From the NCBI RefSeq assembly GCF_902652985.1, contig NW_022982794.1, positions 1-64,000 on the forward strand: a stretch of DNA of 64,000 nt, given 5' to 3'. Source of the DNA: Pecten maximus. Lineage: Eukaryota. Below the pieces are notes generated by a model. It was not told where the DNA came from. It did no database searches and saw nothing but the letters and a program-made list of their open reading frames with translations. The position numbers were made by a program, and so were the translations under genes. This document shows, one piece after another, positions 1-64,000 of the stretch. How positions within the stretch are numbered: position 1 is the first letter of the stretch; each line of letters opens with the position of its first letter.

Positions 1-2540
1 ATCCCTTCAAATCGCTACTTGTCATAAAGTTATGAATTGATTTGAACCCAATTTGGTCAGAAACATCCTTCGTGGAAGCGGATCAGATTTTGCATAAATG
101 GTGACTCTGACCCCCAAGGGGCCAAAGGGGCGGGGCCCAATAGGGGAAATTGAGGCAATTCCTTTAAATCGCTACTAGTCATAAAGTTATGAATGGATTT
201 GAACCCAATTTGGTCAGAAACATCCTTTGGGGAAGGGGAACAGATTTTGCATAAATGGTGACTCTGACCCCCAAGGGGCCAAAGGGGCGGGGCCTAATGA
301 GGAAATAGAGGTAATTCCTTCAAATCGCTACTAGTCATAAAGTTATGAATGGATTTGAACCCGATTTGGTCAGAAACATCCTTTGGGGAAGGGGAACAGA
401 TTTTGCATAAATGGTGACTCTGACCCCCAAGGGGCCAAAGGGGCGGGGCCTAATGGGGAAATAGAGGTAATTCCTTCAAATCGCTACTTGTCATAAAGTT
501 ATGAATGGATTTGAACCCAATTTGGTCAGAAACATCCTTCGTGGAAGCGGATCAGATTTTGCATCAATGGTGACTTTGACCCCAAAGGGGCCTGAGGGGC
601 AGGGCCCAATAGGGGAAATTAAGGCAATTCCTTTAAATCGCTACTTGTCATAAAGTTATGAATGGATTTGAACCCAATTTGGTCAGAAACATCCTTTGGG
701 GAAGGGGAACAGATTTTGCATAAATGGTGACTCTGACCCCCAAGGGGCAAAAGGGGCGGGGCCTAATGGGGAAATAGAGGTAATTCCTTCAAATCGCTAC
801 TAGTCATAAAGTTATGAATGGATTTGAACCCAATTTGGTCAGAAACATCCTTTGGGGAAGGGGATCAGATTTTGCATAAATGGTTACTCTGACCCCCAAG
901 GGGCCTGAGGGGCAGGGCCCAATAGGGGAAATTAAGGCAATTCCTTTAAATCGCTATAAGTCATAAAGTTATGAATGGATTTGAACCCAATTTGGTCAGA
1001 AACATCCTTTGGGGAAGGGGAACAGATTTTGCATAAATGGTGACTCTGACCCCGAAGGGGCCAAAGGGGCGGGGCCTAATGGGGAAATAGAGGTAATTCC
1101 TTCAAATCGCTACTAGTCATAAAGTTATGAATGGATTTGAACCCAATTTGGTCAGAAACATCCTTTGGGGAAGGGGATCAGATTTTGCATAAATGGTTAC
1201 TCTGACCCCCAAGGGGCCTGAGGGGCAGGGCCCAATAGGGGAAATTAAGGTAATTCCTTCAAATCGCTACTAGTCATAAAGTTATGAATGGATTTGAACC
1301 CAATTTGGTCAGAAACATCCTTTGGGGAAGGGGAACAGATTTTGCATAAATGGTGACTCTGACCCCCAAGGGGCCAAAGGGGCGGGGCCTAATGGGGAAA
1401 TAGAGGTAATTCCTTCAAATCGCTACTAGTCATAAAGTTATGAATGGATTTGAACCCAATTTGGTCAGAAACATCCTTTGGGGAAGGGGAACAGATTTTG
1501 CATAAATGGTGACTCTGACCCCCAAGGGGCCAAAGGGGCGGGGCCTAATGGGGAAATAGAGGTAATTCCTTCAAATCGCTACTAGTCATAAAGTTATGAA
1601 TGGATTTGAACCCAATTTGGTCAGAAACATCCTTTGTGGAAGGGAAACAGATTTTGCATAAATGGTTACTCTGACCCCCAAGGGGCCAAAGGGGCGGGGC
1701 CTAATGGGGAAATAGAGGTAATTCCTTCAAATCGCTACTTGTCATAAAGTTATGAATGGATTTGAACCCAATTTGGTCAGAAACATCCTTTGGGGAAGGG
1801 GATCAGATTTTGCATAAATGGTTACTCTGACCCCCAAGGGGCCTGAGGGGCAGGGCCCAATAGGGGAAATTGAGGCAATTCCTTTAAATCGCTACTAGTC
1901 ATAAAGTTATGAATGGATTTGAACCCAATTTGGTCAGAAACATCCTTTGGGGAAGGGGAACAGATTTTGCATAAATGGTGACTCTGACCCCCAAGGGGCC
2001 AAAGGGGCGGGGCCTAATGGGGAAATAGAGGTAATTTCTTCAAATCGCTACTAGTCATAAAGTTATGAATGGATTTGAATCCAATTTGGTCAGAAACATC
2101 TTTTGGGGGAAGGGGAACAGATTTTGCATAAATGGTGACTCTGACCCCCAAGGGGCCTGAGGGGCGGGGCCCAATAGGGGAAATTGAGGCAATTCCTTTA
2201 AATCGCTACTAGTCATAAAGTTATGAATGGATTTGAGCCCAATTTGGTCAGAAACATCCTTTGGGGATGGGGAATAGATTTTGCATAAATGGTGACTCTG
2301 ACCCCCAAGGGGCCAAAGGGGCGGGGCCTAATGGGGAAATAGAGGTAATTCCTTCAAATCGCTACTTGTCATTAAGTTATGAATGGATTTGAACCCAATT
2401 TAGTCAGAAGCATTCTTGGGGGAAGGGGAACAGATTTTGCATAAATGGTGACTTTGACCCCCAAGGGGCCAAAGGGGCGGGGCCCCATATGGAAAATAGA
2501 GGTAATTCCTTTAAATCACTACTAGTCATAAAGTTATAAA
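1..2540. repeat. ~156-157 bp satellite-like tandem array, ~16 copies, running off the left edge
   Basis: The motif 'atcgcta' recurs at 11, 168, 324, 480, 637 and onward. Units are highly similar, with two interspersed variants (cccaataggggaaattgaggcaattccttt vs cctaatggggaaatagaggtaattccttc). Confidence 0.97.
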
Positions 2541-2724
2541 TGCATGTTGTAAACTCAGAGAGTCTGGACTTCATTATTTCTTTAAAGCAGTTGGGATCCC
2601 CATGCTATAACCATAAATAGCATTGTTTGAGGTTAACAAACAAAAGGAATTGAACATGAACATTATTTTGACATTTGGTCAAATCCAACCAGGTGAGCGA
2701 TACAGGCCCCATGGGCCTCTTGTT
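1..2724 (-). mobile_element. Helentron-associated non-autonomous element (HINE-like) carrying the 156-bp array; one terminus at ~2724
   Basis: The minus strand begins AACAAGAGGCCCATGGGGCCTGTATCGCTCACCTGG, the same terminal box as the elements at 5243 and 15207. The array unit matches the internal sequence of the 15207-15845 element. The family call rests on known bivalve HINE/Cg170-type structure. Confidence 0.7.
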
Positions 2725-3237
2725 TAGTCTACCAAGTCACGACATAAGCCCACTTTCCCTTCAACTAGGTGACCATGATATAAAGACAGATTATGAGATC
2801 TGCAAATGTTTGTGATATATATGGTGTATATATATATATCTACGATAGGCAATAGAGGGCCTAACTAGGACTGGTAGCAATCTCCCCCACCAAAAAACAA
2901 AGTCAAAGTGAATAATCCATCTTTAAATGTAAGTATTAATAAATTTGCATTCTTATTGATCAATATACGACACCCAGTGTTTACCAGGTAAGACATTCTG
3001 AACTAAGATACAGGTAAAGTATTTTCTTGGTCAGGTGAGACTACAGGTGTGAGAGTAGAACAATCGGGGATAATTACAGGTAAGGTCTAACCAACTGATC
3101 AATTTTTTACACCTTGGTCTGGTATGGTCATACTTGAGTGATCACCAGGTAAATTCCATGTAGAAATGGTCAGTCAAATGCAACATTTTGTAATCCATCA
3201 TTTCAGCAAAATAATAATGATAAGTAATTAACCTCGC

Positions 3238-3269
3238 CAGAGACCTATATACTAGTATATAGGTCTCTG
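3238..3269. mobile_element. 32-bp perfect palindrome flanked by a 7-bp direct repeat (minimal TIR-only transposon remnant)
   Basis: acctcgc|CAGAGACCTATATACT-AGTATATAGGTCTCTG|acctcgc (TSD-like repeat at 3231-3237 and 3270-3276). Confidence 0.7.
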
Positions 3270-4145
3270 ACCTCGCTAAGGACATTTGAAAAAAGATTCA
3301 TTTGTTTATAATCTTATAAATATAATAATGTAATAAGTAATGAAAAAAGTAATCAAATTATAAACATATTTGTTTTACCTGTTATTTCTAAGATCTAGTC
3401 GATGCAGACATTTGCTCTAGCATGACTGTAATTATAATTTTTGACACTTGGATTTGACCCATACTCTAATACACAGGTGACACTTATCAAAACGACAGGT
3501 AAACTTACAAGTTTTTGTTTGGATTTTAAAAACCTTTATAATATTATCTTGAAAGTCTTATTATAAAATTATATAAACTTGCAAACCAGTATTTTTATTT
3601 CTCAATAATAATCAATAATTTTAACGGGGAAACTAATTTATACACTTATTAGGTACATACATGTACGATAAAAATTAGATTGGGGACTGATTATATATAA
3701 TTACATGAGTGTTTAGGGGAGGGGTATAGCCATGCATGACTAGTACAGTACCTGTACAGGTAAACCCTTAATTAAGCTTAATGCCCTTTGGCCATGCCCA
3801 GAACATCTGGACTCCTTGTGCCAGATTCCTTCGCTGTGTTTTCACACCTTTCAACAAAATAACAATCATAATGTAATGGGTGGAATTAATGTAATATGAT
3901 ACCTGCATTTTGTCAGTTTTTGTGTATATTCTATTTATCAATACATGACATGTATTATACTTATATACATGTACATGTAATAAACCTATCTGAAATAAAA
4001 GTAAAATGTACACACCATCATGAACACACACAATATACATGGACTAGTCCCTGTATATATATTTTTGAAATTTTGTTTTAATGAAACATTTATATGTTCA
4101 AGAGATTATGCATTGTATATCAAATACTTTGTATGTATTGACTCT

Positions 4146-4237
4146 AGTGCACTACGATGTCAACTCAAGTGCACTACGATGTGAACTCCAGTGCACTACG
4201 ATGTGAACTCAAGTCCACTACGATGTTAACTGCACTA
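4146..4237. repeat. 22-bp minisatellite, ~4 copies
   Basis: agtgcactacgatgtgaactc(a/c) repeated in tandem. Confidence 0.9.
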
Positions 4238-5242
4238 GACTACCAAGTTTAGTTTCGAAATCAAACAAATTAGAGTCAAAAATGTGATTTCCCTATACAA
4301 ACTAGTAAATTTTACCCCCTCTCCAGGGCCAAACTTGAGACCCCCAAATTCACAATTTTGGTAAAGTAACTTAAGACCCTTCTATTTATGAAGAGTATTT
4401 GTTTCCATCATATCTGTTTGTGATATATATGGTATATGTATATATATCTACGACAGGCAATAGAGGGCCTAACTAGGACTGGTAGCAATCACTTTTCCAG
4501 GAGCCCTGAACCTGAATAAAATCAACATGGTGACATTATACTCCATCCAATTAGTTCCGAAGAGAAAGTCAAAAGATACAGTATTTCAATTTTAATTCTT
4601 TATTTGTTCTCTCATATACAAAGTCAGGAGATATTATCTGTATACAGAAGGAGGTAAACACATCAATAACATATATAGCTGTACATCAATGTCACGATTT
4701 CATTTATATAAAAATAAATGAATAACACAGCACATTACATGGTGAAATACGTACAATATAAAGTATCGGTTTGACACTTTCATCAATTTGACCCCTGGAG
4801 ACCCCACCTTCAGTGACCTTCAAAGAAAGTCAAGGTTAACATTTTTACAATATTTGTAGCCCTCCACTCTAGTTTGCTCCAGGCCAAATATATTACCATT
4901 AGTGACACTGAATTATGAGATTTTAATACATTTGACCCCTTTGACCTTAAAAAATTCTTTTGAATAAACTTGTAACGCATTGAAAAATAAACAAAAATAC
5001 TTCATTTGATGATAAACTTCATTAACAACAAAAAACAGTGTTCTCTTCATAAACTGTGAAGTGATTTAATTACAGAAAACTCAGTTATTTTGCACGTTAT
5101 TACCCGTGTAGTCAATCATTATAATGAAATCTACTACATGTATACACAATCTGTTGTGTTATAGCTCCATAACATGAAATATATTCAAGTTAATCCTTAT
5201 AATATGATCTACTATACACAATCCGTTGTGTTATAGCTCAAT

Positions 5243-6213
5243 AACAAGAGGCCCATGGGCCTTATTGGTCACCTGAGATTTGAAATATTTCAGTTAGTTT
5301 AATTGAACATTTTTTGCCCCACCCATCAGTCCAAGGGGTCAGACAGGGCTAACATATGCATACCATTAAGCTGTCATCCCATGCTGATAATATTGACAAA
5401 GTTAGAATCAATTCCAATAAAATCAAACAAATGATAGTCAAACTTGTGATTCCAACAGAAATCAAATAATAATCAAAAATGTGATTTCTCTATAAGCTAC
5501 AGTAAAGTTTACCACCTCCCCAGCCGCAAACGTGAGACCCAGGGTCATAAAATTCACAATTTTGGTAAAACACCTTATGATCCTTCGATCTATGAAGAGT
5601 ATTTGATTATTACTTAATTACTTGGGTCTTGAGGAGAAGACTTTTGAAATTGCGGTCAATTTTGATGCTTTTAAGAACCGACAATCAGCCCCTAGGGGTG
5701 AGTCAGGCCCAACCTGTGCATACCATCAAACTGTCATCACATGCTGATAATGTTAACCAAGTTATAATAAATTCCAATAAAAATCCAAGAAATAATAGTC
5801 AAAAACATCATTTCCCTATATAAACCATAGTAATGTTTACCCCCTCCGTAGGGGCAAATGTGTGACCCCAGGGTCATGAAATTTACAATTTTTGTAAAGC
5901 ACCTTAAGACTCTTCCATCTATGTATAATGTGGAGTGTTTGAATTCTACCATATCTGAGAGTAGACAAGACAATTCTTGAAGTTTTAGTCAATTTGACCC
6001 TTTTTGGTCCCGCCCCTCAGGCCCCTTGGGGGTGGGGACCATATAATTCACAAGTTTTGTCGACTTTTAGCCATAAAAAAATTCTACTAAATTTGATTGA
6101 ATTCGGTTAAGCGTTTTTGAGAAGAAGACGAAATTGTAAATCGTACACGAACGGACGACGGACAAAAGGCAATAAGAATAGGTCACTTGAGACTTTGTCT
6201 CAGGTGACCCTAA
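5243..6213 (+). mobile_element. HINE-like non-autonomous element, both ends present
   Basis: Left box aacaagaggcccatgggcc...ggtcacctga, internal diverged repeats, a gacg/ggac microsatellite at ~6150, and a terminal hairpin ggtcacttgagac-ttt-gtctcaggtgacc followed by ctaa. Confidence 0.75.
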
Positions 6214-6799
6214 CAACTATTTGTATCAGCAAAAATAAAATAACAATACACTTTAAATTGTATATATAACATTACATCAGATATTTCTACAGACAGCTAG
6301 AGTATTCAATAATTAAATTGTATTTAGCAAACTGACTTCTAAAATGTAATTAAAACAATGTATGTGTACTATTTTAAAAGTTAACATGTGGGTACTGGTT
6401 TGGATAATTAATGTTTCCACCCAAACATATTAATGTTATTTATAGATAGTCTATCATATACATTGCCAATTGTACAAATGATACCAATGTATAATTGTTG
6501 ACAGAAAGGGACACAACTTATAACTTATGTCCACTTCCTTTGAATATTTCAAATAAAATGTTTAAACTAAACATTATTTGAGATTGCATTGGTACATTTT
6601 TATCAAAAATCAAACAATCTTTGTATGAATTACCAAAATAATTTCATAAAATAAATCTTGGGATATTTCTAAAGAAACTCATCTTTCAAAAATTAAACAC
6701 ATTATACATTAATTTAAACCATTTTAACGGAAAGCAAAAAATACAAATAAGTCAGTACTATGCACCAATATTGATATTGCTACTCTTAGAAAACAATTC

Positions 6800-7480
6800 A
6801 CAAATGTATAATGCTTTCTAAACATAGCATGTATGTTAAATATAGACACCCATACAAACAAAAATAAGATACTACAAATGCATAATGCTTTCTAAACATA
6901 GCATGTATGTTACATATAGTCACCCATACAAACAAAAATAAGATACCACAAATGTATAATGCTTTCTGAACATAGCATGTATGTTAAATATAGACACCCA
7001 TACAAACAAAAATAAGATACTACAAATGCATAATGCTTTCTAAACATAGCATGTATGTTACATATAGTCACCCATACAAACAAAAATAAGATACCACAAA
7101 TGTATAATGCTTTCTGAACATAGCATGTATGTTAAATATAGACACCCATACAAACAAAAATAAGATACCACAAATGTATAATGCTTTCTAAACATAGAAT
7201 GTACATTATCATCATTATGTATGTTACATATGGACACACATACAAACAAAAATCAAATACTACAAATGTATAATGCTTTCTAAACATAGCACGTATGTTA
7301 CATATAGACACCCAAATAAACAAAAATAAAATACTATAAATGTATAATGCTTTCTAAACATAGCATGTATGTTACATATGGACACCCATACAAACAAAAA
7401 TAAAATACTACAAATGTATAATGCTTTCTAAACATAGCACGTATGTTACATATAGACACCCATACAAACAAAGATAGAAT
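6800..7480. repeat. 74-bp tandem repeat, ~9 copies, downstream of the gene's stop codon
   Basis: acaaatgtataatgctttctaaacatagcatgtatgttacatatagacacccatacaaacaaaaataagatact; 'caaatg' at 6801, 6875 and onward. Confidence 0.95.
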
Positions 7481-8021
7481 ACCAAAAGTGCCTCAAAACA
7501 AACTTCAGGATATTTTTCTTAATTTAGAATAATTTTGAGATTGCATACAAATTTTTTCTGTTAGGAAAACCAATCATCTTCCTTTTGCATCACTTTGAAA
7601 TATCAATACGAATAGTTGTTGTTATAATTTTAGGATTGAAAAAATACATAAAAATATTCCTGAAAACTAATACATGTATTTACATTTTGTCTACATATTA
7701 ATTCACAACAAAAATTAGATAAATAAATAATGATAAAAACAGTACATAAATCAAACAGACAGTAAGTATAGCAGTCTGTAAAATACCTGAAAATGATGTG
7801 ATGATGATTAATTTGATGATATCTTTAGTAGGGTGAACTATAATAATATCTACAGTCTTGTAATTCTAATTTGGTTGGTCACAAAAATAATTTGTACTAA
7901 AAACTATTTCCTTTTCTTTATAGTAAATACTCTTTAACTTTAACTTTGTTCAAATCTACACCATGTTATACAAGTTAATGAACAGAAGGTAAAGAAGTAA
8001 GTGTGACTATTTCTAAGTACT

Positions 8022-8027
8022 TTTATT
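8022..8027 (-). terminator. Candidate polyadenylation signal AATAAA
   Basis: Plus-strand tttatt about 70 nt past the stop codon. The context is AT-rich, so a chance match is possible. Confidence 0.3.
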
Positions 8028-8094
8028 TACAAATAAACTTGACAAGATGGTCCTAGAAAAGGTTTCCTCAGTGTTCGTCATCATGTTACACAAG

Positions 8095-10631
8095 TTAGTG
8101 TACAGAAGTATAAATATTTGTTTCTTTTTTAGGAAAAACTTTAACAAGATGATCGTACAAAGGGTTATCTAACTTCCACAACCCCCTCATCATCGATGCG
8201 CGTATCTTTGCCAGGTCTAAAATAGATTCCTCGTCATTAGTAATTATGGTTGTGATGTCATACTTACCTCCTGTTGTCTCTACGTACTGTTTTACATGAC
8301 GTTCACACTCAGTGAACCAGTATACATCTGATGTCTTTCTGGCTATGTGATGTAGACAATGGTACCCACGGTTATCTACAGCTGTAGTTAGTGCTGGATA
8401 CAACTTACACAGCTCTAAACTAAGCTCCCTGAATCCCCTCTCACAACTACAATGTAATATTGTCCACCCGTCGTTATCTATAGCTGTAATTAGTGCTGGA
8501 TACAACTTACACAGCTCTAAACTAAGCTCCCTGTGTCCCCTCTCACAACTACAATGTAATATTGTCTGCCCCTTGTTAGTTACAGCTGCAGTAAGTGCTG
8601 GATACAACTTACACAGCTCTAAACTAAGCTCCCTGTGTCCACTTATACAAATACAATGTAATATTGTCTGCCTGCCGTTACCTACAGCTGTAGTCAGTGC
8701 TGGATACAACTTACACAGGTATAAACTAAGCTCCCTGTGTCCCATCCAACAACTACAATGTAACACTGTCCATCTTGACTTGTCCACTAACTGTGACATG
8801 TACTGTCCACACGCACAACTCCTATGTACCACACGACCATCTTCTGACTCACACTTATGTTGTACATTCTCAACTCTACACAAGGATTTAAGTACCATTC
8901 TCTCCACTGTCTGAAATATACCACAGTTTCCTGTCCGTGCCACAAAATGGAGCGTGCTCTGTCTCCATTTATCAGTCTCATGTACCAATTGTGGATATTT
9001 GTTATACAACATTGTCACCATCTCTTCTCTCTCAAACAAACACACCTCGTGTAGGACATTGATATTCCCAGCATAATCATGTGATGATCGTGACCTGCGT
9101 GCCCTCGCTGTAGGAATGACGTCATATTTCAGTAGTTGACGCAGTAGTTGTACACTCCCACCCTCCACTACACAAAACGGTGTATCATTGTCAGGTGTGA
9201 CACCCACAGAAAGGAGACATGAGACACAATCTTCTAAACCAATAGAGCATGCTCCATTCAACAACGCACATTTTATCAGGTGGCATAAGTTATTGTCATC
9301 CTTCTGACCACTTAGCAAACTAAAAAATCCCCGTAGAAACAGGGTGTCTGTCCATACGTCTAATCTAACTATACAGTCAGATAGTCTATGGGCATCAGAT
9401 TCACACACTGTGAATAAAAGTTTATACAATTCATCCCTGTCCTGTCTGACATCAGATTTACACTCTCTGGCCAAACGTTCATACATACACTTTCTGACCA
9501 AACGTTTATATTTGTCTTTACTACTAGATGATATAACTATTTTGTTAGCTGTGGATTTTGATGTTGATATATAGTGGAGGAACTTTCGGGGACAATTTTC
9601 TATAAACCCAATTTTTGTGTTCTTGCCATACAAAAGGGCAACAGTGTCCTGAACAGAATCATGACAAAATTTGTAAATTGAATCATCATCATCATCATCA
9701 TCATCATCATAATTATCATCATAAAAAGGATGATATTTTCTTTTTGCAACCAGATATTCAAACATTTCTAAACTTTCCCGCAGAGATCTAATTTTGTCTG
9801 CATGATCAAGTTGATTTCCCTGGAAAGCTTCATCAAGCTTTTTCTTGTCAACACTTTCACTGTTTTTAGGATCTAAATCCCCTTTCTTAACCGTCCCATC
9901 ATTGAGAAAGAGAAACAGAAGAGCTGAAAAGTGCTTCTTTGGTAAATTGTTCAAAGTTGTTTTCATGAAAAGAAATGGTTGTTTGAAGAAATTAATCCCC
10001 TGTTTTTTTAAGCCAGGAACATACTTAAAAAGATGACAACACTGCGGAAATCCTATATCTGGGGCAAGCTTGATGATTTCAGATTCCTTTCCATCAGATA
10101 AGTTTTTAATTTCTGGGACATAACTTTCTAAAATGCGTTGTTTTTCTGTGGTTTTTATGCAGTTTTTACCTCTCAAATCAATGGTTTTTTGGTTGAATAA
10201 TTCACATGAATGTAATTGTGTGCTTTTGAAAATCTCATCTCGAACATTTAGTATCAAACAATTGGATCTATTATTGAGTTTCCCACGAAATGTTGACTTA
10301 ATGGAGATTTCCCTTTTCTTTAAATCTTCAGCGATTTCCCCACTAACATCATCAATATATACAGCTAATTGTGTGTTTGGCTCAACAATTTTATCCCATT
10401 TGGCCATGCTGTAAAGCTGGACAGGATCCTTTGACAGTCTGGTATCCTTATTATCGCCGTCCATTAGCCACTTTAACAGTTGGTAACCCATCAAAGTCTT
10501 CCCATCCCCTGAGGCACCCTTGATGAGGACAATGTTGTTCTTTCTGATCATTTCTTTAGCGTCTTCCAAAGCTTGTATAGAGATCACCTCTGGTTTTAAG
10601 GTTTGAACATCGGTTGTTAATCTTGTTGTTT
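8095..10631 (-). CDS. Terminal exon: STAND P-loop NTPase (nSTAND3-like) plus winged-helix region and ankyrin repeats
   Basis: The 830-aa ORF extends to acceptor ttaatctttctgattgcag|AA. Walker A IVLIKGASGDGKT (GASGDGKT at 10518-10495), Walker B LAVYIDD, sensor LILNVR, GFP (GxP) motif and FCHDS winged-helix motif are present. Ankyrin motifs include INVLHEVC, STLHFVARTG and TILHCSCERGH. Confidence 0.95.
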
Positions 10632-22600: not shown

Positions 22601-23927
22601 TGTGATATGTTTTCCGTACTATACCTACAGCATTTCACACAATATCGCAAACTAAGTACATAGTGATAAGAATTATAAATGACGTGAAGTTATATAATAT
22701 CAATAACCTTTACATAATTATTTTTCGGTAGGGGAATGCTAAATATTATCCTTTCTTTATTAGGCGTTTTCGGGTTCGTCATTACATTTCAGTGAGTATT
22801 AATATTATCTTATTAGTTTACTTATTTTCTATTTATTTCTGCAGATGAGTTGAAGATGTAAACGACAGACAAGTGCTATTCGTATTGTAATTAAGACCCC
22901 TGTCGGATTGATAGGGTATGTACATTGTATTTTGTTAATGTACGTTTCGTAAATTAAACATGATGTATGTTAACCAAGATTATAGATAGTGTAATTCAAC
23001 ATTAACAGAATGATACAATGTATATACAATGTACATATATATAACTTAGCAACACAAATGACGAAGGAAGACAAGTTTTTGACTCATGCCTTGACCGGGC
23101 CGCGAACTCACGATCTACGGCACCCAATCGCCTAGCCAGAAATACCCGCAGCTTATACCGCTGCGCCACATCGGCGTTCTTAAAAAAGAACGTTTCAATG
23201 GTGCAGTGATGGTCGGCCCGATACCCTGACATGATTATTGTCGATGTCGTCTATAAGATGATATGAATACCTGGATCGCAATGTATTTACATATATACGT
23301 GTTGGTGATCCGTAGATATAGATTTGAATTTCCGAGGGAAGTACAATGTACATATATATATATATATTATCCAGTCGTGATGTTAATTTGTCAAAGTTAT
23401 TTGGAATTTGTATTTGATAAAGTATATATCTCATGAAGTGTACATGCATATCACAGACTAGTTTCTAGTTTTCATCATACTTGTCCTAATATTTTGTATT
23501 TCTGTTATTGTAGGGATTTCTTTATGCTTTAATGCTTTAATGGAATATCAGTATCGCTGTAATAAATCAATATAGAGCTGACCCGGCTACATCTGTGTTA
23601 TCTACATATTTTTTTGTGGGCATATGAAAATACACTAATGAAGTTTTCTGTCTCTGAAGAATTAAATGTTTATGTTTGATAGTATGTCATGGTATTGGAC
23701 AAAGATTATAATAAATCATACTGCCATCAAGTGATCATGAAATAGCGGTAGATACCTGTAAAGCGACACCAGAGCCATCCAAATATTATAACAGCCACCG
23801 TACAAACACCTAAAGCCCATCCATTGCTTGTTAGGTCTGGTAACGAAGATCCATTCTCAGAGTCAGACAGCACCATTTGTACTCCATATGTGATCAACAC
23901 CAAGGACACAAGGAAAATTGCCTTCAT
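8095..23927 (-). CDS. Spliced gene: signal peptide/TM - Ig - DZIP3-type HEPN - coiled coil - STAND (nSTAND3-like) NTPase - ankyrin repeat protein, ~1251 aa
   Basis: join(23927-23756, 21281-20982, 20536-19928, 17696-17643, 16284-16201, 10631-8095) = 172+300+609+54+84+2537 = 3756 nt. It is a single open frame and every junction is GT-AG, phase 1. Exon joining is a prediction without transcript data. Confidence 0.78.
8340..8787 (-). repeat. Coding 102-bp (34-aa) near-identical ankyrin repeat array, 4 full units plus 1 partial
   Basis: Units start at 8787, 8685, 8583, 8481 and 8379, with a near-invariant RELSL(E/Y)LCKLYPAL core. Confidence 0.95.
10834..13590. repeat. ~83-bp diverged tandem repeat split by the 11031-13435 insertion
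   Basis: a(g/a)ccagtc...gcagtcacaa...ctaa units at ~10835, 10917 and 11001, resuming at ~13440-13590. Confidence 0.75.
11031..13435. mobile_element. Non-autonomous TIR DNA transposon (foldback-like, superfamily unassigned)
   Basis: Left end ccggtgtagtatggtattttga; the right end reverse-complements to caggtgtagcatggtattttga. It has many internal ggtaaagtgacccc / ggggtcactttacc motifs and poly-G/C runs, and no transposase ORF. Confidence 0.85.
14527..14556 (-). CDS. Candidate 30-nt phase 1-1 micro-exon (G)RNPKLRAVI of the same gene
   Basis: ccttgtgttttacag|GAAGGAATCCTAAGTTGAGAGCTGTGATAG|gtgagt. It is frame-preserving and stop-free in the gene's phase. Confidence 0.45.
15207..15845 (+). mobile_element. 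HINE-like element related to the 156-bp array family
   Basis: Starts acaagaggcc...cactcacctg, contains caccatttatgcaaaatctgttccccttcccc (reverse complement of the 1-2540 unit), and ends ...ggtgagctaaaaa. Confidence 0.7.
16201..16284 (-). CDS. 84-nt exon, coiled-coil linker (GTVAAVNEDVNAVKEDVSAMKQSSSTNG)
   Basis: cttatttttaag|GC...GGAG|gtatga; phase 1-1; heptad pattern V-AAV-NEDV-NAV-KEDV. Confidence 0.85.
16298..17650. repeat. 69-72 bp tandem repeat (~19 copies) filling intron 16285-17642; each unit carries a copy of the exon end and 5' splice site
   Basis: Unit catcctacatatcatacctcttaggttatctatgtctgttgtcacacgtgtacaatcattttatgttagaa. On the minus strand it contains CTAAGAG|GTATGA, identical to the true junction at 17643/17642. 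Confidence 0.95.
17643..17696 (-). CDS. 54-nt exon, coiled-coil linker (GEIGDIKDQITKDREKLR)
   Basis: gttcttttttag|GG...AGAG|gtatga; phase 1-1; open frame. Confidence 0.85.
19137..19628 (+). mobile_element. Diverged HINE-like element
   Basis: Starts aacaaaaggcccaatggacc, has ~3 internal repeats (caaggtcattcatttgaacaaacttggt...), and ends ggtcacttgtccttcaggcaggtgaactaaaaa. Confidence 0.65.
19928..20536 (-). CDS. 609-nt exon encoding a DZIP3-type HEPN domain
   Basis: catttttcag|CA...GAAG|gtaagc. Motifs STKETTNYARICRLVVDV, DFDIPLLYILLRNL, PHRKGWG and NIERLRIQRNEAYGH (R-x5-H at 20138-20118). Confidence 0.92.
20982..21281 (-). CDS. 300-nt exon encoding an immunoglobulin (I-set-like) domain
   Basis: ctttaaattttcag|AT...GAAG|gtaaca. 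Sequence EPTVEI..VKVGQQAELRCSV...VTW...HLIINKTVKSDEGEYVCTVSS carries the canonical C, W and DxGxYxC. Confidence 0.93.
23756..23927 (-). CDS. Probable first coding exon: signal peptide, ~14-aa stub and transmembrane helix
   Basis: Acceptor cattacag| precedes 23935 and the ATG is at 23927. Translation MKAIFLVSLVLITYGVQMVLS-DSENGSSLPDLTSN-GWALGVCTVAVIIFGWLWC-RFT, ending ACAG|gtatct in phase 1 compatible with the Ig exon. Confidence 0.7.
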
Positions 23928-24102
23928 TGTGACTCCTGTAATGATTAACAAGTCATGCACAATATCAACACCATGGCTACAGGGTAAAATGTCTTCATTT
24001 TGACTTCTGATATTATAAACAGGTCATGCACATTAGCCAAACCAAGGCTGCGAAGAAAATTGTCTTCACTGTGACTCCTGTAATGATAAACAAGCCATAC
24101 AC
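23890..24102. repeat. Three diverged 71-bp tandem copies of the acceptor plus start-codon region
   Basis: gactcctgta at 23931, gacttctga at 24002, gactcctgta at 24073. Confidence 0.8.
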
Positions 24103-24349
24103 ACTACCAAGAGACCAAATGGGCCTGTATCGTTCACACGCTTGAATACGGTCAGTCGTCCATATTAAGTAGCAATGTTTATGGAAAACTTGACTGATGC
24201 TGTGCCATAACCTCACCAGCCCTCCTGACCATATGAGCCAAACAATCTGACAATCAAGTCTGAGGTGGCAGAAAATGGGGGTTCAAAAGAAAATGTAAAT
24301 ATTTCATAGTTTCATAACTCGGAACATATACATGTACCACAAATTTTAA

Positions 24350-27300
24350 ACATCTAAGGGCTGTGGACCTTAGAGTGGTAGGGGTTATGGAGGGGGTCCA
24401 AGGTACAGTGTATGTAGTGTGATGGGACACTAGAGTGGTAAGAGTTTGGAGGGATGGAACGGACCCTACAAAGTTAAGGTATCGAAGGGAGAAGACCTAG
24501 TGTGGTAAAGGGTATGGGGGAAAGCAGGGACCCTAGAATGAGAGGTGTATGGAGAAGGGGGCCCTAGAGTTGTAGTGTGTATGGAGGAGGGGGCCCTAGA
24601 GTGGTAGGTTTATGGAGAAGGGGGCCCTAGGGTGATAGGCGTATGAAGAAGTGGGTCCTAGAGTGATAGATGTATGGTGGAAAAAGGGGCCCTAGAGTTG
24701 TAGGTGTATGGAGGAGGAGACCCTAGAGTATAAGAGGAATGGAAGGGAAGGGGACTTCAGAGTGATGGGGTGCGTGGAGGTGGAGGGGAACATAACGCAG
24801 AAGTGAGTATAATGGTTGGGGGACCCTACAATAGTGGTGTTATAGAGGGGAGGTATGGGACCAAGAGTGGTAGATTGTGTGGAAGCATTTGGGAACTAGG
24901 GTGTTAGGAAGTAGTGAGGGGAGGGGATTCTGGACTGGTAGGGGTATAGAGGGGAGGGGACCTTAGAGTGGTATGTTATGTGGAGGCAGTGGGGAAACTA
25001 AGGTGTTAAGAAGGACGGCGGAAGAGGGGACCCTAGACTGGTAAGCGTATTGAGGGGAGGGGACCTTAGTGTGGTAGGGAGTATGAATGAGAAAGGCCGT
25101 TCAATGTTAGAAGGTATGGAGGGGAGAGAACCCTATAGTGGAAAGGGTATTGAGGGAAGGGGAATAGATCGCAAGTGTATAGAGGGAGATGGCGTAGAGT
25201 GCTAGTAATATGGAGGGAGAAGGGACCCTGGAATGGTAGGGGTATAGATGGGAAGGGCCCTTTACTGTTAAAAGGTATGGAGGGTAAATACCATAAGGAG
25301 GTTAGGAGACCATAGAGTGGTAGGGGGTATTGCAGGGATGGGGCCATAAAATGTTAAAGGATATTGGGGAAGAGAACCGTAGGGTGGAAAGGGGTATGGA
25401 AGGCGATGGAATCATAGTAGTAGATGCATGGCGGTGGAGGGGACCTTAGAATGGTATGATAATGGGGTATTGAGGGGAGGGGAAATTGAGGGCCATTGCG
25501 TGGTAGGGGTTACGGAGTAACAGGGGAACCTAGAGTGGTATGGAGGGGGACAAAGAGTGGTATTGGTATGGAGGGAAACATAGAATGGTACTGGTATGGA
25601 CGGAACCTAGAGTGGTACTGGTATGGAGGGGAACCTCGAGTGGTACTGATATGAAGAACCTAGAGTGGTACTGGTAAGGAGGGGAACCTCGAGTGGTACT
25701 GGAAGGGAGTGGAGAGGACCATAGTGTGGTAGGGTGTATAGAAGGGACACAGTGGAAAGGGGAAGGTCTTTGATTGAGTCGAATTATAGAGAGAGAGATG
25801 ACCTGATTATTGGAGGAGGCAAGAGAGGAAGAGGGTACTACAGAGGGAGATCCTGGAGTCTATCTTACCTTATACATTTACGAAATAGTCACTCTCCATT
25901 AATTTGATTTCTATTCTTTTTCCTTTTTAGAAATATAGTCGTAAATTAACATCACCGGTATACCGAGATATCTAAAAGCATGATCACAGCTCAATTGTAA
26001 ACATTTTGAAGCCAGGTACTTAAACGTTAAGGACAGACAGACTGAAGGACAGGCGAACATATGTAAAGATGCGGGCTTAAACAGTTTACTGCTGTAAGTC
26101 AAGTGTATTGAATATGAACAACCCTAGAGGAGAAAAAGGCCAGGGATGATGAGGGGACCAAGAGATGAAGGGGGTACTTTTGGAAGGATCTCTGGAGATG
26201 AAGAGGGCCTGTGAGGGAAGGGGTCAAGAAGAGGGAGAGAGAAACTGGTTAGGAGGGATTCTGGAGATGGCGTTTGAGATGGACGAGATGATCAGGAGAT
26301 GAGGACGGTACATTTTGAAGAGACCTTACTGACGGAGAAGCCCTATACACTTTGACACTCACGTCAGCTTTATTAACTCTGATAACTACATGTAACTGAT
26401 ATCTTACTATGATGAACAATAATTTCCCTTTAAAAAACAAACTCAACGATTGCAATTCAAATTGATACAAAAGGTTCAATGCTCAACACGAATGATTAAA
26501 CACGAAATATTACAATTGACTCTAGGCATTTAAATTGACCTTCGGAGATTTCCACTGATAAAAGTTACGTAATGTTATATACGAAAAAGGGAACCTAGAG
26601 TGATTAGTAGAGATAGTGGGGGTACTTATAGCGGTATGAATATTGAGGGAAAGGGTGTTGGAGGAAACCCTAGATGTATACTGGGTATGGATGTTCAGGG
26701 GACCGTATAGTGATAGGGGTATGAAGGAAAGGAGATCCTGAGTGGTAGAGGGTATGGAGGGTAGGGGACCTTAGGATGGTAGAGGGATCCTAGAGTTGTA
26801 ATGGGTATAGAGCGAATTGGACCTTAGAGACGTACAGCGTAGAGTGGTAGATGTATATATAAGGAGGGATCCCAAGAGTGGTAGGGTATTACGGAGTGAA
26901 ACAGTAACCTAGAGTAGTATTAGTAGATAAAAGTCGGGACTACAAAGTGGTAGGTTGTGTAGAAGGGACATACTGGAAAGGGGAAGGCCTTTATTTGAGA
27001 TAATCACAGAGAGGCAGATGAGAAGGAGAAGCCTGGAAAGGAAGAGGGTACTTGATTCGGAGGACTCGTGATGAGAGAATCGGGAGTTGAAGAAGGTACT
27101 AGATAAGAAGTGCCCTGCAGAGGGAGAGCCTGGAGTTGACTTAACCTTCTGTATTTATAAAAAATGATCACTCCCCATTAATGGTATTTCAAAATAAATG
27201 CATCTGATTTCAACTCAGGAATTAACATCACAAATACACCCAGATTTGAAAAATCAGGATCACAGTTCAATTGTAAGCTGACCAGGAGAGGAAGAGGGTA

Positions 27301-30300
27301 CTTTTAAACGGGATTTGAGGAGAGGATCCACAGGAGGGAGAGGGAATCTGTTTGGGAGGGACCATGGAGATGAGTGGCACAGGGCGTTTGAGGTGAATGA
27401 GGGGACCAGGAGCGGAGGACGGTACATTTAAAGTTAACTTTTACTGGGGAGAAATCCTTGACAATTGTTATATGACTTGTCCTCCTTGCTTTAAAGCTGC
27501 ATACCAGCTTGTAACACACTACTACGCTCACATCAGCTTGATTTACTCTGATAATTATATTTGGCATATTACTAAAGGGAGCCCTTTAGTGGTAGGGGGT
27601 ATTGATGGGAGAGGACTTGAGGGGTAGAAGTATCGAGGAGACGGGGCCCTAGAGTGAACTTTACTGGGGAGAAATCCTTGACAATTTGACACGTCACATT
27701 GTTATATGACTTGTCCTCCTTGCTTTAAAGCTGCATACCAGCTTGTAACACACTACTACACTCACTTCAGCTTGATTTACTCTGATAATTATATGTGACA
27801 GGGCATATTAGTAAAGGGAGCCCTTTAGTGGTAGGGGGTATTGATGGGAGAGGACTTGAGGGGTAGAAGTATCGAGGAGACGGGGCCCTAGAGTGGTAGG
27901 AATATAGAGGGGACCCAAGGGTGGAAGTGAGAATGAAGGAAAACGGGGTATTGACGGGGAGATGTCTCTGAAGGGATAATGGGGGAATTCTAGAGTAGAA
28001 GATGTGTGGAGGGGGAGGGAGACCCTACAGACGTACTTGTTATGGTTGGTCAGGGGACTGTAGAGTGGTAGGAGGTATGGAGGATGAGGGCCCAAAAGTG
28101 GTAAGGGATATTAAAGGGGAGGGGATCCTCGAATGGTAGGAGTAATAGAGGGAGAATTATTGTCTTATACACAGGTAGCATTGAATTCAGTCAGTGAATC
28201 TATAAGACAGTTGACCCATAGTGATCCTTACTCAGGTAGCCGTAGCTATATCATCAAACATGTCTGTGTTTTAGGGTGTAAACACTGGCGTTATGCAGAC
28301 ATGGTGGACTTTCCAGTTACATACAATCTCAAAACAACCAATGGTTATTTGTTAAATATTCACATGACGCATCATGTGTCTTAATGACACAGAACTTTGA
28401 TATATGCATTGCATTTCAGTACTTGGAACTCGATATAATATGGTAATCACATGATATCAAGCATACAGAATACGTTAACATTGATTGGGCAACACAAAAG
28501 ATTTAATTTGAAAAAAAATTAATAGGCATTGGACGTCTTCCACTGATTACAAACAAGATATATTGATGTACATTTAAAGGATCTGTAGAGTGCTAGGGCC
28601 CCTGGGTATGGACGGAAGGGGGCCCTTGAGTGGTAGGGGTATTGAAGAGGGGACCATAAACAGGTAAGTGTATGGAAGGGGTGGGCCCCATAGAGTGGTA
28701 GATTGTGTGTAGAGAGAGGGGAAAGTAGGGTGAAAGGGAAACAGATTACTGGGGACCCTCGAGTGACTGGGGTATGGAAAGGTATGGGACTAGAGTTGTA
28801 GGGGGAATACATGTTTCCCTAGAGTTGTAGGGGGAATAAAGGACACATTAAATGTTAGGGGCATGGAAAGGACACACTAGACCGGTAGGGAATATGGAAA
28901 GACAAGGGACTGGAGTTGTAATGAGAATAAATGGCACCCTTAAGTTGTAGAGGGTAGTAAGATGGAGGAGACTAGAGTTGTAAAAGAATAGGGGGAATAA
29001 AGGGCATCCTAGAGTATTAGGGAGGATCAAATGTAGGGGACTAGCGTTATAGGGGGAATAAAGGTTACACTAGAGTGGTAGGGTTATGAAAAGGGAGGGG
29101 ACTAAAACTGTAATGGGAATAAAAGGCTTCCTAGAGTGGTTGAGAGTATGAAAACGGAGGAGAGGAGTAGAAGTATGCAAGGTTGTTATTTTTAATACAA
29201 TTGGTGTGCTACTGGACAATAGCCTGAACCTTTACCAACTGGTTATTGCAAAGAAGTTATTAAAAGATTTAATCACATCTGATCCATGTGACCTTGAAAG
29301 TAGGTCAAAGAAATTCATATTAACAAACTTGGTAGCACTTCATTCCAGCATCCTACTAGACACATTTCATCAACCTGATTTGTTGGGTTATTGCGAAGAA
29401 TTTATACAAATGATATGCATAACAAATTATATCTATGTTAAAGTATGTCAAGGTCAAGGTCAAATAGGTCAATGGGTTATATGTATTGAGTCTTTTTCAC
29501 CTGAATTAACTTTTTATCTTTTCTGGAATCTGAAAGGTAAATTATATTTAGGTGAAAGTGTTGACTCTAATATAACCATAATGAGAGTGTTTTACCATTA
29601 CTTCTGATTATCCAGGTGAAAAATACAGGCTCTGTGGGCCTCTTTAAATTACTTACCGGTTCATTTGTTATAGTAATTATATGATACTTACCTCTAAAAT
29701 ATGTTGATTTTGTATATGAATTCTTCATACACTGGTGGTCGAGTATAAGTGATGATTCTAAAAGCAAGAACTCTTAATTTTCTTTATACACAGGTAAAAT
29801 CGAATTCAGTCAGTGATTCTATAAACCAGAGTTTTTTTTTATCTTTATACACAGGTAGAATTGCATTCAGTCAGTGATTCTATATGAAGTGGACAAATAG
29901 CGATCCTTACACAGGTGGCCGTAAGTATATCATCCAACATGTATGTGTTTAAGGGTGTAAACACTGGTTTTATGGAGACATGGTGGACTTTCCAGTGACG
30001 TACAACCTCAAAACAACCAATGGTTATTTGTTAAATATCCACATGACGCATCATGTGTCTTAATGACACAGAACATTGATATGTGCATTGCATTTCAGTA
30101 CTTGGAACTCTATGTAATACAATACTGCACTCATGTCAGCACGATATAATATGGCAATCATATGACCTCAGACATACAAAGTAAAATAACATTGACTGGG
30201 CCACACAAAAGATTTAAATTGAAAAATATTTAAATGGGCGTTGGACGACTTCCAGAGATTACAAACCAGATATATTGAAGTACATTTAAATGATCTGTAG

Positions 30301-31600
30301 ATTGGTAGGGCCCCCGGGTATGGACGGAAGGGGACCATTGAGTGGTAGGGGTATTGAAGAGGGGACTTTAAACAGATAGTGGTATGGAAGGGGTGGGGCC
30401 ATAGGATGGTAGAGGGTATGTAGGGAGAGGGCACAATAAGGACGGGGACCCATGAGTGTCAGGGGGATGAAAAGGGGAGGGGGAGATTGGGGAGGATAGG
30501 GATCAGAGTTGGTGGGGAAACACCATAGAAAGGTAGGGGTATGGAAAGGGAGTGGACTAGAGTTGTAGGGGAATAAAGGACACCAAAGAGTGGTAAGGGG
30601 TACGGAAATTAAGGAAACTCTAGAGTGGTAAGGAGTATAGAATTAAACGGAACCTATAGTGTTAGGGGAGAACGGACTTGATCAAAGAGTGGTAGGGGAT
30701 GTAAAAGGCAACCCAGTCTGGTAGGGGGTGTAGAAAGGGAAAAGTTCCTTGATTGATGGTGATATGGTGGGGACCCTCTAGTGGTTAGAGGTATGGACGG
30801 GAACCTAATACCGTAGGGAATAAAGTGGTGAGAGGACCCTAAATTAGAAGAGTGTAGTGGCTGTTAAAAATCTGTGATGAGAAAGGTGTTTGACTGTAAG
30901 AGTTCATTCAGACCTCAGGCAGGAAAAGGGGCCAGGAACGGAAGACACTACTTGTTTAGAAGGACTCTGGAGAAAAAAATGGTATTTTATTGTGAAAGAG
31001 GAAGAAGGCATTGAAGGTGAATCCTAAAAAGCGAGGAGATATCTGAAGGGGACCGTGGAGAGAAATACTCATGGATAGGTAGGAAAGGGGTATAAAGTAG
31101 GACCGTTTGAAGGTAGAGAGCAGACAAGGGGAGACGGGGTCAGCAGAGAACGAGACTTCTTGATGAAGGGTGAACAAGGAGAGTGAGTCGAAGAGTAAGT
31201 AAAGGACCAGGAGAGGAAGAGGGTAATTCATTGGAAAGGGACCTGGAGATGGAGAACAAATAGAAAGAGATATTATCAAAAACCTAAGAGGGGAAAAGGC
31301 ATGGGACATAGGACATGTAGGTGACCTTGACAGCAAGATCGAACTTTTGGAAGGGACCCTGAAGATGGAGAGGGTCCTGGGTAGATGTTCAGGACAGGGT
31401 GCCAATAGAAGGGGACGGGATACATTTATAATTTAGGGCCAAGACCCTTTAAATGTACACAAGGTCATGAAAATGCCAGACAAGTATAAATGGAACCTTA
31501 CAGGAGAAGGGAGACCATAACATTAAGTGGGAAGGGACCTTGAAACCTGGGAAGTTTAGGGACATTAAATGAGACTTTAATATTATAGACAAATAAGGAT
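24350..31600. repeat. Patchwork of degenerate purine-rich minisatellite (core cctagagtggtaggggtatggagggg, roughly 30-40 bp period) with interspersed unique blocks
   Basis: The top strand is strongly G/A-biased, with many imperfect ctagagt(g/t)gta motifs at 24350-25860, 26600-27130, 27570-28150, 28590-29170 and 30290-31600. Confidence 0.85.
27437..27894. repeat. Recent ~220-240 bp tandem duplication
   Basis: acttttactggggagaaatccttgacaat...gacggggccctagagtg occurs at ~27437-27656 and again at ~27657-27894. Confidence 0.9.
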
Positions 31601-32055
31601 CGTCTTATGTTATTGGTGATTGTCATATAAAACATTTCCATGTCTTAAAAGTGTACAGACAAGACATTTAAATCGGCCTTTTGATATCAGAGATAAGTTG
31701 ATGCATGAATAGCACAAGACATGCTATTAGCAATACATTTAACACATTGATAAAATTACCATGAATCACCAGAGACTTGGACCACTTAGTTACTTTCTAT
31801 GGGAGTTCATGAATGATGTTAATATTGGCATACAGAAAGTATATAAAACATTTTTGGAGTGATGAGTTGTCTGATAGGGAATATCTTGCCTAACACAAAA
31901 GCAAACAGAAAAAATGTGTTAAACACAACTTCATACTTTGTATAGAATACAAATAATCCTTAGTTAACATTAATTATTTCATTTATACATATATAGCTAA
32001 ATGAAAAATGCTGTCGAATTCCACATACTAACAAATGTATATTACTATGATATAT

Positions 32056-32410
32056 TCGGTAACTACCCTAGTGGGTAACTACCCCAGTCGGTAACTACCC
32101 TAGTGGGTAACTACCCTAGTCGGTAACTACCCTAGTCGGTAAATACCCTAATCGGTAACTACCCTAGTCGGTAACTACCCTAGTCGGTAAATACCCTAGT
32201 CGGAGACTACCCTAGTCGATGTTTACCTAACTGTAACTCACTAGACGATGACTACCCTAGTCGGTAACTACCCTAGTCGGTAACTACCCTAGTCGGTAAC
32301 TACATAGGTATAACACACTGATCGGTGACCGTGATCTCCCTAGTAGGCGACTTCCCTAGTCGATGACTACCTAACTGTGACACACTGATCGGTGACTACC
32401 GTAGACGGCG
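32056..32410. repeat. 16-bp minisatellite (ggtaactaccctagtc)n
   Basis: Direct tandem copies, decaying to the right. Confidence 0.95.
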
Positions 32411-34523
32411 ACTATACTGCAAGAGATATAAGCGACCCCTGGTGTTTTGAGTTGTAGTGATCGTTTAATGTCAGAACACTGCGATAGGGTAGTTTTCTTA
32501 AAGTATACTGGGTATTAAAACATGTCTGTACTGTAGGCAGATAACCTGTGTATTGGGTAAAACGACATACATGTACTGTGGGCAGATACACCTGTGTATT
32601 GAGTGTCCTCCTAGTTTTACAATACATTTCTTGAATATGAAATATTGAAAGTGGCCGCCATCGGTCCTTTAAGATATAAACCTTCAGAAATTGTGGCCAT
32701 TATTACAAAATTCAGGATCTAGGGAATAAAAGGACCTCCGAGTAACGGTTATGGATGCAGGGGATTTCTTGGATGACATGTGGGGGGTCTAATATCTAGT
32801 TTTTGAGGATGGGTCAAAGCTTTAAGATGAGATGGTAAAGAGAAGGACGATTGTGGAAAATTCAGAGAAATTCTTCTGGGGGCAGAGTGGAAGGGAACTG
32901 AGATGTAAGTAAGTGATAGGTAGTTTAGGCGTCTCCGGGGACGGGTATGAATTGAGGGCAGGGAACGGATAATGAAGATTTTGCTTTTGGGGATATCGTG
33001 GCACCGGAAAAAGGACCAACATAGGACAATTTTTGGAAAAGGAGATAATTTCTTAGGACGGTTAGTGGGCACGAAAATATATTTTTCCTATTTGCTATAA
33101 AATGATGTGACTGGACCTTATTGTCAGCACACTGAGGTATGAAATACATAATTGTACATAAAAACATATTAAGCTGTAGAACAATATTCGGTCACGATGA
33201 ATCCATGCGTTCTGTTGTAATCTCAGAATGTCAACATCGAGTGACCACGCCTTTCTTCATTGTTTATATCCTTAGGACGTACACATTAAAGTTCATGTCA
33301 CTCTGTATTGTTAAATAGTTTTCTTTCTAACACGTTGTTTAACAATGAAACACAGGTTCAATGTCCGATTGTAATTGTTACACATATGGGTAAATTTTGA
33401 ATTTATGTTTGAACACAACAACAGAAATTCTTTTTAATAAATACATTATTTGATAATTTCCACATCTGTTCTGTCTTTTTTTCGAAAATGGATTTCAATG
33501 CTTGTTGTCCAGCGACCGTATCTGGACGTTTTCTTTGGCCTTCGTATTCACACGTGGTCAGGTGACCAGCAGGAAATATCATATTAACAATTGGTCTGTA
33601 AATATGATCAACGTACACAATTAACGTATTTCGTATTCTATACAAAGCATTTTGCGATGTTCTGTTACAAATACTCCCATGCGGTTTTTTGTTTCGGAAG
33701 CTCTGATGTTGGGAAATGAGATGCGCTGGCTCGATTTATAGAGCAAGTGTTAATGTCCATGTTTTGATATTGGTGTTCTTTAGTATCAAGTCGGCAAAGA
33801 AACGAACAAACGTTGATAGACGAATGCAATGAATCATTATTAATTCAAATAAAATGTATAGATGTTTTACAAAGGCATTCTGTATCGTGTAGAAGGTTTT
33901 CGATTATACATACATATTTGTAGATTTACCCTAGGTAAAACCGACATCAACGTTGCCATAACAGCCGATCAAAGTTACGATTACGAATGGATTGACAAGG
34001 TAAAATTTGGAGCCTTATACGCAGCATGCCTTTTTCGTAAAACAACATTCTTAAATCGTATTCATTGGTGTTGTTTTATCATAGCAATTGAAACAAAAGA
34101 AAACCAACAAAAGCATTTTAAAAACAACAAAAAAAAACCAATGAAACATTTTCGTGTGACGTCATCGGAATGTACAAGTTGCAACAATGTACAATAGTAT
34201 ACATTTTACATAATTAATACTTAGGAACATAATGGGTTGCAATATTTACTCAGTTGTGTTATTCAAGTTTGTAAACTCTACGCCTACCCAGACAGAATGT
34301 ATAGATCTCCCGGCTGGTATTGTGTAGACCTGCCCGGCCACTTTAGGTAAACTTACCCGACCAGTTTATTGTGCAGATGGGCGTATACGAAAAATATTCA
34401 TAACATGCAATGTAACCTTACCACCATAGTTATTAAAGACGTAGGTTGTGCAGTAGGCCGTTAAGGTAGCGATTAACGGGAATGGAGATGTTCTGGATAA
34501 TTATGAAAGTATGTACTTTGGAT

Positions 34524-35590
34524 AGATACTCCCGTGTATTCGGTAATACCAAACGTAAGTTAAGTGGGTAGATACTCCCGTGTATTCGGTAATACCAAAC
34601 GCAAGTTAAGTGGGTAGATACATTTGTGTATTCGGTAATACCAAACGTAAGTTAAGTGGGTAGATACTCCCGTGTATTCGGTAATACCAAACGTAAGTTA
34701 AGTGGGTAGATACTCCCGTGTTTTCGGTAATACCAAACGCAAGTTAAGTGGGTAGATACACTTGTGTATTCGGTAATACCAAACGTAAGTTAAGTGGGTA
34801 GATACTCCCGTGTATTCGGTAATACCAAACGTAAGTTAAGTGGGTAGATACTCCCGTGTATTCGGTAATACCAAACGTAAGTTAAGTGGGTAGATACACC
34901 CGTGTATTCGGTAATACCGAACGTAAGTTAAGTGGGTATTTACTCCCGTGTATTCGGTAATACCAAACGTAAGTTAAGTGGGTATTTACTCCCGTGTATT
35001 CGGTAATACCAAACGCAAGTTAAGTTGGTAGATACACTTGTGGATTGGGAACTCAGAGATACCTAAACTTTGGGAAAATACACCTGTGTTCAGGGTAATA
35101 TCATATGCCTGTACTGTATGTAGATATACCGGTGTATTGGGTAAAAAGACTTAAATGTACTGTTGGTAGATACACCTGTGTATTGGGTAATAAGACATAC
35201 CTGTACTGAGGGTAGATACACCTGTGTCTTGGGTTATAAGATATACCTGCACTGTGGGTAGATAACTTGTGTATTAGGTTAGAAGACATACCTGTACTGT
35301 GGGTAGATACACCTGTGTAATGGGTGATAAGACATATCTATACTGCGGGTAAATACACCTGTGTAATAAATTATGACATACCTGTACTGTTGGTAGATAT
35401 ACCTGTGTATTATGTTATAAGACATACCTGTACTGTGGGTAGATACACCTGTGTATTGGGTCATAATACATACCTGTACTGAGGTAAGATAACCTGTGTA
35501 TTGGCTTATACGATATACCTGAACTGTTGGTAGATACACCTGTGTATTGGGTTATAAGACATAGATGTACTGTGGGTAGATACACCTGTG
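34524..35590. repeat. 46-bp minisatellite: 11 copies of variant 1 followed by diverged variant 2
   Basis: agatactcccgtgtattcggtaataccaaacgtaagttaagtgggt, then agatacacctgtgtattgggttataagacatacctgtactgtgggt. Homologous arrays lie at 38245-39220, 45282-46275, 52368-53360 and 59935-60361. Confidence 0.95.
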
Positions 35591-36821
35591 TCAAGGTGTG
35601 ATTTGATTCAGAGTTGGTATATTTTTTAAAATAGAATAATCATGTGTATTCAAATCGGGGACGTATAAAGCCTTCGTTACCTATATGAACAGACGTTTGT
35701 GTATGCGTGTTTACGTGTGTGGATGTTTGTGTGTGTATATGTGAGGGTTTGTGGATGAGTGTGTAACCAGATCGACGGAATACAAACAATTTGGGTAAAT
35801 ATATGTTTAAAACACAGTTAAACAGGTGAGAAGCACATTTACTTTTTTTAATCGCTTTTCGTTAATCGACGTATCAAACATTCCTCTTCCTCTTTGCTGT
35901 CAATACTCCTCCTAGTTTTACAATACATTATTTGAGTATGTTAATAATCATAGATAATAATTCGGCTTTTAATGTCAACATCGAGCGAACACGCTTCTCC
36001 TTATTCTCTCTGTCCCGGGTCTGTAAACACTAACGTTTATGTCTCTGCTTGCTTTGTCAAATCGCTTTCTTTCGAACCTTCTGCGTTTCAATGAAACACT
36101 TGTTAAATGTCTGATTGTATTTGTTAATTCAGATTTCTAAACTCTGCACGCTTACCGCGCCATAAAGTGTAGACATGCCGACTACTTGGCCTACCTAACC
36201 AGTTTCTGTAAACTAACCTGGCCACCGTCGTATTGTTGATACAGATGTACACAGAAAAAATCAGTTACCAATCGTGTAACCTTTGCAACAGTGATAACAA
36301 AGCAGAAAATTGTGCAACAAACCGTGAAGGTAGTGATTAACGTCATCGGGGTTTAAATACCTGTATTTAATCATTCAGTTGGTATCTTATCTTTTTTTCG
36401 TATTAGGTTCTCTATCGTGGATATATGAATCTTGTGTGTGTATGATATGTAACATATTTTGGGGTAACAACGAAAACCTTACTTTGGTGCGATACATGAG
36501 TGTATTTGGTTATATTACATACCTGTATTGTAGACGGAGGGGTCACGAGTTGTAATGGTAATAAAGGACATTCTGGATTGGAAGAGGGTATGGAAAGGGA
36601 GAAAACTAGAGTTGAAGTGGGAATAAAGGGCACTCTAGAGTGGGAGAGAGCATGAAAAGGGAGGGGACAAGAGTTGTAGGTGGACATAAATGTAACCCTA
36701 GAGGAGTAGAGGTATGCAAGGTTGTTCTTTTTAATTCAATTTGTGTGCTACTGGACAATATCCTGAACCTTTACCAACTGGTTATTGTGAAGAAGTAATT
36801 GAAAGATTTAACACCTTATCA

Positions 36822-37321
36822 NNNNNNNNNNNNNNNNNNNNNNNNNNNNNNNNNNNNNNNNNNNNNNNNNNNNNNNNNNNNNNNNNNNNNNNNNNNNNNN
36901 NNNNNNNNNNNNNNNNNNNNNNNNNNNNNNNNNNNNNNNNNNNNNNNNNNNNNNNNNNNNNNNNNNNNNNNNNNNNNNNNNNNNNNNNNNNNNNNNNNNN
37001 NNNNNNNNNNNNNNNNNNNNNNNNNNNNNNNNNNNNNNNNNNNNNNNNNNNNNNNNNNNNNNNNNNNNNNNNNNNNNNNNNNNNNNNNNNNNNNNNNNNN
37101 NNNNNNNNNNNNNNNNNNNNNNNNNNNNNNNNNNNNNNNNNNNNNNNNNNNNNNNNNNNNNNNNNNNNNNNNNNNNNNNNNNNNNNNNNNNNNNNNNNNN
37201 NNNNNNNNNNNNNNNNNNNNNNNNNNNNNNNNNNNNNNNNNNNNNNNNNNNNNNNNNNNNNNNNNNNNNNNNNNNNNNNNNNNNNNNNNNNNNNNNNNNN
37301 NNNNNNNNNNNNNNNNNNNNN
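36822..37321. other. Assembly gap (500 N)
   Basis: Run of 500 n. Confidence 1.
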
Positions 37322-40300
37322 AATATGATCAACGCACACAATTAACGTATTTCGTATTCTATACAAAGCATTTTGCGATGTTCTGTTACAAATACTCCCA
37401 TGCGGTTTTTTGTTTCGGAAGCTCTGATTTTGGGAAATGAGATGCGCTGGCTCGATTTATAGAGCAAGTGTTAATGTCCATGTTTTGATATTGGTGTTCT
37501 TTAGTATCAAGTCGGCAAAGAAACGAACAAACGTTGATAGACGAATGCAATGAATCATTATTAATTCAAATAAAATGTATAGATGTTTTACAAAGGCATT
37601 CTGTATCGTGTAGAAGGTTTTCGATTATACATACATATTTGTAGATTTACTCTAGGTAAAACCGACATCAACGTTGCCATAACAGCCGATCAAAGTTACG
37701 ATTACGAATGGATTGACAAGGTAAAATTTGGAGCCTTATACGCAGCATGCCTTTTTCGTAAAACAACATTCTTAAATCGTATTCATTGGTGTTGTTTTAT
37801 CATAGCAATTGAAACAAAAGAAAACCAACAAAAGCATTTAAAAAAAAACAACAAAAAAACAATGAAACATTTTCGTGTGACGTCATCGGAATGTACAAGT
37901 TGCAACAATGTACAATAGTATACATTTTACATAATTAATACTTAGGAACATAATGGGTTGCAATATTTACTCAGTTGTGTTATTCAAGTTTGTAAACTCT
38001 ACGCCTACCCAGACAGAATGTATAGATCTCCCGGCTGGTATTGTGTAGACCTGCCCGGCCACTTTAGGTAAACTTACCCGACCAGTTTATTGTGCAGATG
38101 GGCGTATACGAAAAATATTCATAACATGCAATGTAACCTTACCACCATAGTTATTAAAGACGTAGATTGTGCAGTAGGCCGTTAAGGTAGCGATTAACGG
38201 GGATGGAGATGCTCTGGATAATTATGAAAGTATGTACTTTGGATAGATACTCCCGTGTATTCGGTAATACCAAACGTAAGTTAAGTGGGTAGATACTCCC
38301 GTGTTTTCGGTAATACCAAACGCAAGTTAAGTGGGTAGATACACTTGTGTATTCGGTAATACCAAACGTAAGTTAAGTGGGTAGATACTCCCGTGTATTC
38401 GGTAATACCAAACGTAAGTTAAGTGGGTAGATACTCCCGTGTATTCGGTAATACCAAACGTAAGTTAAGTGGGTAGATACACCCGTGTATTCGGTAATAC
38501 CGAACGTAAGTTAAGTGGGTAGTTACTCCCGTGTATTCGGTAATACCAAACGTAAGTTAAGTGGGTAGACAATCCCGTGTATTCGGTAATACCGAACGTA
38601 AGTTAAGTGGGTAGTTACTCCCGTGTATTCGGTAATACCAAACGCAAGTTAAGTTGGTAGATACACTTGTGGATTGGGAACTCAGAGATACCTAAACTTT
38701 GGGAAAATACACCTGTGTTCAGGGTAATATCATATGCCTGTACTGTATGTAGATATACCGGTGTATTGGGTAAAAAGACTTAAATGTACTGTTGGTAGAT
38801 ACACCTGTGTATTGGGTAATAAGACATACCTGTACTGAGGGTAGATACACCTGTGTCTTGGGTTATAAGATATACCTGCACTGTGGGTAGATAACTTGTG
38901 TATTAGGTTAGAAGACATACCTGTACTGTGGGTAGATACACCTGTGTAATGGGTGATAAGACATATCTATACTGCGGGTAAATACACCTGTGTAATAAAT
39001 TATGACATACCTGTACTGTTGGTAGATATACCTGTGTATTATGTTATAAGACATACCTGTACTGTGGGTAGATACACCTGTGTATTGGGTCATAATACAT
39101 ACCTGTACTGAGGTAAGATAACCTGTGTATTGGGTTATACGATATACCTGAACTGTTGGTAGATACACCTGTGTATTGGGTTATAAGACATACATGTACT
39201 GTGGGTAGATACACCTGTGTCAAGGTGTGATTTGATTCAGAGTTGGTATATTTTTTAAAATAGAATAATCATGTGTATTCAAATCGGGGACGTATACAGC
39301 CTTCGTTACCTATATGAACAGACGTTTGTGTATGCGTGTTTACGTGTGTGGATGCTTGTGTGTGTATATGTGAGGGTTTGTGGATGAGTGTGTAACCAGA
39401 TCGACGGAATACAAACAATTTGGGTAAATATATGTTTAAAACACAGTTAAACAGGTGAGAAGCACATTTACTTTTTTTAATCGCTTTTCGTTAATCGACG
39501 TATCAAACATTCCTGTTCCTCTTTGCTCTCAATACTCCTCCTAGTTTTACAATACATTATTTGAGTATGTTAATAATCATAGATAATAATTCGGCTTTTA
39601 ATGTCAACATCGAGCGAACACGCCTCTCCTTATTCTCTCTGTCCCGGGTCTGTAAACACTAACGTTTATGTCTCTGCTTGCTTTGTCAAATCGCTTTCTT
39701 TCGAACCTTCTGCGTTTCAATAAAACACTTGTTAAATGTCTGATTGTATTTGTTAATTCAGATTTCTAAACTCTGCACACTTACCCAGCCATAAAGTGTA
39801 GACATGCCGACTACTTGGCCTACCTAACCAGTTTCTGTAAACTAACCTGGCTACCGTCGTATTGTTGATACAGATGTACACAGAAAATATCAGTTACCAA
39901 TCGTGTAACCTTTGCAACAGTGATAACAAAGCAGAAAATTGTGCAACAAACCGTGAAGGTAGTGATTAACGTCATCGGGGTTTAAATACCTGTATTTAAT
40001 CATTCAGTTGGTATCTTATCTTTTTTTCGTATTAGGTACTCTATCGTGGATATATGAATCTTGTGTGTGTATGATATGTAACATATTTTGGGGTAACAAC
40101 GAAAACCTTACTTTGGTGCGATACATGAGTGTATTAGGTTATATTACATACCTGTATTGTAGACGGAGGGATTACGAGTTGTAATGGTAATAAAGGACAT
40201 CCTAGATTGGGAGAGGGTATGGAAAGGGAGAAAACTAGAGTTGAAGTGGGAATAAAGGGCACGCTAGAGTGGGAGAGAGCATGAAAAGGGAGGGGACAAG

Positions 40301-42419
40301 AGTTGTAGGTGGACATAAATGTAACACTAGAGGAGTAGAGGTATGCAAGGTTGTTCTTTTTAATTCAATTTGTGTGCTACTGGACAATATCCTGAACCTT
40401 TACCAACTGGTTATTGTGAAGAAGTAATTGAAAGATTTAAACACATCTGATCCAGGTCAAAGAAATTGATATCAACAAACTTGGTAGCCCTTTCATCCCA
40501 GCATCCTACTGGACAAATTCTATCAACTTTATTTTTTAGGTTACTGCGAAGAGTTTATACAAATTATACGTATAACAAATTATATCCCTGTTAAAGTATG
40601 TCAAGGTCAAGGCCAAATAGGTCAATGGCTTATCTGTATTGAGTCTTTTTCACCTGTATTAACTTTTTATCTTTTCTGGAATCTGAAAGGTAAATTATAT
40701 TTAGGTGAAAGTGTTGACTCTAATATAACCATAATGAGAGTGTTTTACCATTACTTCTGATTATCCAGGTGAAAAATACAGGCTCTGTGGGCTTCTTTAA
40801 ATTATTTACCGGTTCACTTGTTATAGTAATTATATGATACTTACCTCAAAAATATGATGATCTTGTATATGAATTCTTTAAAAACTGGTGGTCGAGTATA
40901 AGTGATGATTCTAAAAGCCAAAGCTCTTAATTTTCTTTATACACAGGTAGAATTGAATTTAATCAGTGATTCTATAAGCCAGAGTTATTGTCTTTATACA
41001 CAGGTAGAATTGAATTCAGTCAGTGATTCTATATGAAGTGGACTCATAGCGATCCTTAAACAGGTGGTCGTATGCATATCTTCTAACATGTCTGTGTTTA
41101 AGGGTGTAAACAATGGTGTTATGGAGACATGGGGGAATTTCCAGTGACGTACAATCTCAAAACAACCAATGGTTATTTGTTAAATATTCACATGACGCAT
41201 CATGTGTCTTGGTGACACAGAACTTTGATATATGCATTGCATTTCAGTACTTGGAACCCTATGTAACACAATACTGCACTCATGTCAGCTTGATATAATA
41301 TGGTAATCACATGATATCAGGCATACAGAATAAAATAACATTGACTGGGCCACACAAAAGATTTAATTTGAAAAAGATTTAAATGGGTATTGGACGTCTT
41401 CCATTGATTACAAACAATATATATTGATGTACATTTAAATGATCTGTAGAGTTGTAGAGCCCCTGGGTATGGACGGAAGGGGACCATTGAGTGGTAGGGG
41501 TATTGAAGAGGGGACTTTAAACAGATAGTGGTATGGAAGGGGTGGGGCCATAGGATGGTAGAGGGTGTGTAGGGAGTGGGCACAATAAATTTAAAGGATA
41601 TAGAGGACGTGGGACCCAACAGTGTCAGGGGGGTGAAAATGGTATTAAGGGTATAAAGGGGATTACCTAGCTGAAACACACTAGTCATAACACAAGCACT
41701 ATGAAACTCGGGAACGGAACCGATAGCCAAATTATCCTAGACCTTGCCGTGACACTGTACGACTAACATAGATCAAGGAGTCTTATTCTGTCACTTTTGT
41801 CTCTCTGTGTTAGAACACACAAGTTTCAAAACAACGTTTAACTTTCAAGTTTGAATGATCCTGATTGTACCTGTGTGACACATGAAGTAACACGCGACAC
41901 GTGATCATGTGAACTGTTTGTAATATTTGATGTTATGTACTGTTTAAGGAAAGTACTTCATGAATTGGGACAATTCGTGACCAATCAAATGAAGTTGGAT
42001 GTCGATCACATGATCTGCAGAATATGTCTTCATTGGGGGAATACAGCTCTTATCTTATTTGTTTCAGAAATAAACTTGCCGAGATGGCTTGTGTATCAGG
42101 GCTTTGACATGTGATGTGTGACCATTTCAAGAATTAAGTAATTTGAACTGACTTCCAGTTATTTGTTTCCACGAGAGATCATGCAGATCTCGCCTTGTAG
42201 CACATGAGATTTCCAACAGACCGCCTCTACTGGGAGCACACGACTATTTTCGCGGAATACAAGTTCACAGTTCAAGGTGTATACTATTGAATGGAGATAT
42301 AGCTTATACACGCGGAATCGTTAGGGTGCGATGACATGTGCTCTTATAATGTCATTGTTAAAAGCATACACAGTGAACGAGCACAGAACGAAGGTCAGTT
42401 TCAATCGAAAATGTTATCT

Positions 42420-43890
42420 ATTTGCCAGTGGGCCGGCTAAAGGTTGCGGTTAAAAGGGGCCTAATGAGGCTGTGCTAATTATGATAAAAGACGGGTACAA
42501 AATACATTTCTAAACATACAGCAGATATAGCAAACAATAAATTGGCCAGAGACAACAGATATTTTGTTGAGAAGGAGATTGATAAAGTTGATGAGTAAAG
42601 GGCAAAGCATGTTAGAGACCTGAATGGAGTAAAGCTAAAGAATGGGATTATATAGTTTACAGTATGTGCAGATGTTCCAAATGAAGACTATGTTGGCTAT
42701 GTCGATCAAAGAAAGAACTCTGAGGTTTTTGGCACCTGGTCAGAAGTTAAAAGGTAAAAGCTCTACATGGATCGAGCTCGAGACTGTAAATAAAATATTA
42801 CGGTCTAAAAAGCAAAGTGTACAACGGTACAAAGACATCAAAAATGTGGTTAGCATTATAGAGAAAGGCAGCAAAAATCAGGAGTTGCAAGAGATAGCAC
42901 CATGTATCAATGATTCATGTCTGAGAAATTTTATCAATGTAGACACTGCATGGATTTCTAGAAATAACAATGAAGATCACCTTAGCAGGTATGTGGATAG
43001 TAATGGTTGATGTATAGAGGGATATGTTTACAGAGAGTTATATACAGATTAGGGAAAGCATTCTGTTGATAGGTTTGTTAATAATTCAAATGCAAAATGT
43101 TAGGGATTTACTTCCAGATAGTGGACGCCAGGCAGAAATGGTGTTATTATTTCAAACAGCCATGGGGTCACGAGACCATCTGGTGGGTGGAACCAACTAG
43201 AATAATTTGTTAAACAGTGTACAAAATTATCATATATAAAGCGAGAAACTCTGCTAATTCCAATGTGGAAAACTCCTTTTTGGCCTAAAAATGGTATGTG
43301 TATGCCATTTCTAAAAAAAAAAAAAAAAAAAACCAGAATATACGGATCTTGCACTGTGACGAAAAGCAATGACAATAATGGTAATTTTGGAAATCTGTTG
43401 AAATTGAGGAAGATTCTTCAAGTACATTCAAAGGACCTACAGAATATTTGTGTGTCTATTTTATTCAAATCAGCTCAAAGACAAAACAATAGTTCTGTGA
43501 TAAATGTAACTTTAGGACATTTTTTTTGTTTATGTGAAAAGTATGACTGTACAAAAGATGTGGTGATTTGTCTTTGATTGTGGTATGGATTTTTTTGCTA
43601 GATCTTTTAGGTTTGACGATATCAGTTCTTTAAAATGTGTAAATGCTACTTTTGGAGAAACAAATGATTGTCTATAGACAAGGTTATTTAGTGCTAATTT
43701 TGCAAGGAGAGGCAGACACTTATCCTATTGAGATATAAGGAGATACATTGAGGAGTCGGATATCGGTTTAGAGTCAAAGTCACTTTGTTAAGGACTGTTT
43801 ATCGGTATGGGAAGAAGTGTGGTCATATTGACAATGCTAAGTCTATTTCATATACCAGAGCAAGAGAGACAATCGTCACCAGATCGATAG
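42420..43890 (+). mobile_element. Decayed, internally deleted DIRS-order (tyrosine recombinase) retrotransposon, copy 1
   Basis: Pol N-terminus PVGRLK...IKDGYKIHF. RNase H KSSTWIELETV...KNVVSIIEKGS...WISRNNNE.DHLSR. Downstream methyltransferase-like segment HSVDRFV..NAKC*GFTSR*WTPG...LLIPMWKTPFWP. YR fragments FRFDDISSLKC (43606) and ISYTRARETIV (43845). Multiple stops and frameshifts. Confidence 0.85.
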
Positions 43891-45795
43891 ACGACGAATA
43901 TCTTAATAATACGACATACCTGTACTGTGGGTAGAGACACATGTGTATTTGTTAATAGAACATACCTGTCCTGCTGATAGATACACTCATATATTTGTTT
44001 GAGGATATGAGTGTACTTTTGCTATTTATCGAAATGTGAATTGATTCAGAGTTCTTATGTTTTGAAATGACATAATTATCCTGTTAATTGAGATCAGGGA
44101 CTATAGCAATTAATATCATTATACATTCTCGTTGTGATGAATCAAGCTGTTGAAAAGTAACATGGACAAAGCAGGATAACGTTTGTCGTTAGCTCCTGCA
44201 CCAGTATGTCAACATCGAGTGACCACGCCTCTTTTCATTGTTTATTTCCCCAGGACGTACACATTAAAGTGCAGGTCAATGTGTTTGTATTATCAAATCG
44301 TTTCCTTTCTAACACGTTTAATAACAATGAAATACAAGTGTAATGTCCGCTTGTAATTGTTACGCATATGGGTTAATGTTGAGTTAATGATTGATTTTTG
44401 AAAGAATGTACAGCATTTTGCAATGTTCTCTAACAAATACTATCACGTTCTTTTCTGTTTCAGAAGAACTGATTTTGGGAAATGAGATGCGCTGGCACGA
44501 TTTATAGAGCAAGTGTCAATGTCCATGTTTTGATATTAGAGCTCTTCAGTATTTTGTCGGCAAAGAAACGAACAAACGTTGATATACAAATATGTAATGA
44601 ATCATTATTAATTCAAATAAAATTTGTAGATGATTTACAGAGGCATTATGTATCGTGTAGAAGGTTTTCGATTATACATATGAATTTGCAGATTTACCAT
44701 AGGTAAAACCGACATCAACGTTGCCATAACAGCCGATCAGAGCTACGATTACGAACGGGTGGACAAGGTAAAAGTTGGAGCCTTATACGCAGCAAGGCGT
44801 TTTTCGTTAAACTACATTCTTAAATCGTGTTGATTGGTGTTGTTTTATCATAGCAATTGAAACAAAAGAAAACCAACAAGAGCATTTTTAAAACAACAAC
44901 AAAAAACCACAATGAAACATGTTTGTGTGACGTCATCGGAATGTACAAGTTGCAACAATATACAATAGTATATATTTCACATAATTACTACTGAGCAACA
45001 TAATGGGTTGCAATATTAACCCAATTGCATAATTCAAGTTCGTAAACTTTACGCCTACCCAGACTGAATTTATAAATCTCCCGTCTGGTATTGTTTTTAC
45101 CTGCCCGGCCACTTTAGGTAAACTTACCCGACCAGATGGGCGTATACGGAAAATATTAATAACAGGCAATGTAACCTTCCCACTGTAGTGATTAAAGACG
45201 TAGATTGTGCAGTAGGCCGTTAAGGTAGCGATTAACGTCAATGGAGATTTTTTTGATGATTATGAAAGTATGTACTTTGGATAGATACTCCCGTGTATTC
45301 GGTAATACCAAACGCAAGTTAAGTGGGTAGCTACACTTGTGGAATGGGTAATATCATATGCCTGTACTGTATGTAGATATACCGGTGTATTGGGTGAAAA
45401 GACTTAAATGTACTGTTGGTAGATACACCTGTGTATTGGGTACTAAGACATACCTCTACTGTGGGTAGATACACCTGTGTGTTCGGTTATAAGAAATACC
45501 TGTACTGAGGGTAGATGCACCTGTGTCTTGGGTTATAAGATATACCTGCACTGTGGGTAGATACACATGTGTGTTTGGTTATTAGATATACCGGTACTGT
45601 GGGTAGATACGTCTGTGTATTGAGTTATAAGACATACCTGTACTATGGGTAGATATACCTGTGTGTTTGGTAATAAGACTTACCTGCATTGAGGGTAGAT
45701 AACCTGTGTATTGGGTTATAAGATGTACCTGCACTGAGGGTAGATACACCTCTGTAATGAGTTATAAGAGATACCTGTACTGTGGGTAGATACAT

Positions 45796-45985
45796 CGACA
45801 CTTTATCACTAGCCCTCCACCACTGGGTTGCGAGTTCGAGACCTACGTGGGGCAGTTGCCAGGTACTGACCGTAGGCCGGTGGTTTTTCTCCGGGTACTC
45901 CGGCTTTCCTCCACCTCCAAAACCTGGCACGTCCTTAAATGACCCTGGCTGTTAATAGGACGTTAAATAAAACAAACAAACCAAA
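45796..45985 (+). mobile_element. 5'-truncated tRNA-derived SINE with V-domain-like core, copy 1
   Basis: B-box gagttcgagacc, core ggtttttctccgggtactccggctttcctcc, an (A)/(CAAA) tail and an 8-bp TSD agataca(t/c), inserted in the 46-bp array. Confidence 0.85.
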
Positions 45986-48900
45986 AGATACACCTGTGTA
46001 TTGGGTCATAATACATACCTGTACTGAGGTTAGATAACCTGTGTATTGGGTTTTACGATATACCTGAACTTAGGGTAGATACACCTGTGTATTGGGTTAT
46101 AAAATATACCTGTACTGAGGGTAGATACACATGTATATTGGGTTATAAGACATACCTGTACTGTGGGTAGATACATCTGTGTATTGGGTTATAAGACATA
46201 CCAATACTGAGGGTAGATACACATTTGTATTGGGTTATAAGACATACCTGTACTGTGGGTTGATACACCTGTGTCAAGGTGTGAATTGATTCAGAGTTGG
46301 TATATTTTTGAAAATAGAATAATCATGTGTATTCAAATCGGAACGTATGAACGGACGTTTGTGTATGCATGTGTACGTGTGTGGATGTTTGTGTGTGTGT
46401 ATATGTGAGGGTATGTGGATGAGTGTAACCAGATCGACGGAATACATACAATTTGGGTAAATATATGTTTAAAACACAGTTAAATAGGTGAGAAGCACAT
46501 TTACTTTTCTTAATCGCTTTTCGTTAATCGACGTATCAAACATTCCTGTTCCTCTTTGCTCTCAATACTCCTCCTAGTTTTACAATACATTATTTGAGTA
46601 TGATAATAATCATAGATAATAATTCGGTATTTGATGTCAACATCGAATACCAAACACGCCTCTCCTTATTCTCTCTGTCCCGGGTCTGTAAACACTAACG
46701 TTTATGTCTCTGCTTGCTTTGTCAAATCGCTTTCTTTTGAACCTTTTGTATTTCAATAAAACACTTGTTAAATGTCTGATTGTATTTGTTAATTCAGATT
46801 TCTAAACTCTGCACGCTTACCCAGCCAGAAAATGTAGACATGCCGACTACTGGGCCTACCTAACCAGTTTCTGTAAACTAACCTGGCTACCGTCGTATTG
46901 TTGATACAGATGTACACAGAAAATATCAGTTACCAATCATGTAACCTTTGCAACAGTGATAACAAAGCAGAAAATTGTGCAACAAACCGTGAAGGTAGTG
47001 ATTAACGTCAATGGGGTTTACATACCTGTATTTCATCATTCAGTTGGTATCTTATCTTTTTTTCGTATTAGGTTCTCTATCGTGGATATATGAATCTTGT
47101 GTGTATTTCACATATAACATATTCTGGGGTAACAACGAAACCTTACTTTGGTGCGATACACAAATGTTTTTGGTTATATTACATACCTGTATTGTAGACG
47201 GATATATACCTGTGGATTGGGTAGAGTGGTAAGGGTATGAAAATGGAGGGGTCAAGAGTTGTAATGGTAATAAAGGACATCCTAGATTGGGAGAGGGTAT
47301 GGAAAGGGAGAAAACTAGAGTTGAAGTGGGAATAAAGGGCACGCTAGAGTGGGAGAGAGCATGAAAAGGGAGGGGACAAGAGTTGTAGGTGGACATAAAT
47401 GTAACACTAGAGGAGTAGAGGTATGCAAGGTTGTTCTTTTTAATTCAATTTGTGTGCTACTGGACAATATCCTGAACCTTTACCAACTGGTTATTGTGAA
47501 GAAGTAATTGAAAGATTTAAACACATCTGATCCAGGTCCAAGAAATTAATATCAACAAACTTGGTAGCCTTTCATCCCAGCATCCTACTGGACAAATTCT
47601 ATCAACTTTATTTTTTAGGTTACTGCGAAGAGTTTATACAAATTATACGTATAACAAATTATATCCCTGTTAAAGTATGTCAAGGTCAAGGCCAAATAGG
47701 TCAATGGCTTATCTGTATTGAGTCTTTTTCACCTGTATTAACTTTTTATCTTTTCTGGAATCTGAAAGGTAAATTATATTTAGGTGAAAGTGTTGACTCT
47801 AATATAACCATAATGAGAGTGTTTTACCATTACTTCTGATTATCCAGGTAAAAAATACAGGCTCTGTGGGCCTCTTTAAATTACTTACCGGTTCACTTGT
47901 TATAGTAATTATATGATACTTACCTCAAAAATATGATGATCTTGTATATGAATTCTTTAAAAACTGGTGGTCGAGTATAAGTGATGATTGTAAAAGCCAA
48001 AGCTCTTAATTTTCTTTATACACAGGTAGAATTGAATTTAGTCAGTGATTCTATAAGCCAGAGTTATTGTCTTTATACACAGGTAGAATTGAATTCAGTC
48101 AGTGATTCTATATGAAGTGGACTCATAGCGATCCTTAAACAGGTGGTCGTATGCATATCTTCTAACATGTCTGTGTTTAAGGGTGTAAACAATGGTGTTA
48201 TGGAGACATGGGGGAATTTCCAGTGACGTACAATCTCAAAACAACCAATGGTTATTTGTTAAATATTCACATGACGCATCATGTGTCTTGGTGACACAGA
48301 ACTTTGATATATGCATTGCATTTCAGTACTTGGAACCCTATGTAACACAATACTGCACTCATGTCAGCTTGATATAATATGGTAATCACATGATATCAGG
48401 CATACAGAATAAAATAACATTGACTGGGCCACACAAAAGATTTAATTTGAAAAAGATTTAAATGGGTATTGGACGTCTTCCATTGATTACAAACAATATA
48501 TATTGATGTACATTTAAATGATCTGTAGAGTTGTAGAGCCCCTGGGTATGGACGGAAGGGGACCATTCAGTGGTAGGGGTATTGAAGAGGGGACTTTAAA
48601 CAGATAGTGGTATGGAAGGGGTGGGGCCATAGGATGGTAGAGGGTGTGTAGGGAGTGGGCACAATAAATTTAAAGGATATAGAGGACGTGGGACCCAACA
48701 GTGTCAGGGGGGTGAAAATGGTATTAAGGGTATAAAGGGGATTACCTAGCTGAAACACACTAGTCATAACACAAGCACTATGAAACTCGGGAACGGAACC
48801 GATAGCCAAATTATCCTAGACCTTGCCGTGACACTGTACGACTAACACAGATCAAGGAGTCTTATTCTGTCACTTTTGTCTCTCTGTGTTAGAACACACA

Positions 48901-49498
48901 AGTTTCAAAACAACGTTTAACTTTCAAGTTTGAATGATCCTGATTGTACCTGTGTGACACATGAAGTAACACGCGACACGTGATCATGTGAACTGTTTGT
49001 AATATTTGATGTTATGTACTGTTTAAGGAAAGTACTTCATGAATTGGGACAATTCGTGACCAATCAAATGAAGTTGGATGTCGATCACATGATCTGCAGA
49101 ATATGTCTTCATTGGGGGAATACAGCTCTTATCTTATTTGTTTCAGAAATAAATTTGCCGAGATGGCTTGTGTATCAGGGCTTTGACATGTGATGTGTGA
49201 CCATTTCAAGAATTAAGTAATTTGAACTGACTTCCAGTTATTTGTTTCCACGAGAGATCATGCAGATCTCGCCGTGTAGCACATGAGATTTCCAACAGAC
49301 CGCCTCTACTGGGAGCACACGACTATTTTCGCGGAATACAAGTTCACAGTTCAAGGTGTATACTATTGAATGGAGATATAGCTTATACACGCGGAATCAT
49401 TAGGGTGCGATGACATGTGCTCTTATAATGTCAATGTTAAATGCATACACAGTGAACGAGCACAGAACGAAGGTCAGTTTCAATCGAAAATGTTATCT

Positions 49499-50975
49499 AT
49501 TTGCCAGTGGGCCGGCTAAAGGTTGCGGTTAAAAGGGGCCTAATGAGGCTGTGCTAATTATGATAAAAGACGGGTACAAAATACATTTCTAAACATACAG
49601 CAGATATAGCAAACAATAAATTGGCCAGAGACAACAGATATTTTGTTGAGAAGGAGATTGATAAAGTTGATGAGTAAAGGGCAAAGCATGTTAGAGACCT
49701 GAATGGAGTAAAGCTAAAGAATGGGATTATATAGTTTACAGTATGTGCAGATGTTCCAAATGAAGACTATGTTGGCTATGTCGATCAAAGAAAGAACTCT
49801 GAGGTTTTTGGCACCTGGTCAGAAGTTAAAAGGTAAAAGCTCTACATGGATCGAGCTCGAGACTGTAAATAAAATATTACGGTCTAAAAAGCAAAGTGTA
49901 CAACGGTACAAAGACATCAAAAATGTGGTTAGCATTATAGCGAAAGGCAGCAAAAATCAGGAGTTGCAAGAGATAGCACCATGTATCAATGATTCATGTC
50001 TGAGAAATTTTATCAATGTAGACACTGCATGGATTTCTAGAAATAACAATGAAGATCACCTTAGCAGGTATGTGGATAGTAATGGTTGATGTATAGAGGG
50101 ATATGTTTACAGAGAGTTATATACAGATTAGGGAAAGCATTCTGTTGATAGGTTTGTTAATAATTCAAATGCAAAATGTTAGGGATTTACTTCCAGATAG
50201 TGGACGCCAGGCAGAAATGGTGTTATTATTTCAAACAGCCATGGGGTCACGAGACCATCTGGTGGGTGGAACCAACTAGAATAATTTGTTAAACAGTGTA
50301 CAAAATTATCATATATAAAGCGAGAAACTCTGCTAATTCCAATGTGGAAAACTCCTTTTTGGCCTAAAAATGGTATGTGTATGCCATTTCTCAAAAAAAC
50401 AAAAAAACAAAAAAAACCCAGAATATATGGATCTTGCACTGTGACGAAAAGCAATGACAATAATGGTAATTTTGGAAATCTGTTGAAATTGAGGAAGATT
50501 CTTCAAGTACATTCAAAGGTCCTACAGAATCTTTGTGTGTCTATTTTATTCAAATCAGCTCAAAGACAAAACAATAGTTCTGTGATAAATGTAACTTTAG
50601 GACATTTTTTTTGTTTATGTGAAAAGTATGACTGTACAAAAGATGTGGTGATTTGTCTTTGATTGTGGTATGGATTTTTTTGCTAGATCTTTTAGGTTTG
50701 ACGATATCAGTTCTTTAAAATGTGTAAATGCTACTTTTGGAGAAACAAATGATTGTCTATAGACAAGGTTATTTAGTGCTAATTTTGCAAGGAGAGGCAG
50801 ACACTTATCCTATTGAGATATAAGGAGATACATTGAGGAGTCGGATATCGGTTTAGAGTCAAAGTCACTTTGTTAAGGACTGTTTATCGGTATGGGAAGA
50901 AGTGTGGTCATATTGACAATGCTAAGTCTATTTCATATACCAGAGCAAGAGAGACAATCGTCACCAGATCGATAG
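49499..50975 (+). mobile_element. Decayed DIRS-order retrotransposon, copy 2 (duplicated with the macrosatellite unit)
   Basis: Near-identical to 42420-43890 at an offset of ~7079-7085, with the same stops. Confidence 0.85.
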
Positions 50976-52880
50976 ACGACGAATATCTTAATAATACGAT
51001 ATATCTGTACTGTGGGTAGAGACACATGTGTATTTGTTAATAGAACATACCTGTCCTGCTGATAGATACACTCATATATTGATTTGAGGATATGAGTGTA
51101 CTTTTGCTATTTATCGAAATGTGAATTGATTCAGAGTTCTTATGTTTTGAAATGACATAATTATCCTGTTAATTGAGATCAGGGACTATAACAATTAATA
51201 TCATTATACATTCTCGTTGTGATGAATCAAGCTGTTGAAAAGTAACATGGACAAAGCAGGATAACGTTTGTCGTTAGCTCCTGCACCAGTATGTCAACAT
51301 CGAGTGACCACGCCTCTTTTCATTGTTTATTTCCCCAGGACGTACACATTAAAGTGCAGGTCAATGTGTTTGTATTATTAAATCGTTTCCTTTCTAACAC
51401 GTTTAATAACAATGAAATACAAGTGTAATGTCCGCTTGTAATTGTTACGCATATGGGTTAATGTTGAGTTTATGATTGATTTTTGTAAGAATGTACAGCA
51501 TTTTGCAATGTTCTCTAACAAATACTATCACGTTCTTTTCTGTTTCAGAAGCACTGATTTTGGGAAATGAGATGCGCTGGCACGATTTATAGACCAAGTG
51601 TCAATGTCCATGTTTTGATATTAGAGCTCTTCAGTATTTTGTCGGCAAAGAAACGAACAAACGTTGATATACAAATATGTAATGAATCATTATTAATTCA
51701 AATAAAATTTGTAGATGATTTACAGAGGCATTATGTATCGTGTAGAAGGTTTTCGATTATACATATGAATTTGCAGATTTACCATAGGTAAAACCGACAT
51801 CAACGTTGCCATAACAGCCGATCAGAGCTACGATTACGAACGGGTGGACAAGGTAAAAGTTGGAGCCTTATACGCAGCAAGGCGTTTTTCGTTAAACTAC
51901 ATTCTTAAATCGTGTTGATTGGTGTTGTTTTATCATAGCAATTGAAACAAAAGAAAACCAACAAGAGCATTTTTAAAACAACAACAAAAAACCACAATGA
52001 AACATGTTTGTGTGACGTCATCGGGATGTACAAGTTGCAACAATATACAATAGTATATATTTCACATAATTACTACTGAGCAACATAATGGGTTGCAATA
52101 TTAACCCAATTGCATAATTCAAGTTCGTAAACTTTACGCCTACCCAGACTGAATTTATAAATCTCCCGTCTGGTATTGTGTAGACCTGCCCGGCCACTTT
52201 AGGTAAACTTACCCGACCAGATGGGCGTATACGGAAAATATTAATAACAGGCAATGTAACCTTGCCACCATAGTGATTAAAGACGTAGATTGTGCAGTAG
52301 GCCGATAAGGTAGCGATTAACGTCAATGGAGATTTTTTTGATGATTATGAAAGTATGTACTTTGGATAGATACTCCCGTGTATTCGGTAATACCAAACGC
52401 AAGTTAAGTGGGTAGCTACACTTGTGGAATGGGTAATATCATATGCCTGTACTGTATGTAGATATACCGGTGTATTGGGTGAAAAGACTTAAATGTACTG
52501 TTGGTAGATACACCTGTGTATTTTGTAATAAGACATACTTCTACTATGGGTAGATACACCTGTGTATTCGGTTATAAGAAATACCTGTACTGAGGGTAGA
52601 TGCACCTGTGTCTTGGGTTATAAGATATACCTGCACTGTGGGTAGATACACTTGTGTCTTTGGTTATTAGATATACCGGTACTGTGGGTAGATAGATCTG
52701 TGTATTGAGTTATAAGACATACCTGTACTATGGGTAGATATACCTGTGTGTTTGGTAATAAGACTTACCTGCATTGAGGGTAGATAACCTGTGTATTGGG
52801 TTATAAGATGTACCTGCACTGAGGGTAGATACACCTCTGTAATGAGTTATAAGAGATACCTGTACTGTGGGTAGATACAC

Positions 52881-53070
52881 CGACACTTTATCACTAGCCC
52901 TCCACCACTGGTTTGCGAGTTCGAGACCTACGTGGGGCAGTTGCCAGGTACTGACCGTAGGCCGGTGGTTTTTCTCCGGGTACTCCGGCTTTCCTCCACC
53001 TCCAAAACCTGGCACGTCCTTAAATGACCCTGGCTGTTAATAGGACGTTAAATAAAGCAAACAAACCAAA
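52881..53070 (+). mobile_element. tRNA-derived V-domain-like SINE, copy 2
   Basis: The same 190-bp insert at the same site; TSD agatacac / atatacac. Confidence 0.85.
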
Positions 53071-56000
53071 ATATACACCTGTGTATTGGGTCATAATACA
53101 TACCTGTACTGAGGTTAGATAACCTGTGTATTGGGTTTTACGATATACCTGAACTGTGGGTAGATACACCTGTGTATTGGGTTATAAAATATACCTGTAC
53201 TGAGGGTAGATGTACATGTATATTGGGTTATAAGACATACCTGTACTGTGGGTAGATACATCTGTGTATTGGGTTATAAGACATACCTGTACTGTGGGTA
53301 GATACACATTTGTATTGGGTTATAAGACATACCTGTACTGAGGGTTGATACACCTGTGTCAAGGTGTGAATTGATTCAGAGTTGGTACATTTTTGAAAAT
53401 AGAATAATCATGTGTATTCAAATCGGGAACGTATGAACGGACGTTTGTGTATGCATGTGTACATGTGTGGATGTTTGTGTGTGTGTATATGTGAGGGTTT
53501 GTGGATGAGTGTAACCAGATCGACGGAATACAAACAATTTGGGTAAATTTATGTTTAAAACACAGTTAAATAGGTGAGAAGCACATTAACTTTTTTTAAT
53601 CGCTTTCGTTAATCGACGTATCAAACATTCCTGTTCCTCTTTGCTCTCAATACTCCTCCTAGTTTTACAATACATTATTTGAGTATGATAATAATCATAG
53701 ATAATAATTCGGTATTTGATGTCAACATCGAGCGAACACGCCTCTCCTTATTCTCTCTGTCCCGGGTCTGTAAACACTAACGTTTATGTCTCTGCTTGCC
53801 TTGTCAAATCGCTTTCTTTTGAACCTTTTGTATTTCAATAAAACACTTGTTAATGTCTGATTGTATTTGTTAATTCAGATTTCTAAATTCTGCACGCTTA
53901 CCCAGCCAGAAAATGTAGACATGCCGACTACTTGGCCTACCTAACCAGTTTCTGTAAACTAACCTGGCTACCGTCGTATTGTTGATACAGATGTACACAG
54001 AAAATATCAGTTACCAATCGTGTAACCTTTGCAACAGTGATAACAAAGCAGAAAACTGTGCAACAAACCGTGAAGGTAGTGATTAACGTCAATGGGGTTT
54101 ACATACCTGTATTTAATCATTCAGTTGGTATCTTATCTTTTTTTCGTATTAGGTTCTCTATCGTGGATATATGAATCTTGTGTGTATTTCACATATAACA
54201 TATTCTGGGGTAACAACGAAACCTTACTTTGGTGCGATACACAAATGTTTTTGGTTATATTACATACCTGTATTGTAGACGGATATATACCTGTGTATTG
54301 GATAGAGTGGTAAGGGTATGAAAATGGAGGGGTCAAGAGTTGTAATGGGAATAAAGGACATCCTAGATTGGAAGAGGGTATGGAAAGGGAGAAAACTAGA
54401 GTTGAAGTGGGAATAAAGGGCACGCTAGAGTGGGAGAGAGCACGAAAAGGGAGGGGACAAGAGTTGTAGGTGGACATAAATGTAATCCTAGAGGGATAGA
54501 TTTATGCAAGGTTATTTTTTTAATTCAATTTGTGTGCTACTGGACAATATCCTTAACCTTTACCAACTGGTTATTGCGAAGAAGTGATTGAAAGATTTAA
54601 ACACATCTGATCCAGGTCAAAGAAATTAATATCAACAAACTTGGTAGCCCTTCATCCCAGCATCCTACTGGACAAATTCTATCAACTTTATTTTTTAGGT
54701 TACTGCGAAGAGTTTATACAAATTATATATATAACAAATTATATCCCTGTTAAAGTATGTCAAGGTAAAGGCCAAATAGGTCAATGGCTTATCTGTATTG
54801 AGTCTTTTTCACCTGTATTAACTTTTTATCTTTTCTGGAATCTGAAAGGTAAATTATATTTAGGTTAAAGTGTTGACTCTAATATAACCATAATGAGAGT
54901 GTTTTACCATTACTTCTGATTATCCAGGTGAAAAATACAGGCTCTGTGGGCTTCTTTAAATTACTTACCGGTTCATTTGTTATAGTAATTATATGATACT
55001 TACCTCCAAACTATGTTGATCTTGTATATGAATTCTTGATACACTGGTGGTCGAGTGTAAGTGATGATTCTAAAAGCCAGAGCTATTAATTTTCTTTATA
55101 CACAGGTAAAATCGAATTCAGTCCGTGATTCTATAAGCCAGAGTTATTATCTTTATACACAGGTAGAACTGCATTCAGTCAGTGATTCTATATGAAGTAG
55201 ACAAATAGCGATCCTTAAACAGGTGGCCGTATGTATATCATCCAACATGTCTGTGTTTAAGGGTGTAAACACTGGTGTTATGGAGACATGGTGGACTTTC
55301 CAGTGACGTACAATCTCAAAACAACCAATGGTTATGTGTTAAATATCCACATGACGCATCATGTGTCTTAATGACACAGAACTTTGATATATGCATTGCA
55401 TTTCAGTACTTGGAACTCTATGTAACAAAATACTGCACTCATGTCAGCACGATATAATATGGTAATCATATGACATCAGACATACAAAGTAAAATAACAT
55501 TGACTGGGCCACACAAAAGATTTAAATTGTAAAAGATTTAAATGGGCATTGGACGACTTCCACAGATTACAAACCAGATATATTGATGTACATTTAAAGG
55601 ATCTGTAGAGTGGTAGGGCCCCTGGGTATGGACTGAAGGCGACCATTGAGTGGTAGGGGTATTGAAGAGGGGACTCTACAGAGATAGTGGTATGGAAGGG
55701 GTGGGGCCATCGGATGGTAGAGGGTATGTAGGGAGAGGGCACAATAAGGACGGGGGACCAAAGAGTGTCAGGGGGATGAAAAGGGGAGGGGGAGATTGGG
55801 GAGGATAGGGATCAGAGTTGTTGGGGAAATACAAGACACCATAGAAAGGCAGGGGTATGGAAAGGGAGGGGACTAGAGTTGTAGGGGAATAAAGGACACC
55901 AAAGAGTGGTAAGGGGTACGGGAATTAAGGAAACTCTAGAGTGGTAAGGAGTATAGAATTAAACGGAACCTATAGTGTTAGAGGAGAAGGGACTTGACCA

Positions 56001-57365
56001 AAGAGTGGTAGGGGATGTAAAGGGCAACCCAGTGTGGTAGGGGGTGTAGAAAGGGAAAAGTTCCTTGATTGATGGTGATATGGTGTGGAGACCCTCTAGT
56101 GGTTAGAGGTATGGACGGGAACCTAATACCATAGGGAATATAGTGGTGATAGGCCCCTAAAGTAGAAGAGTGTAGTGGCTGTTAAAAATCTGTGATGAGA
56201 AAGGTGTTTGATTGAAAGAGTTCATTCAGACCTCAGGCAGGAAAAGGGTCCAGGACACTACTTGTTTAGAAGGACTCTGGAGAAAAAGATGGTATTTTAT
56301 TGTGAAAGAGGAAGAAGGCATTGAAGGTGAATCCTAAAAAGCGAGGAGATATCTGAAGGGGGATCGTGGAGAGAAATATTCATGGATATGGAGGAAGGGG
56401 GTATAATGTGGGACCGTTTGAAGGTAGAGAGCAGGCAAGGGGAGAAGGGGTCAGCACAGAACGACACTTCTTGATTAAGAGGGAACAAGGAGAGTGAGTC
56501 GAAGAGTAAGTAAAGTACCGGGAGAGGAAGAGGGTACTTCATTGGAAAGGGACCTAGAGATGGAGAACAAATAGAAAGAGATATTATCAAAAACCTAAGA
56601 GGGGAAAAGGCATGGGACATAGGACATGTAGGTGACCTTGACAGGAAGATCGAACTTTTGGAAGGGACCCTGAAGATAGAGAGGGTCCTGGGTAGAGGTT
56701 CAGGACAGGGTGCCAGTAGAAGGGGACGGGATACATTTATAATTTTGGGCCAAGACCCTTTAAATGTAAACAAGGTCATGAAAATGCCAGACAAGTATAA
56801 ATGGAACCTTGCAAGCGAAGGGAGACCATAACATTAAGTGGGAAGGGACCTTGAAACCTGGGAAGTTTAGGGACATTAAATGAGACTTTAATATTATAGA
56901 CAAATAAGGATCGTCTTATGTTATTGATGATTGTCATATAAAACATTACCATGTCTTAAAAGTGTACAGACAAGACATTTAAATCGGCCTTTTGATATCA
57001 GAGATAAGTTGATGCATGAATAGCACAAGGCATGCTATTAGCAATACATTTAACACATTGACAAAATTATCATGAATCACCAGAGACTTGGACCACTTAG
57101 TTACTTTATATAGGAATTCATGAATGTTAATATTGGCATACAGAAAGTATATAAAACATTTTTGGAGTGATGAGTTGTCTGATAGGGAATATCTTGCTTA
57201 ACACAAAAGCAAACAGAAAAAATGTGTTAAACACAACGTCATACTTTGTATAGAATACAAATATCCTTAGTTATCATTAATTATTTCATTTATGCATATA
57301 TAGCTAAATGAAAAATGCTGCCGAATTCCACAAACAAACAAATGTATATGACTCTATGATATATT

Positions 57366-57830
57366 CGGTAACTACCCTAGTGGGTAACTACCCTAGTGGG
57401 TAACTACCCCAGTCGGTAACTACCCTAGTCGATAACTACCCTAGTCGGTAAATACCTTAGTCGGTAACTACCCTAGCGGTAACTACCCTAGTCGGTAGAT
57501 GTCCTAGTCGGTAACTACCCTACTCGGTAACTACCCTAGTCGGTAACTACCCCAGTCGGCAACTACCCTAGTCGGTAACTACCCTAGTCGGTAAATACCC
57601 TAGTCGGTAACTACCCTAGTCGGTAACTATTCTAGTCGATGACTATTCTAGTCGGTGACTACCCTAGTCGATGTTTACCTAACTGTAACTCACTAGACCG
57701 TGACTACCCTAGTCGGTGACTACATAGGTATAACACACTGATCGGTGACCGTGATTGCCCTAGTAGGAGACTTTCCTAGTCGATGACTGCCTAACTGTTA
57801 CACACTGATCGGTGACTACCGTAGACGGCG
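57366..57830. repeat. 16-bp minisatellite (ggtaactaccctagtc)n, longer copy
   Basis: Paralog of 32056-32410 with more units. Confidence 0.95.
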
Positions 57831-60800
57831 ACTATACTGCAAAAGATATAAGCGACCCCTGGTGTTTTGAGTTGTACTGATCGTTTAATGTCAGAACACT
57901 GCGATAGGGTAGTTTTCTAAAAGTGTACTGGGTATTAAAACATGTCTCTACTGTAGGCAGATAACCTGTGTATTGGGTAAAACGACATACATGTACTGTG
58001 GGCAGATACACCTGTGTATTGAGTGTCCTCCTAGTTTTACAATACATTTCTTGAATATGAAATATTGAAAGTGGCCGCCGTCGGTCCGTTAAGATATAAA
58101 CCTTCAGAAATGGTGGCCATTATTCCAAAATTCAGGATCTAGGGAATAAAAGGACCTCCGAGTAACGATTATGGATGCAGGGGATTTCTTGGATGACATG
58201 TGGGGGGTCTAATATCTAGTTTATGAGGATGGGCCAAAGCTTTAAGATGAGATGGTAAAGAGAAGGACGATTGTGGAAAATTCAGAAAATACTTCTGGGG
58301 GCAGAGTGGAAGGGAACTGAGATGTAAGTAAGTGACAGGTAGTTTGGGCGTCTCCGGGGACGGGTATTAATTGAGGGCAGGGAACGGATAATGAAGATTT
58401 TGCTTTTGGGGATATCGTGGCACCGGAGAAAGGACCAACATAGGATATTTTTTTGGAAATGGAGATATGTTCTTAGGTCGGTTAGTGGGCACGAAGATAT
58501 ATTTTTGCCTATTTGCTATAAAATGATGTGACTGGACCTTATTGTCAGCACACTGTGGTATGAAATACATAATTGTACATAAGAACATATTAAGCTGTAG
58601 AACAACATTCGGTCACGATGAATCCATGCGTTCTGTTGTAATCTCAGAATGTCAACATCGAGTGACCAAGCCTTTCTTCTTTGTTTATATCCTTAGGACG
58701 TACACATTCAAGTTCATGTCACTCTGTTTGTATTGTTAAATAGTTTTCTTTCTAACACGTTGTTTAACAATGAAACACAAGTTCAATGTCCAATTGTAAT
58801 TGTTATACAAATGGGTTAATGTTGAGTTTATGATTGAACACAACAGAAATTCTTTTCAATGAATACATTATATGATAATTCCACAACTGTTCTGTCTTTT
58901 TTCGAAAATGGATTCCAATGCTCGTTTTCCAGCGTCCGTATCTGGACGTTTTCTTTGGCTTTCGTATTCACACGTGGTCAGGTGACCAGCACGAAATACC
59001 ATATTAACAATTGGTCTGTAAATATGGTCAACGCACAATTAACGTATTTCGTATTCTATACAAAGCATTTTGCGATGTTCTGTTACAAATACTCTCACGC
59101 GGTCTTATGTTTCGGAAGCACTGATTTTGGGAAATGAGATGCACTGGCTCGATTTATAGACCAAGTGTTAATGTCCATGTTTAGATATTGGTGTTCTTCA
59201 GTATCAAGTCGGCAAAGAAACGAACAAACGTTGATAGACGAATGCAATGAATCATTATTAATTCAAATAAAATGTATAGATGTTTTACAAAGGCATTATG
59301 TATCGTGTAGAAGGTTTTCGATTATACATATACATTTGTAGATTTACCCTAGGTAAAACCGACATCAACGTTGCCATAACAGCCGATCAGAGCTACGATT
59401 ACGAATGGGTTGACAAGGTAAAAGTTGGAGTCTTATACGAAACAGGCCTTTTTCGTAGAACTGCATTCTTAAATCGTATTCATTGGTGTTGTATTATCAT
59501 ATCAATTGAAACAAAAGAAAACTAACAAAAGCATTTAGAAAATTTAAAAAAGCCACAATGAAGCCTTTTCGTGTGACGTCATCGGAATGATGCAACAATG
59601 CACAATAGTATATATTTTACATAATTACTACTGAGCAACAGAATGGGTTGCAATATTAACACAGTTGCATAATTCAAGTTTGTAAACTCTACGCCTACCC
59701 AGACAGAATGTATAGATCTCCCGGCCGGTATTGTGTAGACCTGCCCGGCCACTCTAGGTAAACTTACCCGACCAGTTTATTGTGCAGATGGGCGTATACG
59801 GAAAATATTCATAACAGGCAATGTAACCTTACCACCATAGTTATCAAAGACGTAGATTGTGCAGTAGGCCGTTAAGGAAGGGATTAACGTGAATGGAGAT
59901 TACTTTGATGATTATTAAAGTATGTACTTTGGATAGATACTCCCGTGTATTCGGTAATACCAAACGCAAGTTAAGTGGGTAGTTACACTTGTGGAATGGG
60001 TACCCAGAGATACCTAAACTGTGGGAAAATACACCTGTGTTCAGGGTAATATCATATGCCTGTACTGTATGTAGATATACCGGTGTATTGGGTAATAAGA
60101 CTTAAATGTACTGTTGGTTGATACACCTGTGTATTGGGTAATACGAAATACCTGTACTATGGGTAGATACACCTGTGTATTGGGTTATAATACATACATG
60201 TACTGAGGTTAGATAACCTGTGTATTGGGTTATACGATATACCTGAACTGTGGGTAGATACACCTGTGTATTGGGTTATAAGACATACCTGTACTGAGGG
60301 TAGATACACATGTGTATTGGGTTATAAGACATACATGTACTGTGGGTAGATACACCTGTGTCAAGGTGTGATTTGATTCAGAGTTGGTATATTTTTAAAA
60401 ATAGAATAATCATGTGTATTCAAATCGGGGACGTATAAAGCCTTCGTTACTTATATGAACAGACGTTTGTGTATGCGTGTTTACGTGTGTGGATGTTTGT
60501 GTGTGTATATGTGAGGGTTTGTGGATGAGTGTGTAACCAGATCGATGGAATACAAACAATTTGGGTAAATATATGTTTAAAACACAGTTAAACAGGTGAG
60601 AAGCACATTTACTTTTTTAATCGCTTTTCGTTAATCGACGTATCAAACATTCCTGTTCCTCTTTGCTCTCAATACTCCTCCTAGTTTTACAATACATTAT
60701 TTGAGTATGATAATAATCATAGATAATAATTCGGCATTTGATGTCAATATCGAGCGAACACGCCTCTCCTTATTCTCTCTGTCCCGGGTCTGTAAACACT

Positions 60801-63800
60801 AACGTTTTTGTCTCTGCTTGCTTTGTCAAATCGCTTTCTTTTGTACCTTTTGCATTTCAATGAAACACTTTTTAAATGTCTGATTGTATTTGTTAATTAA
60901 GATTTCTAAATTCTGCACGCTTACCCAGCCAGAAAATGTAGACATGCCGACTACTTGGCCTACCTAAACAGTTTCTGTAAACTAACCTGGCTACCGTCGA
61001 ATTGTTGATACAGATGTATACAGAAAATATCAGTTACCGATCGTGTAACCTTTGCAACAGTGATAACAAAGCAGAAAATTGTGCAACAAACCATGAAGGT
61101 AGTGATTAACGTCAATGGGGTTTAAATACCTGTATTTAATCATTTAGTTGGTATCTTATCTTTTTTTCGTATTAGGTACTCTATCGTGGATATATGAATC
61201 TTGTGTGTATATCACATGTAACATATTCTGGGGTAACAACGAAACCTTACTTTGGTGCGATACACAAATGTTTTTGGTTATATTACATACCTGTATTGTA
61301 GGCGGATATATACCTGTGTATTGGGTAGAGTGGTAAGGGTATGAAAATGGAGGGGTCAAGAGCTGTAATGGGAATAAAGGACATCCTAGATTGGCAGAGG
61401 GTATGGAAAGGGAGAAAACTAGAGTTGAAGTGGGAATAAAGGGCACTCTAGAGTGGGAGAGAGCATGAAAAGGGAGGGGACAAGAGTTGTAGGTGGACAT
61501 AAATGTAACCCTAGAGGGATAGATTTATGCAAGGTTGTTCTTTTTAATTCAATTTGTGTGCTACTGGACAATATCCTGAACCTTTACCAACTGGTTATTG
61601 CGAAGAAGTGATTGAAAGATTTCAACACATCTGATCCAGGTCAAAGAAATTAATATCAACAAACTTGGTAGCCCTTCATCCCAGCATCCTACTGGACAAA
61701 TTCTATCAACTTTATTTTTTAGGTTACTGCGAAGAGTTTATAAAAATTATACGTATAACAAATTATATCCCTGTTAAAGTATGTCAAGGTCAAGGCCAAA
61801 TAGGTCAATGGCTTATTGAGTCTGTTTCACCTGTATTAACTTTTTATCTTTTCTGGAATCTGAAAGGTAAATTATATTTAGGTGAAAGTGTTGACTCTAA
61901 TATAACCATAATGAGAGTGTTTTACCATTACTTCTGATTATCCAGGTGAAAAATACAGGCTCTGTGGGCTTCTTTAAATTATTTACCGGTTCACTTGTTA
62001 TAGTAATTATATGATACTTACCTCAAAAATAGGATGATCTTGTATATGAATTTTTTAAACACTGGTGGTCGAGTATAAGTGATGATTCTAAAAGCCAGAG
62101 CTCTTAATTTTCTTTATACACAGGTAGAATTGAATTTAGTCAGTGATTCTATAAGCCAGAGTTATTGTCTTTATACACAGGTAGAATTTAATTCAGTCAG
62201 TGATTCTATATGAAGTGGACTCAAAGCGATCCTTAAACAGGTGGCCGTATGCATATCTTCTAACATGTCTGTGTTTAAGGGTGTAAACACTGGTGTTATG
62301 GAGACATGGTGGACTTTCCAGCGACGTACAACCTCAAAACAACCAATGGTTATTTGTTAAATATTCACATGACGCATCATGTGTCTTGGTGACACAGAAC
62401 TTTGATATACGCGTTGTATTTCAGTACTTGGAACCCTATGTAACACAATACTGCACTCATGTCAGCTTGATATAATATGGTAATCACATGATATCAGGCA
62501 TACAGAATAAAATAACATTGACTGGGCCACACAGAAGATTTGATTTGAAAAAGATTTAAATGGGTATTGGACGTCTTCCATTGATTACAAACAATATATA
62601 TTGATGTACATTTAGAGGATCTGTGAAGTGGTAGGGCCCCTGGGTATGGACGGAAGGGGACCGTTGAGTGGTAGGGGTATTGAAGAAGGGACTTTAAACA
62701 GGTAAGGGTATGGAAGGGGTGGGCTAAATAGAGTGGTAGAGGGTGTGTAGAGAGTGTGTACTGGGGACCCTCGAGGGGCAGAGGCATGGAAAGGGAGGGA
62801 ACTAGAGATGTAGGGGAAATAAAGGTATCCCTAGAGTTGTAAGGAGAATAAAGGACACATTAAATGTTAGGAGCATGGAAAGGACACACTAGACCGGTAG
62901 GGAATATGGAAAGACAAGGGACTGGAGTTGTAATGAGAATAAATGGCACCCTTAAGTTGTAGAGGGTAGTAAGAGGGAGGAGACTAGAGTTGTAAAAGAA
63001 TAGGGGGAATAAAAGGACACCCTAAAGCGGTAGAGGTTATTAAAAGGGAGAAAAAATAGAGTTGAAATGGGAATAAAGGGCATCCTAGAGTATTAGGGAG
63101 GATCAAATGTAGGGGACTAGCGTTATAGGGGGAATAAAGGTTACATTAGAGTGGTAGGGGTATGAAAAGGGAGGGGACTAAAGCTGTAATGGGAATAAAA
63201 GGTTTCCTAGAGTGGTTGAGAGTATGAAAAGGGAGGAGACTAGTGTTGTAGGGGGAATAAAGGTAACCCTAGAGTAGTAGAAGGATCATAATGCAGGGGG
63301 CTAGAGTAGTAGAGGGAATAAAGGTAACCCTAGAGGAGTAGATTTATGCAAGGTTGTTCTATTCAATACCATTGGTCTGCTACTGGACAATAGCCTGAAC
63401 CTTTACCAACTGGTTATTGCGAAGAAGTTATTAAAAGATTTAAACACATCTCATCCATGTGACCTTGAAATTAGATCAAAGACATTCATATTAACAGAAT
63501 TGGTAGCACTTCATTCCAGCATCCTACTAGACAAATTCTGTCAACTTGATTTGTTGGGTTATTGCGAAGAATTTATACAAATGATATGTATAACAAATTA
63601 TATCCATGTTAAAGTATGTCAAGGTCAAGGCCAAATAGGTCAATGGGTTATATGTATTGAGTCTTTTTCACCTGAATTAACTTTCTATTTTTTCTGGAAT
63701 CTGATAGGTAAATTATATTAAGGTGAAAGTGTTGACTCTAATATAACAATAATGAGAGTGTTTTACCATTACTTCTGATTATCCAGGTGAAAAATACAGG

Positions 63801-64000
63801 CTCTGTGGGCCTCTTTAAATTACTTACCGGTTCATTTGTTATAGTAATTATATGATACTTACCCCCAAACTATGTTGATCTTGTATATGAATTCTTTATA
63901 CACTGGTGGTCGAGTATAAGTGATGATTCTAAAAGCCAGAGCTCTTAATTTTCTTTATACACAGGTAAAATTGAATTCAGTCAGTGATTCTATAAACCAG

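Follow-up and report, generated by a model that had tools for sequence, protein, structure and literature searches.

An array of ankyrin units that are nearly identical except at a handful of positions raises the question of whether those positions are simply free to vary or have been selected to bind different ligands and, if so, in what kind of protein. The array considered here lies on the minus strand of the window, by which we mean the whole 64,000-nucleotide stretch of Pecten maximus DNA that was analyzed (contig NW_022982794.1, positions 1 to 64,000). Tandem repeat detection (TRF) found 3.9 copies of a 102-bp repeat at 8371-8772, with 87% matches and zero indels, inside an open frame of 861 amino acids, and unit alignment resolved these into four full 34-codon units spanning 8784-8377.

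In pairwise comparison the four units are 79 to 90% identical in DNA and 68 to 82% identical in protein, with a mean identity to the array consensus of 0.85. Codons 1-5, 13, and 14, which make up 21 of the 102 bases, hold 16 of the 27 variable bases (hypergeometric P = 7e-8, to be read in light of the fact that this set was picked after looking at the data), and codons 17-29 account for just 6 of the 98 pairwise differences. The original prediction, which described 102-bp near-identical ankyrin units varying at binding-surface positions, is confirmed by TRF and the unit alignment, with corrections. What had been read as a fifth unit from its hairpin, DNRGY, is the C-terminal cap, which is ~33 to 37% identical to the units and lacks the conserved helix-2 stretch. 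The units are near-identical overall, but unit 1 has one difference in that same stretch. Among the helix-1 differences that had been listed, the S/I change at codon 11 falls at a conserved framework site (S in 193 of 199 units across the family described below).

The window protein corresponds to P. maximus LOC117320960 (100% over the 611 residues searched), an uncharacterized 1261-aa RefSeq model referred to below as P0002. The gene has seven exons, the last of which (10631-8095) carries the ankyrin units, and the predicted domain order is membrane anchor, Ig, HEPN, coiled coil, nSTAND3 NTPase, helical domains, and ankyrins (Table 1). Its first three exons are joined at GT-AG sites in contigs of the RNA-like runs X1 and X10, from two studies, and are unjoined in the DNA run X9; the spliced X1 and X10 contigs may derive from an allele or a close paralog. 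No RNA-like contig joins the HEPN exon to the last exon, a join known from the RefSeq model. Contigs of run X19 give the exons no cover; such absence from contigs proves nothing.

TABLE 1 Coordinates of the gene's exons, domains, and repeat units within the window
Feature	Position	Strand	Basis and remarks
First coding exon, two hydrophobic segments (predicted as a signal peptide or signal anchor and, after a short spacer, a transmembrane helix)	23757..23927	-	tblastn of P0002, 100%; segments from Kyte-Doolittle scan only
Immunoglobulin-like exon	20982..21281	-	ORF; Pfam I-set/Ig on P0002; splice joints 21281/23756 and 20536/20982, CT..AC ends
DZIP3/hRUL138-like HEPN exon, R-x5-H motif (putative RNase site)	19928..20536	-	Pfam PF18738, E 4.3e-29; 3' boundary read off sequence
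Small coiled-coil exon	17643..17696	-	RefSeq model P0002 mapped, AG/GT ends
Second coiled-coil exon	16201..16284	-	RefSeq model P0002 mapped, AG/GT ends
30-bp linker exon	14527..14556	-	RefSeq model P0002 mapped, AG/GT ends
Last exon, a single open frame encoding the NTPase, the helical and winged-helix domains, and the ankyrin region and including the stop codon	8095..10631	-	ORF; P0002 mapping
nSTAND3 NTPase domain, Walker A and Walker B intact	10117..10575	-	Pfam PF20720, E 5.1e-22; model
Poly-Asp (ATC)n tract and mosaic breakpoint	9682..9732	-	Locus L027 is followed on the sensor side but not on the NTPase side
N-terminal non-identical ankyrin repeats with cysteine-rich insertion	8785..9063	-	Pfam, model, trees; exchanged jointly with array
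Ankyrin unit 1 of conserved array	8683..8784	-	Unit alignment
Ankyrin unit 2	8581..8682	-	Unit alignment
Ankyrin unit 3	8479..8580	-	Unit alignment
Ankyrin unit 4	8377..8478	-	Unit alignment
C-terminal capping repeat and tail	8098..8376	-	Unit alignment, structure model; the supposed fifth unit begins here

Several repeats of other kinds surround these exons. Where the small coiled-coil exon ends, a 71-bp minisatellite (19 copies, 16301-17649) begins, and it carries copies of that exon's splice-donor sequence along the intron; the collinear gene on C19, taken up below, has the same array, arranged differently. A 156-bp satellite fills 4-2542 (16 copies, 92% matches), with diverged copies within the gene's introns, and several copies of a ~7-kb segment, which contains 46-, 62-, and 16-bp minisatellites, lie between 24500 and 64000. 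There is an assembly gap near 36820-37330, and the copy number of the ~7-kb segment is unlike that in the collinear C19 stretch.

The domains of the last exon are recognized by several independent means. The NTPase region, identified as nSTAND3 by profile, was modeled with a pLDDT of 91.5 and is followed by helical and winged-helix domains; a fold search with it returned Apaf-1, NRC2, NLRP3, NLRP9, and Avs5 (Z 12-13.4). Downstream of the NTPase domain lie motifs that we take to be GxP-like and MHD-like. The ankyrin region matches Pfam Ank_2 (E 1.7e-18), its model has a pLDDT of 86.4 (96-98 in the repeats), and its Foldseek matches are ankyrins and DARPins, with RNase L (PDB 4g8k) among the ankyrin hits. 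Between the N-cap ankyrins and the array, at ~8800-8900, is an insertion rich in cysteine and histidine, possibly a metal-binding loop; it is shared by scallop relatives in conserved form, and the model is of low confidence there (residues 89-107). Farther upstream, the HEPN exon belongs by profile and by its Rx4-6H motif, as defined in the available text of PMC9646362, to the DZIP3-like HEPN RNases. With an effector, a STAND NTPase, and C-terminal repeats in one protein, the gene product is an NLR-like receptor in the broad sense, the splice between HEPN and NTPase being that of the RefSeq model. It is not an NLR in the strict sense, as Pfam found nSTAND3 and ankyrins in the window protein and no NACHT, NB-ARC, or LRR domain; PADLOC gave at most a weak P-loop match.

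Four units are few, and the wider family is more informative. At least 49 related loci, the window gene included, are present in the P. maximus genome, a lower bound given that 40 of 82 candidates were scored in each of two genome DNA searches; of the wider nSTAND3 family, 21 of 192 candidates were scored. The loci cluster on C16, C18, C19, and unplaced contigs, and carry 0 to 32 detected units each, most commonly 4. The frame from P-loop to cap is unbroken in 26 of the 49, suggesting that much of the family is decaying, although some of the others stop at contig ends. The searches yielded 248 units, of which 14 broken or out-of-register ones were dropped; 199 distinct units remained, and 197 of these were used in the selection tests after removal of 2 partial ones. 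Internal conservation is high throughout: of the 35 arrays with at least three units, 17 reach 0.85 identity to their consensus and 34 reach 0.70, the cut-off of PMC13449251, here applied to our own identity measure rather than T-REKS. Variability is concentrated at positions 2, 3, 5, 10, 13, and 14, where entropy is 2.3 to 3.4 bits (at most 1.45 elsewhere) and 14 to 18 amino acids occur at each, giving 183 six-residue combinations among 199 units. The last unit position is near-constant (V in 188 of 199).

The largest array, at L031 (G000:C19:29302600-29310500), has 32 units in an intact 1772-aa frame and repeats every six units (0.5 differences at lag 6), the cassette being repeated more than five times; this is a recent block amplification of a six-unit cassette. 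One L031 unit is identical to a unit of L024, ~580 kb off. N termini among the relatives comprise HEPN, Ig, death-like, CARD, and coiled-coil domains, and two hydrophobic segments were detected by hydropathy scan in 6 of 48 proteins. The exon encoding such segments in the window has 20 matches in the genome. It is joined to NTPases of both lineages defined below (P0002, P0014, P0021), which suggests that this N-terminal module is shuffled too. In three scallop relatives (P0025, P0039, P0043), a second, longer repeat of ~45-50 residues is amplified directly upstream of the ankyrins.

Where the six variable positions fall is suggestive in itself. In the model, positions 2, 3, and 5 are placed in the loop preceding the first helix, and positions 10, 13, and 14 within that helix or at its end; from ankyrin structures and the available text of PMC4986451 and PMC4308713, these positions would form the concave binding face. 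PMC4308713, as far as its accessible text goes, also lists the same six as the most variable in ankyrins generally, so variability by itself proves nothing, and the question becomes one of rates. We estimated these with an MG94-type codon likelihood evaluated on a grid, with branch lengths fixed from FastTree and the script checked by simulation. Across the 197 distinct units, dN/dS is ~4.5-11 at codons 2, 3, 5, 10, 13, and 14, with an excess over 1 at each (p < 1e-9 for codons 10 and 14, p < 2e-4 for 3 and 5, p = 0.008 for 13, and p = 0.049 for 2); sites 7, 16, and 22 are also nominally above 1. Taken as a class, the six codons have a dN/dS of 6 (4 to 8; LRT 93), and when the units are limited to those from intact genes (n = 130) the value is 3.5 (3 to 6). 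The other 28 codons give 0.9 for all units and 0.7 for intact-gene units (framework range, 0.7 to 1.2), and the NTPase is under moderate constraint at 0.6. In the framework, silent and replacement sites are equally conserved, which suggests that its uniformity owes more to homogenization than to purifying selection.

Two position sets from protein engineering were used to avoid choosing sites post hoc. The DARPin randomized set, which we take to be positions 2, 3, 5, 13, 14, and the last, gave a dN/dS of 5 (3.5 to 8). The ANK-N5C library set (2, 3, 5, 10, 13, and 33, according to the available text of PMC4308713) gave 4.5 (4.5 to 6). The six-codon excess was robust to other codon frequencies, to terms for double and triple substitutions (dN/dS stays above 4), and to a tree built without the six codons. 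A tree-free count found 93 amino acids from 142 codons versus 83 expected (P ~0.001); by single site this test is weak, with P < 0.05 at 1 of the 6. The same six positions rank top in variability among 18 Mizuhopecten units with a different framework, as do 4 of the 6 among 7 Ylistrum units. The anticipated positive selection on binding-face codons therefore holds at the family level, across repeats and paralogs, but is undetectable from the four window units alone, which are underpowered (p = 0.15 with the six codons, p = 0.042 with the DARPin set). Codon 10 does not vary in the window array but ranks among the two strongest cases of selection family-wide. Positive selection has acted at six predicted binding-face codons across the family.

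Could these rates arise without selection? A young, unstable unit spreading by unequal crossing-over in a decaying family would leave six exposed positions to drift unconstrained, and a framework dN/dS near 1, the 23 of 49 loci without an unbroken last exon in the stretch fetched, and the general variability of these positions in ankyrins (PMC4308713, available text) all agree with such neutral turnover. Drift, however, predicts a dN/dS of 1 where 4.5-11 was observed, the six codons show no matching rise in synonymous rate, and other exposed positions, in the outer helix and linker, remain near 1 (0.85 to 1.7). In 45 neutral simulations with six hot sites and no, block-wise, or free recombination, none exceeded 2.0, and the top LRT for omega above 1 was 15.4 versus 96 observed. 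Three of the 15 free-recombination runs did pass LRT 3.84 (omega 1.4), so the nominal p-values above are too small under recombination. With the same positions variable in a second genus (Mizuhopecten), we regard purely neutral turnover as very unlikely. Targeted mutagenesis, whether a hotspot or a DGR-like, adenine-directed process, seems scarcely credible as the source of the variable codons. Several of these have an A-rich consensus and some changes are multi-base, but the synonymous rate (0.7 at the six codons versus 0.5 at the other 28) is close to that of the framework, which argues against a hotspot, and dN/dS exceeds 4 even with multi-base terms. A DGR-like process specific to adenine is rejected, as non-A bases vary while framework adenines do not.

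Selection supplies new residues; trees indicate that the sensors carrying them also move. The NTPases split into two deep lineages (100/100 support), both of which contain Pecten as well as Mizuhopecten genes, and grouping them by species is rejected (p-AU 1e-62). Between the lineages, the synonymous difference is 0.68 to 0.70 in the NTPase and 0.60 to 0.66 in the helical part but falls to 0.11 to 0.18 in the N-cap and 0.14 to 0.17 in the unit framework, values no higher than those within the lineage of the window gene. A tree of the array-flanking caps, from which L043 (missed by the pattern matching) and L029 (a near-copy of L028) were left out, separates 5 Mizuhopecten genes of both lineages from 24 Pecten genes (SH-aLRT 98) and rejects holding each NTPase lineage together (p-AU 0.004); a further tree was built without the window protein and several others, which the pattern matching had likewise missed. 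The NTPase lineages are thus older than the divergence of Pecten and Mizuhopecten, whereas the sensor ends cluster by species, from which it follows that sensors move between genes. The sequences indicate that the caps flanking the array move together with it, likely through gene conversion and unequal crossing-over. At the level of units, the nearest unit lies in another locus for 132 of 214, including all four window units, lies in the same locus for 65, and is tied for 17; evidence that linkage decays with distance within the unit is marginal (P 0.05). Membership in a concertedly evolving family with exchange between paralogs is clear from these data. The repeat shuffling originally proposed is supported by the trees, the nearest-unit counts, and the breakpoint described next, with the difference that it is not confined to the window array and runs largely between genes.

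The window gene itself appears to be a product of such exchange. Its unplaced 100-kb contig is collinear with C19:27.59-27.72 Mb. The 5' introns and exons match L049 (C19:27.592-27.609) at 94 to 97%, a frameshifted locus whose four units are quite unlike those of the window, while the sensor and 3' flank match L027, a six-unit gene 135 kb away, mostly at 84 to 98%. Informative sites switch between 9729 and 9732, favoring L027 by 160:27 on the sensor side versus 34:42 on the NTPase side (permutation test, 0/2000). The poly-Asp tract next to the switch (9682-9722, winged-helix region) varies widely in length among lineage-A paralogs. By this sequence evidence the gene is apparently a mosaic of two neighbors with a switch near 9730, a reading that rests on one assembly in which a mis-join is possible, and the contig is either a second haplotype or a further tandem copy. 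Repeat number differs among loci; the collinear C19 gene likewise has four units, all different from those of the window. The rest of the contig (C3665, 64-100 kb) contains only Ig and HEPN exons and no NTPase-ankyrin exon, hence no second array to compare. Short-read contigs on the last exon include joints skipping 206 to 308 bases, compatible with arrays of fewer units, in contigs that mix many paralogs and cannot be assigned to a locus.

The Pecten data all derive from a single assembly, and repeats this similar are prone to misassembly, so collapsed or mis-joined repeats have to be weighed as the source of the copy-number range, the shared units, and the mosaic gene. The unplaced contig with its collinear counterpart, the noisy locus L053, the identical units in L022/L025, L028/L029, and L039/L040, and a 32-unit array known from the assembly alone would all be expected of such an artifact. 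Unit differences, however, are in-frame codon changes at the same six sites, the window sensor is 88 to 98% identical to L027 rather than identical, and both the species-level grouping and the variable sites recur in the independent Mizuhopecten assembly. We consider an assembly artifact extremely unlikely as a general explanation.

What, then, would such a protein do? In STAND receptors, the repeat domain holds the ADP-bound NTPase closed until a ligand arrives. If the scallop protein works like Apaf-1, plant NLRs, and bacterial Avs5, the ankyrin groove would bind a ligand in the cytosol that marks non-self or damage, upon which the NTPase would swap ADP for ATP and oligomerize, and the HEPN domains, whose R-x5-H motif is intact, would pair into an RNase and the cell be shut down or killed. 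The hydrophobic N terminus may tether this copy to the membrane with the other domains all cytosolic, as judged from the hydropathy scan. Near-identical frameworks would permit recombination of units and entire sensor ends, both inside a gene and from one gene to another, selection would maintain new residues at hairpin positions 2, 3, and 5 and inner-helix positions 10, 13, and 14, and each fresh unit combination would create a new concave surface with renewed specificity.

We consider it likely, taken as a whole, that the array is the ligand sensor of an NLR-like immune switch in a family with positive selection at six codons and sensor ends that group by species. Its parts differ in strength: the evolutionary regime is highly probable, an immune-sensor role, argued by analogy, is fairly probable, and HEPN RNase as the output, also by analogy, stands at about even chances. 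The "recognition repertoire" of the original prediction is something we infer, with a ligand that is postulated. The same regime could instead be aimed at a self target, in allorecognition, gamete recognition, or transmissible-cancer surveillance, as with fungal het genes, or in guarding a host protein. The characterized fungal NLRs with high internal conservation (HIC) serve allorecognition, according to the available text of PMC13449251, and a predicted membrane anchor would suit a role in cell contact; the ankyrins, however, are predicted to be cytosolic, and a putative RNase effector with dozens of scattered, fast-dying copies better fits anti-viral conflict (PMC9646362 and PMC8195603, in the parts available). 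A self target thus appears unlikely, and pathogen sensing is favored over allorecognition by effector type and birth-and-death pattern. A bolder version of the immune reading would make this an anticipatory intracellular receptor system, in which dozens of genes share a common stock of exchangeable ankyrin cassettes (a naturally occurring DARPin library with an RNase kill switch) that is shuffled both in the germ line and in hemocytes, giving each animal a somatically varied repertoire with a logic like that of lamprey VLRs; we hold this to be highly improbable.

How animals without antibodies keep up with fast-changing pathogens is a long-standing question. To our knowledge, the candidates in bivalves have so far been mostly extracellular lectins and gene presence-absence. 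The pathogen-sensing reading offers a concrete, measurable intracellular mechanism, with a single-exon, PCR-amplifiable sensor, six defined specificity codons, and sensor exchange between anciently diverged switches, and it supplies markers for aquaculture studies of disease resistance as well as naturally occurring ankyrin binders. We examined 136 further homologs, 9 of which contain a stretch of 100 residues with 60% or more identity at ankyrin periods; they come from Ylistrum, oyster, abalone, freshwater mussels, and a vent snail. Such related conserved-repeat nSTAND3-ankyrin proteins suggest that the system may be mollusc-wide. Three freshwater mussel nSTAND3 proteins (P0125, P0155, P0173) have very long arrays of a two-unit (67-residue) ankyrin repeat, with up to 97% internal identity and similar variable positions.

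The closest parallel is with the fungal HIC NLRs (Podospora NWD/het-e WD40 genes and the NACHT-ANK gene Pa_3_8560), for which the published sources are cited here from their available text. Podospora NLRs have conserved ANK repeats with length polymorphism and five selected positions (Dyrka 2014, PMC4986451). Both systems share the order of effector, STAND, and repeats, near-identical repeats, a few selected positions on the ankyrin inner helix and hairpin, a variable repeat number, and exchange among paralogs with divergent NTPases. The comparison with fungal NLRs originally drawn thus captured the regime, while the host is a scallop, not a fungus; the NTPase is nSTAND3 rather than NACHT or NB-ARC; and the N termini are HEPN, Ig, death-like, or CARD, some with a predicted membrane anchor. 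Allelic length polymorphism is documented for fungi, whereas scallop repeat number was compared among loci only. Conserved repeats with ATPases including nSTAND3 occur in animals, as judged from architecture alone in the accessible part of the GBE 2026 paper (PMC13449251), and our results extend the fungal regime to an animal with codon-level and tree-level support. They also add between-gene ankyrin exchange, which the same text expected but did not observe: it describes the three Podospora ANK genes as "well differentiated and non-overlapping" and reports exchange only for WD40 and TPR, unlike the scallop family, in which dozens of loci draw on one unit pool and caps travel with the array. 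We found no account of this scallop family in a literature search largely outside subscription papers; examples of molluscan nSTAND3-ANK proteins may appear in the supplement and Fig. 8c of PMC13449251.

Bivalve and cnidarian HEPN(DZIP3)-NACHT proteins (Takeuchi 2022, PMC9646362; Emery 2021, PMC8260672) share the HEPN family, the Rx4-6H motif, and its location at the N terminus of a STAND protein, along with large expansions and haplotype-variable clusters enriched in HEPN and Ig domains. They differ in pairing NACHT with LRR, TPR, or WD40 sensors; the word ankyrin is absent from the available pearl-oyster text, and the accessible parts of these papers hold no repeat-level analysis of selection or exchange. 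Bivalve HEPN-NACHT expansions and combinations of HEPN, STAND, and ankyrin domains are noted in PMC9646362 and PMC8195603, as far as available. Engineered libraries (DARPins and ANK-N5C; PMC4308713 and PMC8683736, in part) resemble the scallop array in having a constant framework with caps at both ends, and 5 of the 6 ANK-N5C randomized positions (2, 3, 5, 10, and 13) are among the six selected in the scallop, whose natural 34-residue unit differs in that position 14 is variable and the last position is not. Bacterial Avs5 (Sir2-nSTAND3-TPR/Sel1/PPR; bioRxiv 2025.07.08.663546; PDB 9jap, 9nc9) has the same PF20720 NTPase in a tripartite anti-viral sensor of effector, NTPase, and repeats, with an NADase effector, other repeat types, and, in the text available, no reported high internal conservation. 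The window NTPase model superposes on Avs5 with Z 12.3 and an rmsd of 3.4 to 4.0 over 182 residues, a likeness between a model and a structure that is similarity and no proof of descent. RNase L is an ankyrin sensor controlling an RNase in animal innate immunity, a single conserved gene with a fixed nucleotide ligand and a pseudokinase; it differs from the scallop family in having that pseudokinase instead of STAND and no diversifying repeats. In sum, the regime is known from fungi, and what is new is an animal nSTAND3 family, a pool of sensors common to old NTPase lineages, and a predicted membrane-anchored HEPN form.

Follow-up and report, generated by a model that had tools for sequence, protein, structure and literature searches.

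The locus LOC117320960 of the scallop Pecten maximus raises the question of whether a single gene joins an RNase effector to an ankyrin sensor and holds both at a membrane. It is an annotated RefSeq gene on the minus strand of the window (the whole stretch of DNA analysed, 64,000 nt), with a coding span of 23927-8095 and a product of 1261 aa (XP_033731337.1, P0001) that is labelled “uncharacterized”. The protein maps onto the window with 100% identity, and the RefSeq model comprises seven coding exons, all on the minus strand: exon 1 (23927-23756, 172 nt, ending in phase 1, with the start ATG at 23927), exon 2 (21281-20982, 300 nt) with a single Ig domain, exon 3 (20536-19928, 609 nt) with a HEPN domain of the DZIP3/hRUL138 type, two linker exons, exon 4 with heptad-like spacing (17696-17643, 54 nt) and exon 5 with V/A at a/d positions (16284-16201, 84 nt), a microexon of 30 nt (14556-14527) and the last exon (10631-8095, 2537 nt with the stop codon), which runs from the nSTAND3 NTPase to the ankyrin repeats. 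Exons 2 to 5 and the microexon are of phase 1-1. Each exon has its GT donor and AG acceptor and all introns are in phase 1, which preserves the frame over 1261 fully open codons. A previous sequence-only reading had joined six exons in one frame, all of them present at the coordinates given, but had overlooked the microexon. Because skipping of the microexon leaves the frame intact, the six-exon model (in which the last exon is exon 6) is nevertheless a legal variant of 1251 aa rather than 1261 aa. At an independent paralogous locus, L001, exon order and splice-site contexts match those of LOC117320960, down to the exon 1 donor (ACAG/GTATCT). Judged from an exon joining that agrees with both the RefSeq model and paralog conservation, LOC117320960 is a real, intact gene.

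The gene resides on an unplaced, satellite-rich scaffold of 100 kb, and a minisatellite in intron 4 (16301-17649, minus strand; 71 nt x 19, 94% identity) begins at the donor site of exon 4 and repeats its sequence. In such surroundings, with their abundant satellites, one could suspect a chimeric copy that was assembled recently where repeats abound and turnover is fast, that plays no role itself and that is either pseudogenising or a haplotype-specific presence/absence variant. The mosaic composition of the gene (see below) and a (GAT)9 tract prone to slippage, at which one paralog is out of frame, would fit this idea, as would the strong variation in copy number and in presence/absence of such families in pearl oyster (PMC9646362). 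We consider it improbable, given that the 1261 codons are without interruption, the splice sites canonical throughout and the catalytic and nucleotide-binding motifs all intact.

LOC117320960 is a member of a lineage-specific expansion in scallop and oyster of STAND NTPases of the HEPN(DZIP3-type)-nSTAND3-ankyrin type. The expansion of HEPN(DZIP3)-STAND-ANK fusions in bivalves, together with the analogy to RNase L, was described in 2013 (PMC3710099) and again in 2021-2022 (PMC8195603, PMC9646362). As judged from its closest matches, the gene is a mosaic, with a TM-Ig-HEPN leader that matches one paralog group and an NTPase core that matches another. Because every junction joins phase-1 exons, the family diversifies via module shuffling. 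The domain order deduced previously is borne out by hydropathy and by Pfam, where HEPN_DZIP3, nSTAND3, I-set and Ank all match well above chance. The protein begins with a signal peptide and a TM helix, continues with Ig and a DZIP3-type HEPN, and passes through a short heptad linker to the P-loop NTPase of the nSTAND3 family and to ~10 ankyrin repeats.

The N-terminal leader is the less usual part of this architecture. Exon 1 encodes a segment that resembles a signal peptide (residues 1-21, 23927-23865) and, after a spacer of 14 aa that includes an NGS sequon, a TM helix (residues 36-54, 23822-23766). Apart from residues 3-21 and 36-54, no stretch of the protein looks TM-like, and both calls come from hydropathy and inspection by eye only. 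The Ig domain (I-set/Ig_3, E about 1e-7 with Pfam profiles on the whole protein) has its Cys...Trp...Cys core in exon 2. With a signal peptide followed by a TM helix, this domain would be cytosolic, a placement absent from the earlier reading. That reading had called the TM and Ig module particularly unusual, which is too strong. Five or six loci of P. maximus carry the SP-TM-Ig-HEPN leader, with 79-95% identity in P0012, P0013 and P0021/P0043 and less in P0023 (65%), while LOC117318904 is counted by cluster membership only. Ig modules related to exon 2 also sit in the signal-less STAND proteins P0052 and P0019 of M. yessoensis (51% identity between the Ig exon and the tandem Ig repeats of P0052). 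In oyster, P0081, a TM-HEPN-nSTAND3-ANK protein by its predicted domains, shows membrane tethering arising independently, and Ig+HEPN as well as TM-anchored STAND/HEPN architectures have been reported (PMC8195603).

Whether the leader belongs to the chief product of the gene can be asked, since most relatives begin at the HEPN domain and their conserved N-terminus 'MA.KY.S.KETTN' corresponds to the interior of exon 3. The main product could then be a soluble cytosolic HEPN-nSTAND3-ANK protein, and because the SP-TM and Ig exons would represent a minor isoform or have been misattached by the gene predictor, the membrane tether would be minor or artefactual. Intron 2 indeed contains a candidate alternative first exon (20810-20849, minus strand; ATG plus 13 codons, GT donor, phase 1), 12/13 residues of which are those of the annotated N-terminus of the paralog P0035 (LOC117317497); if used, it would yield a soluble isoform without TM and Ig. 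Moreover, the gene models are all computational predictions and they are fluid around exon 1. Its 5' end is present in three degenerate tandem copies of 71 nt (23893-24110, minus strand), each of which comprises the first codons with their ATG and a ttacag that resembles an acceptor; the proximal copy is the true exon 1 start. In the paralog P0023 the frame runs through the ttacag acceptor (GVTMK), and exon 1 is therefore usable as an internal 180-nt exon of phase 1-1. On the other hand, five or six separate loci have the leader joined to a HEPN-STAND body, with splice sites and phases conserved between them, the Ig exon is 94-96% identical to that of paralogs while the flanking exons fall to 71-81%, and no neighbouring gene is detectable as an alternative owner of exons 1 and 2. 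In comparison with L001, Ka/Ks for exons 1-3 is 0.23-0.40, with few changes behind these values (0.23 for exon 1, from 4 synonymous and 3 non-synonymous changes; 0.27 for the HEPN exon), and thus below 1 for exons 1 and 2. A primarily soluble product therefore retains a minor, but real, share of our credence, and we proceed with the membrane-tethered protein.

The HEPN domain scores 101.6 bits against the Pfam HEPN_DZIP3 profile (cutoff 27, E=4e-29) and its AF2 model is all-alpha (pLDDT 91.9). The human prototype of the DZIP3-type HEPN is familiar as a ubiquitin ligase that binds RNA. The R-x5-H motif, which the sequence-only reading had rightly described as intact, reads RNEAYGH (20138-20118, minus strand; R291, N292, H297). 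Among 184 related domains, R is present in 168, N in 174, H in 170 and R together with H in 157; D90, R99 and R128 are further near-invariant polar residues. Conserved catalytic centres typically show such a pattern, and RNase activity is predicted. A small chance may be granted to the opposite view that the domain binds RNA, nucleotides or proteins and that signalling proceeds by scaffolding via ANK, Ig and coiled coil rather than by RNA cutting. In agreement with the claim that the family lacks functional characterisation, our literature search found no RNase assay or activity for any DZIP3-type HEPN. Foldseek comparison of the model with solved structures gave nothing significant, including among HEPN RNases (best E 0.5, Csm6 HEPN chains at E about 2), a profile search of PDB sequences with the domain gave no match, and other families have documented cases of inactive HEPN domains that serve as binders (PMC3710099). 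Against this view stands the retention of R, N and H in 85-95% of the related domains, along with the three additional polar residues. Furthermore, paralogs with 70-80% identical NTPase-ANK bodies bear death-like, CARD or DED N-termini in place of HEPN, which sets the gene in an immune context, and because these alternatives are death-fold effectors, HEPN occupies the effector slot.

The coiled coil proposed to follow HEPN is only partly there: some 45 aa show partial a/d hydrophobic periodicity, but no Pfam coiled-coil family matches XP_033731337.1, while paralogs contain long and clear ones. The exon 5 linker has a counterpart in the paralogs P0008 and P0021, whose linker exon shows 89-93% identity to it. 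A coiled coil beside HEPN could hold this domain constitutively dimerised, which would weaken the step in which oligomerisation switches on the enzyme.

The nSTAND3 domain (10575-10117, minus strand; 78.8 bits for a cutoff of 27.2, E=5e-22) opens the last exon, and its Walker A (GASGDGKT, K461; 10518-10495) and Walker B (VYIDD, D510/D511; 10368-10348) motifs on the minus strand are as intact as had been claimed. Walker A G41/G43/K44 and Walker B D93 are invariant in the NTPase comparison, and conservation across 44 relatives extends to R130, a GFP motif (F194, P195), H323 and R376; Walker A/B, the sensor-1-like Arg and the MHD-like His are both intact here and conserved among relatives. NTPase and ANK are separated first by a region of helical and winged-helix-like character, which contains the invariant His of a 'CHD' motif, and then by a helical spacer. 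The AF2 model of exon 6 (pLDDT 84.8) contains a P-loop core of five strands, one region of helices, another with a beta-hairpin, and an ANK solenoid, the latter dominating Foldseek results over the NTPase core (ANK matches down to E=1e-11). The (GAT)9 microsatellite (9682-9708, minus strand), common to the 'clade A' NTPase paralogs, encodes a poly-Asp run in a low-confidence loop of a predicted beta-hairpin just N-terminal of the conserved His. The effector-NTPase-repeat layout is typical of STAND, NLR and Avs proteins, as previously stated. The description as NLR/Avs-like holds for this tripartite layout, but XP_033731337.1 is no NLR in the strict sense, with no NACHT or LRR match at E<=0.1, and no Avs by the PADLOC models; its link to Avs is confined to nSTAND3, the Pfam family of the Avs5 NTPases.

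The ankyrin array (Ank_2, E=2e-18) comprises ~10 repeats (roughly 9183-8137, minus strand), including four near-identical 34-aa repeats with a 102-nt period (8332-8739, minus strand). The first three are 85-90% identical to one another in nucleotide sequence. Differences between the near-identical repeats are almost all non-synonymous (6-10 versus 1 synonymous in the three most alike) and are concentrated in the D-x-x-G-x hairpin and where helix 1 begins; across 35 repeat units, entropy is highest at positions 22, 24, 29, 32 and 33. The variable residues lie mainly on the canonical ankyrin binding face. By analogy with NLR-like proteins, fungal and other, that have highly internally conserved (HIC) repeats (PMC13449251), in which a STAND NTPase is likewise followed by near-identical ANK repeats varying at few surface positions, this would be a diversity-generating sensor design. 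The HIC proteins use NACHT/NB-ARC NTPases and different effectors, and in the scallop protein near-identity is limited to about 4 of its roughly 10 repeats.

On balance we lean towards a mosaic gene for a membrane-tethered HEPN-nSTAND3-ANK protein, in which oligomerisation sensed through ankyrin would switch on a HEPN RNase. We infer this reasonable mechanism from established STAND/NLR/Avs and HEPN biology, and the topology from sequence features. After cleavage of the signal peptide, the single TM helix would leave only ~14 residues with one N-glycosylation sequon outside, and hold the entire Ig-HEPN-linker-NTPase-ANK body at the cytosolic face of a membrane. At rest, the NTPase would be locked with ADP. 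Ligand binding to the variable residues of the ankyrin array, the presumed sensor, would allow nucleotide exchange and oligomerisation, the N-terminal HEPN domains would meet to form composite R...H active sites, and cleavage of viral RNA, or of host tRNA, rRNA or mRNA, would cause translation arrest or cell death beside the membrane. An RNase output is not a new idea; by analogy with RNase L, it was proposed for the DZIP3-type HEPN and its bivalve expansions in 2013 (PMC3710099) and repeated since (PMC9646362, PMC8195603). The large bivalve gene family itself has been described computationally since 2013; newly noted here are the mosaic of paralog modules and the ankyrin variability on the binding face.

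The closest published counterparts are the bivalve DZIP3/hRUL138-like HEPN-STAND proteins (Anantharaman et al. 2013, PMC3710099; Takeuchi et al. 2022, PMC9646362), which share the HEPN Pfam family, its N-terminal effector position and the R-N-x-H motif, the fusion to a STAND NTPase and repeats (ankyrin explicitly among them), the expansion and rearrangement in oyster and pearl oyster, and a proposed RNase L-like antiviral output. They differ in having NACHT NTPases and mostly LRR, TPR or WD40 repeats, whereas the scallop protein has nSTAND3 and adds signal peptide, TM helix and Ig before HEPN. The Crassostrea expansions (Kaur et al. 2021, PMC8195603) are receptor-like; they have a TM helix, their intracellular part may hold STAND NTPases, HEPN RNases and ankyrins, and some C. 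gigas proteins join HEPN with Ig repeats. In contrast to their DED-TRADD-N modules and Cys-rich ectodomain, the scallop protein is without TRADD-N or DED, its ectodomain is of only ~14 residues and its Ig would be on the cytosolic side. RNase L (ankyrin repeats, pseudokinase, KEN/HEPN RNase) is a functional analogue, in which animal antiviral defence likewise couples an ankyrin sensor to an RNase of the HEPN superfamily that must dimerise. The scallop protein matches neither kinase nor KEN and is not a member of that family; its domain order is reversed, with HEPN N-terminal and ANK C-terminal, and its switch would be a STAND NTPase instead of 2-5A-driven dimerisation.

A precedent for an animal STAND-type protein with RNA cleavage and translation arrest as output is provided by the antiviral factors SAMD9/SAMD9L, whose nuclease effector cleaves tRNA. 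By description they stand apart, with an effector fold and sensor unrelated to those of the scallop protein and without TM helix or HEPN. A link between SAMD9/SAMD9L and the Avs5 sensor has been noted (PMC13581612). Bacterial Avs5 (AVAST type 5, SIR2-nSTAND3-TPR/Sel1; 10.1101/2025.07.08.663546) and bacterial HEPN-STAND proteins (PMC3710099) follow the same effector-STAND-helical-repeat layout, and the Avs5 NTPase is annotated in that preprint as nSTAND3 (PF20720), as in the scallop protein. Avs5 combines a SIR2 effector with a TPR sensor, where the scallop protein, which is eukaryotic, intron-containing and, as predicted, membrane-anchored, has HEPN and ANK.

On the minus strand of the window, six exons read in a single frame. 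Exon 1 (23927-23756, 172 nt) comprises the start ATG, a signal-peptide-like segment and a transmembrane (TM) helix, exon 2 (21281-20982, 300 nt) an Ig domain and exon 3 (20536-19928, 609 nt) a HEPN domain. Exons 4 (17696-17643, 54 nt) and 5 (16284-16201, 84 nt) are linkers, and exon 6 (10631-8095, 2537 nt including the stop) encodes an NTPase and ankyrin (ANK) repeats. Between 24100 and 8000, as read on the minus strand, all junctions of this gene, LOC117320960, are GT...AG and all introns are in phase 1, so that the frame is continuous. The exons were searched one at a time. Exon 6 alone, used as a homology query, retrieved a 100% identical database protein, P0001 (RefSeq XP_033731337.1, 1261 aa), which is recorded as 'uncharacterized protein LOC117320960 [Pecten maximus]' and lies on an unplaced scaffold of 100,284 bp; this entry served for the whole-protein analyses. 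Since P0001 mapped back to the window recovers the six exons, the coordinates and frame put forward in the sequence-only reading are right. The mapping also yields a seventh coding piece, a 30-nt microexon (14556-14527, minus strand, phase-1/phase-1); the sequence-only model corresponds to the version that skips it, with 1251 instead of 1261 aa. No further exons of the family and no alternative effector exons were found in the introns within the window.

Two of these introns carry tandem repeats. In intron 4, a 71-nt minisatellite (16301-17649, 19 copies, 94% identity) starts exactly at the exon-4 donor and each unit copies that donor (ctaagag/gtatga), producing a ladder of potential cryptic donors. 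A 156-nt satellite, present in 16 copies at the start of the window (4-2542), has related copies in intron 5 (15331-15782) and relatives that make up an extended array in the equivalent intron of an independent P. maximus paralog locus (L001, 26753-30277).

All four families named for an HMM check of the original reading (HEPN_DZIP3, nSTAND3, I-set and Ank) match P0001 above cutoff. The HEPN_DZIP3 match (PF18738, residues 220-347, E=8e-28) reaches 97.5-101.6 bits for a cutoff of 27, and with the HEPN exon as query, an exhaustive search gave 1384 related representative clusters at E<=1e-3. The R-x5-H motif is intact, as had been stated: RNEAYGH supplies R291, N292, which follows the R, and H297. 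Among 184 related HEPN domains aligned by HMM, the R is kept in 168/184, the N in 174/184 and the H in 170/184, with R and H occurring jointly in 157/184; D90, R99, W111 and R128 are also near-invariant in this alignment. The AlphaFold2 model of the domain, based on a 41-sequence alignment, is all-helical and confident (pLDDT 91.9). Foldseek comparison of this model with the PDB gave nothing significant (best E 0.5, with Csm6 chains only at E about 2) and a PDB sequence profile search with the HEPN alignment returned chance matches only; the domain is therefore assigned to the HEPN superfamily by its Pfam family and by the 2013 profile analysis in which the DZIP3/hRUL138 HEPN family was defined (PMC3710099, Anantharaman et al. 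2013). The literature searched contained no assay of DZIP3-type HEPN RNase activity, which agrees with the earlier description of the family as functionally uncharacterised. A non-catalytic HEPN domain might be considered on this score, but with the predicted catalytic R and H present and common to most relatives it appears quite improbable.

The NTPase is recognised by nSTAND3 (PF20720, residues 436-588, E=3e-22 to 5e-22) at 78.8-79.3 bits, the cutoff being 27.2. Walker A (GASGDGKT) and Walker B (VYIDD) are both intact, in agreement with the first reading, and in a 44-sequence NTPase alignment G41, G43 and K44 of Walker A and D93 of Walker B are invariant, D94 being conserved in at least 90%. 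The 44 relatives also conserve a sensor-1-like R130, a G-F-P motif (F194-P195), H323 of a 'CHD' motif and R376; H323 resembles the His of the NB-ARC MHD motif. In the AlphaFold2 model of exon 6 (pLDDT 84.8) a five-strand P-loop core is followed by a helical domain, a beta-hairpin region with a poly-Asp run as its loop, a helical spacer and the ankyrin solenoid. The order of secondary structures is compatible with a P-loop core, helical domain and hairpin, and no superposition on a solved STAND structure was obtained. Foldseek confirmed the ankyrin part of the model (E down to 1e-11); in Foldseek and phmmer searches with the whole exon, ankyrin/DARPin matches dominate, and these searches are uninformative on the NTPase core. 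Between HEPN and NTPase, the linker at residues about 350-400 had been read as a coiled coil. Its partial a/d hydrophobic spacing fits this claim but no Pfam coiled-coil match was obtained in P0001. At this position some paralogs, P0021 and P0007 among them, carry perfect heptad arrays (E-D-V-T-A-V-x type) that are long, and a short coiled coil in P0001 is plausible.

The ankyrin repeats (Pfam matches at residues 943-1143 and beyond) include four consecutive 34-aa units (8739-8332, minus strand), of which the first three are 85-90% identical in DNA. These three differ by 6-10 non-synonymous codons versus 1 synonymous. In a set of 35 unique repeat units drawn from 19 paralogs, entropy is highest at positions 22 and 24 (each an x in D-x-x-G-x) and at positions 29, 32 and 33, where helix 1 begins. 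In designed ankyrin binders the corresponding positions are the randomised ones and make up the canonical target-binding face. Small as the sample of 35 units is, this variability supports a putative role in variable ligand recognition. The array resembles the repeats with 'high internal conservation' of fungal and other NLR-like proteins (PMC13449251).

P0001 has only two hydrophobic segments, residues 3-21 (Kyte-Doolittle 2.11) and 36-54 (1.89), both encoded by exon 1. By hydropathy, the first, which has one Lys, a hydrophobic core and V-L-S ahead of D22, looks like a cleavable signal peptide (SP), and the second, followed by an Arg, like a stop-transfer helix. Both segments fit the membrane tethering claimed earlier. 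The claim had, however, left the cytosolic placement of the Ig domain unmentioned: from the predicted SP and TM arrangement, about 14 residues with an NGS sequon would be extracellular or lumenal and the Ig, HEPN, NTPase and ANK domains would therefore lie on the cytosolic side. A wholly lumenal or secreted protein is unlikely, as the same domains occur in signal-less paralogs and NTPase and ANK are cytosolic types. The Ig domain itself (residues 60-150, E about 1e-7) is matched in P0001 by Ig_3 (31.9 bits, cutoff 30) and I-set (29.5 bits, cutoff 23.7) and falls below the Pfam cutoff when a partial ORF is used alone; exon 2 shows the C...W...C core. Five tandem Ig repeats that are 51% identical to exon 2 precede death-like helical modules in the M. 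yessoensis protein P0052, and an Ig array precedes nSTAND3 and ANK in another relative, P0019. These two proteins are devoid of signal sequence and TM helix, and a predicted cytosolic use of Ig domains of the exon-2 type is thereby supported.

In the databases searched, the SP-TM-Ig leader was found at E<=0.01 in P. maximus only, at LOC117320960, LOC117317979, LOC117316762, LOC117320370 and LOC117318904, and in partial form at LOC117332830. At LOC117317979, which is the paralog locus L001 and encodes P0012, exon order and splice-site contexts are identical to those of LOC117320960, and Ka/Ks between the two is 0.23 for exon 1, 0.40 for exon 2 and 0.27 for exon 3, the values for exons 1 and 2 resting on few changes. 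This conservation speaks for the leader exons being true coding parts of genes of this type. An acceptor-like site precedes exon 1, and the relative P0023 reads through it and uses exon 1 internally, and a hairpin of the two hydrophobic segments would then be expected. Moreover, a short ORF in intron 2 (20849-20810, minus strand) has an ATG and a phase-1 GT donor, and 12/13 of its residues equal the annotated N-terminus of the relative P0035; it is a candidate alternative first exon that would give rise to a soluble isoform devoid of TM helix and Ig domain. A product that is mainly soluble, as such a start could provide, seems rather unlikely next to the leader conserved at L001. Around and upstream of the start codon, 23893-24110 contains three degenerate 71-nt copies of the start of exon 1. 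Each copy has an ATG, the first codons of the signal peptide and an acceptor-like site, and the upstream ones would give short upstream ORFs if transcribed; matching copies lie upstream of the paralog ATG (L001 about 9890-10033). Immediately upstream of the gene there is no ORF with a Pfam match.

Of the 51 relatives returned by the search with exon 6, nearly all are scallop proteins (Pecten, Mizuhopecten, Argopecten, Ylistrum). Most start at HEPN or with death-like, CARD (P0028) or DED (P0044) N-termini, and HEPN therefore sits in the effector slot of an NLR-like family. Matches to the HEPN exon include oyster (Saccostrea) HEPN-nSTAND3-ANK proteins, one of which (P0081) has an N-terminal TM segment and another (P0095) a fibrinogen-related domain. 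HEPN-Roc/COR proteins are also among them, as are TPR-containing coral proteins named 'DZIP3'. The SP-TM-Ig leader is less widespread.

LOC117320960 is a mosaic with respect to its paralogs. Over leader and HEPN (P0001 1-350), P0012 is 82-98% identical and P0002, which has a death-like N-terminus, is unrelated. Over the NTPase core (400-850) identity is 24-52% with P0012 and 50-94% with P0002 (62-94% except for one 50-residue bin), and over the ANK region (850-1250) it is 60-84% and 50-80%, respectively. In the DNA comparison, made with the P0012 locus, similarity extends over exon 1 and its flanks, over exon 2, intron 2 and exon 3, over the linker exons and over the 3' half of exon 6; it is missing over the NTPase core and returns just downstream of a (GAT)9 tract. 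The scaffold as a whole being a haplotig of the P0012 locus is ruled out by the 24-52% identity of the NTPase parts. A decaying chimeric copy would account for the mosaic, but the frame is open throughout, the splice sites are canonical and the HEPN and Walker motifs are intact; we consider decay very unlikely. Judged from these comparisons, the scallop family evidently diversifies via module exchange, aided by the uniform phase-1 junctions. The (GAT)9 tract (9682-9708) encodes the poly-Asp loop. In the relative P0030 (LOC117320372, 486 aa) the C-terminus, from a poly-Met onwards, is a +1-frame reading of the stretch homologous to the (GAT)9 region; P0030 is therefore frameshifted or mis-assembled at the microsatellite. 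At LOC117320370, isoforms X3 (P0021) and X2 (P0043) have a common SP-TM-Ig-HEPN leader but differ in their NTPase bodies, which show 80% and 31% identity with that of P0001; read-through from one tandem paralog into the next or the use of alternative terminal exons may underlie this.

With regard to known systems, the label NLR did not hold beyond the layout: Pfam gave no match to NACHT (PF05729), NB-ARC or LRR (E<=0.1 / E<=0.001), the repeats being ankyrin. The comparison with bacterial Avs (AVAST) is apt in that the scallop protein has the same tripartite order of effector, STAND NTPase and repeats, here HEPN, nSTAND3 and ANK, and the Avs5 NTPase is annotated as nSTAND3 (preprint 10.1101/2025.07.08.663546). 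However, this is a resemblance of layout only, as PADLOC found no Avs match for exon 6 and the HEPN exon, only AbiO (E=0.0011) and a generic ankyrin model. An NCBIfam scan gave no relevant model. In contrast to RNase L and Ire1, the protein has no Pfam match to a kinase, pseudokinase or KEN domain. By its domain matches, P0001 belongs to the HEPN_DZIP3 and nSTAND3 families and not to the NACHT-NLR, Avs or RNase L families; by layout, it may work like an NLR or Avs.

HEPN RNases such as RNase L, Csm6, Cas13 and HepT form their active site from paired domains. From this behaviour and that established for STAND NTPases (NLR, Apaf-1, Avs), we infer a mechanism in which the ANK array would bind a ligand, binding would free an ADP-locked NTPase, oligomerisation would place HEPN domains side by side and the paired domains would cut RNA, a cleavage that the exon-1 anchor would restrict to the cytosolic side of a membrane. 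Bivalves, corals and amphioxus are predicted to have hundreds of STAND/NLR-like proteins whose effector is a nuclease, and the question at stake is an 'abortive-infection-like' RNA-cleaving output in invertebrates, akin to those of bacterial Avs/Cas13/Csm6 and vertebrate RNase L. The idea of a sensor-activated RNase is sound as a hypothesis by analogy, but it is not new: RNase L-like or antiviral RNA degradation has already been proposed for HEPN-STAND proteins, with bacterial HEPN-STAND parallels cited (PMC3710099). The pearl oyster has 202 such proteins, most with Rx4-6H and >50 fused to NACHT (PMC9646362, Takeuchi et al. 2022). The architecture had been called particularly unusual. The exact order SP-TM-Ig-HEPN-nSTAND3-ANK was indeed not found in the literature searched and, in the databases searched, does not extend beyond a small clade within P. 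maximus, but the wording is too strong, as oysters have proteins pairing HEPN with Ig repeats and TM-anchored receptors with STAND NTPases, HEPN RNases and ankyrins among their intracellular parts (PMC8195603, Kaur et al. 2021). Since the gene was already annotated and the hypothesis on its mechanism dates back a decade, the value of LOC117320960 is that of a well-dissected example and of a picture of module shuffling, not of a new type of system. It is a compact and intact test case with R291/H297, K461, D510/D511, the ANK hairpins and the exon-1 anchor as mutational handles, and its mosaic structure with all-phase-1 exons illustrates how an immune repertoire of this kind diversifies via module swapping.

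A bolder and rather doubtful extension is a combinatorial cassette system, in which phase-1 exons for leader (SP-TM, Ig), effector (HEPN, death-fold), coiled-coil spacer of variable length and NTPase-sensor would be swapped between loci. Given the intron-2 start and the two NTPase bodies of the LOC117320370 isoforms, alternative first and last exons might also be chosen, so that one locus could yield a soluble or a tethered RNase, with the cytosolic juxtamembrane Ig as a module for homotypic clustering or sensing. If true, this would amount to a membrane-surveillance STAND RNase, for which an animal counterpart is undescribed.

As to the rest of the window, Rfam and tRNA scans gave no matches, and none of the other long ORFs has a Pfam match above cutoff. 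A tRNA-like stretch in intron 1 (about 23050-23200), for which ARAGORN calls no tRNA and Rfam has no match, is probably a tRNA-derived SINE. Strand asymmetry is strong in 24000-32000, with a GC skew up to +0.48 and G-rich repeats of 28-33 nt (about 31 nt), and a run of N (an assembly gap or masked) lies at about 36800-37330. Finally, 32000-64000 contains large segments of about 7.08 kb in tandem, which include minisatellites of 46 and 16 nt and repeated ORFs at 42642/49721 and 47052/54133/61156, the first of which (42642-43007) has a sub-threshold match to MLKL_N (E=0.0056, 16.6 bits versus a cutoff of 27).
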